Part shown: positions 1 through 51,041 of the stretch, one piece after another
Numbering within the stretch: position 1 is the first letter of the stretch
How the letters are laid out: each line of letters opens with the position of its first letter
Assembly: GCA_015486105.1 (NCBI GenBank)
Contig: WFSI01000033.1
Location: forward strand, 1-51,041
Direction: 5' to 3'
Length of the DNA: 51,041 nucleotides
Origin: Aquificota bacterium
GTDB lineage: Bacteria; Thermosulfidibacterota; Thermosulfidibacteria; Thermosulfidibacterales; B14-G1
Position numbers and translations under genes: made by a program
Notes under the pieces: generated by a model
The model's input: only the letters and a program-made list of their open reading frames with translations
Database searches by the model: none
What the model was told of the DNA's origin: nothing

Positions 1-48
1 GAAAAGGGGTAACTCATAGAAATCCCCACCGTCCTTTTCCTCGGAAAC

Positions 49-960
49 TTACAGGCCTAAGACTTGTTGGATAATCCTTCCTCCTCCTTGGGCCAAAAGC
101 TCTTGGGCTAAATGGATGCCTATGGTTTTTGCCTCATGGAGTGGGCCCTTCTTTTGGCCCCTGAAGATCTCTTTTCCATTGGGGCTGGCTATGAGCCCTT
201 GAAGGGTTAGGGTGTTACCATCTGTTATTCCCAGGGCAGCCACGGGGACTTGGCAGGAGCCCCCTATGCATTTCAGAAAGGCCCTTTCGGCTCCTACCTC
301 CAAGGCTGTAGATGGATGGTGGATAGACCCTAATATCTCTTGCCAGTCTCCCTCCCGGACTTCCACGGCCAAGGCTCCCTGACCTATGGCTGGGAGGCAC
401 TCCTGAGGAGTAAGGACCCTGGAAGGCAAGGAGTTGATTCTCAATCTCTTCACCCCAGCTAAAGCCACTACAATGGCGTCCAGGGTTCCCTCTTTCAATT
501 TTCTATATCGGGTATCCAGATTTCCCCTGAGAGACTGGATCTTTAGGTCCGGCCTTCTTGCCAGAAGTTGGGCTTGCCTTCGGAGACTGGAGGTACCCAC
601 CTGGGCTTCTGAGGGGAGTTTCTCTAAGTAATCTCTCTCTTTCACCACAAGGAGATCCCAGGGCTCCTCTCTTTGAGGAATGGCCCCTATTTCCAGCCCC
701 GGTGGAAGATCGGCTGGCACGTCCTTCATAGAGTGAACGGCCATATCCACTCTTCCTTCCAAAAGGGCTTCTTCGATCTCCTTGACGAAGAGGCCCTTGC
801 CTCCAATCTTGGCAAGAGGGGAATCCAAGATTTTATCCCCTTTGGTTTTCACTACTACCAGTTCCACCCAGTGGGGAGAGATGCTCTCTATCAGATCTTT
901 GATGTGGTTTGCTTGCCATAGGGCCAGTTTACTGCCCCTGGTGCCTATCCGTATGGTCAT
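49..960 (-). CDS. hemC: porphobilinogen deaminase (hydroxymethylbilane synthase)
   Basis: ORF 49..978. It has the RIGTRGSKLALWQA N-terminal motif and a GGSCQVP cofactor-Cys region. Start placed at ATG 960 (MTIRIGTRGS), preceded by GGAGG. Overlaps the hemA 3' end. Confidence 0.93.
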   Translation of the reverse strand: MTIRIGTRGSKLALWQANHIKDLIESISPHWVELVVVKTKGDKILDSPLAKIGGKGLFVKEIEEALLEGRVDMAVHSMKDVPADLPPGLEIGAIPQREEPWDLLVVKERDYLEKLPSEAQVGTSSLRRQAQLLARRPDLKIQSLRGNLDTRYRKLKEGTLDAIVVALAGVKRLRINSLPSRVLTPQECLPAIGQGALAVEVREGDWQEILGSIHHPSTALEVGAERAFLKCIGGSCQVPVAALGITDGNTLTLQGLIASPNGKEIFRGQKKGPLHEAKTIGIHLAQELLAQGGGRIIQQVLGL

Positions 961-2218
961 CTTTTTCCTCCAAAGCAAAGAGTTCTTTCACAAGCTTGGC
1001 TACTTTTTCTCCCTCCCCCCGAGAGGCGGCCTCTTTTACATAGGACAGGGGAGTGTGAAGTATCTTTTTTACTATTGCTGTTGTAAGGGCTTCTAATGCC
1101 TTGGTCTCCTTGCCGTTCAGATGCATTCGGCTTATGGCCTTTTCTAACTCCTTCCGTCGGATCTCTTCACACCTATTCCTCAAAGAAACAATGACTGGTA
1201 CCACCTCTTGACTTTTAAGCCATTGGAGAAACCTATCTACCTCTTCAATTACTATGGCCTCGGCCTTTACGGATTCCTTTTCCCTCCGCCTTCGATTTTC
1301 TTCTACCACTTGCCCCAGATCATCTATGTCGTATAGGTACACGTTTTCCAACCTTTCCACTTCAGGGTCTACATCCCGGGGTACGGCGATATCGATGAAA
1401 AAGATGGGCCTTCTCTTTCTCTCCTTCATGGCCCTCTGGACAGCCTCTGATGTGATAAGGGTATGGGGAGCCCCTGTGGAAGTAATAACAATGTCTGCCT
1501 CTACCAGTTTTTCCTCCAGGTGCTCCATGGGCACAGCCTGGCCTTGTAGTTCCTGAGCCAGCTCCTGGGCCCTGGTTAGAGTCCTATTCACTACCGTGAG
1601 TCGAGAAACCCCTTGGTGTACCAGATGGCGGGCTGCCAGTTCTGCCATCTCCCCTGCTCCCACCAGCATAGCTTTTCTATTGGCCAAGTCCCCAAAAATC
1701 TTTTTGGACAGTTCCACGGCGGCATAGCTCACGGATACAGCGCTCTCCCCTATGGCTGTCTCTGTTCTCACCCTCTTGGAGACGGAGAGGGCTTTTTTCA
1801 TGAGCTGATTCAGTATGACCCCGGTAGCGTCACACGTGAGGGCCTCTTCGAAGGCATCTTTTACCTGGCCTACTATTTGGGGTTCTCCCAGTACCATGGA
1901 GTCTAAGCTGGAGGCTACCCTGAAGATATGTCTAACAGCCTCCTTACCTCGATAAATATAAAGGGATGGGAGAACAGCTTGGGAAGGTACACCTTTGCTT
2001 TCCTCCAAGAGGGAGAGGACGTGATCCTCTCCCTCCTCATTGGCCCATGAGTAAACCTCTACCCTATTGCAAGTTGAGAGCAATACAGCCTCTCTCACCC
2101 TTTTGTAGTCTAAAAGCTTTTCATAGAGCTTTTGGGCTTCTACCGCGCTGAAGGCCAGTTTCTCACGGAGTTCTACGGGGCTGGTGCGGTGATTGAGCCC
2201 TACTACGAGAATATCCAT
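929..2218 (-). CDS. hemA: glutamyl-tRNA reductase
   Basis: 429-aa ORF with the LSTCNRVEVY catalytic-Cys motif and the LVGAGEMAEL NADPH-binding loop. Lies directly upstream of hemC. Confidence 0.93.
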   Translation of the reverse strand: MDILVVGLNHRTSPVELREKLAFSAVEAQKLYEKLLDYKRVREAVLLSTCNRVEVYSWANEEGEDHVLSLLEESKGVPSQAVLPSLYIYRGKEAVRHIFRVASSLDSMVLGEPQIVGQVKDAFEEALTCDATGVILNQLMKKALSVSKRVRTETAIGESAVSVSYAAVELSKKIFGDLANRKAMLVGAGEMAELAARHLVHQGVSRLTVVNRTLTRAQELAQELQGQAVPMEHLEEKLVEADIVITSTGAPHTLITSEAVQRAMKERKRRPIFFIDIAVPRDVDPEVERLENVYLYDIDDLGQVVEENRRRREKESVKAEAIVIEEVDRFLQWLKSQEVVPVIVSLRNRCEEIRRKELEKAISRMHLNGKETKALEALTTAIVKKILHTPLSYVKEAASRGEGEKVAKLVKELFALEEKDDHTDRHQGQ

Positions 2219-2225
2219 GCTGTCC

Positions 2226-3047
2226 TCACATGGCAGAGTAACTGTGGAGGCCGGGAAGAAGCAAGTTAACCCCTAAGAATGTGAAGAGGACAGCTCCAAA
2301 GCCTATGACAGAAAGGATGGCTGCCCTTCTCCCCTGCCATCCAACAGTCATCCTTCCGTGGAGTATAGCGGCGTAGATGAGCCAGGTTATTAGGGACCAG
2401 GTCTCCTTGGGGTCCCAGCTCCAATAGGAACCCCAGGCATACTGGGCCCATATGGCACCGGTAATTATACCCAGGGTGAGAAAGGGAAATCCTAAGGTGA
2501 GGAGCCTGTAATTGAGATCGTCCAGTTGGCTGAGGGAAGGGAGCTTTTGGAAAAGGCCTCCCAGTTTCTTCTTTCTGATGTAGCGTTCCTGAATGAGATA
2601 CACAAAGCTCACCACAAAGGCCAGGGCAAATGCCCCCTCTCCTAAAAAGGATGTGGCAGCATGGATGTATAGCCATGTGCTTTTCAGAGCTGGAGGCAGG
2701 GGACTGATGGCTTGGGGGTTAAGGGTAGCAATCAGGACACCCAGGGAGTTCAGAGGGGCTACAAAAGAGCCCAGTATAGGAATCTTGTAACGCCACTCTA
2801 ACAGGAGATATCCCCCAGCTATCATCCAAGAGAATAGAGAGAGAGACTCGAATAGGTTGGTGGCAGGAAAGTGTTGAGCTATTAGACCCCGCACCGTCAG
2901 GGCTACGGTGTGAAGTATGAACCCGATAAAAAGCAGGATGTAGGCCTTTTGGGAAATAGCCTCCTTGGTCCGGTATAGATAGTATACATATAGAGCGGCC
3001 GAGGCCAGGTAAAAGACGGCGGCTAATCTGAAAATGATTATATCCAT
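2226..3047 (-). CDS. CcsA/ResC-family cytochrome c assembly (HemX-like) membrane protein
   Basis: 273-aa polytopic ORF with the Trp-rich motif WGSYWSWDPKETWSLITWL typical of CcsA/CcmC heme-handling proteins. It sits upstream of hemA, as hemX-like genes do. Confidence 0.8.
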   Translation of the reverse strand: MDIIIFRLAAVFYLASAALYVYYLYRTKEAISQKAYILLFIGFILHTVALTVRGLIAQHFPATNLFESLSLFSWMIAGGYLLLEWRYKIPILGSFVAPLNSLGVLIATLNPQAISPLPPALKSTWLYIHAATSFLGEGAFALAFVVSFVYLIQERYIRKKKLGGLFQKLPSLSQLDDLNYRLLTLGFPFLTLGIITGAIWAQYAWGSYWSWDPKETWSLITWLIYAAILHGRMTVGWQGRRAAILSVIGFGAVLFTFLGVNLLLPGLHSYSAM

Positions 3048-3217
3048 ATTTTTAATCTCCTGAGATCTCTTGGGAAAGGATAGCCCAGGGCCTTGTCCTT
3101 AATCAAGTTTCTTGGGCATCTCACCCTCTTTTTAGGGCCCTTCGTTGCTTTTCCTTGCCTTTTGTGATTTTTAAAGTCCGACAGCTTTCAGATGGAGGTG
3201 GATCTTTGAAGATCTGG

Positions 3218-3823
3218 ATGTGGATACAGGAGGGGGGAATTGTAATGTACCCCATTCTCTTCTCCTCTGTATTGGCTTTAGCCATCTTTCTGGAAAGGCT
3301 TTACGCCCTGAGGCGCGCCAATGTTATTCCCCAAGGTTTCGTTGCAGAGCTGGGGTTCTTTAAAGAAAGGGAGGGGGGAAGGGAAGCCCTGATTACCCTT
3401 TGTGATCGGTACGATTCAGCCCTGGCCCGGATCATCAAGGCCGGGGCGGAAAGGATAGCCTATGGGTTTTCGGAGGTGGCCCATGCCGTGGAGGGAATGG
3501 GACAGCACGAGGCAGCCCTTTTATCTACCAACCTTAGAATGATGGGAGCCATATCTAACTTGGCTCCCATGCTGGGTCTGTTGGGTACGGTTTTGGGTAT
3601 GATCCATGCCTTTTCCGTCATTGCCAGGGCAGGCACTGGCCGTCCAGAGCTCATAGCTTCGGGGATCTCTGAAGCCCTGTTAACCACAGCGGCAGGTCTC
3701 ATTGTGGCCATTCCTACCCTGGCGGGTTACCACTATCTCAGGAGCAAGATCGATCGGTATGTGGTGGAGATGGAAGATGCAGCCCTGTCCTTTCTGGAGA
3801 GACTGGTGGAACGGGAGGATTGA
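3218..3823 (+). CDS. MotA/TolQ/ExbB-family proton channel protein
   Basis: ORF 3155..3823. The family-like N-terminus is MWIQEGGIVMYPILFSSVLALAIFLERL and a conserved PMLGLLGTVLGMIHAF segment is present. Start is ambiguous: 3218, or 3245 which has a better SD (AGGAGGGG). Confidence 0.85.
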   Translation: MWIQEGGIVMYPILFSSVLALAIFLERLYALRRANVIPQGFVAELGFFKEREGGREALITLCDRYDSALARIIKAGAERIAYGFSEVAHAVEGMGQHEAALLSTNLRMMGAISNLAPMLGLLGTVLGMIHAFSVIARAGTGRPELIASGISEALLTTAAGLIVAIPTLAGYHYLRSKIDRYVVEMEDAALSFLERLVERED

Positions 3824-3826
3824 TTA

Positions 3827-4219
3827 ATGCGCTTTTTGAGGGGGCCTGAAGAGGATTTTAGCTTGGACTATACCCCCCTCATCGACGTAGTCTTTCTTCT
3901 TCTCATCTTCTTCATGGTGTCCACCCAGTTTGTCACTTTTCAAAAGCGCTTGGAAGTGGCCCTCCCCAAGGCCAAGGCTGGTAAAGTAGAGGTAAAGAAG
4001 AAAGAGGTGGTTATAGAAATGACCGCCTCTGGGGCCCTCTTCTGGAATGGGCGCCCCGTGTCCTGGAAGGGGTTGGAGGGGAGGCTTTCTCAGGAGAAAG
4101 GTAAGATAGGTTCTGTAGTTGTGAGAGCGGACCGCTCTTTGCCCTATGGGGATGTGGTCCGGGTTATGGGACTTTGCAAGGGGGCAGGCATCTCTGAGGT
4201 GGGTATAGCTGTCAGGTGA
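3827..4219 (+). CDS. ExbD/TolR-family biopolymer transport protein
   Basis: 130-aa ORF with a single TM segment (TPLIDVVFLLLIFFMV) and a periplasmic domain. It follows the exbB-like gene after 3 nt. Confidence 0.85.
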   Translation: MRFLRGPEEDFSLDYTPLIDVVFLLLIFFMVSTQFVTFQKRLEVALPKAKAGKVEVKKKEVVIEMTASGALFWNGRPVSWKGLEGRLSQEKGKIGSVVVRADRSLPYGDVVRVMGLCKGAGISEVGIAVR

Positions 4220-5097
4220 TCCCCCACGAGGTCCTCCACCATCCAGGGTATGTCCTGAATGGTTTTTACCGATAGAACCCTCTCCTTTCCCCTCCCCCAG
4301 ACCATTATGGGTACAGGGTTAGAGGTATGAGTAGTCCTCTGGGTATCTTCTACATTGCCGTGATCGCTGGCCAGGATTACAGTTTCATTCTTTAAGGGCA
4401 GATGTTCCAAAAGAGAGCAAATCATGGTGTCTAAATCCCGTATCACCTGGAGAGGGGTGCCATTTAACCTGCCGTGGCCCACCAGATCCGTCAGGAAGTA
4501 TTCATAGACGGTGAAGGTGTGTTCCTGGGTGATACGGCCAAGAATAGCTCCCGCTTCTTCAGGTGAGAGGAGGGGTAAGGATGCGCCTTTATGGGTATGG
4601 ACCAAGAGTGCGTTGGTGAAGTCGTGATAAAGGGCCTTCCCCTGGGAGAGGTCTTGGAGGGTTCTTAAAGGCACGCCTCCCGCCTGGGCATGATAGGTAG
4701 AAACCGAGGTCCTGGGTTGGTCTTTTTCGAAAAAGGCGGGTCTGAAGGCATTGGCGAAGCACATGTGGGATGTTTTCAATCCCCTTTTTCTTAGACGGCT
4801 GAAGAGGCCCTTTCTTTCTATTAGTTTCTTCAGGGTAGACCCTGGCAAGCCGCTTACATGTCTTCCCATGAGGGCAGGGGCGTTTATACCAGTAAAGAGG
4901 GCTGCTTGTCCCGTGGCACTTTGGGGTAGGCCTGGGATGCCTAACTGGGCATCGGCGGATACTCCTATTCCTTGGTAGGGTATCCCTCCAGGTAGCTGCC
5001 TTGCATCCAACCCTAATAGCTGAGTGTGACCAAAAGGAGACTTAGAGGGTAGGCCAAGGCCATCTACAAATAATAGGAGGACTCTGGGGAGTATCAC
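4144..5097 (-). CDS. alkaline-phosphatase-superfamily metalloenzyme (phosphomutase/phosphodiesterase-like)
   Basis: 317-aa ORF. It has an N-terminal metal-ligand motif (LLFVDGLG) and a distal ASDHGN motif typical of the alkaline phosphatase fold. Substrate cannot be inferred. Confidence 0.6.
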   Translation of the reverse strand: MILPRVLLLFVDGLGLPSKSPFGHTQLLGLDARQLPGGIPYQGIGVSADAQLGIPGLPQSATGQAALFTGINAPALMGRHVSGLPGSTLKKLIERKGLFSRLRKRGLKTSHMCFANAFRPAFFEKDQPRTSVSTYHAQAGGVPLRTLQDLSQGKALYHDFTNALLVHTHKGASLPLLSPEEAGAILGRITQEHTFTVYEYFLTDLVGHGRLNGTPLQVIRDLDTMICSLLEHLPLKNETVILASDHGNVEDTQRTTHTSNPVPIMVWGRGKERVLSVKTIQDIPWMVEDLVGDHLTAIPTSEMPAPLQSPITRTTSP

Positions 5098-6026
5098 AAG
5101 AGGATCTTAACGTAAGCCTTTTTTACCAAAGTGTTAAGCCAGTCTTGGTATCTCTTGGAGGCCCGTTCTTGGTATAGCTGCTTTGTTATATCCTTTTTCA
5201 CCTTATCAAAGGGGACATAGTTCTTCTCCTGCTTCTCCAGAATCTTCACAATATGCACCCCTGATTCTGTCTCTATAAGTTTCATGTCTCCTGGTTTACT
5301 CTCAGGGGAAAAGAGGAAGGCGTCTAAGGGTGCCATAAGCTCTCCCTTCCTTACCCACCCCATGTCCCCCCCTCCCTGGGCGTTAGGCCCTTGGGAATAA
5401 AGGGAGGCCATCTTCTTGAAACTCTCCCCCAATTCCAGCTTTTGGAGGATGTCCTGGGCTTTTTTCATGGCTTCCTTATCGCCCTCTCCCCTAGGAATGA
5501 AGATATCAGCCAGCCTTGCCTTGGCGGGTAAAAGATAGGTTTCGTCCTTGTGCTTTTCATAGTACTCCCGGGCATCTTCCTCGGGAACAGCTATCCTGGA
5601 CTTTACCTCCAGATTCACCACCTTAGAGATGAGGATTCTCCTTCTCACCTCCTCTCTATAAGCTTTTAAGGTGATGCCCCAGTCCTTTAGAAGTTTGTCA
5701 AAGGAGTCACTGTCAAGGTTGTTCTCCTTCATAAAGTTCTCTATGTAGTTATCTATTACATCCTCGGGGACGCTTAAACCCAGCTCCTTTGCCCTCTGAA
5801 CCTGTATGGTTTCAACCACGATATGGCGGAGGACCTCTTTCAGAGGAATATTGGGATTTCTAAGGGCTTTTCTGATGAGGATGGCCCTCTCCTGGAGTTC
5901 GGTGAGGGTGATAACCTGTTTATTTACCACTGCCACGACCTTCTCTATAATTACTGCCCCGCTCGGAGAGGGCAGGAAAGACTCCAGGATTAACAGTACA
6001 ATAGTTAGGATAACGCCCTTCTTCAT
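5094..6026 (-). CDS. SurA-like periplasmic chaperone / parvulin-type peptidyl-prolyl isomerase
   Basis: 310 aa with a signal peptide, a SurA-N-like helical region, and a parvulin core (GGGDMGWVRKGELMAPLD...GVHIVKI). Confidence 0.8.
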   Translation of the reverse strand: MKKGVILTIVLLILESFLPSPSGAVIIEKVVAVVNKQVITLTELQERAILIRKALRNPNIPLKEVLRHIVVETIQVQRAKELGLSVPEDVIDNYIENFMKENNLDSDSFDKLLKDWGITLKAYREEVRRRILISKVVNLEVKSRIAVPEEDAREYYEKHKDETYLLPAKARLADIFIPRGEGDKEAMKKAQDILQKLELGESFKKMASLYSQGPNAQGGGDMGWVRKGELMAPLDAFLFSPESKPGDMKLIETESGVHIVKILEKQEKNYVPFDKVKKDITKQLYQERASKRYQDWLNTLVKKAYVKILL

Positions 6027-6943
6027 TGTTCCTCCTCCAGCAAAGAGAGTTTGTCCTTATATATCTCAATCTCTCCCTTCTGCATAGCCAGGGTTAGCCA
6101 CTTGTCCAAGCAGCCTTCCATTTGGCTGCTTTGGAGATGCCTTTTGATCTCTTCTTTCACTTGGGAGAAGGGAAAGATCTCAGCCTTCTCTCTCTTTTCC
6201 AGTTTAAAGATGTGGTAGCCGTAAGGTGATCTAACAATAGGGCTCAACTGTCCCTTTTTAAGGGCGAAGAGGATATGAAATCCGGGAGGTTCCTCACCTT
6301 TATAGATAGGGTCCAGAAGCCCTCCCTTCTCTCCTTCGGGACCTATGGAATACTTCTTAGCCATGACTTGAAAGCGGGTCTTTCTGGACTTGAGGGCTTT
6401 CAAAACCTCTTGGGCATCCTTTTTACTTGTCACCACGATTTGTCTAGCAACCACCCTTTCGGGTATTTTGTACTTCCCTTTATGGCTTTTATAGTACCTC
6501 CGAGCCTCTCTCTCTGTGATGCTGGGAGGTGGGCAGAGTCTTTCTGTAACCTTACCCAGCAACCAGAGCCTGGCGAGCTTTTCTTCTACTTCCTCCTTTG
6601 AAGGACCGGTTTGGAGAGGGGTCTTTCCATGAATCTCCTCCGCCATGAGATCTAAAATGGAATGCGGTGGATGAAGGCCCATTTCCCGGGCCTTCTGGAG
6701 AAGAAGGTGCTCTTTTATAAGCTCTCTTAAAGCCAGTTCAGGAAGCCTCTGGTCTCCTTCCCTTTCCCCGGTGAGGTTGTCTAACCGATTCCTCAGTTCT
6801 CTCAGGGTGATGACCTCCCCATTAACCCGGGCCACCACCCGCCCTTTAGAGGTAGGGGAGTTTTTCCCGCATCCCCATGCAAGGGCTAAAAAGACCAGGA
6901 GGCTACTTAAGGGTAGAAGCTTTTTCTTTGAAAATCTGATCAA
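6023..6943 (-). CDS. parvulin-type peptidyl-prolyl isomerase lipoprotein
   Basis: 306 aa with a lipobox (LALAWGC) and a parvulin core (GGLLDPIYKGEEPPGF...SPYGYHIFKL). Confidence 0.75.
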   Translation of the reverse strand: MIRFSKKKLLPLSSLLVFLALAWGCGKNSPTSKGRVVARVNGEVITLRELRNRLDNLTGEREGDQRLPELALRELIKEHLLLQKAREMGLHPPHSILDLMAEEIHGKTPLQTGPSKEEVEEKLARLWLLGKVTERLCPPPSITEREARRYYKSHKGKYKIPERVVARQIVVTSKKDAQEVLKALKSRKTRFQVMAKKYSIGPEGEKGGLLDPIYKGEEPPGFHILFALKKGQLSPIVRSPYGYHIFKLEKREKAEIFPFSQVKEEIKRHLQSSQMEGCLDKWLTLAMQKGEIEIYKDKLSLLEEEQ

Positions 6944-7802
6944 GCCTGTCAGGGTAGGTTTCCACCTTCCATTTTTTTTCGATTTGGGCCATGAGTCTGT
7001 TGAAGGCTTCCTGCTGTTTTTCCTTGAGAAGCTGAGACTTGATTTTGGCCTTTACATCATTGAAAGACTTTTGCTCTGCCGGTTTCACCTCTTCTACCTG
7101 GATGATGTGATACCCGAAGGGGGTTTTCACTACAGGGCTGAGTTGACCAGGTTTCAGAGAGAAGGCGACATCGGAGAAGGGTTTTACCATGTCCTTTTGG
7201 GTAAAAAAACCTAATTCTCCGCCTTTTGACGCCGTGGCCTTGTCAACGGAGTACTTCTTGGCCAACTGAGCGAAGTCTGCGCCTTTTTGCAGCTCCTTCA
7301 GTATCTTTTGGGCCTGGGCTTTATCTTTTACCAGGATGTGCCTGGCCCTTATCCGTTTCTCTGTTTTGAATTCTTCTCTGTGGTTTTGGTAGTATTCCTG
7401 AACCTCTTTGTCGGTGACCCGAACGTTTTTCAATTCTCCCTTCAGATACCGATCCAGGATGAGTTCGTCCCTGAACTGGCTGATTTTCCTTTTCATTGTC
7501 TGGTCTTCCTTGATACCTTTGGCCTTGGCTGTCTTTACCAGCATGCGTTTCTTAATAATGTTGTCCAAGAATTTGACTCTTAGATCCTTGTTCTGATGGA
7601 CGGCCCATTGAAGCTGAGGGGGGAGGGTTTCCAAGGCTGCTTTGTAATCCTCCGCGGTTATCACTTCATTATCGAAGCGAGCCAGTACGGGGCTTTTTTC
7701 CTTGATACTGGTGACCTTGGCTTTTTTCGCCTCTGCCCTCAAAAGAGGGCCTGCAAGGACCAACGCTGTAAGAAGGAAGAGGGATACGATGCCTTTCTTC
7801 AT
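6903..7802 (-). CDS. parvulin-type peptidyl-prolyl isomerase (PrsA/PpiC-like)
   Basis: 299 aa with a signal peptide and a parvulin core (GGELGFFTQKDMVKPF...TPFGYHIIQV). Confidence 0.78.
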   Translation of the reverse strand: MKKGIVSLFLLTALVLAGPLLRAEAKKAKVTSIKEKSPVLARFDNEVITAEDYKAALETLPPQLQWAVHQNKDLRVKFLDNIIKKRMLVKTAKAKGIKEDQTMKRKISQFRDELILDRYLKGELKNVRVTDKEVQEYYQNHREEFKTEKRIRARHILVKDKAQAQKILKELQKGADFAQLAKKYSVDKATASKGGELGFFTQKDMVKPFSDVAFSLKPGQLSPVVKTPFGYHIIQVEEVKPAEQKSFNDVKAKIKSQLLKEKQQEAFNRLMAQIEKKWKVETYPDRLDQIFKEKASTLK

Positions 7803-10800
7803 GCTTCTGCTCCTTTCACATTTAGATTTTGTGTAAGGCTAACACTCTCATGAAGCTCCTTCAACAGCTTTTTCGTTTCTCCAACATCCTGGCTGTTGGA
7901 GGAAAGCTTTATGAGGTACTCTCCTTTGACTTTCACCTTTCCCCTTTTGATCAGGGAGGAGATTTTCTCCCATGCCAGGGCTGTGGAAGAGGAAAAGTAT
8001 AAGAAGAGGCCCTTTGGGCTCCTCACCAGCCGTTCTCCTCCCAGATCTTTTATTATGAGCCTTATGGCTGCTATGGTAAAGAGGTTTCGAGCAGGAGGGG
8101 GCAGGGGTCCGAACCGGTCTCTCACCTCTTCTTCCAGCCCCTTGAGTTTCTCCTCGTCTGGGGCCTGTGCTATCCTTTTGTAGAGGGCTATCTTGGCTCT
8201 TTCATTGCCCACGTAGGTGGAGGGGAGGAGGGCTTCTACCCCCAGTTCCAGTTGGGGCTCTATCTCCTTTCTCACTTCTTGACCCTGAAGTTCCTGGATT
8301 GTCTTTTCCAGCATCTGGCAATAGAGAGTGAATCCCACCTGGGAGGCGTGACCCCACTGCTGGGTTCCCAGGATGTTACCTGCACCTCTGATTTCCATGT
8401 CTCTCATGGCTAGTTTGAGGCCGGAACCCAACTGGGCAAACTCCCTGAGGGCTTGGAGTCTTTTTTTCCCCTCTTGGGTAAGGTGTTCCATGCCCGGGAT
8501 AAAGAAGTAAGCATATCCCATCTCCCGGCTTCTTCCCACCCTTCCCCGAAGCTGATAGAGCTGAGAGAGTCCTAGCTTGTGAGCGTCTTTCACAACAAGG
8601 GTGTTGGCCATGGGAACGTCTAAGCCCGACTCTACTATGGGAGTGGATACCAATACATTGACATCTCCCTTCATGAATCGGTGCATCACCTCCTCCAGTT
8701 CTCTCTCCTTCATCTGGCCATGGGCCATAGCTACCTTTAGGTGGGGGGTAAGCCTTATTACCAGCTCCAAAAGCTCTTCCAGACCCTCCACCCGGGGTTG
8801 GACCACAAAGACCCTACCCCTTCGTCCTTCTTCTTTTAAGAGGGCCCTTTTGATGATGCTAGGATTCCATCGGGAGATGTAAGTCTTTACGGGCCTTCTT
8901 CCATAGGGTGGGGTCTCCATAATGCTCATCCTCTTTGCTCCGGAGATGGCCAAGTGGAGGGTTCGGGGAATGGGTGTGGCCGATAGCGACAGAACATCCA
9001 CCCCCTTTTTCAGCTTTTTAAGCCGATCCTTCTGACGAACCCCAAATCGGTGTTCCTCGTCAATAATAACCAAGCCCAAGTCCCGAAAGATTACGTCAGG
9101 GGAGAAAAGGCGATGGGTTCCTATGAGGATATCTACATCCCCCTTAAACACCCGATCCAGGATCTCTTTCTGTTCTCTTGGGGTTTTGAAACGGGACAGG
9201 ACCTCTATGTTTACTGGATAATGCTTGAATCTTTCTAAAAAGGTTTCCACGTGCTGTTCAGCTAAAATAGTGGTGGGTACCAAGACTGCAACCTGTTTCC
9301 CGTCTAAGATAGCCTTGAAAGCGGCCCTCATGGCTACTTCCGTCTTTCCGTATCCCACATCGCCACAGAGGAGGCGATCCATGGGGTGGGGGGCTTCCAT
9401 GTCTTTCTTGATCTCCTGGACAGCCTTCTCTTGGTCCGGGGTCTCTTCGAATGGAAACTCCTCCTCAAACTCCCCCTGTTCCACTGTATCTGGCGAGAAG
9501 GAGTGTCCGGGGGTTATTTGCCTTTCGGCCTCTATGCGTAAGAGTTCTCGGGCATACTCTTCTATAGCCTTCTTTACCCTTTTTTTGGTCCTTTTCCAGG
9601 TGATGCCTCCCAGTTTGTCCAAGGTAGGGGGAATGGCCTGGGCCCCTCGATATTTCTGTACCATATGGAGGCGGGTAACAGGGACAAGAAGCTGATCTCC
9701 CTGGTCGTACTCTAAGACCATGAACTCCTGATTAACCCCTTTAACTTCCAGGAGACGTAGTCCCAAATACCGGCCTATGCCATGTTCTAAATGGACCACA
9801 TAGTCCTCAGGGGAGAGATCCCTTAGGGTGGTCAGGGGGTCCCCCCTTCTTTTTATGGTCCTCTTCGCCTTCTTTTTCTTTCTTCCCAAGAGTTCTTCCT
9901 GGGCTACAAAAGCAACGTTCATCTGGGGCCACAGAAATCCCTTGGTGAGGGAAGAGGGAAAGAGGTAGAGGCCTTTCCCCTGTTCTTGGAAGTGGGGAAG
10001 GGATACAGGATGAATGTCGTACTCTTTAAAGAGCCGTGCCATGCGGTCTTCCTCTCCCAAGGGATGACTCACATAGACTGCCATCCCTTGAGTCAGTTGG
10101 GACCGTATCCAGCCCATCCCTTGGAAGATCCTGGATGTGCCTTTCAGGGGGGTTAGGCCCAAGGGATAACCCTCTACTGGGAGGGTTATGCCCTCTTGGT
10201 ATAAGCTGTTGACCCACAAGGTGGGTCTTTGGGCAATGAAATCCCGGATCTCTTGGGGTGAGAGAAAGTCCCGGTCTTCCAAAAGGAGATTTTCTCTTTC
10301 CATTTCCACGTCCTCGGGTTGGATAAGGACCAGGGGTCTCTCCTTTATTAGGGTAGTGAGAGGCACCCTCTTTTCCCCCATCATTTCCCTTTGGGGAAGA
10401 ACCATGATCTTGCCCTTTTCTTTAAGTGAGGTCTGGGTCTGAGGATGAAAGGTCCTGATGGATTCTACCTCATCACCCCACAGTTCTATTCTCATAGGGA
10501 GGGGCTCATTTATGGGAAATACATCCACCACGTATCCCTTGACACTGAAGCTTCCCGGCTCCTCTACTTGGTCTACCCTTTGATATCCCAGCTTCACTAA
10601 CCCTTCTGTCAAATACCTTCTGGGAAAGATAGCTCCTTTCACCAGCACCAAGATACTTTCCACAAATGCGTCTGGATCCATTACCTTCTGGGCTAACCCT
10701 TTGAGGGTGGTAACCAGAAGGGGAGACCTTTCCAACAGGGACAAGAGGCCCTCCATCCTTTGTCCCAGGACCCAACTGGTGGGTGGGATGCCTGAGGAGG

Positions 10801-11020
10801 GATCCGAGTCCCAGGGGGGCATATAGATCGTTTCTTGAAAGGCGGAGAGGGGGCCTACCCACTCTTCTCCCATCTCTTCCGGGAGAACGATTAGTGGAGG
10901 CTGGGGGAGGTCCTTACGCCAGATGTATAGTAAATAGCCCAGCAGGGATCCCCACGCCCTTGTAACGAGGGGTTTTTCCCCTTTAAGCCAGCCTTCGAGA
11001 ATTCTTATAAGAACCTTCAC
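7799..11020 (-). CDS. mfd: transcription-repair coupling factor
   Basis: 1073 aa with the superfamily-2 helicase motifs CGDVGYGKTEVAMRA and IIDEEHRFG. Length and architecture are typical of Mfd. Confidence 0.93.
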   Translation of the reverse strand: MKVLIRILEGWLKGEKPLVTRAWGSLLGYLLYIWRKDLPQPPLIVLPEEMGEEWVGPLSAFQETIYMPPWDSDPSSGIPPTSWVLGQRMEGLLSLLERSPLLVTTLKGLAQKVMDPDAFVESILVLVKGAIFPRRYLTEGLVKLGYQRVDQVEEPGSFSVKGYVVDVFPINEPLPMRIELWGDEVESIRTFHPQTQTSLKEKGKIMVLPQREMMGEKRVPLTTLIKERPLVLIQPEDVEMERENLLLEDRDFLSPQEIRDFIAQRPTLWVNSLYQEGITLPVEGYPLGLTPLKGTSRIFQGMGWIRSQLTQGMAVYVSHPLGEEDRMARLFKEYDIHPVSLPHFQEQGKGLYLFPSSLTKGFLWPQMNVAFVAQEELLGRKKKKAKRTIKRRGDPLTTLRDLSPEDYVVHLEHGIGRYLGLRLLEVKGVNQEFMVLEYDQGDQLLVPVTRLHMVQKYRGAQAIPPTLDKLGGITWKRTKKRVKKAIEEYARELLRIEAERQITPGHSFSPDTVEQGEFEEEFPFEETPDQEKAVQEIKKDMEAPHPMDRLLCGDVGYGKTEVAMRAAFKAILDGKQVAVLVPTTILAEQHVETFLERFKHYPVNIEVLSRFKTPREQKEILDRVFKGDVDILIGTHRLFSPDVIFRDLGLVIIDEEHRFGVRQKDRLKKLKKGVDVLSLSATPIPRTLHLAISGAKRMSIMETPPYGRRPVKTYISRWNPSIIKRALLKEEGRRGRVFVVQPRVEGLEELLELVIRLTPHLKVAMAHGQMKERELEEVMHRFMKGDVNVLVSTPIVESGLDVPMANTLVVKDAHKLGLSQLYQLRGRVGRSREMGYAYFFIPGMEHLTQEGKKRLQALREFAQLGSGLKLAMRDMEIRGAGNILGTQQWGHASQVGFTLYCQMLEKTIQELQGQEVRKEIEPQLELGVEALLPSTYVGNERAKIALYKRIAQAPDEEKLKGLEEEVRDRFGPLPPPARNLFTIAAIRLIIKDLGGERLVRSPKGLFLYFSSSTALAWEKISSLIKRGKVKVKGEYLIKLSSNSQDVGETKKLLKELHESVSLTQNLNVKGAEA

Positions 11021-11028
11021 TCGAAATT

Positions 11029-11925
11029 TTACTGGGGATGGAAGAGCCCCGTGCTCAGGTATCTCTCTCCGCCGTCAGGGAAGATGACCACGATCTTTCC
11101 CCTCCCTATTTCTCTGGCCCATTGGAGGGCTGCATAGAGAGCGGCTCCAGAGCTCATGCCCGTGAGGATGGCCTCTTTTTTGGCCAGTTCCCTGGTCGTA
11201 GCGAGGGCGTCCCGATCATGGACCCTCATCATGGCGTGGGGAAGGGATGAATCGAATATGGAAGGTCTTCTGGCCTCGTCCAGGCTTTTCAAGCCCTGGA
11301 TACTGTGTTTAGGGTAGGGTTCCACCCCCACTATCTGGATAGAGGAATCGTGCTCTTTCAACCTTTTGCCCACCCCCATAAGGGTTCCGGAGGTTCCTAT
11401 GCCTGCCACAAAGGCGGTCATTTCTCCCCCCGTCTGTTCCAGGATCTCCATCCCGGTGGTTTCATAGTGGGCCAATGGATTTGCGGGATTGTCGAATTGA
11501 TTAGGCATGAAGTAGGTGTCCGGCTGTTCCTCCAGCAATTTCAGAGCATTTTCAATGGCCCCGTCTGTTCCTTCTTCTCCCGGGGTAAGAATGACCTTCC
11601 CACCGTAGGCCTGAATAAGGAGACGCCTCTCTATGCTCATAGTCTCGGGCATTACCACAGTTAAGGAGTATCCCTTTACGCAACAGACCAACGCCAGTCC
11701 AATGCCCGTGTTTCCACTGGTGGGCTCCAGCACCACCTTGTCCCGGGTTAGTAACCCTCTTCTTTCCCCATCTTCTATCATGTAAAGGGCTGCCCGGTCC
11801 TTGATGCTTCCCCCGGGATTGAACATCTCCAACTTAGCCCAGATCTCTACTTTAGGGGTAGAAAACTCCTTCAATTCTATCAAGGGCGTCTTGCCTATCA
11901 ATGCCAGAATGCCTTTCCCTTTCAT
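11029..11925 (-). CDS. cysK: cysteine synthase (O-acetylserine sulfhydrylase)
   Basis: 298 aa with the PLP-lysine motif GGSIKDRAA and the GIGTSGT loop. CysK versus CysM cannot be resolved by eye. Confidence 0.85.
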
Positions 11926-11933
11926 GGCCAGGG

Positions 11934-11962
11934 TGATAACACTTCCCCTTGGGAAAGGTCAA
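11934..11962 (-). promoter_or_regulatory. candidate sigma70-like promoter giving a leaderless or near-leaderless cysK mRNA
   Basis: On the minus strand: TTGACC (11962..11957), a 17-nt spacer, then TTATCA (11939..11934). The -10 element ends 8 nt before the cysK ATG, and no purine-rich SD precedes that ATG. Confidence 0.3.
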
Positions 11963-12043
11963 GGAGAGGGTATAGTTTCCAGTTGAGCAAACCCTCTACC
12001 AATGCTAAATTTAATAAACCAAGTTCAGGATCGGAGGTGAAGT

Positions 12044-12733
12044 ATGCCAAGGCTAACCTTTTTGGGACACGCAGCCTTTTTGCTTGAGGGGGATCAAGGC
12101 AAGATAGCTATTGATCCCTTTCTCACTGGTAATCCCATTGCCAAAGCCAAACCTGAAGATATTCAAGTAGATGCGGTACTGGTAACCCATGGCCATGGGG
12201 ATCATGTAGGGGACACAGTAGCCATAGCCAAGAAGAGTAATGCCTTAGTGGTGGCTCCTTTTGAGCTGGCCAACTTCTTGGAAAGCCAGGGAGTGTCTGT
12301 CCACCCCATGCATATCGGTGGATCCAGGAAGTTTCCTTTTGCCTGGGTAAAGCTGACCACTGCCTCCCATGGTTCTGCCTACGTGGACGATGAGAAAACA
12401 GTTTACACCGGTAACCCGTGTGGTTTCTTGATAAGGATAGATGGTAAGCTCATCTACCATGCCGGGGATACGGGTCTCATAGCTGACATGGAGATCCTGG
12501 GGCGTCTCAACGATATAGATGTAGCCCTTCTTCCCATTGGGGATAACTTCACCATGGGTCCTGACGACGCCTTGGAGGCTGTCAAAATGCTCAAGCCCAA
12601 GGTGGTTATTCCCATGCATTACAACACCTGGGATCTTATTGCCCAAGATCCCCAGGACTTTTGCGACAGGGTAAAGGGTGAAACCCCCTCCCGGTGTGTC
12701 CCGTTGGAGGTAGGTGAATCCTATCAGGTATAA
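12044..12733 (+). CDS. metallo-beta-lactamase-fold hydrolase (UPF0173-like)
   Basis: 229 aa with the HGHGDH metal-binding motif and overall UPF0173 family resemblance. Confidence 0.8.
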   Translation: MPRLTFLGHAAFLLEGDQGKIAIDPFLTGNPIAKAKPEDIQVDAVLVTHGHGDHVGDTVAIAKKSNALVVAPFELANFLESQGVSVHPMHIGGSRKFPFAWVKLTTASHGSAYVDDEKTVYTGNPCGFLIRIDGKLIYHAGDTGLIADMEILGRLNDIDVALLPIGDNFTMGPDDALEAVKMLKPKVVIPMHYNTWDLIAQDPQDFCDRVKGETPSRCVPLEVGESYQV

Positions 12734-12838
12734 CCTGAAATGTCGAGGAGGGAGCGATTTAGGTCGTTCCCTCCCTTAATCTGTGAATTTTAGGGGGCTG
12801 TGGGAAAGGCCCCGAAGAGGGATTCTGTGGGCGGGAAT

Positions 12839-13654
12839 ATGTTTGGAATAGGGGAAATCGAGCTATTTGCCATAGATCTGGATGGGGTAGTTTATAGGGG
12901 CGACAGGGTCCTTCCAGGTGCTCCATCCTTTATCTCTCAAATAAGGGGTATGGGTAAATCCTTGGTCTTTGTCACCAACAGCACCTTGAGACCCAAAGCT
13001 TACTATGTTTCTAAGCTTGAATCCATGGGGATACCCGTGATACCCCAAGAGATACTTACCGCTGCCCACGCCACGGGCAGGTATTTGAAGAGATGCTTCG
13101 ACGGTGCCTCCCCCACTATCTTCCTTTTGGGTGAAAGGGGGCTTGAGGAGGAACTGGAGTATCTGAAGCCCCGTTATCTTTCTTTCCAGGATGATGAGGT
13201 GGCCCAAGCGGTGGTGGTGGGCCTGGACCGCAAGATAAACTATAGAAAACTGTGCAAGGCCGTGAGGGACGTTATGGAAGGCGCCCTTTTCATAGGGGTG
13301 AATGGTGATCCTCTGTGGCCTGTGGAGGACGGTTTCATGCCTGGGGTAGGGGTTTTTTTGTCGGCTATCAGGGAGGCTACTGGGGTGGAGCCCTTCATTG
13401 TTGGCAAGCCTAACACTTACATGTTGGAGTTGGCCATTAAGGTCTATGGATGCACACCTTCCCAGGTACTCATGATAGGAGACAAGCTGGACAGCGATAT
13501 CATGATGGGCAATAGAGTAGGGGCCAAAACAGCCCTGGTACTCTCGGGGGTCACTTCCCCTGAAGAGCTGAAAGAAGCTCCAACGGATATGCAGCCCTAC
13601 ATAGTAGCCAGGGATCTGGCCCATCTGGAGGATATTCTCTTTTACTCCGAGTAG
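12839..13654 (+). CDS. HAD-superfamily subfamily IIA phosphatase (NagD-like)
   Basis: ORF 12800..13654 with HAD motif I (DLDGVVY) and motif IV (GDKLDSDI). Start placed at ATG 12839 (MFGIGEIELFAIDLDG). Confidence 0.8.
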   Translation: MFGIGEIELFAIDLDGVVYRGDRVLPGAPSFISQIRGMGKSLVFVTNSTLRPKAYYVSKLESMGIPVIPQEILTAAHATGRYLKRCFDGASPTIFLLGERGLEEELEYLKPRYLSFQDDEVAQAVVVGLDRKINYRKLCKAVRDVMEGALFIGVNGDPLWPVEDGFMPGVGVFLSAIREATGVEPFIVGKPNTYMLELAIKVYGCTPSQVLMIGDKLDSDIMMGNRVGAKTALVLSGVTSPEELKEAPTDMQPYIVARDLAHLEDILFYSE

Positions 13655-14013
13655 GTGGCCCGTGCCTTTTCTGATTCCCATACGGTTACTTCTTTTACCC
13701 GGATTCCAGGGTAAATCCTTAGGGTTTCTTCCATCTCCTTGAAGATAAAGAAGGCCAGGTTCTCAGAGGTAGGGTTTCTTCCCTGAAAGTAGGGTAACTC
13801 GTTCAAGAAGGTGTGATCCAGACCATTGAGAATGAAGGATAGTGCGCCTTTTATATCCTTGAAATCCAGGAGAAGGCCCTGATCGTTAAGCTCATTCCCC
13901 TCCACCGCCACCTCTACCCGCCAGTTATGGCCATGGAGCCTTTCGCACTGGCCCTTGTACTTCCTTAACTGGTGGGCCGATGCGAAACTATCTCTTACCG
14001 TTAGCCTGAACAC
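13642..14013 (-). CDS. queD: 6-carboxy-5,6,7,8-tetrahydropterin synthase
   Basis: 123 aa with the CERLHGHNWRVEV motif (Cys plus HGH zinc site) typical of QueD/PTPS. Confidence 0.9.
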   Translation of the reverse strand: MFRLTVRDSFASAHQLRKYKGQCERLHGHNWRVEVAVEGNELNDQGLLLDFKDIKGALSFILNGLDHTFLNELPYFQGRNPTSENLAFFIFKEMEETLRIYPGIRVKEVTVWESEKARATYSE

Positions 14014-15343
14014 TCTTCTCTCCCTGGATGTAAGGTTTCAAGACAGCCATGATTCTTTCTCTCAGCCACTTCCTGTCCCACCATTCCATGGGGTTTACAG
14101 GATGACCTGAGAGGAGGACCCCGTAGTGAAGGTGATCTCCTCCCGCTAAGCCCGTAGAGTCGGTATAGCCTATGATCTGGCCTTTTCTCACCTTTTGGCC
14201 TTCCTTTACCGTTGTCCTGCTGAGATGGGCATAGAGGGTGGTAAGGCCCAAACCGTGGTCTATAAGGACCACGTTTCCATAGATTCCTACAAAGCCAGTA
14301 AAAAGGACCCTTCCCCTGTTGCCTGCTGGTACCGGTGCATGGGCCACTGAGGCCAGGTCGTAACCCAGGTGAATGGAGTGGCTGACCACCTTACCATTGT
14401 AAATGTAGGTCCGCTTGTCTCCAAAGGTAGCGGTGACCTCGGAGTTTCTCAGTTGGATAAAAGCTCCTTTCCACAAGCATGGTCCTGAGGATTGGGAAGC
14501 CAGTTGAGATAGCCTCTCCTCGTTTTGTTGCCTCACTTCCTCATTCACTTTCTTGAATGCCTGAATGGGGGGCAGGCTTTCATCCTTTGGGGGAAGAAGG
14601 GGATAGATCTTCCTTTGGATGAAGGCATCAGAGATAGGAAAGGTCACCTTTACCACCTTTCTGGGTAACAGATGAAAGGGAATGGGGAACATCCGGGTGT
14701 TGCCTGCCCTGTCTTTTACCACTAAGCGGGCTTCCTGGGAATGGGCATAGGGAGGTATGCCGAAGAGCGCGGCCCAGAGGATCTGTTTCTTGGATTTTTT
14801 AGGATAAGCCTTAAAAAAGAGCCTGCCTACCTGCACCCCTGCCTCAGTGGCATCTTCTGAGGTAGCAAACAGGACAGCTCCTGCCCCTTTCTCGTATATG
14901 TACCTGGTGTTGTCCAAGAGTTCTACGAGGGGCGGGGTATAGTCCACTATCAATTGGACCTTGGCTGTAGCGGTGTTTCCCTTGCCCAGGTTCCACAGAG
15001 AGCGATCTGTAGCTCTCACCAACAAGGTGGCAGCTCCCTCTTCCAGTCCCAACTTCCTTGGTTCTATGATCAGGGGTATCTGGATACTGTAAGTACCTAA
15101 AGGGAAAGCAGCAGTATAGAGGCTCCAGCTCTTTTCTCCCTGCATTAGGGCTATCTGGATGTCTTTCAGTCCTGTGGGTCTATCCTGTATGGTCACGTTT
15201 AAGGCCGCTCTAGAGCTTATGTAACTACCCGATAGGGGTAGTTGGATCTGGGGAGGTCTCCTCTCGAAGGGAGGAGCAAAAAGGACCAGTCCTACCCCTG
15301 CCAGTATCACCACCACTATCAATATGCCCAAGGCCTTTTTCAT
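13988..15343 (-). CDS. M23-family (LytM-domain) metallopeptidase
   Basis: 451 aa with an N-terminal TM anchor and a C-terminal M23 domain (HLGYDLA ... GLAGGDHLHYGV). Confidence 0.85.
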   Translation of the reverse strand: MKKALGILIVVVILAGVGLVLFAPPFERRPPQIQLPLSGSYISSRAALNVTIQDRPTGLKDIQIALMQGEKSWSLYTAAFPLGTYSIQIPLIIEPRKLGLEEGAATLLVRATDRSLWNLGKGNTATAKVQLIVDYTPPLVELLDNTRYIYEKGAGAVLFATSEDATEAGVQVGRLFFKAYPKKSKKQILWAALFGIPPYAHSQEARLVVKDRAGNTRMFPIPFHLLPRKVVKVTFPISDAFIQRKIYPLLPPKDESLPPIQAFKKVNEEVRQQNEERLSQLASQSSGPCLWKGAFIQLRNSEVTATFGDKRTYIYNGKVVSHSIHLGYDLASVAHAPVPAGNRGRVLFTGFVGIYGNVVLIDHGLGLTTLYAHLSRTTVKEGQKVRKGQIIGYTDSTGLAGGDHLHYGVLLSGHPVNPMEWWDRKWLRERIMAVLKPYIQGEKSVQANGKR

Positions 15344-15699
15344 CTTCCCACCTCCCGGGCTCAGGCTTAGCAGAAAACCCCTTCCCCCTCAAGGAGGAAC
15401 ACCTAGCCCTTTGGAAGGGTGGAATGGCTCTGAAATTCAGACCAAATGGGTTCTTTGCTGGGAAATTTACTCATGAATTCAAGTGAGATGGCCATGATCA
15501 CATTCAGTAGTCTCGGCTTAAGGAGATCGTCGGGCTGCTGGGTACAATTTCACTTATAGCGTATTAATAAGTATCGCCCTCGAAAAATCCGATAGTGAAC
15601 CACTAAGCCTTTGTTTTTAACCCAGAAAGCGAGTTATATTTAAGTTTAATGTATGGCATTCGATAAACGCCTCCTGCTGGCCAGTCGCTGAACACTCTA

Positions 15700-15984
15700 C
15701 TCACCTTTGATAGCCTCCAAATTAACCTTCGCCTTGAACTCAGCCAAGTGCTTATTTTGCCTCCTCTCCATTCGCCTCATTGAAGAAAAGGAAGCCCAAG
15801 ATAGAGGAGCCCTATCGCCAGAGAGGAGCGTGAAGTACGAGTACGTATACATCACGGAGTTCAAGGAGGTATAAAAGATCTGAGAAGGGGACTAAAGAAG
15901 TGGCTCGGGTGGTACAATACAGAGAGGCCTCATCAGGCATTGGAATACAAGACAACAAACACGTTCTACCATGAAAGACAGTAG
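15700..15984 (+). pseudogene. decayed C-terminal fragment of an rve (IS3/IS481-like) transposase
   Basis: My own translation gives 15898..15984 = KWLGWYNTERPHQALEYKTTNTFYHERQ*, the hallmark integrase-core tail. Upstream pieces (KYEYVYITEFKEV, LRLELSQV) sit in other frames and are broken by stops. No intact ORF and no inverted repeats were seen. Confidence 0.6.
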
Positions 15985-16138
15985 GCTTTACATTATGCAG
16001 TCTGATGGGATAAGGATAAGAGCTAGGATAGGAAGCTTAGCCGACTCTCAAAACAGTCCAAACAACCAGGGCCACTTCAAATTGTAGAAAAGCTTTTATC
16101 AAAAGCATTTACAGACTTAGGAACCTGGAGTCAAAGAC

Positions 16139-17230
16139 ATGAAAGATTTCCTGGTAAACGAGCTTAACAGGCTGGTAGCCATCCCCAGTGAATCAGGGGA
16201 GGAAGGAGAAATACTGGGCTATTTAGAAGACCGGCTCACCTCCATGGGTCTTTCTGCCCTAAGACAAAGGGTAGAGGATCAGTGGTACAACCTCATCATC
16301 AATCACCGAGAAAAAAATAGGCTCATCGTCACGGCCCATGTGGATACCCTGCCTCCCTTGGACGGCATCCCTCCCCGACCCCGGGTGGATAATGGAGTCC
16401 TTTGGGGGTTAGGGGCCTGCGACGACAAGGCAGGGGTAGCTATCATCTTAGCCCTCTTGGCTTGTTTTTCCCAGGAACTAGAAGCACTACCCGTCACCTT
16501 TGCTTTCCTGGTAGACGAAGAGGACCAGGGCAAAGGCTCTGAGACCCTGGCCCAGGAAAAGCTTCCTCCCTGGGGCATAGTTCTTGAACCCACTAATCTG
16601 AGGATATGCCACTGCGAAGCAGGGTCCTTAGAGGTAGGTTTCGTTGCCAAGGGTAAAATGGCCCACGGAAGCGAGGTAGAAGAAGGGGAGAACGCCGTAG
16701 ACAAAGCCCTGGCTCTTATAGCCCGACTCAAAGGCCTCTCCTTTCTGGGAGAGGAAGATCCCCGTCTGGGCAAGTCTCTCATGAATATCCTCTACCTCTC
16801 AGGAGGAGATGGCACCCTCAGGGTACCCCACCGTTGCCAAGGGCTGCTGGACTTCCGCATCCTGCCCCACCAAGACATAGAAGAAGCTGCTAAAAAGCTG
16901 GCCCACATCCTGGACGAAGGAAGGGTAGAATACACCTTCGAAGATGTATCCCTCCCCTTCGAGATAGACCCTGAATCTTGGATCGTCCAAGCTCTGGTCC
17001 AGGCACTGGAAGAGACCACCGGACACAGGGCAACCCTGGGAGGCATGAAAAGCTGGACCGACGCCGCCCATCTCATAGAGAGCGGAGTACGCCCTGTGGT
17101 CTTCGGTCCCGGGAGCCTCCCCCTCTGCCACACACCCATGGAAAGAGTGGAGATTCAAGAACTCTGGATAGCATACAAAACCTTAGAAGCCCTTTTGAAG
17201 GATCTCAGTCCAGGGCACACTCCATCCTAA
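16139..17230 (+). CDS. M20-family metallopeptidase (ArgE/DapE-like deacylase)
   Basis: 363 aa with the metal-ligand motifs TAHVDT and GACDDKAG and a dimerisation insert. Confidence 0.8.
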   Translation: MKDFLVNELNRLVAIPSESGEEGEILGYLEDRLTSMGLSALRQRVEDQWYNLIINHREKNRLIVTAHVDTLPPLDGIPPRPRVDNGVLWGLGACDDKAGVAIILALLACFSQELEALPVTFAFLVDEEDQGKGSETLAQEKLPPWGIVLEPTNLRICHCEAGSLEVGFVAKGKMAHGSEVEEGENAVDKALALIARLKGLSFLGEEDPRLGKSLMNILYLSGGDGTLRVPHRCQGLLDFRILPHQDIEEAAKKLAHILDEGRVEYTFEDVSLPFEIDPESWIVQALVQALEETTGHRATLGGMKSWTDAAHLIESGVRPVVFGPGSLPLCHTPMERVEIQELWIAYKTLEALLKDLSPGHTPS

Positions 17231-17672
17231 TCCATTTGCCCTGGGAGCCTTTCTCCCGGAAACCCAAATGGGTATAAAAAGCCTTGGCCCTTTCGTTCCT
17301 CTTCCCCACCCACAGTCCAACCCCCTTAAGGCCCTTTTCGCGAAAATAATCCAGAGCCATTTGAACAAGGGCCTTACCCACCCCCTGGGTGCGATCCTTT
17401 GGGACCACCACAATCTCGTGGATCTCACCCCCCAACTTCCCTCCTTCCTCCCAGTGGTCATCAGCCACCAAAAAGCCCAGGGGCTTGCCCCCCTCTAAAG
17501 CCAAGAAGAAAGAAGAAGGAGCCCTCTTAAAGAGCCATCTCATATAATGAAGGACATCCCTGGGTCTCTCGTAGGCATACTCCTCCATGCCCCTGTAACA
17601 CTGGAGGTAAAGGTCAACCAAGACCTGCTCCCAAGGCTCCAACTCCTCTAAAGGTACTATCTCCACTACCAT
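17205..17672 (-). CDS. GNAT-family N-acetyltransferase
   Basis: 155 aa with the acetyl-CoA binding signature (VVPKDRTQGVGKALV) and a GNAT-sized fold. Confidence 0.8.
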   Translation of the reverse strand: MVVEIVPLEELEPWEQVLVDLYLQCYRGMEEYAYERPRDVLHYMRWLFKRAPSSFFLALEGGKPLGFLVADDHWEEGGKLGGEIHEIVVVPKDRTQGVGKALVQMALDYFREKGLKGVGLWVGKRNERAKAFYTHLGFREKGSQGKWIRMECALD

Positions 17673-19174
17673 GGCTCGAAAGAAAGGCTCTCTAAGTATA
17701 TCTCCTGATACTTATCCTGATTAACCAGATCAACCACCTTCACTCGAGATACCAGTTCTCCCACCCTCCTGAGGCATCCCTCCGACAAGGCTACGGCTTC
17801 CGCCCCCATGAGGGATGCATTCCCCAAGGTAACTACCTCCCCCACCCACCGAGGAATTAACCCCAAGGTCACCAGATCATGGGGCTCAAGGGATGAGCCA
17901 AAGGCACCAGCCACATAGAGGGAGAAGGCCTCCTTATCCAATCCAGCCAAGGGAAGAAGGACCTTTAAAGCGCTGGTTACAGCCCCTTTAGCCAACTGGA
18001 GCTTCCTTACGTCCTCTTGAGTAAAGGAAAGGCCAGGTCCCAAAAACAGCCCTCCCCCCTCCCTCCGAGAACGCCAGAAAGGAGAAAGCTCCCCTTCTTC
18101 CTTCATCCTACCGGAAGGGTCAATCACCCCTTCCCTCAAGAGAAGGGACACAAGGGACACAAAACCTGAGCCACAGAACCCCTCAGGGGATTCTCCATTT
18201 ATGGTTTTAAAATAAAGTCCTCCTTTCTCTCTTTCCACCATCATCACCGCTCCCGGGGACAATCCTATCCCCGAGGAGATCCCCATCCCCTCGAAGGCGG
18301 GACCCGCCGGTGCGGAGGCCGCCCACATGCCACGGGAAGACCATACAAGCACCTCAGCATTGGTACCCAAATCCAAGGCTACACCCTTTTCCCTGACCCC
18401 CATGACGTCTAAGAGCAGGATAAGGGAGGCGGCGTCTCCTCCCACAAAGCAGCCCACCAAGGGCATAAGATAATGGGGAAAAGGCTCCTCCCGCCATTCT
18501 CCCCCAGCAAAGGGGGCACGGAAGGGATAACGGGCTAGAGAATCCAAAGGATAACCCGCCAATAGGGTTTCCATAACGCTGTTCCCCGAAACCACCATAT
18601 AGGAACATCCTCGGATTTGGGGAAGGACAATCCTCCAGAAGGCTCGGACCATGGCCTCCCTATTCCCCTCCATGGCCGCCTTCACCCGGGAAACCACATC
18701 CCTTCCCCAAAGAGACTGGGGATTGGGTAAAGCCAACGCCTCCTCCCTCTCTCGACCGTGCAGGTCCAGCCGAGAAAGGGCCAAAGTCGTAGTACCCAGA
18801 TCCAGGGCCAAGGCCTTGGATCCAGAACGGGGCGGAGGACCAGAGCATACCAACCCCTTCAAAGGAAGAAGGGTTTCTGGGGGCACCGCATAAGCCCCAT
18901 GCAACAGCTCCACCCGAGCATCCTGGGTAACAACTGAGCAACAGGCCAAGCGAACGCCCTGCTGAATATCTCTAGGAGAAAGGAGCTTCTTTTCCACATC
19001 AGAAGGAGCAGGGGGATTCTCTAAAAATCGAACCCTACATTTACCACAAATTCCCTCCCCACCACATGGCAAAGGAAAATCAATTCCTTCCTTGATCAGT
19101 AGATAACTTAGCCTTACTCCAGGATGAGTGAGAGTCTCCCTGTCTAACCCCTCCCACACAATCCTGACGTCCAT
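17666..19174 (-). CDS. 2Fe-2S ferredoxin domain fused to an ASKHA-fold ATPase (RACo-like, DUF4445-type)
   Basis: 502 aa. The N-terminus has plant-type ferredoxin cysteines (CGGEGICGKCRV...LAC). The remainder has actin-fold phosphate motifs (ALDLGTTT, ALDLGTNAE), as in reductive activators of corrinoid enzymes. Confidence 0.65.
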   Translation of the reverse strand: MDVRIVWEGLDRETLTHPGVRLSYLLIKEGIDFPLPCGGEGICGKCRVRFLENPPAPSDVEKKLLSPRDIQQGVRLACCSVVTQDARVELLHGAYAVPPETLLPLKGLVCSGPPPRSGSKALALDLGTTTLALSRLDLHGREREEALALPNPQSLWGRDVVSRVKAAMEGNREAMVRAFWRIVLPQIRGCSYMVVSGNSVMETLLAGYPLDSLARYPFRAPFAGGEWREEPFPHYLMPLVGCFVGGDAASLILLLDVMGVREKGVALDLGTNAEVLVWSSRGMWAASAPAGPAFEGMGISSGIGLSPGAVMMVEREKGGLYFKTINGESPEGFCGSGFVSLVSLLLREGVIDPSGRMKEEGELSPFWRSRREGGGLFLGPGLSFTQEDVRKLQLAKGAVTSALKVLLPLAGLDKEAFSLYVAGAFGSSLEPHDLVTLGLIPRWVGEVVTLGNASLMGAEAVALSEGCLRRVGELVSRVKVVDLVNQDKYQEIYLESLSFEPW

Positions 19175-19186
19175 ACCTCCAAGACC

Positions 19187-20467
19187 TCAAGCGCTCATAG
19201 ACTCCAAGAACTCTCTGTTGCTTTTGGTTCCCCTAAGCTTGCCCAAAAGAAACTCCATGGCCTCCACAGGGTTGAGGGTGGCCAGAAGCTTTCTCAGAAT
19301 CCAAACCCGGTTCAGCTCAAAGGGGGTAAGAAGGAGCTCCTCCCTCCGGGTCCCTGACTTCTGGAGATCTATGGCAGGAAAAGTTCTCCTGTCGGCCAAG
19401 GCCCTGACCAAATGAAGCTCCATGTTCCCTGTTCCCTTGAACTCCTCAAATATCACATCGTCCATGCGACTCCCTGTCTCTATCAGGGCCGTGGCTATAA
19501 TGGTGAGGCTGCCCCCCTCTTCAATATTCCTGGCTGTACCAAAGATCTTCTTGGGTTTATCCAAGGCGTTGGCCTCAATCCCCCCGGAAAGCACCCGGCC
19601 CGAGGAGGGCACCAAGGCATTATAAGCTCGAGTAAGCCGAGTGATGCTATCCAGAAGAATCACCACATCCCTCTTATACTCCACCAGCCTTTTGGCCTTT
19701 TCAATGACGATCTCGGCCACTTGGACATGGCGCTGAGGAGGTTCATCAAAGGTGGAACTCACCACTTCCCCCTTGACGCTCCTCTGCATATCCGTCACCT
19801 CTTCAGGCCTTTCCCCCACCAGAAGGACTATCAAATAAATCTCAGGATGATTGGTGGTAACAGAATTGGCAATGTCCTGAAGAAGCACCGTCTTTCCCGT
19901 CCGAGGCGGAGCCACAATGAGACCTCTCTGACCCTTGCCTATAGGGGTGATGAGGTCCATCACCCTCATGGAAAAGTTGTCAGAGTTGGTCTCCAACACT
20001 ACGTGCTCATCAGGATATAAAGGGGTGAGATTGTCAAAATGGATCCTCTCTCGGGCCACCTCTGGACTCTCAAAATTTATGGCCTCCACTTTGAGGAGGG
20101 CAAAGTACTTTTCTCCATCCTTAGGAAGGCGAATCTGACCAGAAACAGTGTCTCCCGTCTTCAAACCAAACCTCTTGATCTGGGAAGGAGACACATAGAT
20201 ATCGTCGGGACCTGGAAGATAGTTGTAAATGGGAGACCGGAGAAAACCAAAACCATCAGGCAACACTTCCAATACCCCCTCTCCAAAGAGGTGCCCATTC
20301 CTCCGGGCCTGACCCTCCAAGATACGAAAGATGAGCTCCTGCTTCCTCAGCCCCGAAATTCCAGAGATCCCCAGGTCCTTGGACAACTGGATAAGCTGGG
20401 ACACAGTCATTCCTTTAAGCTCCTGAAGGTTCATGCCTTCCAAAGTTCCTGCACGGCCTCTACTCAT
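19187..20467 (-). CDS. rho: transcription termination factor Rho
   Basis: It has the N-terminal [14 protein letters not shown] helix, the FGFLR RNA-binding motif and Walker A (APPRTGKT). Start placed at ATG 20467, preceded by AGGAG. The ORF-track extension to 20584 runs through tRNA-Ser. Confidence 0.93.
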
Positions 20468-20519
20468 GCGGCTACTCCTCTTTTCATAAAAATTTTCCCT
20501 ACGAATTTTATACTCCCAC

Positions 20520-20612
<93 letters not shown>

Positions 20613-21102
20613 CTTACTTCTGCCCCTAAGCCCCAAGAAAAATGACTTGAGCATATTGGACGCTCTCTTTTCCAAAACCCCTGGCAGATAATTCACCTTG
20701 TGGTTAAAACGGGGATCATCCAGTACCCTATACAGAGAAACCACCGCTCCCGCTTTGGGATCTCTGGCTCCAAAAAACAGATAGCTTAAGCGAGACTGTA
20801 TAATAGCACCAGCGCACATGATGCAAGGCTCCAAAGTGACAAAAAGACTACACCCCTCAAGCCTCCAATCCCCCATTCTTTTGGAAGCTTCTTTTATGGC
20901 CAAGATTTCAGCATGAGCCGTAGGATCCCCCAAGGTCTCCATGAGATTATGAGCCCGAGCTACAATATTGTAGCCCCCATCCACCATAACAGCCCCCACA
21001 GGGACTTCTCCAAGGTAAAAAGCCTTCTGGGCCTCCTCGATAGCCTCTTCCATGAAGCCATGTAGGATTCTTTCATTAAAGTATACCATTATCCCCTTCA
21101 GA

Positions 21103-21179
21103 TGGCGCGCCCAGAGGGAGTCGAACCCCCAACCCCGGGATCCGTAGTCCCGTGCTCTATCCAGTTGAGCTATGGGCGC
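21103..21179 (-). tRNA. tRNA-Arg (anticodon ACG), encoded CCA
   Basis: Hand-folded 77-nt cloverleaf: GCGCCCA acceptor stem, anticodon loop CUACGGA, T-loop GGTTCGACTCC, and CCA. Confidence 0.9.
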
Positions 21180-21272
21180 ACTTTTTGGATCCAGAAGAAC
21201 TGGGAAGCTGGCCTTTATATATACGCTTCTCCCCTCTCTCTGTCAACACCCACCCTTGCCAAGAACCCTCTA

Positions 21273-21992
21273 TTAAGCATTTTTATGGATTCCCCAAGTA
21301 TCCAACTTCCCCTCCCGTAGAAGACGCTCCACCAGATGATCCATTATGCCCAACTGCCGCCATCCCCTGGCCCTGAGAACGCAGCTATCACAACGCCCAC
21401 AGGGAATCTCTCTCCCCTGATAGCAGGATATAGACTCGGAGTAGTCCACTCCTAAGGACAACCCCAAGGCGATGATCTGCCCCTTAGTGAGATGAATGAG
21501 AGGAGCATGGATAACAAAACCTTCCCCCTCAACCCCTGCCTTCGTACCCAAGTTGATAGCATCCTCCATAGCTTTAAGAAACTCCCCTCGGCAATCGGGA
21601 TACCCAGAAAAATCCACGGCGTTCCACCCCCCCACCAAATGGGGGATTCCTCTCCCTTCGGCCCAGGCAGCAGCCAAAGAAAGAAACACACCATTTCTAA
21701 AAGGAACATATGTGATGGGAATCCCCCCTCTTGTGGGCTCCCTATTCATGGGGAGCTCTAAAGAAGGGTCTGTTAAGGCTGAGCCCCTCACCTGGGTCAA
21801 ATCTACTTCCAAGACACCATGCTCCTTCACCCCTGCCCTCTGGGCTATTCTGCGCGCCATTTCCACCTCTAAGACATGGCGCTGGCCATAGGAAAAAGTA
21901 AGGGTGTACACTTTATCAAAGCGATCTATAGCCCAGTAAAGGGCAGTAGTGGAGTCTAATCCTCCAGAGAACACGACCAGGGCTTTATTCAT
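21273..21992 (-). CDS. queC: 7-cyano-7-deazaguanine (preQ0) synthase
   Basis: It has the PP-loop [11 protein letters not shown] and a C-terminal zinc cluster (CYQG...CGRCDSC). ATG 21992 is preceded by AGGTGA; TTG at 21995 is an alternative start. Confidence 0.92.
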
Positions 21993-22136
21993 CAAACGAT
22001 CACCTTTTCATAAGGGCCCTTCCTAAAAGATACCAGCAGGCTTGTCAAGAGAACCCCCCTCAAGACTTCTCCCAGTTTAGGGAAAAGCCGTATTAAGTCC
22101 CACCACCTCACTCACTCTCCCTCCCCCCTTCCCTTC

Positions 22137-22817
22137 TCATCTTCCCCTTTCCCTGCCCCATAGGATTTTATGTAACTGGGGCAAAAAACGGACATCAACC
22201 CGCTCCCATTTCCCCACCCTTTGAAGAAAAGTCTCCACCATATTCCCAACCTCCCCCTGATACTGAGAAAAGGACACCCCCCTGTCCAAAGGCTGGATCA
22301 CTAAGGGGACCTCTATGCCCAAGGAAGGGTACTCCTTCAAAAGGCTATCCACAGCCTTCCAATCTCCCTCACCTACCACTAGCTTTACCTGGAGTCTTGA
22401 GGAAAAAGCCTCCACGTACCTGGAAAATACCCCATAAGGAAAAGGACCCACTCCTGCCGAGGGGAGCTTGGGAGAAGCTGTCACCACGGAAAAGCGTCCA
22501 AGGATCTCTGGCTCCCACAAGGTAGCATTAGTCTCCAAGGCCAAGGTCCATGAAGGGAGAAGATCCAAAAGCCTCACCATTTCCCGAGCCTGCAAAAGGG
22601 GCTCCCCCCCTGTTACCACCAAATAACGACAAGGGAAAGTCTCCAATTGTTCCTGGAGGACCTGGACAGAAACCTCATCTCCCTCCTTCCAGGCATAGGC
22701 CGTATCACAGGTGACACATCGAAGATTACAGCCGGCTAAACGCAAAAAGACTCCAGGGCGGCCAATGTCTTGACCTTCCCCCTGAAGAGAATAGAAGATT
22801 TCAGAAACCCTAAGCAC
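22137..22817 (-). CDS. queE: 7-carboxy-7-deazaguanine synthase (radical SAM)
   Basis: 226 aa with EIFYSLQGEG and the LAGCNLRCVTCDT cluster motif. Confidence 0.88.
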   Translation of the reverse strand: MLRVSEIFYSLQGEGQDIGRPGVFLRLAGCNLRCVTCDTAYAWKEGDEVSVQVLQEQLETFPCRYLVVTGGEPLLQAREMVRLLDLLPSWTLALETNATLWEPEILGRFSVVTASPKLPSAGVGPFPYGVFSRYVEAFSSRLQVKLVVGEGDWKAVDSLLKEYPSLGIEVPLVIQPLDRGVSFSQYQGEVGNMVETFLQRVGKWERVDVRFLPQLHKILWGRERGR

Positions 22818-23372
22818 TCACTTAATATAAGGCATCATGGCCTTAAATTGGGGGGTACCGGCCTGCTCCAACATCTCAAATACTATGGTCTCTGTGGGCT
22901 TTATCCATGCTCCGGCAGAATCCATGACATCCAAGGCCCGGAGATGATTTCTCTGGGCCCTGGAACCTACCCCGTCGTATGCCAGATGAACATCCCATCC
23001 CTGAGCCAGCAGGTGGATCACCGTTTGGTAAACACATACGTGGGCCTCAATACCTGCGACCACCGCCTGATCCCGTCCGGCCCTCCTGAGCTGGAAGATC
23101 CTGTCCCTAAAGGCATCATCACCCATGCAACTGAAGGTCACCTTTTCTATAGGATCGTAAAGATCCCCCAACTCCCTCCTCAATCCCTCCACTGTCCTGC
23201 CCAAGCCCTTGGGATACTGCTCCGTGAGAAGCATAGGCAACTGATAGGTCTTAGCAAGGGCCAAGAGCTTCACAATGTTCTCCTCCACTTCTTGGGCATT
23301 GTATATGGCAGGCAGGAGCCGATCTTGCATATCAATAACAAGCAAAAAACCCCTATCCTTTTCCACAAACAT
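22818..23372 (-). CDS. isochorismatase-family cysteine hydrolase
   Basis: 184 aa with an LVIDMQ N-terminus and the catalytic-Cys region GIEAHVCV. Confidence 0.8.
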   Translation of the reverse strand: MFVEKDRGFLLVIDMQDRLLPAIYNAQEVEENIVKLLALAKTYQLPMLLTEQYPKGLGRTVEGLRRELGDLYDPIEKVTFSCMGDDAFRDRIFQLRRAGRDQAVVAGIEAHVCVYQTVIHLLAQGWDVHLAYDGVGSRAQRNHLRALDVMDSAGAWIKPTETIVFEMLEQAGTPQFKAMMPYIK

Positions 23373-23381
23373 TCTAACCTC

Positions 23382-24263
23382 CTATGACACCAGAAGGACC
23401 GAGCACTGGGCCAGCTCCGCCACCCTATGGGAAGCTGAGCCCATCCAGAACTCTTTAATCATATCCTTACCCGTAGTGCCCATAACTATCAATGTAGCAT
23501 CCAAACCCTCAGCAGACTGGAGGATCTCCTTCACTGTATTGCCCACGAAAACATGAGCATGAGCCTCCAAGCCCAACTGAGCAAGCTCTTGCATATACAT
23601 GTTAAGGTTTTTCATGCCCTGATTTGTCTTTGGCTCTATATCTTGGGGAGAAAGCTCCCTCACCTCCTTTTCGCTCACCACATGAACAAGCTCCACCTTC
23701 TCTACCACAGAAGCCAGCCCCATAACCACCCCTAAGGCTTTTTCCGACGGAAGAGAAAAGTCCATGGGAAGAAGGATGTTTTTAAAAAGGTTATCACCTA
23801 CCCCTTCCACCCTCTTCATAACCAATATGGGAATCTCACTATGCCTAACAATCTTCAGTACGGTGGAACCTATATCCAGCTCCTCTGGATCATCTTGCTG
23901 TGTACCCAAGGCAATGAGATTAACCAGTTCCTCCTGAGCCGTAAGAAGAATGGACCTCCAAGGCACTCCTACCTTCACCAAGACCCTAGCCTTCAACCCT
24001 GCCCCTTCTACCATCTTGCTCCACTCCCGAAGGCGAACCAGGGCCTCAGCCTCCAGCTTTTTTTGAGCTTCTTTCAAAAACCCTCCATAAGGTACAAAAC
24101 CCACATCCTCTATTTGCAAAACATGATAAAGGATGATCTCCTCTAATCCTACCTCCTTTAAGGGAAGAAGAGCCTTCAACTCAGAAAGGGTCATAGTCTC
24201 GAAATCACTGGCGAACATTGCTTTTCCCACCTTCACTATCCACCTCCTCCTTAAGGGCTTCAC
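23382..24263 (-). CDS. tandem universal stress protein (UspA-family)
   Basis: 293 aa with two USP-like halves. The second ends in GTTGKD...GSASHRVAELAQCSVLLV. Confidence 0.75.
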   Translation of the reverse strand: MKPLRRRWIVKVGKAMFASDFETMTLSELKALLPLKEVGLEEIILYHVLQIEDVGFVPYGGFLKEAQKKLEAEALVRLREWSKMVEGAGLKARVLVKVGVPWRSILLTAQEELVNLIALGTQQDDPEELDIGSTVLKIVRHSEIPILVMKRVEGVGDNLFKNILLPMDFSLPSEKALGVVMGLASVVEKVELVHVVSEKEVRELSPQDIEPKTNQGMKNLNMYMQELAQLGLEAHAHVFVGNTVKEILQSAEGLDATLIVMGTTGKDMIKEFWMGSASHRVAELAQCSVLLVS

Positions 24264-24312
24264 AAGACTTTAGACTTCAACCACCATCCCCCTTATCTAA
24301 GCACCCTCACTA

Positions 24313-25401
24313 CTAATCATCAAAGTAAGGGGGCATACATTCCTCCCAAGCCACCTCCTCTACCAAATCAACTAAAGCCTCCAGAGCTTCCTCCATACTT
24401 ACTTTAGCAACAACCCTCCCTTTTGCAAAGAGAATAGCTCCCTTCCTTCCTCCTGCCATACCCACATGGGCTTCTCGGGCTTCACCAGGACCATTCACCC
24501 CACACCCCATAACGGCAACCTTCAGAGGAACCTTAACATGGTCCAGCCTCTCTCTCAGAGCCTCCACCATGGAAATAAGATCCCACTCACAACGACCACA
24601 AGTAGGGCACGAGATGATCTCCACCTTATCCCTCCTCAAACCCAGGGACCTAAGAATCTCTAAACCTACCTCCACCTCCTGCTCGGGGTCCCCTGTCAGA
24701 GAAATCCTGAGGGTATCACCAATACCCTGGGCAAGGAGAATAGATAGACCCGCTACAGACTTCACAACACCTGGTCTCCCTGCACCTGCCTCCGTCACTC
24801 CCAGATGAAGGGGGTAGTCCCGAAGATGGGAAAAGATCTCGTAAGCCTCCACCGTCTCCATTGCCCCTGAAGCCTTCAGAGAAACCTTCATCTCCAAATA
24901 GTTCATATCCTCCAGAAGGATCACATGCCTTAAGGCGCTTTCCACCAAAGCCCGGGGATGGGGACCACCGTACTTATCAAGAATATCCTTCTCCAAGGAA
25001 CCGGTATTGACCCCTATGCGGATGGGTACCATCCTCTCTCGAGCCGCTTCCACTACCTCTTTCACCTTCCACTTAGCACCAATGTTCCCCGGGTTGATCC
25101 TCAAACCATCCACCCCAGCCTCCAAAGCAGCTAAGGCTAAGCGATAATCGAAATGGATGTCGGCCACCAGGGGAACCTTCAAGGCCTCCTCATAAAGGGA
25201 TAACCTGCCCGCTGCCTCTTTGTCTGGAACGGCCATACGAATTATCTCACAACCTACCGCCTCCAGCCGCCTGGCCTGTTTCAAGGTAGACTCCACGTCT
25301 CGGGTGTCTGTCTTGGTCATGGACTGGACAGACAGGGGAGCCTCCCCTCCTACATGCACCTCCCCCAGTTTAATCATACGGGTCCTTCGCCTCACCATCA
25401 T
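24313..25401 (-). CDS. ispG: 4-hydroxy-3-methylbut-2-en-1-yl diphosphate synthase
   Basis: 362 aa with a TIM-barrel N-domain and the CPTCGRC plus GCGVNGPGE 4Fe-4S domain. Confidence 0.92.
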   Translation of the reverse strand: MMVRRRTRMIKLGEVHVGGEAPLSVQSMTKTDTRDVESTLKQARRLEAVGCEIIRMAVPDKEAAGRLSLYEEALKVPLVADIHFDYRLALAALEAGVDGLRINPGNIGAKWKVKEVVEAARERMVPIRIGVNTGSLEKDILDKYGGPHPRALVESALRHVILLEDMNYLEMKVSLKASGAMETVEAYEIFSHLRDYPLHLGVTEAGAGRPGVVKSVAGLSILLAQGIGDTLRISLTGDPEQEVEVGLEILRSLGLRRDKVEIISCPTCGRCEWDLISMVEALRERLDHVKVPLKVAVMGCGVNGPGEAREAHVGMAGGRKGAILFAKGRVVAKVSMEEALEALVDLVEEVAWEECMPPYFDD

Positions 25402-25488
25402 AGCCCTCCTTTTCTAAAGGATAGAAGGGGCCTTTTCCAGTCCCCCTTTTTGGCATAGACTCTTTTAATCAGACCAAGGAGGGTAAAG

Positions 25489-26679
25489 ATGAACAGAATA
25501 GATGGAGGAATAACGGCTCCCAAGGGCTTCATAGCAGGGGGTTTATGCTGCGGCATAAAAAATGGCGTTTCAGACTTAGGCATTCTGGTTTCCCAAGGAG
25601 AATCATCGGCAGCGGGCACTTTCACCACCAATCTGGTTAAGGCAGCACCTGTCTTAGTCTCATCCCAACAAATCTCACGAGGCAAAAACCGGGCCGTTGT
25701 GGTGAACAGCGGAAATGCCAATGCCTGCACAGGAGAGAGAGGAATGAAAGACGCCTGGCAGATGGTCGAGGAAACGGCAGCCACCCTAAGGATAAACCCC
25801 CAAGAGGTCTTGGTATGCTCCACGGGAATCATTGGAGAACCCCTGCCCATAGATAAGATAAAAAAAGGAATACATGAACTGGGTCCCCAGCTATCCCCCA
25901 AAGGAAACAAGGCCTTCGCCCAGGCCATCCTCACTACCGATAAGAACACCAAAGAAGTTGCCTTAGAGGTTCCCACATCCCAAGGCACCTTCAGGGTGGG
26001 AGGAGCAGCCAAGGGAGCGGGCATGGTCCACCCCCACATGGCCACCATGCTTGCCTTCATCACTACGGACCTGGAAATAGTCCCCCCTACCCTCCAAAGA
26101 TGTCTAAAAGAAGCGGTAGAACTCTCCTTCAACCGCATCTCTATAGACGGCGACACCAGCACCAACGACACAGCCTTGATTCTCGCCAACAGTGCCTCAG
26201 GGCTCAAAGGGGAAGGAAAAAACCTCCAGGCCTTCCAGGAAGCCATAAAAGAGGTGTGTAAGACCTTAGCCTCCATGATGGTAAAAGACGGAGAAGGAGC
26301 CACTAAGGCGGTCAAAATAATGGTAAAGGGTTCCTCCTCCCCCAAAGATGGAGAAAAGGCAGCTAGAAGATTGGCCAACTCCCTTTTAGTGAAGACAGCC
26401 CTCTACGGCGAAGACCCCAACTGGGGGAGACTTATGGCTGCCTTGGGGTCCTCAGGATGCCTGGTAGATCCCTTGCGAGTAAAGGTATGGATAGGGGACA
26501 CCCAAGTGGTTCAGGGTGGAGAGGGTATGCCCGGTGCAGAAGAAAAAGCTCACAGGATTATGAAACAGAGGGGATACACCATAACCCTGGATTTGGGCTT
26601 AGGGTCCCATGAATATTGGATATGGACATGCGACCTCAGCTACAATTACATCCGTATAAACGCCGAGTACAGGAGCTGA
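25489..26679 (+). CDS. argJ: bifunctional ornithine acetyltransferase / N-acetylglutamate synthase
   Basis: 396 aa with the autoprocessing site region HMATMLAFITTD and a C-terminal DLSYNYIRINAEYRS. Confidence 0.92.
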   Translation: MNRIDGGITAPKGFIAGGLCCGIKNGVSDLGILVSQGESSAAGTFTTNLVKAAPVLVSSQQISRGKNRAVVVNSGNANACTGERGMKDAWQMVEETAATLRINPQEVLVCSTGIIGEPLPIDKIKKGIHELGPQLSPKGNKAFAQAILTTDKNTKEVALEVPTSQGTFRVGGAAKGAGMVHPHMATMLAFITTDLEIVPPTLQRCLKEAVELSFNRISIDGDTSTNDTALILANSASGLKGEGKNLQAFQEAIKEVCKTLASMMVKDGEGATKAVKIMVKGSSSPKDGEKAARRLANSLLVKTALYGEDPNWGRLMAALGSSGCLVDPLRVKVWIGDTQVVQGGEGMPGAEEKAHRIMKQRGYTITLDLGLGSHEYWIWTCDLSYNYIRINAEYRS

Positions 26680-26685
26680 GGCAGG

Positions 26686-27678
26686 TCATTTCTCCTGGAT
26701 AGTCTCCTCTACCTTCATACCAAAGTGACGGCCCCCCTTTTCCCCATGGACCAAAACCCTGTCCCCAGGCTGAAGCTTCACTACAGACATGGGTTCTCCC
26801 TGGGGAGACACCAAGCGGATGGTCTCAGCGTTCTGGAGGATACAGCTCCCCTCCATATCTCCCACCTGGGCCTTCACCAGAAGGAGAGGCCTCCTCTCTA
26901 CTTTGGCCCTACCCACCAAACCAGACTTAGCTTCGCCCCTGTAGTCCACCAGCAATACCTCGTCCCCTGCCTGAAGCTCCGAGAGGTACCGACTCCTACC
27001 CTCAGGAATCAGAGTATAAGCATGGACTGCCCCCGCATTGACCCGGAATGGTCGGGGAGACACATACGGGTTCTCTATACTCTCAGCATGAACAAGGAAA
27101 AGGAAGGCACTGGAGTTGCCCACCAACATCCCTTCCCCCTTACCCATAAGGGTACAGGTATCTACACAAACACGATCTCCCAACCCTAAAGGCCTCACTT
27201 CCCGGATAACAGCCTCTGCCAATTCCACTCTTCCCCCCTCCTCCCGAACCATGAGGACCATCTCCCTCAAAAGGCCTGGATCATCTACATCTATCACTAC
27301 CCCTCCCACACCCTTCTCCAAGACCCCCAGGGCCATAGCCATCTCCTCTCTGGCCCTGACCACGGCAAAGACCTCGTCCGAAGCAGCTACCAGGTTTTCT
27401 AAAGGGATAACCTGCCAGTCAGTAGCCTCCACCACAACCAAACCCTTGTGGGCTAAGGTTAACGCCTCCTCCTGATCTTCCCCAGAGGAGATAACCACAG
27501 GGAAAAAATCCTTTCCAGGCTCCAAGTCCCCTCCTTCACCTAACACCTTCACCCTACCCAACTCCCTCACCTTGGATGCCGCTGCCTCCTCCACCCAAAC
27601 CCCATGGGCCCCTGCCTCCAGGGCAGTAGTGATCAGATCCTTCCTGTAAGGAATCACCCTCACCCAGACCTCTTTCAA
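26686..27678 (-). CDS. aroB': 3-dehydroquinate synthase type II (archaeal-type, AroB')
   Basis: 330 aa. It is collinear with my recollection of the Methanocaldococcus MJ1249 family ([62 protein letters not shown]). Confidence 0.85.
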
Positions 27679-28466
27679 CGCAACACCCCCAGTGCTTCCT
27701 CCAGGGACGCACCTTTGTGAACCAAGAGAGAAATGGCTTCCACCATCTTATGGGGATTGGAATGCTGAAAGACGTTTCTTCCAATAGAAACACCAGCACC
27801 CCCAGCATCCATAGCTCCCTTCACCATGACCAGCACATCCTCATCTGTGTCCATCTTCTCTCCACCCGCTATGAGCACAGGAACAGGGCATCCATGGGTC
27901 ACTTCCTGGAAACTCTCAGGATCACCCGTATAGGGTACTTTCACCAGATCAGCCCCCAACTCCGCCCCCAAACGAGCAGCGTGTTTCACCACTGCCACGT
28001 CGTAAGGGTTCTCGATCTTGGGTCCACGAGGATAGACCATGGCCAAAAGAGGCATACCCCAATCCAAACAACTGGACGCCACTCGGCCAAAGTCCCTAAG
28101 CATGGTCTTCTCATCTGGGGCCCCAATATTAACATGGATAGAAACAGCATCGGCCCCCAGCTTTATGGCCTCCTCCACGGTACACACCAGCACCTTACAG
28201 TTGGGGTCCTGGGCCAAGGCTGTACCGGCGGAAAGGTGAATGATGAGACCTATATCCTCTCCCCCTCCCCGGTGTCCTACAGCCACCATGCCCTTGTGCA
28301 ACACCACGGCATTAGCCCCTCCCTGGGCCACGGCATTTACCATCTCCTTCAGGGTGGTAAGACCCTTAATGGGCCCCACTGTAACCCCATGGTCCATAGG
28401 AACAACCACTATGGTCCCTTTGGCCCTATCCATGATTCTTTCCATGCGAATGGTCTTACCTATCAT
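27675..28466 (-). CDS. aroA': 2-amino-3,7-dideoxy-D-threo-hept-6-ulosonate (ADH) synthase, DhnA-type class I aldolase (AroA')
   Basis: 263 aa. It is very similar to my recollection of the MJ0400 family ([57 protein letters not shown]). It overlaps aroB' by 4 nt. Confidence 0.85.
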
Positions 28467-28472
28467 GAGTCA

Positions 28473-28522
28473 CCTCCTAAAAATTAGGGCCGAGGGTTGG
28501 GGTCCCACGGCCCTAAGGGAGG
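28473..28522 (-). promoter_or_regulatory. second leader hairpin plus potential anti-SD/SD pairing in front of aroA'
   Basis: Minus-strand RNA reads CCUCC-C-[UUAGGGCCG-(15 nt)-CGGCCCUAA]-UUUUU-AGGAGG-UGACUC-AUG. The 9-bp hairpin spans 28516..28484 and is followed by U5. The CCUCC at 28522..28518 is complementary to the SD at 28478..28473. Confidence 0.45.
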
Positions 28523-28562
28523 AAAAGAAAAAGGGCCATGGACTTCTGCCTGCCCACGGCCC
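28523..28562 (-). terminator. intrinsic-terminator-like hairpin (segments 3:4 of the aro leader attenuator)
   Basis: Minus-strand GGGCCGUGG (28562..28554), a 12-nt loop, then CCAUGGCCC (28541..28533). This is 9 bp including one G-U pair. UUUUUCUUUU follows immediately, about 57 nt upstream of the aroA' ATG. Confidence 0.6.
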
Positions 28563-28573
28563 CCTTGTCTAAA

Positions 28574-28675
28574 CTACAAACCGGGAGACCTCTTAGGCAG
28601 GCCCCACCAGTAATAAAACCAAAACCAGCTATACTCGCTATATGAAATCCCTCTCCTACTCATGAGCCTACTCAT
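28574..28675 (-). CDS. aromatic-rich leader peptide (33 codons) of the aroA'/aroB' operon
   Basis: My own translation of the minus strand gives MSRLMSRRGISYSEYSWFWFYYWWGLPKRSPGL*. ATG 28675 is preceded by GAGGGGGG. Ten of 33 codons are aromatic, with 8 consecutive (28627..28604). The ORF is too short for the supplied ORF track. Confidence 0.6.
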   Translation of the reverse strand: MSRLMSRRGISYSEYSWFWFYYWWGLPKRSPGL

Positions 28676-28841
28676 ACCCCCCTCAAAACCCCTTGTCAAG
28701 AAAACCCCCCAAAATTCTCCCTAAGTTTTTGAAGTTCTAGTGGACAGGATATCCCCCAAGTATTTTTCTAACTCTTCGAGACCTAATCCTTCTCCAGCCC
28801 TATACTGGAAAGAGACATGGAAGGGTATTATTATCCCGAAA

Positions 28842-29078
28842 ATGAGGAAAAGAGACTGGATCAAGGTCTATAATGCCCAAGGAACAGCTGAGGCCCATAT
28901 AATAAAGGGGCTGTTGGAATCCAGTGGTATACCAGTATCCTTAGACTATGAGGCAGTGGGCTCTCTCCTGGGCCTCACCACCGATGGATTGGGGGAGATT
29001 GGTGTTTTAGTGCCTATTCAATGGGAGAAAGTGGCCCGAACCCTTCTCGATCAAGAGGAAAGCGAAAAAGAACCCTGA
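28842..29078 (+). CDS. small DUF2007-like protein (putative signal-transducing domain)
   Basis: ORF 28740..29078 with a probable start at ATG 28842. WIKVYNAQGTAEAHIIKGLLESSGIPV resembles the DUF2007 fold signature. Confidence 0.5.
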   Translation: MRKRDWIKVYNAQGTAEAHIIKGLLESSGIPVSLDYEAVGSLLGLTTDGLGEIGVLVPIQWEKVARTLLDQEESEKEP

Positions 29079-29465
29079 AGGCTTAATAGCTTTTCCCCTC
29101 TAACCATGGTGAAATAAGTGGTGGAAAAGGCCTGATGATTTGTACCAGATAGGTTGAAAACCACACCCCCTATCTCCACCTCGTTCAAGGCCTCCAAGCT
29201 CCTCACCAAAGATTCCCTTCCCACCCCTGATCCCACGCTCCTGAGGGCCCCAACAAAAAGAATAGCCGCCAGGAACCCTATCAAGCTGGTATGGGAAGGC
29301 TCCTCCTCCCACCCCCAAGCTTTCTGAACTCCTGGATTATAGGCAAAAGTGCCTGGGGACGAGGAACCACATGGCACACCAAGGTTCCTTCTCCCGATTC
29401 TCCAGCAGCCTTGGCATAGGCCTCCCCCCTAAGAAAGAAAGAGCCAACAGCATAGGAGGTAATCC
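29051..29465 (-). pseudogene. frameshifted C-terminal remnant of a LivK-like branched-chain amino acid ABC substrate-binding protein
   Basis: Two overlapping frames together read AYAKAAGESGEGTLVCHVVPRPQALLPIIQEFRK / EEPSHTSLIGFLAAILFVGALRSVGSGVGRESLVRSLEALNEVEIGGVVFNLSGTNHQAFSTTYFTMVRGEKLLSL, which is the typical SBP tail. The frames switch in a G-run near 29300. The N-terminal roughly 250 aa and the signal peptide are absent. Confidence 0.5.
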
Positions 29466-29830
29466 ACCTTTTCGGAAAGGGAAAAGTCCTCTTGGGAGAA
29501 AACCTTCTCTCCCTTCCCTTTTCCCACAGAGACAACGCCGTAAAGTCTATCCTTTACAAAAAGGGGACAAGACATGAAGCTTGCCTCATAAGGCTTGCAA
29601 GCAGGATGAGCCTCATGATCTTCTCTGTAATTTGCCACAAATATGGGTTTCTTTTCTGCAGCCACCCACCCCGTCACCCCCTCACCCAAACAAACCTCAG
29701 AGGGCAAGCCTTCTTGAGACATACCTGCCACCAACAAGGTAAAAAGACATCTCTCCCTCCCCCTCCAAAGGAAAAGGGGAATAGATCCACCGCGAAAAAG
29801 ATCTTTTACGGGGACCATAGCAGACTTCAA
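29429..29830 (-). CDS. GAF-domain protein (possibly 3'-truncated)
   Basis: 133 aa with a GAF core (GEGVTGWVAAEKKPIFVANY...SFMSCPLFVKDRLYGVVSVG...FSQEDFSL). The C-terminal residues run into the LivK-like remnant. Start is TTG at 29830. Confidence 0.6.
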   Translation of the reverse strand: MKSAMVPVKDLFRGGSIPLFLWRGRERCLFTLLVAGMSQEGLPSEVCLGEGVTGWVAAEKKPIFVANYREDHEAHPACKPYEASFMSCPLFVKDRLYGVVSVGKGKGEKVFSQEDFSLSEKVDYLLCCWLFLS

Positions 29831-30019
29831 GGCCCCTTCTATATCAAGTCCTAAAAAAGAGACTTGATGGCTTCTGCTAAAGCCCGGAAAACCTTTGACC
29901 CGTTATCAGGGCCCATCAAAATTCAAACCCCCTTACTCTTTATTTTATTACTACTATCATAACACTTTCCCCTTAGGAAAAGGATTGATGGGAACCTCCC
30001 TCTGAGGTATAGATGCTCC

Positions 30020-30505
30020 ATGAAAAGTCTAAGGGTATCATCTGCCATGTTTATCCCCTTGACCATCATAGTAGTGGTGGCTCTACTCCTTTCTGGACTT
30101 TACGGCCTTAAAGGGGAAAAGGTTCAAATGGCCATCACTATAGCCTTGGCCCTTCCCCTCCTCTTCATCCTTTTGGGTTGGTGGAGAAGGAAACTCACAT
30201 GGGATAATGATTCTATAGAATACAGAGGATTCCTAAGCACCAAGAGAATCCCCTGGGAAAAGATCACAGAAGTGCGCTTTTTCAGAGCAGGGATGAAAAA
30301 GGTCCTCTACATAGGCGGCAGAGAGGAAGTCCTTTTCATACCCCTTATTTTCTCCCATCAAGATGAACTGGCACAAGTCCTTCAAAAACTCTCCTTAGAG
30401 GAGCCCATCTCTCCCTCTGCGCTACGCCTCTCATGGGTAGAAACCCTCATCTTATGGACGGGTGCCCTCCTCTTAATTATCATCTTTATCACCAAGGCAT
30501 TTTAG
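30020..30505 (+). CDS. hypothetical membrane protein (two N-terminal TM segments, a PH-like middle, one C-terminal TM segment)
   Basis: 161-aa ORF with hydrophobic segments at both ends. No motif recognised with confidence. Confidence 0.45.
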   Translation: MKSLRVSSAMFIPLTIIVVVALLLSGLYGLKGEKVQMAITIALALPLLFILLGWWRRKLTWDNDSIEYRGFLSTKRIPWEKITEVRFFRAGMKKVLYIGGREEVLFIPLIFSHQDELAQVLQKLSLEEPISPSALRLSWVETLILWTGALLLIIIFITKAF

Positions 30506-30514
30506 GAGGATCCC

Positions 30515-32050
30515 TTGGAAGACAAGATTCTCATTCTTGACTTCGGTTCCCAGTATACCCAACTGATTGCCCGACGCATTCGGGAATTGAAGGTCTACTC
30601 TGAGATAAGACCTTACTATACACCATTGGAAGAGGTGCTATCCTTCTATCCAAGGGGAATCGTTCTGTCGGGGGGACCTTCCAGCATCCATGATCCCCAG
30701 GCACCCTTCTGCTCAGAAAAGATCCTCCAGCTACCATGCCCTGTCTTGGGCATCTGCTACGGAATGCAACTCATGGCCCACCTATGCGGAGGACAAGTAG
30801 AAAAGGCTATGAAAAGGGAATATGGCAAGGCCTCCTTGGAAATCTTGGACAACAGAGACCTTTTTCAGGGCCTCCCTCAAAAGATCCAGGTATGGATGAG
30901 CCACGGAGACAAGGTCCTTACCCTTCCCCCAGGCTTTGGAATCCTGGCCAGGACAGAAAACTCCCCTTACGCTGCCATGGCCAACCGGGAAATGTCCCTC
31001 TATAGCCTTCAGTTCCATCCCGAAGTTGCCCACACACCCCAGGGAAAATCCATTCTCTCCAATTTTCTCTTCAACATCTGCAAATGCAAACCCACATGGA
31101 CCATGGAATCCTTCTTAGAAAAGAGCATGAAAGACATCCAAAGGGAGGTGGGTAAAGAAAGGATTCTCTGTGCCCTATCAGGAGGAATAGACTCCAGCGT
31201 GGTAGCCCTCTTGGTACATAAATCTGTAGACGATCAACTCACATGTATCTTCGTAGACAACGGCCTCTTGCGCCGCGGAGAGGCTGATAGGGTACAGGAA
31301 ACCTTTGCCCGACACTTTCATATGAACGTACGATTCGTAGACGCCTCTGAAAGATTTCTAAACCGCCTCAAAGGGGTAACAGATCCTGAAACCAAGAGGA
31401 AAATCATTGGAGAAGAGTTCATAAGGGTTTTTGAAGAGGAAGCCAAAAAACTAGGGGAAGTAAACTTTCTGGCCCAGGGCACCCTCTATCCCGATGTGAT
31501 AGAGAGCGTATCGGTAAAAGGTCCATCGGTTACCATCAAGAGTCATCACAATGTGGGAGGACTTCCAGAAAAGCTCCCCTTTCAGCTCCTGGAACCCTTG
31601 AGGGAACTCTTCAAAGACGAAGTCCGGAAACTGGGCCGCATCATGGGCATCCCTCAAGAGATAGTGGGACGTCAACCCTTCCCTGGTCCCGGGCTGGGGG
31701 TAAGGATTATAGGAGAGGTGACCCAAGAGAGGCTTAGGATCCTTAGGGAAGCCGACGCCATTGTGGAAGAAGAAATCAAAAGGGAAGGACTCTATTACAA
31801 GATGTGGCAGTCCTTTGCCGTCCTTCTCCCCGTCAAAACCGTGGGGGTTATGGGTGACGAGCGCACCTACGAATATGTCATCGCCATCAGGGCCGTAGAG
31901 AGCTTAGACGGCATGACCGCCGACTGGATTAAACTCCCCTATCATCTCTTAGAAAAGCTATCCAACCGCATCATCAACGAGGTAAAAGGAATAAACAGGG
32001 TAGTCTATGACATCAGCTCCAAACCTCCAAGTACCATCGAATGGGAATAG
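30515..32050 (+). CDS. guaA: GMP synthase (glutamine-hydrolysing)
   Basis: 511 aa with the GATase Cys (GICYGMQL), the PP-loop SGGIDSSV, and a C-terminal KPPSTIEWE. Start is TTG. Confidence 0.94.
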
Positions 32051-32089
32051 ACAATCCAAAAAACACTTGCAAGACCTTTAAAAGGCTGC

Positions 32090-32719
32090 TTACACAGACT
32101 CGCTTTCCCCAGGCACCACCAACCCAGAAAGGATGGCGTATCTCACCATAGAAGCAGTGTTTTTGAGAGCCAGCTTCCTCATGATATTGGCCCTATGAGT
32201 GTTAGCCGTTCTCACGCTTATGTTAAGGATAGCCGCTATCTCCCTCCCTGTATATCCATGGGCTATCAATTTCAATATCTCCTTCTCTCTTGGAGATAGA
32301 TAACCTCTTCTCCTCTTTTTCCCCTTTAAAGATAGAAAATCCTCTCCTCCAACCACCCTTTCAAGGAGCTTCATCATGGAAGGTACATCCTGATCCTTCA
32401 CCACGTATGCCGAGGCTCCGGCATCCCTGGCCTGCTCTTTAAACTCATCCCGGCCGTACATGGTAAGCATGACCACTTTCGTGTCGGGCAGGGCCTCCTT
32501 AATGAGGCTGCATACCTGAAAGCCATCTAAATCAGGCAAGGCCACGTCTACCAATACTAAATCGGGTTTGAGAGCCCTGATCTCTTCTATAGCCTCTCCC
32601 CCTCTCGAAGCTTCTCCCAACAACTTATACTGCCCCTTTCCCTCGCCAAGGAGTATCCTCTTCAACCCCTCCCGGAACAGAGAATGATCATCCAGTATGT
32701 ATACCCTGACACTCCCCAT
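32090..32719 (-). CDS. NarL/LuxR-family response regulator
   Basis: 209 aa with a receiver domain (ILDDH...LVLVDVALPDLDG) and a LuxR HTH (LSPREKEILKLIAHGYTGREIA). Confidence 0.88.
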   Translation of the reverse strand: MGSVRVYILDDHSLFREGLKRILLGEGKGQYKLLGEASRGGEAIEEIRALKPDLVLVDVALPDLDGFQVCSLIKEALPDTKVVMLTMYGRDEFKEQARDAGASAYVVKDQDVPSMMKLLERVVGGEDFLSLKGKKRRRGYLSPREKEILKLIAHGYTGREIAAILNISVRTANTHRANIMRKLALKNTASMVRYAILSGLVVPGESESV

Positions 32720-32850
32720 AAACCACTGCCCTCTTTTTCATTATTTTTGACGACCTTATATAACATAGTCTCCTTTAAAAGAGCAAGTCAAGGCCCAATG
32801 TCACTTCTATCCCTTGAGTATGAAAGTAAAAAGGAATAAAAACCGCATTC

Positions 32851-33966
32851 ATGGGATTCCTTAAGATCATCATAGACCGAGAAACCCTAAAAAATAACCT
32901 TAGGGAAATCAGACGTATGCTACCTGCCAATGTGGCCATTGGAGCCGTGGTAAAATCCCAGGCCTATGGCCACGGCATGGTAGAGTGCGCCCAGGCATTC
33001 TCCCAAGAAGGAGCCAGATTTCTGATAGTATCCCTCATAGACGAAGGAGTCACCCTCCGGGAAAAGGGACTACGAAAGAGGATCATCCTCATAGGAGGGA
33101 TATGGCCCCAGGAAGCCAAGGATTGTATCGTCCATGGACTCACACCAGTGGTGAGTGGCTTGGAGGTAGTACGGGCCCTATCCAAAGCCTCTCAGGAGCT
33201 CCAGATGAAAGCCCTTATCCATGTAAAAGTAGACACAGGAATGGGTAGATTGGGAATACCCTTAGAAGAGTGGAGGGACTCTTTGGATGAGATCACATCC
33301 CTCCCTGGCATCGTCGTGGAAGGTCTCATGTCTCACTTTTCCGTGGCTGACAGCCCCGAGAGAAGCGACATAGCCTACACTCAACAACAACTGAAACTCT
33401 TCGAAAAAGTGGTAGAAGAAGCCAAAGACAAGCTCCCCCATCTGAAATGGATTCACTTAGCCAACTCTGCAGGCACCATTCAACTCCCCCAAGCCCACTG
33501 GACTTTGGTAAGGCCCGGCCTTAGCCTCTACGGAGGGGTAAGGGTGCCTGGCTCATCTATAAGAGAGGCTATGGAGGTATCCAGTAAGATCCTTCACATC
33601 AAACGGGTACCCCCAGGACGCTTTTTGAGCTACGGTAGGGCCTTCAGGACTAGCAGGGAAACCCGCGTAGGAGTAATTCCTGTGGGTTACGCCTTGGGAT
33701 ACCTGAGAAGCCTCTCCAACCAGGGAGAGATGCTGGTAATGGGAAAAAGGGCTCCTGTCCTGGGAAAGGTCTGCATGGACCTTACCCTTATCGACCTCAC
33801 CCATATCCCCCAAGCAAATCCTGGGGATCCCGTGATAATCATGGGGGGCAAGGGAAAGAACAGAATCTCTGTATTCGAGATTTCCCAATGGATGAAAACT
33901 ATCCCCTACGAGGTCTTCTGCCTTCTGGGAGGCTCCTACTCAGGAAAAAGGGTATACATCAATTAG
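32851..33966 (+). CDS. alr: alanine racemase
   Basis: 371 aa with the PLP-lysine motif AVVKSQAYGHG and a C-terminal beta domain (SYGRAF...GKVCMDL). Confidence 0.9.
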   Translation: MGFLKIIIDRETLKNNLREIRRMLPANVAIGAVVKSQAYGHGMVECAQAFSQEGARFLIVSLIDEGVTLREKGLRKRIILIGGIWPQEAKDCIVHGLTPVVSGLEVVRALSKASQELQMKALIHVKVDTGMGRLGIPLEEWRDSLDEITSLPGIVVEGLMSHFSVADSPERSDIAYTQQQLKLFEKVVEEAKDKLPHLKWIHLANSAGTIQLPQAHWTLVRPGLSLYGGVRVPGSSIREAMEVSSKILHIKRVPPGRFLSYGRAFRTSRETRVGVIPVGYALGYLRSLSNQGEMLVMGKRAPVLGKVCMDLTLIDLTHIPQANPGDPVIIMGGKGKNRISVFEISQWMKTIPYEVFCLLGGSYSGKRVYIN

Positions 33967-33977
33967 TGGTCCCGCAC

Positions 33978-34862
33978 CTAAGCCCTGGGATGACTCTTCT
34001 TGTAAACCTTGGCCAAATGGGACCGGGCCACATGGGTGTAAATCTGGGTAGTAGATATGTCGGCATGGCCCAGAAGCTCCTGAATAACCCTCAAGTCCGC
34101 ACCCCTTTCCAGGAGATGGGTAGCAAAGGAATGACGCAGGGTATGGGGAGAGATCCTTTTGGTTATCCCCACAGCCCGAGCATAACCCTTCACTAACTGC
34201 CAGAACCTCTGGCGGGTCATACTCCCCCCCCTGGTTGTGAGAAAGAGATAGGGAGATCCCTTCTTATCCATTTCCCTCCTAATTTGAAGATACCTCTTCA
34301 ACCAATCGATGGCCTCCTGTCCCATGGGCACTACCCTTTCCTTCTGCCCCTTTCCCTGGAGACGCACAAGGCCCTCCTCCAGATCCACATCCATGAGTCT
34401 CAGACCCACCAACTCGGACACCCTCACCCCTGTAGCATAAAGAAGCTCCAGCATGGTCCTGTCCCTAAGACCCAAAGGGGTTTGAGACTGTGGTGCCTCC
34501 AGTAAACGGTCCACCTCTGACAAATCCAGGACATGAGGAAGGGCCTTCCAGGTTTTAGGGGTGTCCACATCCTCCGTAGGATCCCGCGAAATGAGACCCG
34601 CCTCCATCACAAAGACATAAAACCCCCTTAAAGCAGAAAAACGGCGCCTGATGGTCGAAGGGGAAAGACCCCTGCTTGCCAAATGCATGAGGTATCCAGA
34701 AAAGGTCCTGGGACTCACCATCAAGGGCCCCTCCCCCACCACAGAAAGGTACCCCACAAAATCGCCCAGATCTCTCTTGTAGCCTTCCAGGGTATGAGGA
34801 GAAAGCCCCCTCTCTACAGAGAGAAAGGTCAAGTATCGCTGAAACAGATTCCCAATCTCCAT
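33978..34862 (-). CDS. xerD: site-specific tyrosine recombinase
   Basis: 294 aa with a SAM-like N-domain and a catalytic R..HxxR..Y set ([37 protein letters not shown]). XerD versus XerC was assigned by context only. Confidence 0.8.
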   Translation of the reverse strand: MEIGNLFQRYLTFLSVERGLSPHTLEGYKRDLGDFVGYLSVVGEGPLMVSPRTFSGYLMHLASRGLSPSTIRRRFSALRGFYVFVMEAGLISRDPTEDVDTPKTWKALPHVLDLSEVDRLLEAPQSQTPLGLRDRTMLELLYATGVRVSELVGLRLMDVDLEEGLVRLQGKGQKERVVPMGQEAIDWLKRYLQIRREMDKKGSPYLFLTTRGGSMTRQRFWQLVKGYARAVGITKRISPHTLRHSFATHLLERGADLRVIQELLGHADISTTQIYTHVARSHLAKVYKKSHPRA

Positions 34863-34924
34863 GATTTATATTATATCACTATAAAGGCTTGCCATTCCAT
34901 CCCTCATCCCTTTATCATTCAATT

Positions 34925-35803
34925 ATGGCTAATTTAAGGAGCATGACCGGATACGGCAAAGGAGAAAGTCAAGGGAAAGATGTCAGGGTGGAAGTAGAAG
35001 TTAAAAGTGTCAACCACCGGTTCTTGGAAATCTCCCCCCGACTTCCCCGCTCCCTCATGGCCCTTGAGCCCAGAATAAGGGAAAAGGTAATGGAGACGTG
35101 CCACCGGGGAAAGGTAGACACCCTTTTCACTATCATCCCTTTGAAAGAAGGGTACTTGGAAGTTGAAGTCGACCTAGAAAAGGCCCTAGCCCTATGGAAA
35201 GGCATGGAGACCTTGGCGGGAAAACTGGGGCGGGAAGGGGAACTCCACCTCTCCCACCTTTTGACCCATCAGGACATTTTACTCATCAAGGAGAAAAAAC
35301 AGGATCTTCAAGCCCTCTGGCAGGTAATAGAGGCAGCCCTGGACAAGGCCTTGAAAAACCTAATAACGGAGAGGGAACGGGAGGGAGAAAACTTGAAAAA
35401 GGACCTGCTTAAGCACCTGGAAAACATGGGGCATCTTCTCAAAGAGATCGCCCAAAGGGCCCCAGATCTCCCTCAGCTTTACAGGGCCAAATTGGAGAAA
35501 CGCCTCCAAGAACTCCAGGTGGAAGTGCCTCCCGAAAGACTGGCCCAAGAAGTAGCTATCATAGCCGACAAAACCGACTTAACAGAAGAGCTGGTAAGGC
35601 TAAAGACCCACCTTGAGGAACTGGAAAAGACCTTGGAGGAAGGGTCCCCTTGTGGAAAGAAAATGGATTTTCTGGCCCAAGAATCCCTAAGAGAGAGCAA
35701 CACCATAGCCTCTAAAGCCCAAGATGTCCAGATTGCCCACTTAGTGGTAGAGGTCAAAGGAGAAATTGAAAAAATCAGGGAGCAGATCCAGAATATAGAG
35801 TGA
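34925..35803 (+). CDS. yicC: YicC-family stress-induced protein
   Basis: ORF 34889..35803 with the family N-terminus MANLRSMTGYG, giving a start at ATG 34925. It has a coiled-coil centre and a conserved C-terminal EIEKIREQIQNIE. Confidence 0.85.
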   Translation: MANLRSMTGYGKGESQGKDVRVEVEVKSVNHRFLEISPRLPRSLMALEPRIREKVMETCHRGKVDTLFTIIPLKEGYLEVEVDLEKALALWKGMETLAGKLGREGELHLSHLLTHQDILLIKEKKQDLQALWQVIEAALDKALKNLITEREREGENLKKDLLKHLENMGHLLKEIAQRAPDLPQLYRAKLEKRLQELQVEVPPERLAQEVAIIADKTDLTEELVRLKTHLEELEKTLEEGSPCGKKMDFLAQESLRESNTIASKAQDVQIAHLVVEVKGEIEKIREQIQNIE

Positions 35804-36405
35804 TGAAAATAAAGAGACGAGGCATACTCTTTGTGGTCTCTGCCCCATCAGGGGCAGGGAAAACCACCCTTTGCCGAGAGGCAATGAAGAAACTGAAAGG
35901 AGTGGCCTTTTCCATATCCTATACCACTCGCCCAGCTAGGCCTGGAGAAAGGGAAGGGGTGGACTACAGATTTGTGAAAGAAGAGACCTTTCTGGAGATG
36001 GTAGAGAAGGGGGAAATAGCAGAATGGGCCAGGGTCTACGATCACCTATACGGTACCCCTTTGCCCCCCTTAAACCAGGCCATTGAAAAAGGAGAAGACC
36101 TGTTTCTCGACATAGACATACAGGGAGCCTCCCAGATCAAGGCCAAATTCCCTGATGATACAGTGGCCATCTATGTCTTTCCCCCTTCCCTCAAAACCCT
36201 AAGAGAAAGGCTCACCCACAGGGACACCGATCCTACACCGGAGATTAAAAAACGATGGGAGAAAGCAGAAGAGGAAATAGCCATGTACCCTTTTTTTCAC
36301 TATTTCATAGTCAATGACAACTTGGAAGAAGCCGTGGAATATCTTGCTAACATTGTCAATGCCGAACGCCACAGGATAAACCGCATCCAGGAGCTGAAAT
36401 GGTAA
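35800..36405 (+). CDS. gmk: guanylate kinase
   Basis: 201 aa with the P-loop SAPSGAGKTT and TTRPARPGEREGVDY. Confidence 0.92.
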   Translation: MMKIKRRGILFVVSAPSGAGKTTLCREAMKKLKGVAFSISYTTRPARPGEREGVDYRFVKEETFLEMVEKGEIAEWARVYDHLYGTPLPPLNQAIEKGEDLFLDIDIQGASQIKAKFPDDTVAIYVFPPSLKTLRERLTHRDTDPTPEIKKRWEKAEEEIAMYPFFHYFIVNDNLEEAVEYLANIVNAERHRINRIQELKW

Positions 36406-37274
36406 CCCTCCTGGAACGCTACAGAGATTACCTCCTCCATGAAAAAGGCTATTCTCCCCACACGATAAGGAACTATTCGAGAGATATAGGCGAGCTACAA
36501 GGATTCCTAAGGGAAAGGGAGATAGAAATCGCTCAAGTCTCCTCTTGGGACCTAAGAAACTATCTCCTATACTGCAAGAGAAGGGGTTTGGCCTCCACTA
36601 GCCTTGCCAGGAGGGTTGCTTCCATCAGGAGCTTCTATGCCTTCCTTAAATCCCAAGAGATCATAAATGGCAACCCTGCCAGGTTACTCCGGACCCCAAA
36701 AAAGAGGAAACCCCTCCCCCGAATACTCTCCCAAAGGGAAACCACCAAACTCCTGGATAGAAGCTCCACGAACTCCCGAGACAAAGCCATCCTCGAGGTT
36801 CTTTATGCCACTGGCATTAGAGTTTCGGAACTGGTGGGACTCAACTTAGAGGATATAGACCTGGCTCAAGGTCAGATAAGGGTTATGGGAAAAGGCAAGA
36901 AAGAGAGAATAACACTAATGGGCACCAAGGCCATAGAAGCCCTTAAAGTCTATCTCAAGGAGAGAAGTATCTATGAGAAAAGGGGGGACAAGGCCCTCTT
37001 CGTCACCCCAAGGGGCAGGATGTCCGACACCACAGTCAGAAGGATCATCAAAAAGGCATCCATCACCTCAGGGCTGGGAAAGCCCGTCACCCCCCACACC
37101 TTCCGCCACTCCTTCGCCACCCACCTATTAGAAAGGGGAGCCGATCTCAGGTCCCTCCAGGAACTTCTGGGCCACGTCAACCTCTCTACCACCCAGATCT
37201 ACACCCACCTCACCAGAAAGCGACTAAAGGAGATTTACAACAAGGCCCATCCCCGGGCCAGGAGGAAAAGTTGA
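36399..37274 (+). CDS. xerC: site-specific tyrosine recombinase
   Basis: 291 aa with the same catalytic signature ([37 protein letters not shown]). It lies immediately upstream of hslVU, the conserved xerC(codV)-hslV-hslU arrangement. Confidence 0.82.
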
Positions 37275-37810
37275 TGGAAGAAATAACCAGAACCACTATC
37301 GTAGCTGTAAGAAAAGGGAGCAAAATAGCAGTAGCAGGAGACGGTCAGGTCACTCTGGGCAACACCGTTCTCAAAGCCAAAGCCAAAAAGGTGAGAAAAA
37401 TTTACAAAGACAAGGTAATAGTGGGATTTGCAGGAGCATCGGCCGATGCTTTCACCCTCATGATGCGCCTGGAAGAAAAACTGGAAGCCTACAGCGGAAA
37501 CTTGGCCCGGGCAGCCGTAGAGCTGGCCCGGGACTGGAGGACAGACAGAGTTCTTAGACGCCTAGAAGCCTTCCTTGTAGCCGCAGACGAAGAGAGATCT
37601 TTCCTCATCTCAGGCACAGGAGACGTAATAGAGCCCGATGACGGTCTCATGGCCATTGGTTCAGGTGGACCTTATGCCTTAGCAGCCGCCCGGGCCCTTA
37701 TAACCCATACCGACTTAAACCCCAAAAAAATAGCCTTGGAAGCTCTAAGAATCGCTTCAAGCATCTGCATATACACCAACCAAGAAGTCTTGGTAGAGGA
37801 GCTGGGATAA
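37271..37810 (+). CDS. hslV: ATP-dependent protease subunit HslV
   Basis: 179 aa with the N-terminal nucleophile region TTIVAVRKG and the GSGGPYA motif. Confidence 0.93.
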
Positions 37811-39168
37811 TGGAATGCCTGACCCCCAAAGAAATAGTAGAGTCCTTAGACAGATTTATTATAGGCCAGGAAGAAGCCAAAAAGGCTGTAGCCATAGCCT
37901 TAAGAAACAGATGGAGACGGCAGCAGCTCCCTCCCCATTTAAAGGAAGAGGTCCTGCCCAAGAATATCATCATGATGGGGCCCACAGGGGTAGGGAAAAC
38001 AGAAATTGCCCGGAGACTGGCCCGCTTAGCCAAAGCCCCCTTTATCAAGGTGGAGGCATCCAAGTTCACGGAAGTGGGCTACGTAGGAAGAGATGTAGAG
38101 TCTATCATCAGGGACCTCACCAAACTAGCCGTTCAGATGATCAAAAGGGAAGCCACAGAGCAAGTTCAAACAAAAGCCAAAGCCAATGCCGAGGAAAGAC
38201 TTTTAGACATCCTCTTGCCACCTCCCCCCGTAGAAAAGAAGACCCACGCCCTTACCCCCCAAGAAGAGGAGGCCCGGGAGCAGCACAAAAGGACCAGAGA
38301 AAAACTGAGGGAGATGCTGAAACAGGGAAAGTTAGATGACAGAGCAGTCGAGATAGAAACGGAAGAAAAGGGATCCAGTGCCGCCATAGAGGTAATTAGT
38401 TCTTCAGGCCTTGAGGACATGGATATCAACTTTCGGGACCTCTTAGGAAACCTCTTCCCCAAGAAGTACAAGAAGAGGAGAGTGAAAGTCCCCGAGGCAC
38501 TGGACATTTTCACAGAGGAAGAGGCCCAACGCCTCATCGATATGGATCAGGTGGTGAAGGAAGCCATAAAACGGGTAGAAAACTCGGGGATAGTGTTCTT
38601 GGATGAGATAGACAAAATAGCCGGCCGAGAGGGAGGCCATGGGCCCGACGTCTCCCGGGAAGGGGTTCAGAGGGACCTTTTGCCCATCGTGGAAGGCACA
38701 ACGGTAGCCACAAAATACGGGATGGTCCGGACAGACCATATTCTATTCATAGCAGCAGGGGCCTTCCACGTGTCCAAACCCTCGGATCTTATACCTGAGC
38801 TCCAGGGACGGTTCCCTATTCGGGTAGAGTTGAAGAGCCTCACCAAACAGGACTTCATCAGGATTCTCACCGAGCCAGAAAACGCCCTTATCAAACAGTA
38901 CAAAGCCCTCATGGAAACCGAAGGGATTCGCTTAAAATGTATGCCAGAGGCCGTGGAAGAAGTGGCAGACATCTCAGTTAGGCTAAACGAGAAGATGGAA
39001 AACATCGGAGCCAGGAGACTGTACACCGTCATGGAAAAGGTTTTGGAAGATCTCTCCTTCCATGCCCCGGATATGGGAGGAAAGGAAATCGCCATTGATG
39101 TCGCCTATGTAAGGGAAAGGCTAGAATCCATCATAAAAGACGAGGATCTAAGTAGGTATATCCTTTAG
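37810..39168 (+). CDS. hslU: ATP-dependent protease ATPase subunit HslU
   Basis: 452 aa with LTPKEIV, Walker A ([15 protein letters not shown]), Walker B ([10 protein letters not shown]) and an I-domain insertion. Confidence 0.94.
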
Positions 39169-39204
39169 ATCATATGAATTATATTAAAACCGGGAGGCGG
39201 AAAG

Positions 39205-40086
39205 ATGAACCTTACACCCAAGATCATGGAGACTATGCAGACGGGAATGGCACAAAAGATCCTCATAGTGCCCAAATCCCCTATGCTACTACGAATTGGC
39301 AGAATCACCAGCCCATTGGATCCTTATACCGTCTCTCCTCAAGACGTAAAGGACACCCTAAGCGGCCTTGCCACCATAGCCAACTATCAAATAGTGGTAG
39401 GATCAGGTAAGATCAGCAACGGCACCTTCACCCTCTCCACCCACGACGTAGGTAGGCTCCGGGTAAACTTCATTATCCAAAGGGGTACACCTGTGATCTT
39501 TGTAGAGAGGGTCCCTTCCCAAATACCCTCCATCAATGAACGGATACCCCAAGTGGAAGTGAAAAGGAGACTCGTAGGCCTATTGGAAGCCGAGACAGGC
39601 ATCATCCTCTTCACGGGAAACGATGCAGAAGAAACGGCAGAGGTAGTATACGCCGTTCTGAAAAACATCAACGACAACGAAAACAAGATCCTATGCACCG
39701 TAGAGAAACCCCTGAGGTACATCCTCAACAATAAAAAATCCGTGGTGATCCAAAGGGAGGTGGGCGTAGATGTGGATAGCGTGGCCCACGGTATAAACCA
39801 GAGCAGCTTCTTAAAAGCTGATATCCTTTACATCAGCGACATCCCCGACAAAAAATCTCTCGACGAACTCATCCAGGTTGCCAACAAGAGGACCCTATGC
39901 TTAGTGATGTTCCCTTCGTGGTCCCCTTCCCTGGCCATCAAGTCCCTCCAACACCTCCATGGATCCCCAGACCTATTTTCCCAGGTGGTCAAAGAACTCC
40001 TGCTGGGAGTGATCCACCTAGGGGAAAAAGGAGCAATGACCCTGTACACCCAAGAAGACAAAGAGGCCTTGCTTCATGGGGCTTGA
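39205..40086 (+). CDS. PilT/GspE-like protein with degenerate ATPase motifs (probable pseudo-ATPase)
   Basis: 293 aa, collinear with PilT (GRLRVNFIIQRG, VPSQIPS, VVIQREVGVD). Walker A reads GNDAEETA, the Asp box reads EKP, Walker B reads DILYISDIPD, and the His box reads KRTLCLVMFPS. Confidence 0.6.
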   Translation: MNLTPKIMETMQTGMAQKILIVPKSPMLLRIGRITSPLDPYTVSPQDVKDTLSGLATIANYQIVVGSGKISNGTFTLSTHDVGRLRVNFIIQRGTPVIFVERVPSQIPSINERIPQVEVKRRLVGLLEAETGIILFTGNDAEETAEVVYAVLKNINDNENKILCTVEKPLRYILNNKKSVVIQREVGVDVDSVAHGINQSSFLKADILYISDIPDKKSLDELIQVANKRTLCLVMFPSWSPSLAIKSLQHLHGSPDLFSQVVKELLLGVIHLGEKGAMTLYTQEDKEALLHGA

Positions 40087-40753
40087 ATCCACCATCCAGC
40101 AGATTGCCCTGGCTGCTCCTCCCCTCCTCTTCTCCATCACCTGTCACGAGGTCTCCCATGGGTATGTGGCCTACCGCTTGGGAGACCCTACAGCCAAAGA
40201 AGCAGGAAGGCTCACCCTCAACCCCCTGAAGCACTTGGATCCCTTAGGGCTCCTGGTATTTGTGGTGACCCGCTTCATCGGATGGGCAAAACCTGTGCCT
40301 GTAAATCCCTGGAACCTGAAAGACCCCATAAAGGGCATGATGTGGGTGGCCCTGGCAGGACCCACCACCAACTTCCTCTTGGCCATTACCCTGGCTATCC
40401 CCTTTCAGCTCCTCTACAGGACGGACCCCATCCTCTCCAGATACCTCATTGTCTTCTTCCGCACGGGCCGCATACCTCCCCTGGAAGGCATCCATTACCT
40501 TTTAGTACCCCTATTTCTTATGATGGCCATGGGCATCATCATCAACGTCGCCCTGGGATTCTTCAACCTCCTGCCCATACCCCCTCTGGATGGAGGAAGG
40601 ATAGTAACAGGCCTCCTCCCCTCTTCCATGGCCAAGGAATACGCCCGAATAGAGCCTTACGGGCTAATTATTCTAGTGGTCTTCCTGGTTTTCGGGGGAT
40701 TCAAATTTATCTCCCCCCTTATCTGGAAGGTGGCCATCCTCCTCATGGGGTAA
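40076..40753 (+). CDS. M50-family (site-2 protease-like) membrane metallopeptidase
   Basis: 225 aa, polytopic, with the HEVSHG zinc motif in TM1 and a distal NLLPIPPLDGG motif. Confidence 0.85.
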   Translation: MGLESTIQQIALAAPPLLFSITCHEVSHGYVAYRLGDPTAKEAGRLTLNPLKHLDPLGLLVFVVTRFIGWAKPVPVNPWNLKDPIKGMMWVALAGPTTNFLLAITLAIPFQLLYRTDPILSRYLIVFFRTGRIPPLEGIHYLLVPLFLMMAMGIIINVALGFFNLLPIPPLDGGRIVTGLLPSSMAKEYARIEPYGLIILVVFLVFGGFKFISPLIWKVAILLMG

Positions 40754-41293
40754 ATGCCACTTGGCCATCTGATCCTTAAAACATCCAGGACAATAAGTAT
40801 GGCTCAAGAGGATGCCTAAGCTGCGCACAAAATACTGGGAAAGCCCTACCCATTCCCCCTTCTCGTCCTTCACCCTCCCACATACACAACACATAGGAAG
40901 AATGGTGCCCCCTCCTTTATATTTGAAGGAACCCTTCTTAAAGATCTCCCCAAGTCTGAAAAGAATTTCTTCTTCCTCCACAGGCTTAACCAAAAAGTCC
41001 CTACATCCCAGTCTCATGGATTCCACCACCCATTCCCAGGAAGCCCTCTCGGCAAGAACCATCACGTGAGGTCCATCCCATGGCCTCAGCACCTCCCTCA
41101 CCCAGCCCACACCCTCATCTCCCCTATCAAAGAGATCAAGAATGACCACATGGGGCTTGAAACCCTCTACTTCTGTAGAAGCCTGAGTAAGGGAATCGCA
41201 CACCCTCACCTGGTATCCACCTTCCTCCAAACAACGGGAAAGAAACTCCCTAAGGGTAGCCTCGCCATCCACAACGAGAACCCTACCCTTCAT
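40673..41293 (-). CDS. response regulator receiver domain with a Cys-rich C-terminal module
   Basis: ORF 40673..41314, with a likely start at ATG 41293. It has a receiver domain (RVLVVDGE...VVILDL...VLAERASW) and a C-terminal CCVCGRVKDEKGEWVGLSQYFVRSLGILLSHTYCPGC. The 3' end overlaps the convergent M50 gene by 81 nt. Confidence 0.75.
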   Translation of the reverse strand: MKGRVLVVDGEATLREFLSRCLEEGGYQVRVCDSLTQASTEVEGFKPHVVILDLFDRGDEGVGWVREVLRPWDGPHVMVLAERASWEWVVESMRLGCRDFLVKPVEEEEILFRLGEIFKKGSFKYKGGGTILPMCCVCGRVKDEKGEWVGLSQYFVRSLGILLSHTYCPGCFKDQMAKWHLPHEEDGHLPDKGGDKFESPENQEDH

Positions 41294-41473
41294 GAAACCC
41301 CTGGATAATACCACAAAACCTGGAGAACCCTAAAAGCACAATACAGCCCATCCTCTCTACCCTCTCCAATGACAAAAATCACGAAGCCTTCGAGGCCTCA
41401 TGATAGCGATAATATTTTGTATACAATTATGACCATAAAGTAAAGGGACAAATCAACAAAAAGATGGAGTCTA

Positions 41474-42334
41474 TCAAAGGAGAAAGCTGGTAAGGGTAAA
41501 AAGGAAGACTGACAAGCTTATATAGCCATTCATATTGAAAAAGGCCATGTCCAATTTGCTTAAATCCTTAGGCTTTATCAAGGAATGTTCATAGGTGAAA
41601 AGGACCAAGACTACAACCAATCCCAACCAATAGAACCACCCCATGTTGCACGCCCACCCTGCCCCTACCAATAACAAAAAGGTGAAACCATGGAAGAGGC
41701 GAGATAGATAGAGGGAAGGAGCCACTCCCAAGTACCGGGGAATGGAATAAAGGCCAAAGGACCTGTCAAAATCCACGTCCTGAAGGGCATAGAGAATGTC
41801 GAATCCCGCCACCCAGAAAAGAACAGCAAAACCCAGAAAAAGACCTGCAAGGTCTATCCTTCCCCTCACAGCTATCCACGCCCCCAAAGGGGCCATAGAG
41901 AGGGACAAACCCAACACCATATGGGAAGCCCAGGTGAAGCGCTTTGTGTAAGAGTAAAAAGCCGTGATAATCACGGCCACGGGGGAAAGCTTGAAACACA
42001 GGGGATTGAGCTGGTATGCAGCGAAGATCAAAAGGGCATACGATGCCAAAGAAAAGATAAAGACCTCCCTCTTGCCGAGCATCCCTCGGGGGATGGGCCT
42101 ATTCCGGGTTCGGGGATTGGCCGCATCAATGGTGGCATCAGCCCAACGATTGAAAGCCATGGCCCCCGACCTCGCCCCCAACATGGCCACACCTATCCAA
42201 AAAAGGACCCCAAGGGAAGGGATTCCCTGAGCCGCCATAAGGGCCCCTGTAAGGGCAAAAGGCAAGGCAAAAACCGTATGGGGAAGCTTCACCACCTCGG
42301 AAAAGAGCCTCAGCTTCTTCAAGACCCCTTCCAT
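41474..42334 (-). CDS. UbiA-family aromatic prenyltransferase (4-hydroxybenzoate polyprenyltransferase-like)
   Basis: 286 aa, polytopic, with the first Asp-rich motif NRWADATIDAANPRT and a second motif YALQDVDFD. Confidence 0.82.
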   Translation of the reverse strand: MEGVLKKLRLFSEVVKLPHTVFALPFALTGALMAAQGIPSLGVLFWIGVAMLGARSGAMAFNRWADATIDAANPRTRNRPIPRGMLGKREVFIFSLASYALLIFAAYQLNPLCFKLSPVAVIITAFYSYTKRFTWASHMVLGLSLSMAPLGAWIAVRGRIDLAGLFLGFAVLFWVAGFDILYALQDVDFDRSFGLYSIPRYLGVAPSLYLSRLFHGFTFLLLVGAGWACNMGWFYWLGLVVVLVLFTYEHSLIKPKDLSKLDMAFFNMNGYISLSVFLFTLTSFLL

Positions 42335-42816
42335 TTCTTCACCCCTATACCTTCTGAAGCAAGGGCCCTCTCAAGCCTTTCTCCATACTCATCAGAGGGA
42401 GGAGTAATACAAACCTCCCTCCTATCTCCATCTTTCACCTTAAAAAACAGCCTCCACCCCTGAGTAGAACTCCAAAACCCCTCCGCCTTCTCCCCCCACT
42501 CCACTACCACCACACCCTCTTCCCCTAAGCACTCCTCCAACCCCAGATCCCAGAGATCAACAGAACCTTCAAGGCGGTAAAGATCTACGTGATAAAGGGG
42601 GCACTTACCCTCATACTCATTAATCAAGGTGAAAGTAGGACTAACGATGGGCTCTTCTATAGCCAGGGCCCTGGCTACACCTTGGGTAAAGGTGGTCTTA
42701 CCCGCCCCTAAGTCCCCATCCAAAGCCAGGATACACCCCTGCCCTGCCACCTTCACTAAGGTTTCCCCCAAAAGCTGAGTCTGCCCAGGGCCTTCTGTAA
42801 CCAACTTAAGGATCAT
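42319..42816 (-). CDS. tsaE: tRNA t6A37 biosynthesis ATPase TsaE (YjeE)
   Basis: 165 aa with [13 protein letters not shown] and SPTFTL...HVDLYRL. Confidence 0.88.
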
Positions 42817-43730
42817 CCAGCAATAAGGGCGTAAAGAACGGCCATCCTCACCGCAACGCCATTAGTCACCTGATCCAATATCACGTTTCTGGGATAGTCA
42901 GACACCTCAGGAGAAAGTTCAACCCCCCAGTTCACCGGTCCTGGATGCATGACCATTAGATCCTCGGCTATTCTTCTTTTAAGTTTATCCATATTAAGGC
43001 CAAAATACTTGGAATACTCCCTCAAAGACGGAAAAAGGGGAGAAGTCTGTCTCTCCAGCTGAATCCTTAGCATAATCACCACATCCACCTCCTCCAGAAC
43101 CATGTCCACGGATGGAGCCACCGAGACACCCATAGACTCGATACTTGGAGGCATCATAGTGGGGGGCCCCACAGCAACCACATGGGCCCCCAATTTCACC
43201 AAGCCATGAATATCAGACCTGGCCACCCTGCTGTGAGTGATATCCCCCGCAACGGCAACCCTAAGCCCCTGGATTTTTCCCTTAACCTCCCTGATAGTAA
43301 AAAGGTCCAGAAGACCCTGGGTGGGGTGCTCGTGGGCTCCATCCCCAGCATTCACTACAGGGGCCTCCAAAACCCTGGAGAGATACCTGGATGCGCCAGA
43401 AGCCTTGTGCCTCACCACAACAGCGTCCACGCCCATAGCCTCTATATTTCGAGCTGTGTCTTTGAGGGTCTCTCCTTTGGTGAGACTGCTGGTTGCAGCA
43501 GAAAAGTTGACCACATCCGCCGATAGCCTCTTACCAGCCATCTCAAAAGACGTACGAGTCCGAGTGCTGGGCTCGAAAAAGAGGTTCACCACCGTCTTTC
43601 CCCTCAGGGTAGGCACCTTCCTGATATCCCGCGTAAGCACCTCCTTCATAGACTCAGCCGTATCCAAGAGATAAAGGATATCTTCCTTGGAAAGATCCGC
43701 CAAGGCCACCAGATCTTTACCCCGCAACAT
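42813..43730 (-). CDS. pyrB: aspartate carbamoyltransferase catalytic subunit
   Basis: ORF 42813..43769. Start chosen at MLRGKDLV (43730). It has the STRTR, HPTQ and HPGP motifs. Confidence 0.9.
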
Positions 43731-44286
43731 CCTCTTCCTCCACCAGAACCACCTTATCCTCCTCGTCAACCTCCCTCAGAAAGACCAGCACATTCTCATT
43801 GAGGGATGTGGGCACTACCCTCCCCACATAGTCAGGCTGGATAGGCAACTCCCTATGGCCCCTGTCCACCAAAACCGCTAGCTGGATGTTCTGGGGCCTA
43901 CCCAGATCCATGACAGCATCCAAGGCCGCCCGGGTAGTTCTGCCCGTAAAGATCACATCATCCACCAGCACCAGCCTTTTACCATCCAAAGGGAAGGGGA
44001 TTTCTGTTCTTCCTACCTTGGGATGCTGGGCTAAAAGACTGAGATCATCCCTGTAAAGGGTTATGTCCAGCACACCCATGGGCACCTTTTTACCCAAAAC
44101 CTTGGCTATCATATTTGCCATGCGGCGTGCCAGCACATCCCCCCTCCTCCTCACCCCAACCAGGGCCAAACCCTCTCCCCCCTTGCTCCTCTCCAAGAAC
44201 TCATGAACCATGCGCTTAAGGGTCCTTTCTATAGAATCCCCATTCATAAGAACCTTTTTAAATCTGAAATGCTGGGGAATTTCCAT
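43717..44286 (-). CDS. pyrR: bifunctional pyrimidine operon regulator / uracil phosphoribosyltransferase
   Basis: ORF 43717..44301 with the PRPP-binding loop [16 protein letters not shown] 44286 overlaps the ppiD stop by 1 nt; 44301 is an alternative start. Confidence 0.88.
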
Positions 44287-46133
44287 CACAGGGCCCCCCA
44301 AAGCCTCTCATTCATCTTCACCTCTACCCTGCTCCTTAAGTCCTTGAACCACTGATCCTCTAACTCCTTCCGCCTCCTGGACAAAAGAGCCTTCTCCACC
44401 TGGGGCCTAAGTTTCTCTATCACCCCTTCCTTGATCTCTTGTCTGTCCGCCACGGTAAAAACCACTATCCCCTTACCCTTCTTGGCCCAGGCGTATCCCC
44501 CCTTATCCAGATCAAAGGCCTTCTCGACAACCTGCCTCTCCCAGAGACCCGGAGCTGCCCGGCTGATGAAAGGCGAAACCTTGATCTCCACCCTGGATAT
44601 GCCCATGGCTTTCAAGGCCCCCTTCAAGCCCTTGGACTCAGCCTGCTTAGCAAGCCGCCCAGCCTTCTTGTAGAGAAGCTCCTGGGCCTTCTGAAGCCTG
44701 ACGGCCTTCTCCACCCGGTCCTTAACATCCTTCAAAGATGGGATATAGGAGGGCCTCTTCTCCAAAACCTTCAAGATATAAAAGCCCTCTTCGGTCCTGA
44801 CAATATCCGAAAAGGAACCCTCTGCCACTTCAAAGGCCACCTGGGCCAATTTGGGAGGTGACTTGGAGATTCCTTCCCCTTTTGAGAAGAAGGGAGATGT
44901 AACCACAGAGAGACCCAAGGCCTTGGCCACTTCCTCCATGGAGGAACCCCTTTTCAGCATTTGTCTGGCCCGGGCCGCATTTCTAAGGGCCTCTTTCCTA
45001 GCCGCCTCCCCCAAAAGGTGGTTTTCTATCACATCCTTCACTTCACTAAAGGGCTTTATCTCCCCTTCCTCTTTCTCCACAACCTTGAAAATCTTGAACT
45101 CCTTCCCCACCTTTACTGGCTTAGAAAGGGCTCCCTCCCCCAAGGGTGACACGGCTCGGGCAACGGTGGTAGGAAGAGAGGTAACCTCAACCCATCCCAT
45201 ATCTCCCCCCTTAGCAGCCAAAGGATCCCGAGAGTAACGCCGAGCCACCTCTGAAAACCTCTGGTTGCCAAGGGCTTTTTCTACCTTGTTCAAGTCCTTC
45301 TTGTCCCTAAGGGTAATGACCAACAGATGCACCTTGGGAGGAGCAGGAAAATCCTCCATATTCTCCTGGTAATACTTCTTCATATCCCCCTCTCCCACTT
45401 TCACCCTCTTCTTGAAATCCCCAATGAGAAAGGGAATGTAAGCAACCTTCACCTTCTCCGGAACCCTGAACTCCTCCTTGTGCTTCTGATAGTAAGGACC
45501 TAGATCGCCCTCCACCTCCACCTTGTCGGCGAAAAACCCAGGCGTGAGTTCGGCGTATCTGAGCTTTATCTTCTCCATCCCATAGAGGATCTCATCCCTC
45601 ACCTCCGCCGGAGAAACCACCGCACTATCCCTAACCATGGCCAGGACCTTCTCCTTCAACAGGGAAGCCTCTATATCCCCCTCGAACTCGGCGGGAGTTA
45701 GCCTGTTGAGCTGGAGGATCTGCTTGTACCTCTGGGGGTCAAACCTCCCATTGGTCTTGAAGGCCTCCATCTTGGATATCTCATCCACCACTTCCTGGGA
45801 GTAGACTTTGATGCCCTCCTTCTGAGCCACCACCTCTATTAGCTTGTCGTTGATAAGGTTATTCAGCACCTGCTCTTTGAGATGAATCCTTTTCATGAGG
45901 TCCTCGCTAAACTTGTCTTTGAACATCTTCCTGTAAAAATCATAAGCTCGGGCGTAAGACTTTCTGAACTCCATATATGTGATAACCCTATTACCCACAT
46001 GGGCCAGAGTGTCCTTACTACCCTTAAGCCCCCCTTTACCCCACACCAGAAAAATGGTCCCTATAAAAGCTGCCACCACGATCCAGAGGGCCACACTCAG
46101 AGATTTCATATTCTCTCTCATGGTCCTAAGCAT
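44286..46133 (-). CDS. ppiD: periplasmic chaperone PpiD-like (membrane-anchored parvulin-domain protein)
   Basis: ORF 44286..46166. It has an N-terminal TM anchor ([21 protein letters not shown]), a long SurA-N-like region and a parvulin core (GGDMGWV). Start chosen at ATG 46133. Confidence 0.8.
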
Positions 46134-46251
46134 ACCCTTTCCCCCTTCCCCTTTCTGTGCACCCATCTTTATACTCCAGAGACAATACCATCAAGGCCAA
46201 AGACCTCCAACCCATGGAGGGAAAAGAGCAATGCTCCTGGAGGTCTTGATC

Positions 46252-46280
46252 TTGACATGCCATGGAGGTGAATATATAAG
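46252..46280 (+). promoter_or_regulatory. sigma70-like promoter for the tRNA-Gly/tRNA-Cys pair
   Basis: TTGACA (46252..46257), a 17-nt spacer, then TATAAG (46275..46280). The -10 element ends 15 nt before the tRNA-Gly 5' end. Confidence 0.5.
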
Positions 46281-46295
46281 AACTTTCACCATTGA

Positions 46296-46370
46296 GCGGG
46301 AATAGCTCAGGGGTAGAGCACTGCCTTGCCAAGGCAGGGGTCGCGGGTTCAAATCCCGTTTCCCGCTCCA
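46296..46370 (+). tRNA. tRNA-Gly (anticodon GCC), encoded CCA
   Basis: Hand-folded 75-nt cloverleaf: GCGGGAA acceptor stem, anticodon stem CTGCC/GGCAG, loop TTGCCAA, and T-loop GGTTCAAATCC. Confidence 0.9.
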
Positions 46371-46380
46371 TTCTCTATCA

Positions 46381-46455
46381 GGCGGCATAGCCAAGTGGTA
46401 AGGCAGGGGACTGCAAATCCCTCATTCCCCGGTTCAAATCCGGGTGCCGCCTCCA
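46381..46455 (+). tRNA. tRNA-Cys (anticodon GCA), encoded CCA
   Basis: Hand-folded 75-nt cloverleaf: GGCGGCA acceptor stem, anticodon loop CUGCAAA, and T-arm CCCGG/CCGGG. Confidence 0.88.
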
Positions 46456-46500
46456 AGAAAATCAATAACTTACAAACCATAAAGCAAACCTCAAAATTGA

Positions 46501-46522
46501 AATTTCTAACATATTTCTAACA
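46501..46522. repeat. tandem 11-bp direct repeat (A/T)ATTTCTAACA x2 in the AT-rich tRNA-Cys 3' flank
   Basis: Read directly: aatttctaaca (46501..46511) then tatttctaaca (46512..46522). Confidence 0.7.
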
Positions 46523-46774
46523 AACTATCAGAAAACTCATCAATACCTTATTATTATAAGAACTCTGCAATTAGAGGATCTTTTATGATAATTCGTATAA
46601 TCCAATAAGTGAAAGCAGAGCTTAAAAGTAATTTTTCTCTTCCACCCCTTGAATGAAGTCGAGGGAGACATAGCCATTGTGATGGGCCAGAGCCAGGAGT
46701 GAAGCCCATTGGACCAAAGTATCCATCTGTTTCAGTGAAACTCCCCACCCATTCCAGGATCCAGAGAAAACTGG

Positions 46775-47026
46775 TTATCTTCCCGATGGAGTAGGTGAAC
46801 ACTTGGGAGTGAAATCACTGGGGAGTTTGGACTGGGGTGCGCGGGTTCCAGCGGTGACTCGAATTTCCGCTATAGTCCCAGCCGGGCTGCCACCTCCTCG
46901 TAGTCTGGAGCCTCGGCGTAGAGCTTTCGCCCCGCGCGGCCCGAGCGAGAGTGACCAGCCCGACTTGCTCAGGTTCAGTGTCACGCCCGGTGCGATTTTG
47001 ATTCTCCTCCAAAAACGAAAGCTCAT
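46775..47026 (-). CDS. DUF4236-like small protein (N-terminal motif only)
   Basis: 83-aa ORF. The first 35 aa (MSFRFWRRIKIAPGVTLNLSKSGWSLSLGPRGAKA) match the DUF4236 signature. The rest is Arg/Gly/Pro-rich and unlike the family. The start overlaps the upstream stop as ATGA. Confidence 0.5.
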   Translation of the reverse strand: MSFRFWRRIKIAPGVTLNLSKSGWSLSLGPRGAKALRRGSRLRGGGSPAGTIAEIRVTAGTRAPQSKLPSDFTPKCSPTPSGR

Positions 47027-47805
47027 AATCCGCCTCCCTTCGCCGCTTGCAGGCTTTCTGTGCGGAGCATGATTAAATCTTGGTCTAGGCCCTGCCGGAG
47101 CACATCTAGACGATGGGAAACTGCTACCAGCTGCTCTGTGGAAATGGGTCTCAAGCGAAACGGGAAAAGACTTGGCGACTCAAAGGCTGCTCTCAATGTA
47201 ATTGAACCGTTGGGTCGAGAGTACAATAAAGCCTCGGCCAACCAAGCGATAAGCTCCACTCGAGCTATGTGTAGTGAAAGCCCAGCGGTATAGAAGCCTT
47301 TTCCCGACGTATCTTTTAAGACACCCCAATCTACGAAGCTCCGCAGCACCCGGCGTGTTGCTCTATACACCGTTTCGCGTTCCCCATATTGCTCCCGCAC
47401 ACGGCGCTGTACCTGGCTAGCCGCAGCCATTCCCTGAAGCCTGAGCAATCGCCCCACATGAGCCGCTACAGCTCCCCAGAAAGGATATACCGCCATAGCC
47501 ATACCCCAATGGACTGCGATATGATCTTCCCGAGGCAGTTGTGAGAGAAGTTCGAGGCCTTCATGCTGAAGAGAATGAAGGTCGCGCGGGGGACGGACCC
47601 AGATCTTCATTAGGATGGTGATCGCCTTCTCCCGATTGCCACGTTGGGCCTCCCCACCCACGGAAAGCTTCTCTTCGAGCAATTCTTGGAGGGCACTGTA
47701 AATAGAAGCCACGTCGTTCCCGGCAAGCACCAGATTGGCAGTTCTCTCCAACCATTCAAGACGAATGCGCTGGCTGAAACCGATCTGGGTTAGGCGATTG
47801 TTCAT
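47023..47805 (-). CDS. 260-aa helical protein in the brxA position of a BREX-like cluster (function unknown)
   Basis: Clean ORF that is ATGA-coupled to genes on both sides. It is helical with a C-terminal winged-helix-like stretch (RVLRSFVDWGVLKDTSGKGFY). The BrxA/DUF1819 assignment rests on position and vague resemblance only. Confidence 0.4.
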   Translation of the reverse strand: MNNRLTQIGFSQRIRLEWLERTANLVLAGNDVASIYSALQELLEEKLSVGGEAQRGNREKAITILMKIWVRPPRDLHSLQHEGLELLSQLPREDHIAVHWGMAMAVYPFWGAVAAHVGRLLRLQGMAAASQVQRRVREQYGERETVYRATRRVLRSFVDWGVLKDTSGKGFYTAGLSLHIARVELIAWLAEALLYSRPNGSITLRAAFESPSLFPFRLRPISTEQLVAVSHRLDVLRQGLDQDLIMLRTESLQAAKGGGL

Positions 47806-49811
47806 CGGGCACTCCTATAAATCTGGACATAAGGAACGAGCAGTTCCTCTAAACTAATGCCTCCGTGACAAACAAGGACTTCGCTTTTTCTTACAAAAGC
47901 AACCCGGTTCGGAGCGATAAGGGCGAAATACTCTTCTGGGAGGCCAACAGGTGGCCACTCCAAAGAATCAGGAAATCGCTCTTTTACTTGAGCCCTGAGT
48001 ATGGGGTCGGAGTAGACACGCACGCGTTGTCCACGGAGGTCGGCAACAGCCCCCTCTTTAGGTTGCCCTATGCCTTTCGCCTCGATATTGCCATGGTCCG
48101 AGGCAAGATAAACTTGAAAACCCCAATCATGGAGAAGACCAAGAAGGTTCCGCAAGAATCCTTGCCTAACCCATTGCCGAACCTGGTTATGCATACCTGC
48201 GGTACCTAGTTCCATGCCGTGCATAATCCGGTCAACCTTGTCTATTACCAGTCCTACGATGCGTAGTTTAGGTAGACTCAGCAGCTCGGAAACTTGATCC
48301 AGGTCTCCATCGCCCAGCCCTTTGGCATAAGCCACCTCATTTGCACTAAGACCCCTGTCAGCCCAGAACTGGGCCCAGAGACCGGGTTCCTTGTTTGTAG
48401 TATGGATACTCTCAGGGAAATAGAAGGGGATCTTGCCGGAGAAAGCAGCCTGCCTGGAGACTGAGGTGATGGTAGGAATCCAGGAAAAGAGCACTTCTTC
48501 ACGGAATCGCAAATTTGGATCCAGCTCCCCAAGCTCCTCCTTCAAGATAACCCATTGGTCTAGGGCAAGGCCATCCACCAGAAGAAAAGCAAGTTTTGAG
48601 CCTCGGTCCCTGAGTATTGAGTAGGCGAAAAATCGAGGAAGGTGATGGAGCATGATGGGCTTTGTAGCTGGGAGATTGATAAGACTTGCGTAGTGCTTGG
48701 TTACCCATTTCAAGAATCGCGTGTCCACCTGGACCGTGAGCTCCTCGACCCTTTCGCACAATTTCTCCTTTTCTTCACCCAACGCCCAGTCCTCGGTACT
48801 CAGCACTTTGAGCTGTGCCCATCGATAGGCGAATTTGAGCCACTCCTCATAACGCGCCTCCACTTCGGGGATGGTTTCCCCTATAGAATCCAACAGCCCC
48901 CTAAAACGGCGAAGGCGGTTTTCCATTGGAGAGATTTTGATGCCATAGGCTACCCAGCTCTTGGCAAGATCCTCGGCTTGCGGATGAGGAACAGGTTGAA
49001 GCAGGCCCTCCAGGAAGAGATTGTCGATATAAACGCGAACGTCGTCGTGGTCAAAAGGCAAAAGTGCAGGTCCTGGGAACTCGAAGTCGTAGCGCGAGGT
49101 GTCCTCATGAACGGCACCGTCCTTTGGCTTTGCCATTGAGTCAAGGAACGCCGACCAGCGTTCTTGCAAGAACGCGAAAAAGGCTTGCGCATCTGGAACA
49201 ATGGCTTCTAAAGGCCAATCCTGGAATAGGCCACTTTGGCGAAGGACCTGGATAAAGCGCTCGTCGAGGGTGGCTGGAATTCTAATGCCTCGGTAATGGC
49301 GGCGTAGCAAGACCCGGAGCAAGTCTGAAGGCGTCTTTATGAGTTCAGGAGCGATTTCAAACACGTGGCGAAGAACAAAATCCTTAGTGGCATTATCGCC
49401 AAGAGGCCCTGGGTTGAACCTTTCCTGGGCATCGTACAGTGCATCTAGATAGGCCCGGTCAAGTGCTGCGATGACGGGATAACTAAGGTTCGGGAAGAGA
49501 TCACCCAGGTTGAAGGAGAGCTTGCGCCCTGCCTGGAGCAAGTCGTAGGGCAAGGAATGGAGATCGTTGGAGGGCGATCTCAACACGACCACCAAGTCTG
49601 TCTCCTCTCCCCGGTCCCAACGGGAGCGAAACCTGGATTCGTAGGCATAGCGAAAAGTGATGTGATCCTCGAATGGGATCAGCTCAAACCCCCTTTCTCG
49701 GATCCCTTGGAGGATATCTTCTTCAAGGAGTAGACCGTCTGGGTCCGCGACCAGGGTAAGCCGAGCAACCTGGGGTGTAAACTCACCAAGGATCTGGTCA
49801 CGCCAACTCAT
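47802..49811 (-). CDS. pglZ: PglZ-domain protein (alkaline-phosphatase fold, BREX component)
   Basis: 669 aa. The C-terminal half has the PglZ signatures LAFLLVDGLALDQW, PTITSVSRQAAFSG, YLASDHGN and VCHGGISLEELLVPYVQI. Confidence 0.8.
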   Translation of the reverse strand: MSWRDQILGEFTPQVARLTLVADPDGLLLEEDILQGIRERGFELIPFEDHITFRYAYESRFRSRWDRGEETDLVVVLRSPSNDLHSLPYDLLQAGRKLSFNLGDLFPNLSYPVIAALDRAYLDALYDAQERFNPGPLGDNATKDFVLRHVFEIAPELIKTPSDLLRVLLRRHYRGIRIPATLDERFIQVLRQSGLFQDWPLEAIVPDAQAFFAFLQERWSAFLDSMAKPKDGAVHEDTSRYDFEFPGPALLPFDHDDVRVYIDNLFLEGLLQPVPHPQAEDLAKSWVAYGIKISPMENRLRRFRGLLDSIGETIPEVEARYEEWLKFAYRWAQLKVLSTEDWALGEEKEKLCERVEELTVQVDTRFLKWVTKHYASLINLPATKPIMLHHLPRFFAYSILRDRGSKLAFLLVDGLALDQWVILKEELGELDPNLRFREEVLFSWIPTITSVSRQAAFSGKIPFYFPESIHTTNKEPGLWAQFWADRGLSANEVAYAKGLGDGDLDQVSELLSLPKLRIVGLVIDKVDRIMHGMELGTAGMHNQVRQWVRQGFLRNLLGLLHDWGFQVYLASDHGNIEAKGIGQPKEGAVADLRGQRVRVYSDPILRAQVKERFPDSLEWPPVGLPEEYFALIAPNRVAFVRKSEVLVCHGGISLEELLVPYVQIYRSAR

Positions 49812-50506
49812 CGCTCTTCACCGAGCAAATCCCATGGCGTTACAATCCCAAGTGGACGTTCCTTAGACTTGCCACTTTCTGTTATAAGGATGGCCTGGAG
49901 GCGGGGAATGCCTCTGCCAATAGCTTTCTCAAACATCTCGAAAGCTGCATCCAATGGATCGTTCCGTGACAAGTATCGACATATTCCCCTTTCTTCAAAA
50001 GCCAAAGCGTCGACTACAGTAGCTTCTTCAAGATCTGCGAGACCTACATCACGAGCGTCTTCTAACCATTTTACGATGCCTTCCGATGAAAGTAGAACAT
50101 ATTCGCCTTCATGATCTACCACCACCTGTGAGAAGTCGTTCTCTTTCATAAAGCTTATACAATCGGTGAGAGAGTCTTCGTCGGTAAATATACGGATAGC
50201 TCTCTGGAATTTGGGGATGAGCTTCGGTGGCCTTGCAATTGATTTAAGCACAGATTCCAATTCTTGAACTACTTCGGGTCGAGGATCGGCCAAAATCGTC
50301 TCGGGATAACAGCGATCGTGGACAATTGCGTTTCGCAATTGTCCTATACTCAAAAGGATCTCTTTACGTCTACGCACAGTGACGTCCTTTTGGGCTGCAA
50401 ATTCAACAACGGCAGTGAAGGACTTGTCCCTCTCAAGGCCAGTTCTCTGGCGGAGCAAGTCGTCTAGTTCATTGAACTTCTGGACAAACAGATCACCGCT
50501 TCTCAT
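49808..50506 (-). CDS. HEPN-like (R-x4-H) N-terminal domain fused to a CBS-domain pair
   Basis: 232 aa. The N-terminal roughly 95 aa are helical with SIGQLRNAIVHD (RNAIVH = R-x4-H). Two CBS-like repeats follow (IRIFTDEDSL...FSQVVVDHEGEYVLLSSEGIVKWL, and RYLSRNDPL...QAILITESGKSKERPLGIVTPWDLL). Confidence 0.55.
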   Translation of the reverse strand: MRSGDLFVQKFNELDDLLRQRTGLERDKSFTAVVEFAAQKDVTVRRRKEILLSIGQLRNAIVHDRCYPETILADPRPEVVQELESVLKSIARPPKLIPKFQRAIRIFTDEDSLTDCISFMKENDFSQVVVDHEGEYVLLSSEGIVKWLEDARDVGLADLEEATVVDALAFEERGICRYLSRNDPLDAAFEMFEKAIGRGIPRLQAILITESGKSKERPLGIVTPWDLLGEER

Positions 50507-51041
50507 CTCTTTCCCTCTACTCGCACAAGGATCAGGGATACCATTTCCGGCAAGATCTGGGCCCTGCGCTCCAGTTGCTCTTTGAAGCGTTGTTCCTCCT
50601 GCTCTAAAAGCCTGAGTCGATAGTTACGGACCTGGGGCAGTCCGATGCGCTCGATGGCTCTGCATCGTGCAGCAAAGGCGTACTCGCCCTTTTCACGCTC
50701 CCGCGCAAGGCGCTCTTGGTGAGCCTGCACCAGCTCGTCGTAGATCGTCTTCCCCTGTTGTTCCGCCGCCTTCCGGAGTTGCTCGAAGGCTTGATGAGAG
50801 CTCTCGATGTCCAAATGCCGGAGGATCGTGGGGGAGGTGGTCAGCAGTTGATCCCAGATGTGCCGGGCAGTCGGCGCAAACACCCGACCATCGTCGGCCA
50901 GGAACAAAGGCAACACGCGCCGTTGGCGCGTGAGTGCTGAGCTTTGAGGACTGAGTGTTGAGTCAATCTGAATCGAAATTTCCCACAAGGACCAAAAGCC
51001 TCGTATCTCTGGGGCAAGGCCAGGAAGCGTGATGACCGGGA
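50503..51041 (-). CDS. C-terminal end of a large protein, probably an SNF2/COG0553-type helicase (BrxHII-like); 5'-truncated by the window edge
   Basis: I translated past the listed TTG and the frame stays open to position 51041. The tail (LPLFLADDGRVFAPTARHIWDQLL ... ERIGLPQVRNYRLRLLEQEEQRFKEQLERRAQILPEMVSLILVRV) resembles, from memory, the C-terminal domain of helicases encoded next to pglZ. No helicase motif lies inside the window. Confidence 0.4.
   Translation of the reverse strand, partial: PVITLPGLAPEIRGFWSLWEISIQIDSTLSPQSSALTRQRRVLPLFLADDGRVFAPTARHIWDQLLTTSPTILRHLDIESSHQAFEQLRKAAEQQGKTIYDELVQAHQERLAREREKGEYAFAARCRAIERIGLPQVRNYRLRLLEQEEQRFKEQLERRAQILPEMVSLILVRVEGKR

Follow-up and report, generated by a model that had tools for sequence, protein, structure and literature searches.

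The minus strand between 28700 and 28467 of the window (the whole stretch of 51,041 nucleotides analyzed here) carries a short ORF and then two G+C-rich hairpins with U-tracts, directly upstream of aroA' and flanked on the other side by a divergent DUF2007-like gene. The question raised by this locus is what such an arrangement does in front of aroA'. A sequence-only reading had proposed a Trp/Phe/Tyr leader peptide with attenuation of the trp/phe/his type, and all the sequence features that it described were found where it had placed them. This core reading was supported by the conservation of the ORF, by covarying stems and by the competition between folds; judged from these comparisons, the region is very probably a transcription attenuator of the ribosome-mediated kind, which reads the charging of tRNA-Trp, tRNA-Phe and tRNA-Tyr jointly and regulates the aroA'-aroB' operon. 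The whole-region fold gave a z-score of -1.6, which is unremarkable when taken alone and uninformative for a bistable RNA, so the weight of the evidence lies in the comparison with relatives.

The genes downstream had been read as aroA' and aroB', and their NCBIfam scores exceed the cut-offs for ADH synthase and DHQ synthase II. The TTG start of aroB' and the TGA stop of aroA' overlap as TTGA. The features of the locus, in the order of transcription, are as follows.

28694..28699, minus strand: TTGACA, putative -35 box of the leader promoter, invariant in 13 of 14 close relatives and always 17 nt before a TAnnAN hexamer
28671..28676, minus strand: TATGAG, putative -10 box, with T1, A2 and A5 conserved; it contains ATG 28675
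28574..28663, minus strand: leader ORF from ATG 28663 to the stop UAG 28576..28574, encoding the 29 aa peptide MSRRGISYSEYSWFWFYYWWGLPKRSPGL, probably on a leaderless mRNA
28604..28627, minus strand: aromatic codon run W-F-W-F-Y-Y-W-W, with its conserved core WFWFYY at 28627..28610
28599..28611, minus strand: segment 1, ACUGG-U-GGGGCCU, the 5' strand of the 1:2 hairpin
28611..28580, minus strand: 1:2 hairpin, -16.5 kcal/mol
28577..28602, minus strand: segment 2, comprising GCCUGCCUA (28602-28594), GGUCUCC (28590-28584) and GUUUG (28581-28577), with segment 1 or 3 as partner
28602..28548, minus strand: antiterminator (2:3), three stacked helices, -32.1 kcal/mol
28548..28571, minus strand: segment 3, comprising UAGAC, GGGGGCC and UGGGCAGGC, the 3' strand of the antiterminator and also the 5' arm and loop of hairpin 1
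28523..28566, minus strand: hairpin 1 (3:4) with its U-tract UUUUUCUUUU (28532..28523), predicted first terminator, -25.1 kcal/mol (28566..28529)
28504..28542, minus strand: alternative 4:5 hairpin, UCCAUGGCCCU (28542-28532) with AGGGCCGUGGG (28514-28504), proposed second antiterminator, -19.2 kcal/mol
28479..28516, minus strand: hairpin 2 (5:6), stem 28516..28484, with U5 (28483..28479), predicted second terminator, -21.4 kcal/mol
28471..28478, minus strand: Shine-Dalgarno (SD) sequence of aroA', AGGAGGUG, read from the sequence and kept in the alignment of relatives
27675..28466, minus strand: aroA' (2-amino-3,7-dideoxy-D-threo-hept-6-ulosonate synthase), ATG 28466; NCBIfam NF005556 at 404.5 bits (cut-off 241) and TIGR01949 at 359.6 bits
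26686..27678, minus strand: aroB' (3-dehydroquinate synthase II); NCBIfam NF002627 at 477.3 bits (cut-off 392), full length

The start of the leader peptide had been placed at ATG 28675, behind an SD-like GAGGGGGG. The ORF running from this codon to UAG 28576..28574 does encode MSRLMSRRGISYSEYSWFWFYYWWGLPKRSPGL, with the 4 Trp, 2 Phe and 4 Tyr residues that were described, but as a start site it was rejected: it is not conserved (ATT takes its place in loci L004, L005 and L015-L017), the ATG lies inside the -10 hexamer, and the supposed SD is the promoter spacer. In 11 of 13 relatives an in-frame ATG follows the -10 box at a distance of exactly 7 nt, leaving no space for an SD, and the conserved start codon is probably ATG 28663, without an SD. 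A scan for consensus promoters did not list this one because its -10 box is non-canonical, the last position being G or A and not T. From the promoter-ATG spacing we favour, with some reservation since the -10 box is without the usual final T, transcription starting at or next to AUG 28663 and leaderless translation of the 29-codon ORF. Locus L006 is without the usual leader stop codon.

The contigs of close relatives, defined as those encoding an AroA' 75-91% identical to that of the window, all carry a leader ORF with an aromatic run at the same place (12 of 12), a comparison that the sequence-only reading had proposed. The N-termini of these peptides vary in sequence and in length, while the aromatic core is WFWFYY, WYWFYF or WFWFYF. 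When 16 sequences were aligned over the 18 nt of the core, all five variable nucleotide columns gave F or Y codons only, the variants (TTT/TTC/TAT, TAT/TAC and TAC/TTC/TTT) being synonymous or F<->Y changes; only 8 of the 54 possible single-nucleotide changes in the core would retain an aromatic residue. Within the 51 kb of the window, W-F-W-F-Y-Y-W-W is the sole stretch with eight aromatic residues out of eight.

Moreover, the element extends well beyond the close clade. A family scan using one genome per species returned 80 aroA' loci, in which an aromatic run was scored where, within 400 nt upstream of aroA' and in a stretch free of stop codons, six or more of eight residues were aromatic. 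Such an ORF was present at 47 of 63 bacterial loci and at none of 15 archaeal ones; the same criterion applied to the rest of those loci gave a background of about 0.005 per 400 nt. The leader peptides of different clades look very unlike one another (FYFWYFSYFYFYAKGLPVR, WFYYGYFYYFYATGLPVAR and FNFYWFYYALVYPLRLADR are examples) yet all are rich in W, F and Y, and the nucleotide sequence of the run changes completely from clade to clade while still encoding W/F/Y. The element thus recurs in many bacteria of the sulfate-reducer type, the carriers being MAGs labelled Aquificota or Thermodesulfobacteriota, together with Desulfobacterales. A strict DNA-pattern scan of metagenomes retrieved seven true matches, all of them directly upstream of aroA', and two chance matches. 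A covariance model built from the family (R1) found each leader-bearing locus with a single strong match, in every case immediately upstream of aroA'. In the 51-kb window it gave a single match, and in archaeal or leader-less loci none. L019 and L020 are among the loci without the element.

A repeated or mobile element was also considered and was discarded: GGGCCGTGG is otherwise unrepeated in the window, bar one intragenic copy, and no further copies of the element were found upstream of other genes in the window and about 500 kb of loci.

Turning to the RNA, the four segments proposed earlier are present as they had been written, GGGGCCU at 28605..28599, AGGUCUCC at 28591..28584, GGGGGCCGUGG at 28564..28554 and CCAUGGCCC at 28541..28533, and the 1:2, 2:3 and 3:4 stems are kept in relatives with compensatory changes. 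The proposed 2:3 pairing exists, but it had been drawn too short: we found three stacked helices, formed by GCCUGCCUA (28602-28594) with UGGGCAGGC (28556-28548), by GGUCUCC with GGGGGCC and, apically, by GUUUG with UAGAC, and the UAG at 28576..28574 lies in the apical loop of this structure. An H-type pseudoknot between GCCUGCC and the loop of hairpin 1 was set aside, as the nested three-helix antiterminator gives the same pairs with no steric strain.

Over 47 sequences, pairing in hairpin 1 reaches 98.1%, and 8 of 11 pairs show compensatory changes. A consensus scan of 1.8 kb flagged a single terminator-like site, the structure at 28566..28529 plus TTTTTCTTTT. The U-tract of hairpin 1 has degenerated in L001, L004 and L009. 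The antiterminator is likewise well kept in the close clade (helix A 99.3% and helix B 94.8% paired), where the covariation is thin when taken alone and most columns are invariant. L010 displays two compensatory changes, from GCCUGCC/GGCAGGC to ACCCGUCC/GGGCGGGU. Across the family of 47 sequences the antiterminator is 88.8% paired and 8 of 11 pairs are changed on both sides, in columns that also form hairpin 1; the variant pairs include GUCUGCC/GGCAGAC, GUCUACCC/GGGUAGAC and GUCCGCCC/GGGCGGAU. None of 500 shuffles reached this level of pairing, and controls in which the strands were slid gave 22-55%. The seemingly conserved 'G-L-P' that follows the aromatic run therefore reads as a constraint on the RNA and not on the peptide.

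In 16 relatives the strands of the 1:2 hairpin are 83.9% paired, and at four pairs both partners have changed; the hairpin overlaps the regulatory aromatic codons, as an anti-antiterminator does; in Desulfobacterales segment 1 is placed upstream of the aromatic run instead. The ORF, the fact that it is conserved, and a set of helices that exclude one another and covary are direct results of computation, and the locus displays all the sequence-testable features of a classical leader-peptide attenuator.

How these helices compete was studied by folding. With the 5' part of segment 1 covered, the antiterminator (-32.1 kcal/mol) beats hairpin 1 (-25.1 kcal/mol) by 7 kcal/mol, in agreement with the earlier proposal that 2:3 can compete with 3:4, and it loses only if 1:2 also forms; the combination of 1:2 plus 3:4 reaches -41.6 kcal/mol vs -32.1 for the antiterminator, and is the state preferred by the free RNA. 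The ribosome was represented by masking a 28-nt footprint on a transcript ending after the U-tract of hairpin 1. Placing the A-site on F20 or Y21 made the antiterminator the minimum free energy (MFE) structure, a result confined to the transcript ending after hairpin 1, whereas with the ribosome at the stop codon, and in the free RNA, the MFE structure was hairpin 1. Constrained folding with masked codons therefore goes in the direction that had been expected from the proposal, and the leader stop codon is placed where a ribosome would mask segment 2.

The same discrimination was not obtained for full-length transcripts of 47 relatives, in which the MFE structure retained hairpin 1 for almost any ribosome position, and a truncated-transcript proxy applied across the family discriminated poorly. 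These family-wide folds fail to discriminate because the terminators are thermodynamically dominant and the G+C-rich segment 3 always finds a partner, and they were given no weight in favour of the switch. Equilibrium folds thus appear to be a weak guide and, by analogy with classical attenuators, the switch must be kinetic.

The second hairpin with its U5, which had been noted at 28516..28479, was confirmed, and all close relatives retain both its stem and its U-run. A second GCCGUGG...CACGGC hairpin with U residues occurs in most family members, and most of the distant ones have two hairpin-plus-U elements, both built on the GCCGYGG box. Left unregulated, a strong terminator directly in front of aroA' would make the attenuator pointless, and for this reason we lean slightly towards a relay of six segments rather than four, in which 1:2, 3:4 and 5:6 would alternate with 2:3 and 4:5. 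The 4:5 hairpin joins the 3' arm of hairpin 1 to the 5' arm of hairpin 2. It forms when the antiterminator is enforced and the transcript ends at 28500, before segment 6; enforcing the antiterminator nevertheless leaves hairpin 2 with a slight advantage in stability over 4:5 (-54.9 vs about -51 kcal/mol). In 16 relatives 4:5 is 93.2% paired with two compensatory pairs, numbers that are confounded by the similarity of the two hairpins, and it is available family-wide with a mean of -15.2 kcal/mol. An A->C change in segment 4 of L006 is matched in segment 5 (C-G) and unmatched in segment 3; L001 provides a counter-example, with an A.G mismatch in 4:5.

Taken together, these elements suggest the following course of events. 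Transcription would begin from the conserved TTGACA-17-TATGAG promoter and the 29-codon leader ORF would be translated leaderless. When aromatic aminoacyl-tRNAs are plentiful, the ribosome would pass W-F-W-F-Y-Y-W-W, reach UAG 28576 and cover segment 2; segment 3 would therefore pair with segment 4 and segment 5 with segment 6, and the formation of hairpins 1 and 2 would stop transcription before aroA'. Untranslated RNA would also terminate, because 1:2 plus 3:4 (-41.6 kcal/mol) beats the antiterminator. A ribosome stalled in the middle of the run would cover the 5' part of segment 1 and leave GCCUGCCUA free, and the three-helix antiterminator at 28602..28548 could then occupy the entire 5' arm of hairpin 1. 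Left without its partner, the 3' arm of hairpin 1 would pair with the 5' arm of hairpin 2 as soon as this emerges; with 4:5 formed, the second terminator would be off as well and RNA polymerase would read into aroA'. Both the actual termination at these sites and the response to amino-acid supply are what we infer from the sequence.

Other explanations of the locus have to be weighed against this attenuator. The boxes GCCGYGG(GCAG) of hairpins 1 and 2 are conserved in sequence, beyond what pairing asks for, across orders, as might be expected if a TRAP- or PyrR-like protein or a small molecule bound the conserved GCCGYGGGCAG boxes and switched the hairpins, the aromatic ORF being incidental. 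The same conservation is explained by the two pairing partners that each segment has (2 with 1 or 3, 3 with 2 or 4, 4 with 3 or 5, 5 with 4 or 6). An incidental ORF also fits poorly with a reading frame that keeps its in-frame start, its stop and aromatic-only substitutions, and whose aromatic run is fully recoded between clades yet still W/F/Y; there is, in addition, no Rfam match, and we regard control by a bound protein or ligand as very unlikely. A reading in which the peptide itself is what matters, as a functional aromatic-rich micropeptide co-transcribed with aroA', the hairpins being ordinary structural or stability elements, appears extremely improbable. It would account for the conserved aromatic core and for the frequent G-L-P-x-R at the peptide end, but neither the N-terminus nor the length of the peptide is fixed, GDPS (L010) and VYP (L046) take the place of 'GLP' at exactly those codons whose RNA partner changes in step, two predicted intrinsic terminators stand between the leader ORF and aroA', and the peptide has no Pfam or NCBIfam family.

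Control could also be mainly translational, with the structures gating the SD of aroA' through a CCUCC anti-SD, as the sequence-only reading had suggested for a further layer, or with hairpin 2 acting on translation initiation. Hairpin 2 ends 6 nt before the SD, and some folds pair UCCU 28523-28520 with AGGA 28478-28475. However, L001 and L007 have no CCUCC, and elsewhere it varies, so that this pairing was not upheld, the SD is unsequestered in the MFE structure, and U-tracts on both hairpins are typical of intrinsic terminators; we give mainly translational control very little credence.

Among the Rfam matches at E<=10 for positions 28300..28900 there was no leader family (Trp_leader, Phe_leader, His_leader, Leu_leader, Thr_leader, etc.), and 15 related loci matched only tRNA and a group II intron. 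Six leader peptides searched against NCBIfam and Pfam matched no family at E<=10. In the openly searchable literature, subscription journals lying outside the search, no description of an aroA'/aroB' leader was found.

Several described attenuators share parts of this design. Johnston and coworkers reportedly divided the his attenuator of Salmonella and E. coli, in 1980, into six segments, A to F. There, A:B, C:D and E:F lead to termination and B:C and D:E to read-through, E:F being the only terminator. This chain of alternative pairings matches 1:2, 3:4 and 5:6 vs 2:3 and 4:5 of the aroA' leader; unlike his, hairpin 1 of the aroA' leader also has a U-tract, in the window and in most of the distant relatives, the codons sensed would be aromatic and not His, and the 4:5 relay is here a proposal. 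Multivalent attenuators are represented by ilvGMEDA (Ile/Leu/Val) and thr (Thr/Ile), in which, as would be the case here, one peptide integrates several amino acids of one pathway, although the amino acids and the operons differ. In mycobacteria, leaderless cysteine-rich uORFs act as attenuators, with a small ORF at the transcript 5' end and no SD; the aroA' leader resembles them in its SD-less 5'-end ORF, with the difference that its putative leaderless status comes from the promoter-ATG spacing alone.

In attenuation of the trp/phe type, the transcript has 1:2, 2:3 and 3:4 segments, 3:4 is the terminator, and the position of the stop codon lets a terminating ribosome block segment 2 (PMC11802643). 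E. coli trpL and pheL (Rfam Trp_leader and Phe_leader) share with the aroA' leader a short ORF with tandem regulatory codons and the 1:2/2:3/3:4 logic. They differ in that the aroA' leader has codons for three amino acids and two terminators, and targets the archaeal-type entry enzymes of the common pathway instead of a terminal branch; it has no sequence or covariance-model similarity to them and occurs in other host lineages. Closer in its target is the Phe-Tyr-Phe leader aroR, which precedes aroF in Corynebacterium glutamicum (Neshat et al. 2014, described in PMC11802643). According to that description, aroR has no Trp codons, responds to Phe and not to Tyr, and controls a classical DAHP synthase (PMC11802643). 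Compared by this description only, aroR is like the aroA' leader in being a mixed-aromatic leader peptide that attenuates the first enzyme of the common aromatic pathway, and unlike it in belonging to Actinobacteria, in acting on a classical DAHP synthase and in having no Trp codons; as far as that account goes, it is the nearest documented precedent.

It is quite possible, and we hold this tentatively, that the locus is the first example of a widespread undescribed RNA family governing how bacteria use the archaeal-type aroA'/aroB' route, characterized by a leaderless leader ORF at which all three aromatic aminoacyl-tRNAs are sensed together, a conserved GYCUGCC:GGCAGRC core and two intrinsic terminators coupled by a 4:5 relay. 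Its members appear to include Desulfobacterales, Syntrophales-like lineages, other Thermodesulfobacteriota and MAGs labelled Aquificota. If true, the his-type chain would here have a variant with two terminators, of a kind not known to have been reported for any leader-peptide attenuator, and the aroA' leader may show how one ribosome stall relieves two tandem terminators with a compact conserved switch of a 29-codon ORF and six RNA segments. Leader-peptide attenuation would be extended to lineages and to a pathway entry point for which we found no report. Since expression appears to be wired to the charging of all three tRNAs, the locus would also provide regulatory evidence that the bacterial ADH-synthase and DHQ-synthase-II genes serve the synthesis of Trp, Phe and Tyr. 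The leader ORF was missed by the gene callers in every relative contig examined, and the present analysis marks it at each of them.

The gene order aroA'-aroB', followed by a convergent argJ and then by ispG, is kept in the closest relatives (window 24313..28466 compared with the aroA' loci L001 and L004). The upstream neighbours vary from relative to relative, and the aromatic-rich leader accompanies aroA' in every case. Within the operon, the stop codon of aroA' and the start codon of aroB' overlap:

27675..27678, minus strand of the window: TGA stop of aroA' and TTG start of aroB', overlapping as TTGA

This overlap, as read from the sequence, suggests that both genes are translationally coupled.

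Two close relatives carry variants of the leader region:

L006:2813..2970, about -187 to -31 before aroA': leader ORF without the usual stop
L010:2637..2710: tRNA gene directly upstream of the aromatic leader

The L006 ORF has GTATCC in place of GTAG at the position of the usual stop in the apical loop, and its reading frame continues through hairpin 1 into hairpin 2, the two putative terminators before aroA'. Such a run-through ORF does not fit the attenuator model; the missing stop could come from an error in sequencing, or the mechanism could differ in this relative. As to the L010 leader, the TTGACA promoter of other relatives is not present there; this leader may be co-transcribed with the upstream tRNA or may use another promoter. 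In four Desulfobacteraceae loci (L026, L029, L038 and L064), the second terminator is separated from aroA' by an additional spacer, about 200 nt long, that folds strongly.

Neither an aromatic leader nor a match to R1, the covariance model built on the leader family, was found upstream of aroA' at L019 and L020, two paralogues from one complete Thermodesulfobacteriota genome, nor at about 15 further bacterial loci; these copies must therefore be regulated differently. Two Phycisphaerae loci have aromatic-rich leader ORFs of their own:

L067:1423..1555: leader ORF with …FYFWFYF…
L072:2240..2378: leader ORF with …FYFGYWFWFYY…

Both are followed by one terminator only, an unrelated one (GCCUUUCAGGG…CCCUGAAAGGC plus U-tract), and neither leader is matched by R1; each may be an aromatic attenuator before aroA' that arose independently. 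Rfam also matches group II intron D1-D4-6 on the minus strand at L067:2695..2822, near the aroA' locus of a Phycisphaerae MAG, with a score of 55.7 bits.

Elsewhere in the window, at about 13675 on the plus strand and directly 3' of the plus-strand ORF 12800..13654, lies a stop-free segment of 15 aa, FPYGYFFYPDSRVNP, with 6/8 aromatic residues and without a start codon, which is probably a chance occurrence.

Follow-up and report, generated by a model that had tools for sequence, protein, structure and literature searches.

A recurrent HEPN-CBS cassette at the brxHII/pglZ junction of a BREX type 3 operon end beside a tRNA pair in a Thermosulfidibacter-like thermophile

BREX type 3 loci are reportedly laid out as brxF-brxC-pglXI-brxHII-pglZ-brxA, an order that Goldfarb et al. 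are said to have described in 2015. Genes encoding HEPN proteins occur inside Pgl operons (Anantharaman et al. 2013, PMC3710099), and BREX loci as well as BREX-related ones carry embedded auxiliary or backup nuclease effectors (NAR 2026, PMC12839542). Fusions of HEPN and CBS domains have also been published, as has DS-11 (WP_000257686.1), a validated one-protein CBS+HEPN defense of E. coli reported with DefensePredictor, in which the replacements Y157A, R330A, and H335A abolish protection (Science 2026, PMC13092281). In the locus analyzed here, parts that have each been described already come together in a new combination.

The window, i.e., the complete 51,041-nucleotide stretch analyzed and the whole of one metagenomic contig, ends in five co-oriented minus-strand ORFs that a sequence-only reading had delimited correctly. 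All four junctions between them read ATGA on the minus strand, in agreement with the proposal of one tightly coupled operon, and PADLOC and NCBIfam matches confirmed the suggested 3′ end of a BREX type 3 system in the order brxHII-[extra gene]-pglZ-brxA. The outermost ORF (50503 to 51041, minus strand), cut by the contig end, comprises the 178 C-terminal codons of the SNF2-type helicase gene brxHII; its product matches positions 764 to 931 of the 933-position PADLOC BrxHI/BrxHII model PDLC02500 (E value of 4.2e-63) and is 77% identical to the C terminus of a 948-residue SNF2/ResIII/Helicase_C protein in another BREX-3 locus (L167). Beyond the HEPN-CBS gene (49808 to 50506, minus strand, 232 residues) lies pglZ (47802 to 49811, minus strand, 669 residues), encoding a BREX-3 type phosphatase-family protein that far exceeds the BREX-3-specific cutoff (NCBIfam NF033449 BREX_PglZ_3, 878.6 bits versus a cutoff of 250; PADLOC PglZ PDLC02558, 1053 bits; Pfam PglZ, 1.4e-25). 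A BREX type 3 variant of brxA (47023 to 47805, minus strand, 260 residues; PADLOC BrxA PDLC02444, E value of 2.9e-115, covering 1 to 250 of 251) comes next, directly after pglZ as in all related loci. Co-orientation and the order brxHII-(X)-pglZ-brxA are thus those published for BREX type 3. The contig holds only the 3′ end and does not include BrxF, BrxC, or PglXI; homologous loci (L003, L009, and L167) display the full layout BrxC-PglXI-...-BrxHII-X-PglZ-BrxA, with BrxC and PglXI upstream. All three junctions have the 4-nucleotide overlaps of the window in L009 and L010, and in other loci with the embedded cassette the junctions overlap or abut with other lengths. The window differs from the published layout by the HEPN-CBS gene between brxHII and pglZ and by a decayed DUF4236-family remnant after brxA.

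The product of the extra gene is probably a nucleotide-sensing RNase, as predicted from its two domains, and the expectation that it unites HEPN and CBS modules held up. Its N-terminal part (residues 1 to 91) is a HEPN-like helical bundle with the motif R58-N59-x3-H63, and a CBS pair occupies residues ∼100 to 230. The RNxxxH residues R58, N59, and H63 are invariant in 39/39 homologs, and a G-h-h-T-x-x-D motif, which we take to be typical of CBS domains, is nearly invariant, so that both the predicted catalytic and the putative ligand-site residues are conserved in the family. The AlphaFold2 model has a mean pLDDT of 90; Pfam CBS scores 34.6 bits against a cutoff of 24, and Foldseek matched the CBS-pair fold with a probability of 1.0 to structures of AMPK-gamma, CcpN, CbpB, and AcuB. 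For the N-terminal domain, the HEPN-like assignment follows from the motif and from profile matches below threshold. Pfam HEPN families match 14 + 4 + 3 of the 39 members, the 14 being hits to HEPN_RiboL-PSP, and the best sequence-profile and structural match is HepT of the HepT/MntA type VII toxin-antitoxin system (PDB 5yep and 6m6w), a likeness that is weak (profile E value of 0.006; Foldseek E value of >1). Both proteins have a small helical bundle, and the Rx4H motifs align (LRNaivHd with LRNiavHd of HepT). A Foldseek search with the N-terminal domain alone returned HepT and the sacsin HEPN domain as best hits, at E values of >1 and a TM score of about 0.5. The window's gene differs from HepT/MntA in having no MNT antitoxin partner, and control through the fused CBS pair instead of AMPylation is proposed. 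No PADLOC or PHROG model matched the HEPN-CBS protein.

DS-11 shares both domain types with this protein. Its CBS pair aligns with that of the HEPN-CBS family (hhalign probability of 92%, E value of 6e-7); Y157 maps to family position 125, where every member has F or Y, and R330 and H335 correspond to R58 and H63. However, DS-11 has 365 residues in the order N-terminal extension-CBS-HEPN, whereas the window's protein has 232 in the order HEPN-CBS, and the two HEPN domains show no significant similarity (hhalign E value of 0.11), that of DS-11 being Swt1/SAV2148-like and that of the window nearest to RiboL-PSP/HepT. DS-11 is a single-gene module, as are the standalone relatives of the window's gene, and there is no report of its placement inside BREX. 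Like the embedded effectors of BREX loci (PMC12839542) and the HEPN genes of Pgl operons (PMC3710099), the window's gene is a standalone HEPN-type gene lying within the core operon, with a BREX gene on either side. The surveys PMC12839542 and PMC3710099 list standalone HEPN genes or HEPN-MNT fusions, whereas the gene described here is a HEPN-CBS fusion. In the accessible portions of PMC12839542, main text and supplements, CBS is not mentioned, and those of PMC12839542 and PMC3710099 do not describe a fixed brxHII/pglZ slot in which the junctions overlap and the cassette is cleanly bounded.

The HEPN-CBS gene, which had looked like an oddity of this locus, is a recurrent, discrete cassette of ∼700 nucleotides found in the same BREX-3 slot in several phyla. 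Two loci whose PglZ is 78% identical (L087 and L088) align with the window on both flanks and lack the gene, a clean indel. The cassette occupies this slot between brxHII and pglZ in seven other BREX-3 loci, namely L003, L009, L010, L167, L168, and L169 (52 to 78% identity) and L127 (only 35% identity). When 69 BREX-3 loci were sampled blind to the presence of HEPN-CBS, the slot was empty in 47/69, held other accessory genes in 21/69, and held HEPN-CBS in 1/69. Other occupants were 23S_rRNA_IVP/bAvd-like, PDDEXK_3, SIR2_2, sacsin-domain, and Schlafen genes; effector classes listed in PMC12839542, PD-(D/E)XK and Schlafen, thus also appear in the slot elsewhere, as do large SIR2_2 proteins. Such a tolerant junction would suit a selfish or housekeeping single-gene module, e.g., a stress RNase or an addiction-type toxin, residing in a permissive co-transcribed position independently of BREX, and DS-11 indeed acts alone (PMC13092281). 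The family is large (954 clusters at 50% identity, E value of ≤1e-30), and the homologs below ∼45% identity, except for L127, are standalone outside BREX, some in ordinary housekeeping neighborhoods, as are two closer homologs (L001, 63% identity; L008, 53%); no conserved partner gene was found among the standalone relatives. We nevertheless regard BREX independence as unlikely, since 7 of the 9 distinct loci with at least 50% identity and a readable context have the gene in exactly this slot, with overlapping or abutting junctions, and come from Krumholzibacteriota, Desulfobacterota, a MAG labeled Bacteroidetes, and the Thermosulfidibacter-like host. A slot shared across phyla, and by the 35%-identical member as well, suggests a repeated or long-maintained association rather than chance lodging.

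Downstream of brxA, the trailing DUF4236 gene first read as intact is an internally deleted remnant in two pieces that lie in different frames. The 5′ piece (46922 to 47026, minus strand), about the first 35 codons, starts in an ATGA overlap with the brxA stop and covers only positions 1 to 34 of the 55-position Pfam DUF4236 profile; it is 83% identical over 35 residues to a DUF4236 protein with the full domain (1 to 55 of 55) in L102, and DNA homology to L102 ends at about 46926. The 3′ piece (46873 to 46953, minus strand) retains its native stop (46870 to 46872) and was detected by tblastn with the C terminus of the L108 ORF at 12368 to 12733 (67% over 27 residues, E value of 1.5e-4). The 3′ remnant and that ORF end at the same stop, the two aligned ends reading KLYAEAPDYEEVAARLGL and KLYAEDPDYEDVAARLGL. 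An 83-residue ORF (46775 to 47026) is the read-through of the deletion product and was rejected as an intact gene, given the truncated Pfam match and the separate-frame 3′ piece with its own stop. A longer DUF4236-family gene is found downstream of BREX-3 in L102 and L108, and in related islands it comes after a SIR2-HerA module.

The enrichment in CpG and CGN arginine codons first judged by eye is borne out by computation. CpG observed/expected is 0.85 at 46800 to 51041 versus 0.38 at 1 to 46455, where the values for 4.2-kb windows are 0.39 ± 0.035 and never exceed 0.49, and the CGN share of arginine codons is 0.76 in the island (0.62 to 0.81 per gene) versus 0.33 in 43 host ORFs (0.12 to 0.60 per gene). 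The shift is confined to dinucleotides and codons, and GC content is flat (0.51 versus 0.53). The CpG-normal block (46831 to 51041, minus strand), delimited by CpG observed/expected and arginine CGN usage, runs off the contig end. Its start is not the tRNA end (46456), as initially placed, but a step at about 46830 to 46840, ∼375 bp past the tRNA. The flanking tRNA-Gly (GCC; 46296 to 46370, plus strand; ARAGORN; Rfam tRNA, 71 bits) is a conserved host flank retained in relatives L170 to L172 and is followed by tRNA-Cys (GCA; 46381 to 46455, plus strand; ARAGORN and Rfam). By blastn against the window, synteny with L171 and L172 stops at 46461, 6 nucleotides past the tRNA-Cys 3′ end, and each has different DNA beyond, as expected of a site variable among relatives. 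The AT-rich, CpG-poor spacer (46462 to 46830, no strand assigned) is specific to this population: it is common to the window and sister contig L170, which is 99.93% identical to the window as far as its own end at 46830, and is absent in relatives. Only 3 CpG occur between 46456 and 46840, and the spacer contains no convincing gene, att repeat, or terminator-like site; a single weak promoter-like site is present.

The shift in CpG and codon usage, the loss of synteny at 46461 and of the sister contig at 46830, and the uniformly CpG-poor host lineage (0.38 to 0.47, versus 0.9 to 1.1 in BREX-3 loci of other organisms) support horizontal acquisition of the last 4.2 kb at a variable spot downstream of the tRNA pair. 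Adjacency to tRNAs, deviant composition, defense cargo, and absence from the syntenic site of relatives are shared with tRNA-associated genomic islands; the window differs in that its foreign DNA begins ∼375 bp past the tRNA and that neither an integrase nor a repeat of the tRNA 3′ end was found in 40000 to 51041, as the sequence-only reading had also noted. The block may belong to a mobile island of which the contig carries only the near border, and its mode and recency of acquisition are what we infer. Misjoining at about 46830 of a CpG-normal BREX fragment from another vent-metagenome organism, making the island an assembly artifact, appears improbable. The contig is metagenomic, the independent assembly of the same population stops at that very position, homology to the foreign genes is not traceable to its left, only 4.2 kb of foreign DNA precede the contig end inside brxHII, and the same study holds a similar CpG-normal BREX-3 contig of another organism (L167). 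However, the joint lies outside conserved repeats, with the tRNAs, the obvious source of shared k-mers, 375 bp away; two assemblies join the spacer directly to host DNA; relatives show a natural variable spot here, with transposase and toxin-antitoxin genes or other DNA; and real heterogeneity usually breaks contigs at strain-variable island borders. It is very improbable that the block is a long-resident defense locus whose odd composition reflects selection on its genes, which would fit the missing integrase and att repeat and a CpG ratio (0.85) slightly below that of other BREX-3 loci, a possible hint of amelioration, since the block is absent at the syntenic site in relatives with 70% and 86% PpiD identity, the CGN share of each tested host gene is below that of each island gene with one borderline exception, and lineage-wide CpG depletion has barely reached it.

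We consider it quite likely that this is an acquired BREX-3 operon end with a HEPN-CBS cassette at the brxHII/pglZ junction that acts as a second-line effector. Since some close and most distant homologs sit outside BREX, a defense role is not extended to the whole family. The promoter-distal genes brxHII, pglZ, and brxA are translationally coupled through their ATGA stop/start overlaps, and the accessory cassette, a putative HEPN ribonuclease domain joined to a CBS-pair (Bateman) ligand sensor, has inserted exactly at the junction. BREX-3 would provide the first, methylation-based line of defense, and the co-expressed HEPN-CBS protein may cooperate with it as the second. An adenine-containing ligand bound in the CBS pair would restrain or activate the protein's predicted dimeric HEPN RNase, and a change in ligand during infection may then lead to RNA cleavage and to growth arrest or abortive infection.

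Five co-oriented minus-strand open reading frames (ORFs) occupy the right end of the window up to its edge, with ATGA on the coding strand at all four junctions, as the sequence-only reading had described. From the edge inward they comprise an ORF that is open at the contig edge and corresponds to the C-terminus of brxHII (50503-51041), a gene encoding a HEPN-CBS protein (49808-50506), pglZ (669 aa; 47802-49811), brxA (260 aa; 47023-47805), and an 83-aa ORF (46775-47026). Two plus-strand tRNA genes identified by ARAGORN and Rfam, tRNA-Gly(GCC) (46296-46370) and tRNA-Cys(GCA) (46381-46455), lie on their left. The Rfam scan of the window returned four tRNAs and no other match, and a terminator scan of the spacer between tRNA-Cys and the block found none. 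The remainder of the window is ordinary chromosome, with genes for HemA, Mfd, Rho, IspG, GuaA, HslU, and Alr. Since the window is the whole 51,041-bp contig, the record holds nothing past position 51041, and no second recorded contig carries an identical copy of its exact PglZ.

The assignment of this cluster to BREX type 3 proved right for its visible part, i.e., the brxHII C-terminus, pglZ, and brxA, according to PADLOC and NCBIfam models. PglZ matches the NCBIfam model NF033449 (BREX_PglZ_3) with 878.6 bits (cutoff of 250) over profile positions 1 to 641 of 642, and the PADLOC PglZ model with 1053 bits. BrxA, encoded directly downstream of pglZ with a 4-nt overlap, matches the PADLOC model PDLC02444 over its full length (E = 2.9e-115) and has no match in Pfam or NCBIfam. 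The edge ORF retains only the C-terminal 178 residues of its product, with the helicase core off the contig; these residues match positions 764 to 931 of the 933-position PADLOC BrxHI/BrxHII profile (E = 4e-63), share 77% identity with the C-terminal end of a SNF2/ResIII/Helicase_C protein (948 aa) from the retrieved locus L167, and also match the C-terminus of a full-length SNF2 helicase in another one, L003. The full type 3 layout of the homologous loci L003, L009, and L167 is BrxC, PglXI, accessory genes, BrxHII, X, PglZ, and BrxA; the upstream genes found were PglXI in L167 and L169 and both BrxC and PglXI in L003 and L009. BREX is widespread and, to our knowledge, how it stops phage is still unresolved, with type 3 being among the least studied BREX types. 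Variation was also seen in the helicase itself. In L169 (6745-10014), a BrxHII of 1089 aa with a Pfam GIY-YIG nuclease match suggests a helicase-nuclease fusion variant, and no BrxHII was detected by tblastn in five BREX-3 PglZ loci (L113, L114, L141, L151, and L165) despite more than 5 kb of upstream sequence; these loci may have another gene order or a very divergent helicase.

The gene between brxHII and pglZ encodes a 232-aa protein that had been read as HEPN-like with CBS repeats, and we accept both halves, the HEPN half from an invariant motif and weak, mutually consistent profile matches. Residues R58, N59, and H63 of its N-terminal domain (R58-N59-A-I-V-H63, within LRNAIVH) are invariant in 39/39 aligned homologs and represent the RNxxxH variant of the HEPN Rx4-6H motif. 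The AlphaFold2 model of the protein (pLDDT of 90.3) consists of an N-terminal five-helix bundle (residues 3 to 91) followed by a CBS pair, with the five helices spanning residues 3-22, 30-40, 42-46, 48-61, and 77-91 (pLDDT of 84 to 90). When compared with PDB sequences, the N-terminal profile matched the HepT HEPN toxin (5yep and 6m6w; E = 0.006 to 0.009), and the alignment pairs LRNaivHd of the HEPN-CBS family with LRNiavHd of HepT, which holds the RNxxxH motif of that toxin. Among the 39 members, Pfam matches were obtained to HEPN_RiboL-PSP for 14 (best E = 1.3e-4), to HEPN_Apea for 4, and to HepT-like for 3; the protein of the window itself has no Pfam HEPN match at E ≤ 0.1. A Foldseek search with the N-terminal domain only gave HepT (6m6w and 5yep) and the sacsin HEPN domain (3o10) as top matches at nonsignificant E values of 1.3 to 5.5 and TM scores of about 0.5, and the CBS pair dominates the results obtained with the whole protein. 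Searching the PDB with the 232-aa sequence by phmmer returned chance annexin matches only, and the protein has no match in PADLOC, PHROGs, or NCBIfam.

The CBS half is recognized by Pfam in two stretches (34.6 bits; cutoff of 24) and by Foldseek with a probability of 1.00 to many CBS-pair structures (TM of 0.6 to 0.76, normalized to target length), and it superposes on the adenine-nucleotide-binding CBS pairs of AMPK-gamma, CcpN, CbpB, AcuB, MJ0100, and others. In the second CBS repeat, G220-I-V-T223-P-W-D226 is nearly invariant across the 39 homologs and has the form G220-h-h-T223-x-x-D226, a pattern characteristic of ribose binding by CBS domains. The residue at family position 125 is always aromatic (25 F and 14 Y among the 39 sequences) and aligns with the ATP-contacting Y157 of DS-11, the one-protein CBS+HEPN anti-phage system of E. 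coli. The motif and position 125 are indirect signs that the CBS pair may bind an adenosine ligand.

The HEPN-CBS gene behaves as a cassette that can be present or missing at its site. L087 and L088, two BREX-3 loci with a PglZ that shares 78% identity with that of the window, lack about 700 nt corresponding to the cassette; their DNA aligns with the window up to the end of brxHII (identity of up to 90%) and resumes at the first pglZ codons. Conversely, HEPN-CBS homologs sit in the same brxHII-pglZ slot of seven other loci, at identities of 78% (L167), 67% (L168, from a MAG labelled Bacteroidetes), 64% (L169), 54% (L003, Krumholzibacteriota), 52% (L009, Desulfobacteraceae), 52% (L010, Desulfobacterales), and 35% (L127). 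All three junctions are 4-nt overlaps in L009 and L010, and those of the other loci overlap or abut with other lengths. The genes that the sequence-only reading could fit into no BREX layout resolve into this recurrent cassette and, at the end of the cluster, a gene remnant.

An unbiased sample of 80 metagenome BREX-3 PglZ loci was picked without reference to HEPN-CBS, and BrxHII was detectable upstream in 69. The brxHII-pglZ junction was abutting in 47 of the 69 and held an insert in 22, with HEPN-CBS found once (1/69). The other inserts that could be identified were 23S_rRNA_IVP/bAvd-like four-helix proteins, a PDDEXK_3 nuclease, SIR2_2 proteins of 1150 to 1270 aa, a Schlafen/AlbA_2 plus HATPase_c_4 protein, and a protein of 1051 aa bearing a Pfam Sacsin (SACS) domain (L160, 6847-10002). 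Given these varied inserts, the brxHII-pglZ junction is a general accessory slot, of which HEPN-CBS is one uncommon occupant. A second accessory hotspot was observed at the pglXI-brxHII junction (L003, 5260-7219; L009, 4248-7213; L167, 3742-5604; L168, 358-1883; L169, 3482-6748), containing either AAA_15/AAA_21 ATPases with DUF4276, DUF3696, or unknown partners (OLD/Gabija-like) or SIR2_2 with DUF87 and 23S_rRNA_IVP. L003 also carries a YhcG-like nuclease between brxC and pglXI.

Beyond BREX, a profile search of 1.84 billion representatives returned 954 clusters at E ≤ 1e-30, and most of the best 150 matches listed were full-length proteins of about 230 aa. Among 80 genome loci, the homologs below about 45% identity were all standalone, in Chloroflexota and many Bacillota (such as Neobacillus, Oceanobacillus, Bhargavaea, and Alkalibacterium), and two closer standalone homologs occurred in a Nitrospirae MAG (63%) and a Kiritimatiellia MAG (53%). 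No partner or antitoxin was found beside the standalone copies, which share no neighbor beyond within-genus synteny, so the HEPN-CBS protein is an autonomous single-gene module. One clade of the family appears from these comparisons to have been repeatedly or durably captured by BREX-3. The Nitrospirae copy (MAG J017; L001/L007, 2247-2945) is closer to the window's protein than several BREX-embedded copies, and its neighbors are a UDG gene, a gene for a 319-aa unknown protein, and a His_Phos_1-like gene, with no BREX genes nearby. Apparently, the cassette moves in and out of BREX.

The 83-aa ORF at the end of the cluster had been taken for a DUF4236-like gene. As an intact gene it is rejected here in favor of a deletion remnant, on the basis of its partial Pfam match, which is confined to positions 1 to 34 of 55, and of comparison with two retrieved loci, L102 and L108. 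Downstream of BREX-3 in L102, the order is brxA, SIR2_2, HerA(DUF87), and DUF4236. There, brxA and the SIR2_2 gene overlap by 4 nt, as do the HerA and DUF4236 genes, and the DUF4236 protein has a complete domain and at least 112 aa. The first 35 codons of the ORF in the window are 83% identical to this protein, and DNA homology stops at about 46926. In a different frame, 46953-46873 encodes a sequence that ends in KLYAEAPDYEEVAARLGL and a stop codon and aligns with the last 27 residues of the final ORF in the corresponding region of L108 (67% identity; E = 1.5e-4), with the same stop position. The 5′ piece and the out-of-frame 3′ piece indicate that the window holds both ends of one longer gene that has lost its middle by deletion. 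The 83-aa ORF reads through the resulting scar and has its last 18 codons in host-like DNA. Some BREX-3 loci thus carry, downstream of brxA, a SIR2_2 and HerA(DUF87) pair and then a DUF4236-N-terminal protein, as in L102 (2343-7033). L108 (11172-12733) has a version shortened by deletion, with other sequence joined to the SIR2 N-terminus, and the scar in the window is even shorter. L102, L108, and the window resemble graded deletions of a single module. No DUF4236-family gene was present in the other BREX-3 loci examined.

The composition of the block was then computed. A shift in GC content is ruled out by the flat values across the boundary (0.51 versus 0.53). In contrast, the observed/expected (o/e) CpG ratio rises from 0.38 over 1-46455 to 0.85 over 46800-51041, compared with 0.39 ± 0.035 in 4.2-kb host windows, none of which exceeds 0.49. 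CGN codons make up a fraction of 0.76 of the arginine codons in the block (0.62 to 0.81 per gene) against 0.33 in 43 host ORFs (0.12 to 0.60 per gene). The transition is abrupt and falls at about 46830-46840, with three CpGs in all of 46456-46840. The dinucleotide and codon shift first judged by eye therefore holds, with its onset about 375 bp further in than had been claimed. Host-lineage contigs are all CpG depleted (o/e of 0.38 to 0.47), and the BREX-3 loci checked in other organisms have ratios of 0.9 to 1.1. Across the host lineage (window 1-46455, the sister contig L170, and the relatives L171 and L172), this depletion goes with about 51% GC and with AGG/AGA as two-thirds of arginine codons. 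Within the window, local CpG bumps (o/e of 0.57 to 0.64) occur at 31001-32000 (guaA) and 38001-40000 (hslU and a PilT-like ATPase gene), far under the block level. The Rho protein shares 92% identity with MAG proteins labelled Thermosulfidibacter takaii or Aquificota and 78% with that of the isolate T. takaii ABI70S6, and the host is a Thermosulfidibacter-like organism. T. takaii is a thermophile of deep-sea hydrothermal vents, and the host is therefore probably a vent thermophile too.

Comparison with relatives supports the view that the block is a foreign island, since besides its deviant composition it is missing at the syntenic site in both L171 and L172 (70% and 86% PpiD identity, respectively). 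Synteny with the window is kept to 46461, six bases past tRNA-Cys, and different DNA follows in each: a 220-aa hypothetical gene and housekeeping genes in L171, and a tRNA-Leu, an ADP-ribosylglycohydrolase gene, a CopG gene, and transposase fragments in L172. The tRNA-Leu(TAA) of L172, the closest relative, lies directly after tRNA-Cys (2746-2832) and is not in the window; thus, the synteny break removes or replaces a tRNA gene. Positions 1-1850 of L171 are homologous to 12033-13940 of the window and lie about 8 to 10 kb upstream of ppiD, beyond the tRNA-Gly/tRNA-Cys pair, suggesting that the region was rearranged with one breakpoint in the flank of tRNA-Cys. As noted earlier from the sequence, no integrase is encoded in 46456-51041 and no copy of the tRNA-Cys 3′ end occurs in 40000-51041, the far border of the block lying past the contig edge. 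Phage_integrase-family genes do exist at 33978-34862 (minus strand) and 36399-37274 (plus strand), near hslV/hslU and a guanylate kinase gene, in an arrangement also found in L171. Their conservation beside hslVU in relatives rules them out as island integrases, and they look like XerC/XerD-type housekeeping recombinases.

A 369-bp host-type spacer separates the tRNA from the foreign DNA. The only other assembly of the population, L170 (ENA ERZ23495180 scaffold_106; 63,009 bp, obtained from a different sample within one study), shares 99.93% identity with window positions 34286-46830 and ends at 46830, 10 bp short of the first CpG (46840) of the CpG-rich block, which suggests population heterogeneity at the island border. 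A chimeric assembly joint at about 46830 is a rival reading that we regard as very unlikely because the joint is away from the conserved tRNAs and the site is naturally variable. Tracing the foreign-gene homology leftward was uninformative on this point, as it ends at about 46926, short of 46830. We conclude from composition and synteny that the block is most probably DNA acquired at a tRNA flank that is prone to recombination.

HEPN genes inside Pgl operons were already noted by Anantharaman et al. in 2013, as were HEPN-CBS fusions, for which nucleotide-sensing control of RNA stability was proposed (PMC3710099). A 2026 BREX survey treats embedded HEPN, Schlafen, PIN, PD-(D/E)XK, HNH, and OLD genes as auxiliary or backup suicidal effectors, and CBS and DUF4236 are absent from its text and from the supplements examined (PMC12839542). 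In addition, DefensePredictor led to validation of DS-11, whose defense is lost on mutation of the CBS domain (Y157A) or of the HEPN domain (R330A/H335A) (PMC13092281). The CBS pairs of DS-11 and the HEPN-CBS family align (query 107-231 versus DS-11 139-243; hhalign probability of 92%, E = 6e-7), whereas the HEPN halves are not significantly similar (hhalign E = 0.11) and the domain order is reversed. Orthology or full-length homology with DS-11 is ruled out, as the CBS pair alone aligns and the order is reversed; DS-11 is a functional analogue. The HEPN-CBS cassette combines parts that are each already published and reveals no new kind of system.

HEPN RNases generally work as dimers that share a composite Rx4-6H site. 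CBS pairs also dimerize, and the ligands they bind contain adenosine. The same reasoning has been applied to DS-11 (PMC13092281). The HEPN-CBS gene is translationally coupled between brxHII and pglZ and should therefore be made whenever BREX-3 is made. In the best-supported model, its product would be an RNase gated by a ligand and would work alongside BREX as a second-line effector, leading to abortive infection or growth arrest. A more specific version, in which the protein is a ligand-gated fail-safe wired to BREX-3 that fires its HEPN RNase as BREX is disarmed, strikes us as unlikely. The CBS pair would then monitor an adenine metabolite that BREX depends on or that phages manipulate to escape BREX, candidates being SAM (which phage SAM lyases deplete), ATP/AMP, or a signal that BrxHII or PglZ produces. 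If true, such a fail-safe would provide a direct metabolite link between methylation-based defense and an abortive-infection effector, as well as a handle on how BREX communicates with accessory genes.

The brxHII-pglZ slot, with its precise start/stop-overlap boundaries, is useful to annotation pipelines because PADLOC has no HEPN-CBS model. In this locus and its seven relatives, BREX-3 is paired with a small sensor-effector in a compact and translationally coupled arrangement, for which the likely catalytic residues (R58 and H63) and the putative ligand-site residues (F/Y125, T223, and D226) can be named in advance. The pairing is a simple system for asking whether accessory effectors embedded in BREX loci cooperate with BREX or work on their own, and it would extend the newly validated CBS+HEPN defense principle of DS-11 to a second architecture and about a thousand sequence clusters.

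Follow-up and report, generated by a model that had tools for sequence, protein, structure and literature searches.

The window analyzed here, a stretch of DNA of 51,041 nucleotides, ends in a type-3 BREX operon in which an additional gene, called gene X below, lies between brxHII and pglZ and is translationally coupled to both. The reading we favor, and hold to be moderately probable, is that this gene encodes a HEPN RNase under nucleotide control, optional to the operon and acting as a backup or abortive effector, and that it belongs to a HEPN-CBS clade captured into the brxHII-pglZ slot. This reading draws on the domain architecture and conserved residues of the protein, on the recurrence of one clade of the family between BrxHII and PglZ, and on the variable content of this junction across type-3 BREX loci.

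Gene X in a type-3 BREX operon

The cluster occupies the minus strand at the end of the window; its genes and the tRNA genes beside it are as follows:

46296-46455, plus strand: tRNA-Gly(GCC) and tRNA-Cys(GCA), adjoining the end of the BREX cluster (ARAGORN)
46775-47026, minus strand: DUF4236 open reading frame, 83 aa (Pfam PF14020, E = 2.1e-13)
47023-47805, minus strand: brxA (PADLOC PDLC02444 BrxA, E = 2.9e-115)
47802-49811, minus strand: pglZ, BREX type 3 (NCBIfam NF033449 and Pfam PglZ)
49808-50506, minus strand: gene X, encoding a HEPN-CBS protein of 232 aa, ATG start (open reading frame list)
50503-51041, minus strand: brxHII, 3' part up to the edge of the window, encoding the Snf2-type helicase of BREX-3 (PADLOC)

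The cluster is assigned to type-3 BREX by the presence of a BREX-3 PglZ, BrxHII, and BrxA in one operon. The pglZ product matched NCBIfam NF033449 (BREX_PglZ_3) with 878.6 bits against a cutoff of 250 as well as the Pfam PglZ model (E = 1.4e-25), and the brxHII fragment matched PADLOC PDLC02500 (BrxHI/BrxHII; E = 4.2e-63) over profile positions 764 to 931 of 933. Type-3 BREX systems are also expected to encode BrxF, BrxC/PglY, and the PglXI methyltransferase upstream; the window ends inside brxHII, and in related X-containing loci the upstream genes include BrxC and an N6_N4 methyltransferase. At the other end, the DUF4236 open reading frame, which overlaps the brxA stop by 4 nt, may close the operon, and the adjoining tRNA pair probably marks the island boundary. 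Predicted promoters and terminators were no more numerous in the cluster than in shuffled sequence and are therefore uninformative on operon structure.

The first-pass annotation of this DNA had reported ATGA overlaps on both sides of gene X, and both are present: the brxHII stop and the X start share an ATGA (plus-strand tcat at 50503-50506), as do the X stop and the pglZ start (plus-strand tcat at 49808-49811). Such tight translational coupling to BrxHII and PglZ would also suit a BREX-3 subunit with a regulatory or sensory role, one that reads cellular adenine-nucleotide or SAM status and tunes BrxHII/PglZ or the stability of BREX mRNA, with the HEPN domain acting as an RNA-binding or narrow processing module. 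In composition, gene X is foreign to its BREX neighbors; its GC content (46.8%) and GC3 (43.8%) are both below those of the flanking BREX genes, and in 7 of 7 loci checked the GC content of X is 6 to 13 points under that of the BREX genes beside it. This foreign composition is consistent with another alternative, namely that X is an RNase of normal physiology responding to stress or energy status, as most of its family may be, and that it has hitchhiked into the operon or stabilizes the island as an addiction toxin, with no direct antiphage role.

Domain architecture of the X protein

The two domains and their motifs map to the window as follows:

50222-50506, minus strand: N-terminal helical HEPN-like domain, residues 1-95 (AF2 helices, profile, Foldseek)
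50318-50335, minus strand: R58-N-A-I-V-H63, putative HEPN catalytic Rx4H motif (conservation, HepT register)
49820-50212, minus strand: CBS pair (Bateman module), residues ~99-229 (Pfam PF00571, profile, Foldseek)
49829-49849, minus strand: G220-I-V-T-P-W-D226, G-h-h-T-x-x-D motif in CBS2 (conservation)

HEPN domains are all-alpha, up-and-down helical bundles that act as metal-independent endoRNases, working as dimers, and their hallmark is a conserved Rx4-6H motif, RNxxxH in many cases, located where a core helix begins. The N-terminal ~95 residues of X are best read as a probable HEPN domain, judging from profile comparisons and structural models. The AF2 model of the full-length protein (pLDDT 91.3) places helices in this domain at residues 3-22, 30-40, 42-46, 48-61, and 77-91, and the domain modeled in isolation is likewise all-helical (pLDDT 84.7). 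The putative catalytic motif lies within residues 53-64 (SIGQLRNAIVHD), is encoded by the codons CGA AAC GCA ATT GTC CAC (the reverse complement of plus-strand 50318-50335), and is placed by the AF2 model in helix 48-61 and at the C terminus of that helix. An R-x4-H alone is weak evidence, as chance easily yields one in a 232-aa protein; that of X is more than chance because all 42 aligned homologs, down to 29% identity, retain R58, N59, and H63. The sequence R58-N59-x3-H63 has the RNxxxH form of the superfamily hallmark.

A search of the PDB with the N-terminal profile placed the HepT HEPN toxin first (5yep and 6m6w; E = 0.004 to 0.008), and the alignment keeps the RNxxxH motif in register together with the helix on either side of it. 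Because CBS pairs swamped the fold search with full-length X, the N-terminal domain was modeled and searched alone, and HepT (probability 0.80) and the sacsin HEPN domain again came first, at values that are not significant on their own (E = 0.65 to 0.86; TM = 0.42 to 0.55). Pfam matches to HEPN_RiboL-PSP (PF18735) were found in 15 of the 42 homologs, and matches to HepT-like or Apea models (PF01934, PF18739) in a few, all of them under threshold (13 to 16 bits against cutoffs of 23 to 28). Searches of X itself against Pfam, NCBIfam, PADLOC, and PHROGs recovered no significant HEPN model, only CBS, and a single-sequence PDB search returned noise such as annexin. The proposal made from the sequence letters, that the R-x4-H marks a HEPN RNase, is supported by the invariant motif and by the first rank of HepT in both profile and Foldseek searches, and falls short of a significant match to any curated HEPN model; the accompanying expectation that the arginine and histidine would be conserved among homologs held in full.

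These results bear on two other readings of X. The strict invariance of R58, N59, and H63 argues for catalysis and against a purely regulatory subunit, although noncatalytic or specialized HEPN domains such as MtlR and Swt1 exist (PMC3710099). The protein could also be a CcpN-like, ligand-responsive transcription regulator composed of a helical DNA-binding domain and a CBS pair, given that JGI names several homologs "predicted transcriptional regulator" and that the fold search also recovered the CBS domains of the CcpN repressor. However, the isolated N-terminal domain matched HEPN with a probability of 0.80 against 0.06 to 0.13 for DNA-binding folds, no Pfam helix-turn-helix match was found, and a helix-turn-helix would leave the invariant RNxxxH unexplained. 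With HEPN folds as the best Foldseek matches, we judge such a regulator highly unlikely.

A CBS pair consists of two tandem CBS motifs with a beta-alpha-beta-beta-alpha arrangement, in which a G-h-h-T/S-x-x-D/N motif binds ribose(-phosphate). The C-terminal half of X can be assigned with confidence to this class from profile matches and the predicted structure. Pfam PF00571 matched two stretches (E = 2.4e-08), in agreement with the two CBS-like repeats of the first-pass annotation; a profile search of the PDB found MJ1225 (E = 1.6e-08), and Foldseek with the full-length model gave 165 PDB matches with E ≤ 0.001 and TMt values up to 0.76, of which the top 50, those listed, are all CBS-domain structures that bind AMP, ATP, SAM, or c-di-AMP. 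The SAM-binding CBS pairs of MJ0100 (3kpb) and human CBS (4uuu) are among these structural neighbors, which taken together do not single out SAM from AMP, ATP, or c-di-AMP. Across the 42 homologs, G220, I221, T223, and D226 of CBS2 are ≥90% conserved and P224 is invariant. The corresponding stretch of CBS1, LLSSEG, departs from the ribose-phosphate motif, and therefore each protomer probably has one canonical predicted ligand site, in CBS2 only.

The X family and the brxHII-pglZ junction

Our searches found 56 homologs of X, with 42 in the conservation alignment, and the wider family forms ~1,000 clusters at 50% identity. Nearly all members are ~230 to 240 aa long, and the family has the HEPN-then-CBS architecture of X. 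Among the entries of odd length in the representative search, P0311 is a mis-called open reading frame, and P0233 is a rare fusion carrying extra sequence at its N terminus.

Most family members reside in ordinary, nondefense neighborhoods, for example, beside ABC transporters or lspA-rluD-pyrR, and a defense role therefore cannot be assumed family-wide. In a genome survey of the best 80 of 380 species-level matches, 3 adjoin PglZ, 76 have no adjoining BREX genes, and 1 lies on a contig too short to tell; the conserved neighbors of Bacillales members are transporters and housekeeping genes. An association of the whole family with defense is thus rejected, and both the 76 matches without adjoining BREX genes and the Bacillales neighborhoods favor a physiological RNase.

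One clade behaves differently from this wider family. The order BrxHII-X-PglZ(-BrxA) occurs in nine independent BREX-3 loci (that of the window and eight more), which bears out the recurrent linkage to pglZ that the first-pass annotation had anticipated, and its expectation that homologs would be associated with defense genes holds for this clade and fails for most of the wider family. The X copies in these loci are 35 to 78% identical to that of the window, start and stop codons overlap or abut at most of the X junctions, and a neighbor-joining tree places all BREX-embedded copies in one clade; P0009 nests within the clade, yet has no adjoining BREX genes. That position and coding overlaps are kept down to 35% identity argues for selection in the BREX context, and the same slot elsewhere holds recognized defense effectors, SIR2 and ABC ATPases among them. 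Set against the neighborhoods of the wider family, these two observations lead us to consider a physiological RNase without an antiphage role an unlikely explanation for the BREX-embedded copies.

The junction itself is variable. We surveyed 80 metagenomic PglZ-3 loci, of which about 62 were assessable, and found brxHII and pglZ abutting with nothing between them in 46 (~74%). X was present in one of the ~62, and other occupants were SIR2_2, MBL-fold, PDDEXK_3 (PD-(D/E)XK), AAA_21 (ABC) ATPase, and 23S_rRNA_IVP genes. Consistent with this rarity, there are >5,400 PglZ homologs against ~30 X homologs of the BREX clade. X therefore occurs rarely, in a slot whose content varies, and is an optional accessory to BREX-3; a role as a core BREX-3 gene is rejected, and the notion that gene X is locked into the operon as a fixed part must be given up. 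The regulatory subunit considered above gains from the rough covariation of X identity with that of BrxHII and PglZ across loci, but ~74% of BREX-3 loci lack any gene in the slot and others carry unrelated effectors there, which together with the invariant motif makes this alternative, in our estimation, about as unlikely as the physiological one.

Proposed mechanism and comparison with known systems

Under the favored reading of X as a nucleotide-gated HEPN RNase, the protein would dimerize via its CBS pairs, and the two HEPN domains of the dimer would build a composite Rx4H active site. The RNase would be switched on when the canonical CBS2 site either binds or releases a ligand that contains adenine, and active X could then cleave host and/or phage RNA, adding a further line of defense, through abortive infection or growth arrest, when BREX is overwhelmed or inhibited. 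In this scheme, the RNase function of X, its control by a ligand, and its part in abortive infection are inferred.

A more specific version takes its lead from the SAM lyase of phage T3, which depletes SAM and thereby disarms the SAM-dependent BREX machinery (bioRxiv 10.1101/2023.02.27.530186). If the CBS pair of the BREX clade sensed SAM or a related adenine metabolite, phage-induced SAM depletion would release the HEPN RNase and abort infection, such that X would guard BREX. We regard this version as distinctly improbable; if true, it would parallel, at the level of a metabolite, the sensing of Ocr by PARIS.

Type-3 BREX is, to our knowledge, the least studied BREX type, and its brxHII-pglZ junction emerges here as a cargo slot with a monophyletic HEPN-CBS clade that offers a small, testable accessory module. 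This clade may offer the best chance of identifying the activating ligand, as its BREX setting reduces the possibilities to SAM, the ATP/ADP of the BREX ATPases and helicase, or a change in nucleotides induced by phage. Should X prove to be just one more backup toxin, the advance would be incremental.

The closest functional parallel is DS-11 (WP_000257686.1) of Escherichia coli, a single-protein antiphage system identified with DefensePredictor that combines a CBS pair with a C-terminal HEPN domain and loses protection against phage with Y157A, R330A, or H335A (PMC13092281). Like X, DS-11 is a single polypeptide with both a CBS pair and a HEPN domain of the RNxxxH type, and the proposed logic of an adenine-ligand-gated HEPN RNase is the same. 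The two CBS pairs align (hhalign probability 92%), and Y157, which contacts adenine in DS-11 (PMC13092281), corresponds to F125 of X, a position that is F or Y in 42 of 42 homologs within a common D[FY]SQ motif. The HEPN domains, in contrast, align at the motif level only (E = 0.22). DS-11 is 365 aa long and runs from an N-terminal domain through CBS to HEPN, whereas the 232-aa X has the reverse order of HEPN then CBS and no counterpart of the ~120-aa N-terminal region; DS-11 has also been validated, after cloning, as a system of one protein, whereas X is part of a BREX-3 operon. We reject orthology because the domain order is reversed and the CBS pair alone aligns. Together, X and DS-11 suggest that CBS-gated HEPN RNases are a widespread sensor-effector class, with ~1,000 clusters at 50% identity, and that the class arose on two or more occasions, with the domains joined in opposite orders.

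HepT/MntA (5yep, 6m6w, 7bxo) provides the best profile and fold match to the N-terminal domain of X, with the RNxxxH motif and flanking helices aligned, albeit at a remote level of similarity (E = 0.004; TM = 0.42 to 0.55). HepT is accompanied by an adjacent MNT antitoxin gene and controlled by AMPylation, whereas X has no MNT neighbor, is flanked by BrxHII and PglZ, and is presumably controlled by its fused CBS pair.

The first-pass annotation knew of no such BREX accessory. A literature search recovered no paper on a CBS domain in type-3 BREX and none on "CBS-HEPN," and in the available portions of a 2026 NAR study of backup nuclease effectors in BREX loci (HEPN, PIN, Schlafen, OLD/TOPRIM, and others; PMC12839542) the term "CBS" is absent from main text and supplements and the brxHII-pglZ junction is not singled out as a slot. 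The component parts are nevertheless published. HEPN domains fused to CBS, with or without HD, were described in the Swt1/Abi2-like group (alr3009; Pelobacter gi 118580987) by Anantharaman et al. in 2013, who predicted on computational grounds that CBS domains in such fusions sense nucleotides and regulate RNA stability and who also catalogued HEPN genes within Pgl operons (PMC3710099). Compared by description, these fusions have the same domain combination as X, and none there is linked to BREX/Pgl. As far as the available portions of the NAR study extend, the accessories in these two sources resemble X in being HEPN endoRNase genes inside a core BREX operon that are read as suicidal backup, and they are stand-alone or MNT-fused proteins or members of the pEK499_p136 or RloC families, whereas X is CBS-fused. 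With DS-11 included (PMC13092281), the claim of novelty is thus true in a narrow sense, and X is most likely a new combination of published parts, a HEPN-CBS fusion deployed as a HEPN backup in BREX, rather than a new kind of system.

Position of X in the BREX operon

The ORF that the first-pass annotation placed between the helicase and pglZ genes is present as described, and the ATGA overlaps it claimed on both sides are real, appearing as 'tcat' on the plus strand. At 50503-50506 the start codon of this gene (X) overlaps the stop codon of the upstream gene, and at 49808-49811 its stop codon likewise overlaps the start of the downstream gene. The upstream gene extends past the window edge, and its product aligns to the final ~170 positions of PADLOC's BrxHI/BrxHII helicase model (E 4e-63); the downstream gene encodes a type-3 BREX PglZ (878.6 bits to NCBIfam BREX_PglZ_3, cut-off 250), followed by BrxA (PADLOC E 3e-115). 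With the end of BrxHII on one side and PglZ-3 and then BrxA on the other, X belongs to the 3' half of an operon for type-3 BREX, and the remaining core genes BrxF, BrxC, and PglXI would be expected beyond the window edge.

Features of the operon end in the window
49808..50506, minus strand: X, ATG start, 232 aa
46775-47026, minus strand: DUF4236 ORF, 83 aa, with a 4-nt overlap with the brxA stop
46296-46455, plus strand: tRNA-Gly(GCC) and tRNA-Cys(GCA), directly past the end of the BREX cluster

Because of its overlap with brxA, the DUF4236 ORF may belong to the operon as one more co-translated gene; in the related loci that were examined, none follows brxA. On a Rhodococcus plasmid (locus L174), a DUF4236 protein of 522 aa lies three genes upstream of a distant homologue of X. 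GC content falls to ~0.46 around the two tRNA genes, and this region is likely an island boundary or integration site.

Domain architecture of X

Pfam, PDB profile, and fold matches agree on the CBS repeats claimed for the C-terminal half. Pfam CBS matches two stretches (E 2.4e-08), the family profile recovers the CBS protein MJ1225 from the PDB (E 1.6e-08), and the AlphaFold2 model (pLDDT 91.3) has 165 PDB matches at E <= 0.001, of which the top 50 listed are all CBS-domain structures that bind AMP, ATP, SAM, or c-di-AMP. The canonical ribose-binding motif G-h-h-T-x-x-D is present in CBS2 (G220-D226), where it hardly varies across the family; CBS1 lacks it.

The claim of an N-terminal HEPN domain fared less simply. 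The first ~95 residues have no significant match in Pfam, NCBIfam, PADLOC, or PHROGs, and the domain lies outside every curated HEPN family, but four independent lines of evidence, each weak by itself, make it probable that this is a HEPN domain. R58, N59, and H63, within residues 53-64 (SIGQLRNAIVHD), show no variation across 42 homologues that reach down to 29% identity. Sub-threshold matches to PF18735 (RiboL-PSP-HEPN) occur in 15 of these 42 (best E 1.3e-4), a few homologues match HepT-like or Apea HEPN models, and the HEPN-model matches fall on the motif region. The N-terminal-domain profile ranks the HepT HEPN toxin first in the PDB (5yep, 6m6w, and 6m6u; E 0.004-0.008), aligning LRNAIVHD of X to LRNIAVHD of HepT together with the helices on either side. 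Modelled alone (pLDDT 84.7), the domain has HepT (probability 0.80, TM 0.55/0.42) and sacsin HEPN as its best Foldseek matches, at E ~0.65. The fold matches and the invariant RNxxxH also speak against X being a CcpN-like transcription regulator, which is unlikely.

Distribution of X and the brxHII-pglZ junction

A word-indexed search recovered 56 homologues of X, a scan in which each species was represented by a single genome gave relatives in 380 of them, and an N-terminal profile search returned 1700 representatives (50% identity) at E <= 1e-3 and 999 at E <= 1e-10. The best 150 representatives are nearly all 230-240 aa long with the HEPN domain N-terminal; these counts, together with the near-constant length and domain position, demonstrate that HEPN-then-CBS proteins are a large family of stable architecture. 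P0233 (489 aa) is a rare fusion in which a ~300-aa N-terminal domain precedes the HEPN-CBS module.

Family members occur either embedded in BREX operons or away from BREX genes. The linkage to pglZ that the first-pass annotation suggested surveying recurs as the gene order BrxHII-X-PglZ(-BrxA), found in the window, in homologues P0003 (78% identity to X), P0007 (67%), P0011 (64%), P0020 and P0021 (54% each), P0025 and L012 (52% each), and in the divergent copy L139 (35%), with start and stop codons overlapping or abutting at most of these junctions. In a neighbour-joining tree (no support values), the BREX-embedded copies including L139 form one clade, with P0009 as a nested exception. This homologue from a Nitrospirae MAG (RFGF01000017.1; L001/L009:2247-2945), 63% identical to X, has no adjacent BREX genes and comes after a UDG-family gene and a 319-aa unknown close to the contig end, and could represent either an escaped copy or a remnant.

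P0009, P0034, P0036, P0049, and P0055 lie away from BREX genes, as do all genome-scan homologues of <=43% identity. Conserved neighbours of the Bacillales homologues are an ABC transporter, an ABC-2 permease, a DUF421 protein, or lspA-rluD-pyrR. Distant homologues at L007:10001-11205 and in Bacillales loci L049-L087 are conserved chromosomal genes in housekeeping surroundings; many Bacillales copies come after an ABC transporter and ABC-2 permease pair, and one overlaps the lspA start upstream of rluD-pyrR. Such surroundings hint that most of the family is physiological rather than defensive, and X could itself be a physiological RNase, or an addiction-type toxin, hitch-hiking in the operon.

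A few homologues are plasmid-borne, with surroundings resembling mobile elements. On a Ca. Chlorohelix plasmid (L173, NZ_CP128403.1, 704-7663), a 946-aa DNA methyltransferase and a DUF4209 gene lie upstream of a distant homologue that overlaps the stop codon of a hypothetical gene (345 aa), which may be a different modification-linked context. Unannotated 'phage' records from Listeria and Enterococcus (OR849199.1, 2232 bp, and OR846607.1:15153-15833) hold full-length distant homologues (28-29% identity), which could be genuine phage cargo or stem from contaminating bacterial DNA.

PglZ-3 has >5400 homologues. We retrieved 80 metagenomic PglZ-3 loci, of which about 62 had an upstream BrxHII C-terminus that we could locate; BrxHII directly abuts PglZ in 46 of these, X is present in one, and about a quarter carry an insert at the junction (examples among L089-L168 are L092:156-3971, L093, L097, L102, L113, and L167:2121-4811). 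The other inserts encode a SIR2_2 protein of 1272 aa, an MBL-fold protein of ~390 aa, a PDDEXK_3 protein, a four-helix-bundle protein of the 23S_rRNA_IVP type, or an AAA_21/SMC-type ATPase together with a partner. No X was found at the junction in the window's closest PglZ relatives (77-79% identity). X is AT-richer than the flanking BREX genes in seven of seven loci (the window, L003, L004, L005, L169, L170, and L171), with GC lower by 6-13 points and GC3 by 11-26 points (GC3 values in the window: X 43.8%, PglZ 55.7%, BrxHII 65.9%); the gene could be of foreign origin, or a toxin could have been selected for low expression. Because most loci are without X, unrelated inserts occur elsewhere, and its composition is distinct, X is not part of BREX-3 proper; the junction is a variable accessory (cargo) slot, and X is a rare occupant. 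Its occupancy is nonetheless kept through divergence, and its identity roughly follows that of the flanking BREX genes across loci.

Wherever the upstream sequence is long enough, the BREX-3 loci that contain X (L003:5260-7219, L004:4248-7213, L005:358-1883, L169:3742-5604, and L170:3482-6748) all have a second embedded module between pglXI and brxHII, making these loci multilayered. These modules comprise AAA_15/AAA_21 ABC ATPases (with or without DUF4276, DUF3696, or a small partner) or SIR2_2 with DUF87 and 23S_rRNA_IVP.

Predicted role and comparison with known systems

HEPN RNases are known to work as dimers whose Rx4-6H site is composite, and CBS pairs both dimerise and bind ligands that contain adenine. 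For X, the domains, their conservation, the position, and the distribution are observed; RNase activity, gating, the ligand, and a defence phenotype are predicted. Within BREX-3, the most economical role for X would be that of a backup or abortive effector, a role suggested in 2013 for the HEPN genes of Pgl operons (PMC3710099); HEPN backup effectors were catalogued for BREX loci in 2026 (PMC12839542). X might alternatively be a non-lethal regulatory subunit of BREX-3, and a further, improbable reading makes it a guard that senses SAM and answers phages whose SAM lyases disarm BREX.

The first-pass annotation knew of no such BREX accessory, yet the components have already appeared in print: HEPN+CBS fusions predicted to sense nucleotides (PMC3710099), HEPN backup nucleases in BREX/Pgl loci (PMC3710099, PMC12839542), and CBS-HEPN defence validated by experiment in DS-11 (PMC13092281). 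What stands is that the searchable literature yielded no description of the HEPN-then-CBS family as such, of its monophyletic BREX-3-embedded clade, or of the brxHII-pglZ junction as a cargo slot; searches for BREX with CBS and for 'CBS-HEPN' found no papers, and the term 'CBS' was not found in the BREX survey PMC12839542 or its searchable supplements.

DS-11 (WP_000257686.1, Escherichia coli) comprises an N-terminal region, a CBS pair, and a C-terminal HEPN domain, and its phage defence is abolished by Y157A in the CBS pair and by R330A or H335A in the HEPN domain (PMC13092281). We do not assign X to the DS-11 family, as its domains come in the opposite order and the alignment between the HEPN domains is limited to the motif. 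The CBS pairs of the two proteins do align (hhalign probability 92%), with Y157 of DS-11 landing on F125 of X within a common D[FY]SQ motif; this position is F or Y in 42 of 42 homologues. Because of this alignment, the shared motif, and the DS-11 precedent, we propose by analogy that X may act as a nucleotide-gated RNase, working much as DS-11 does.
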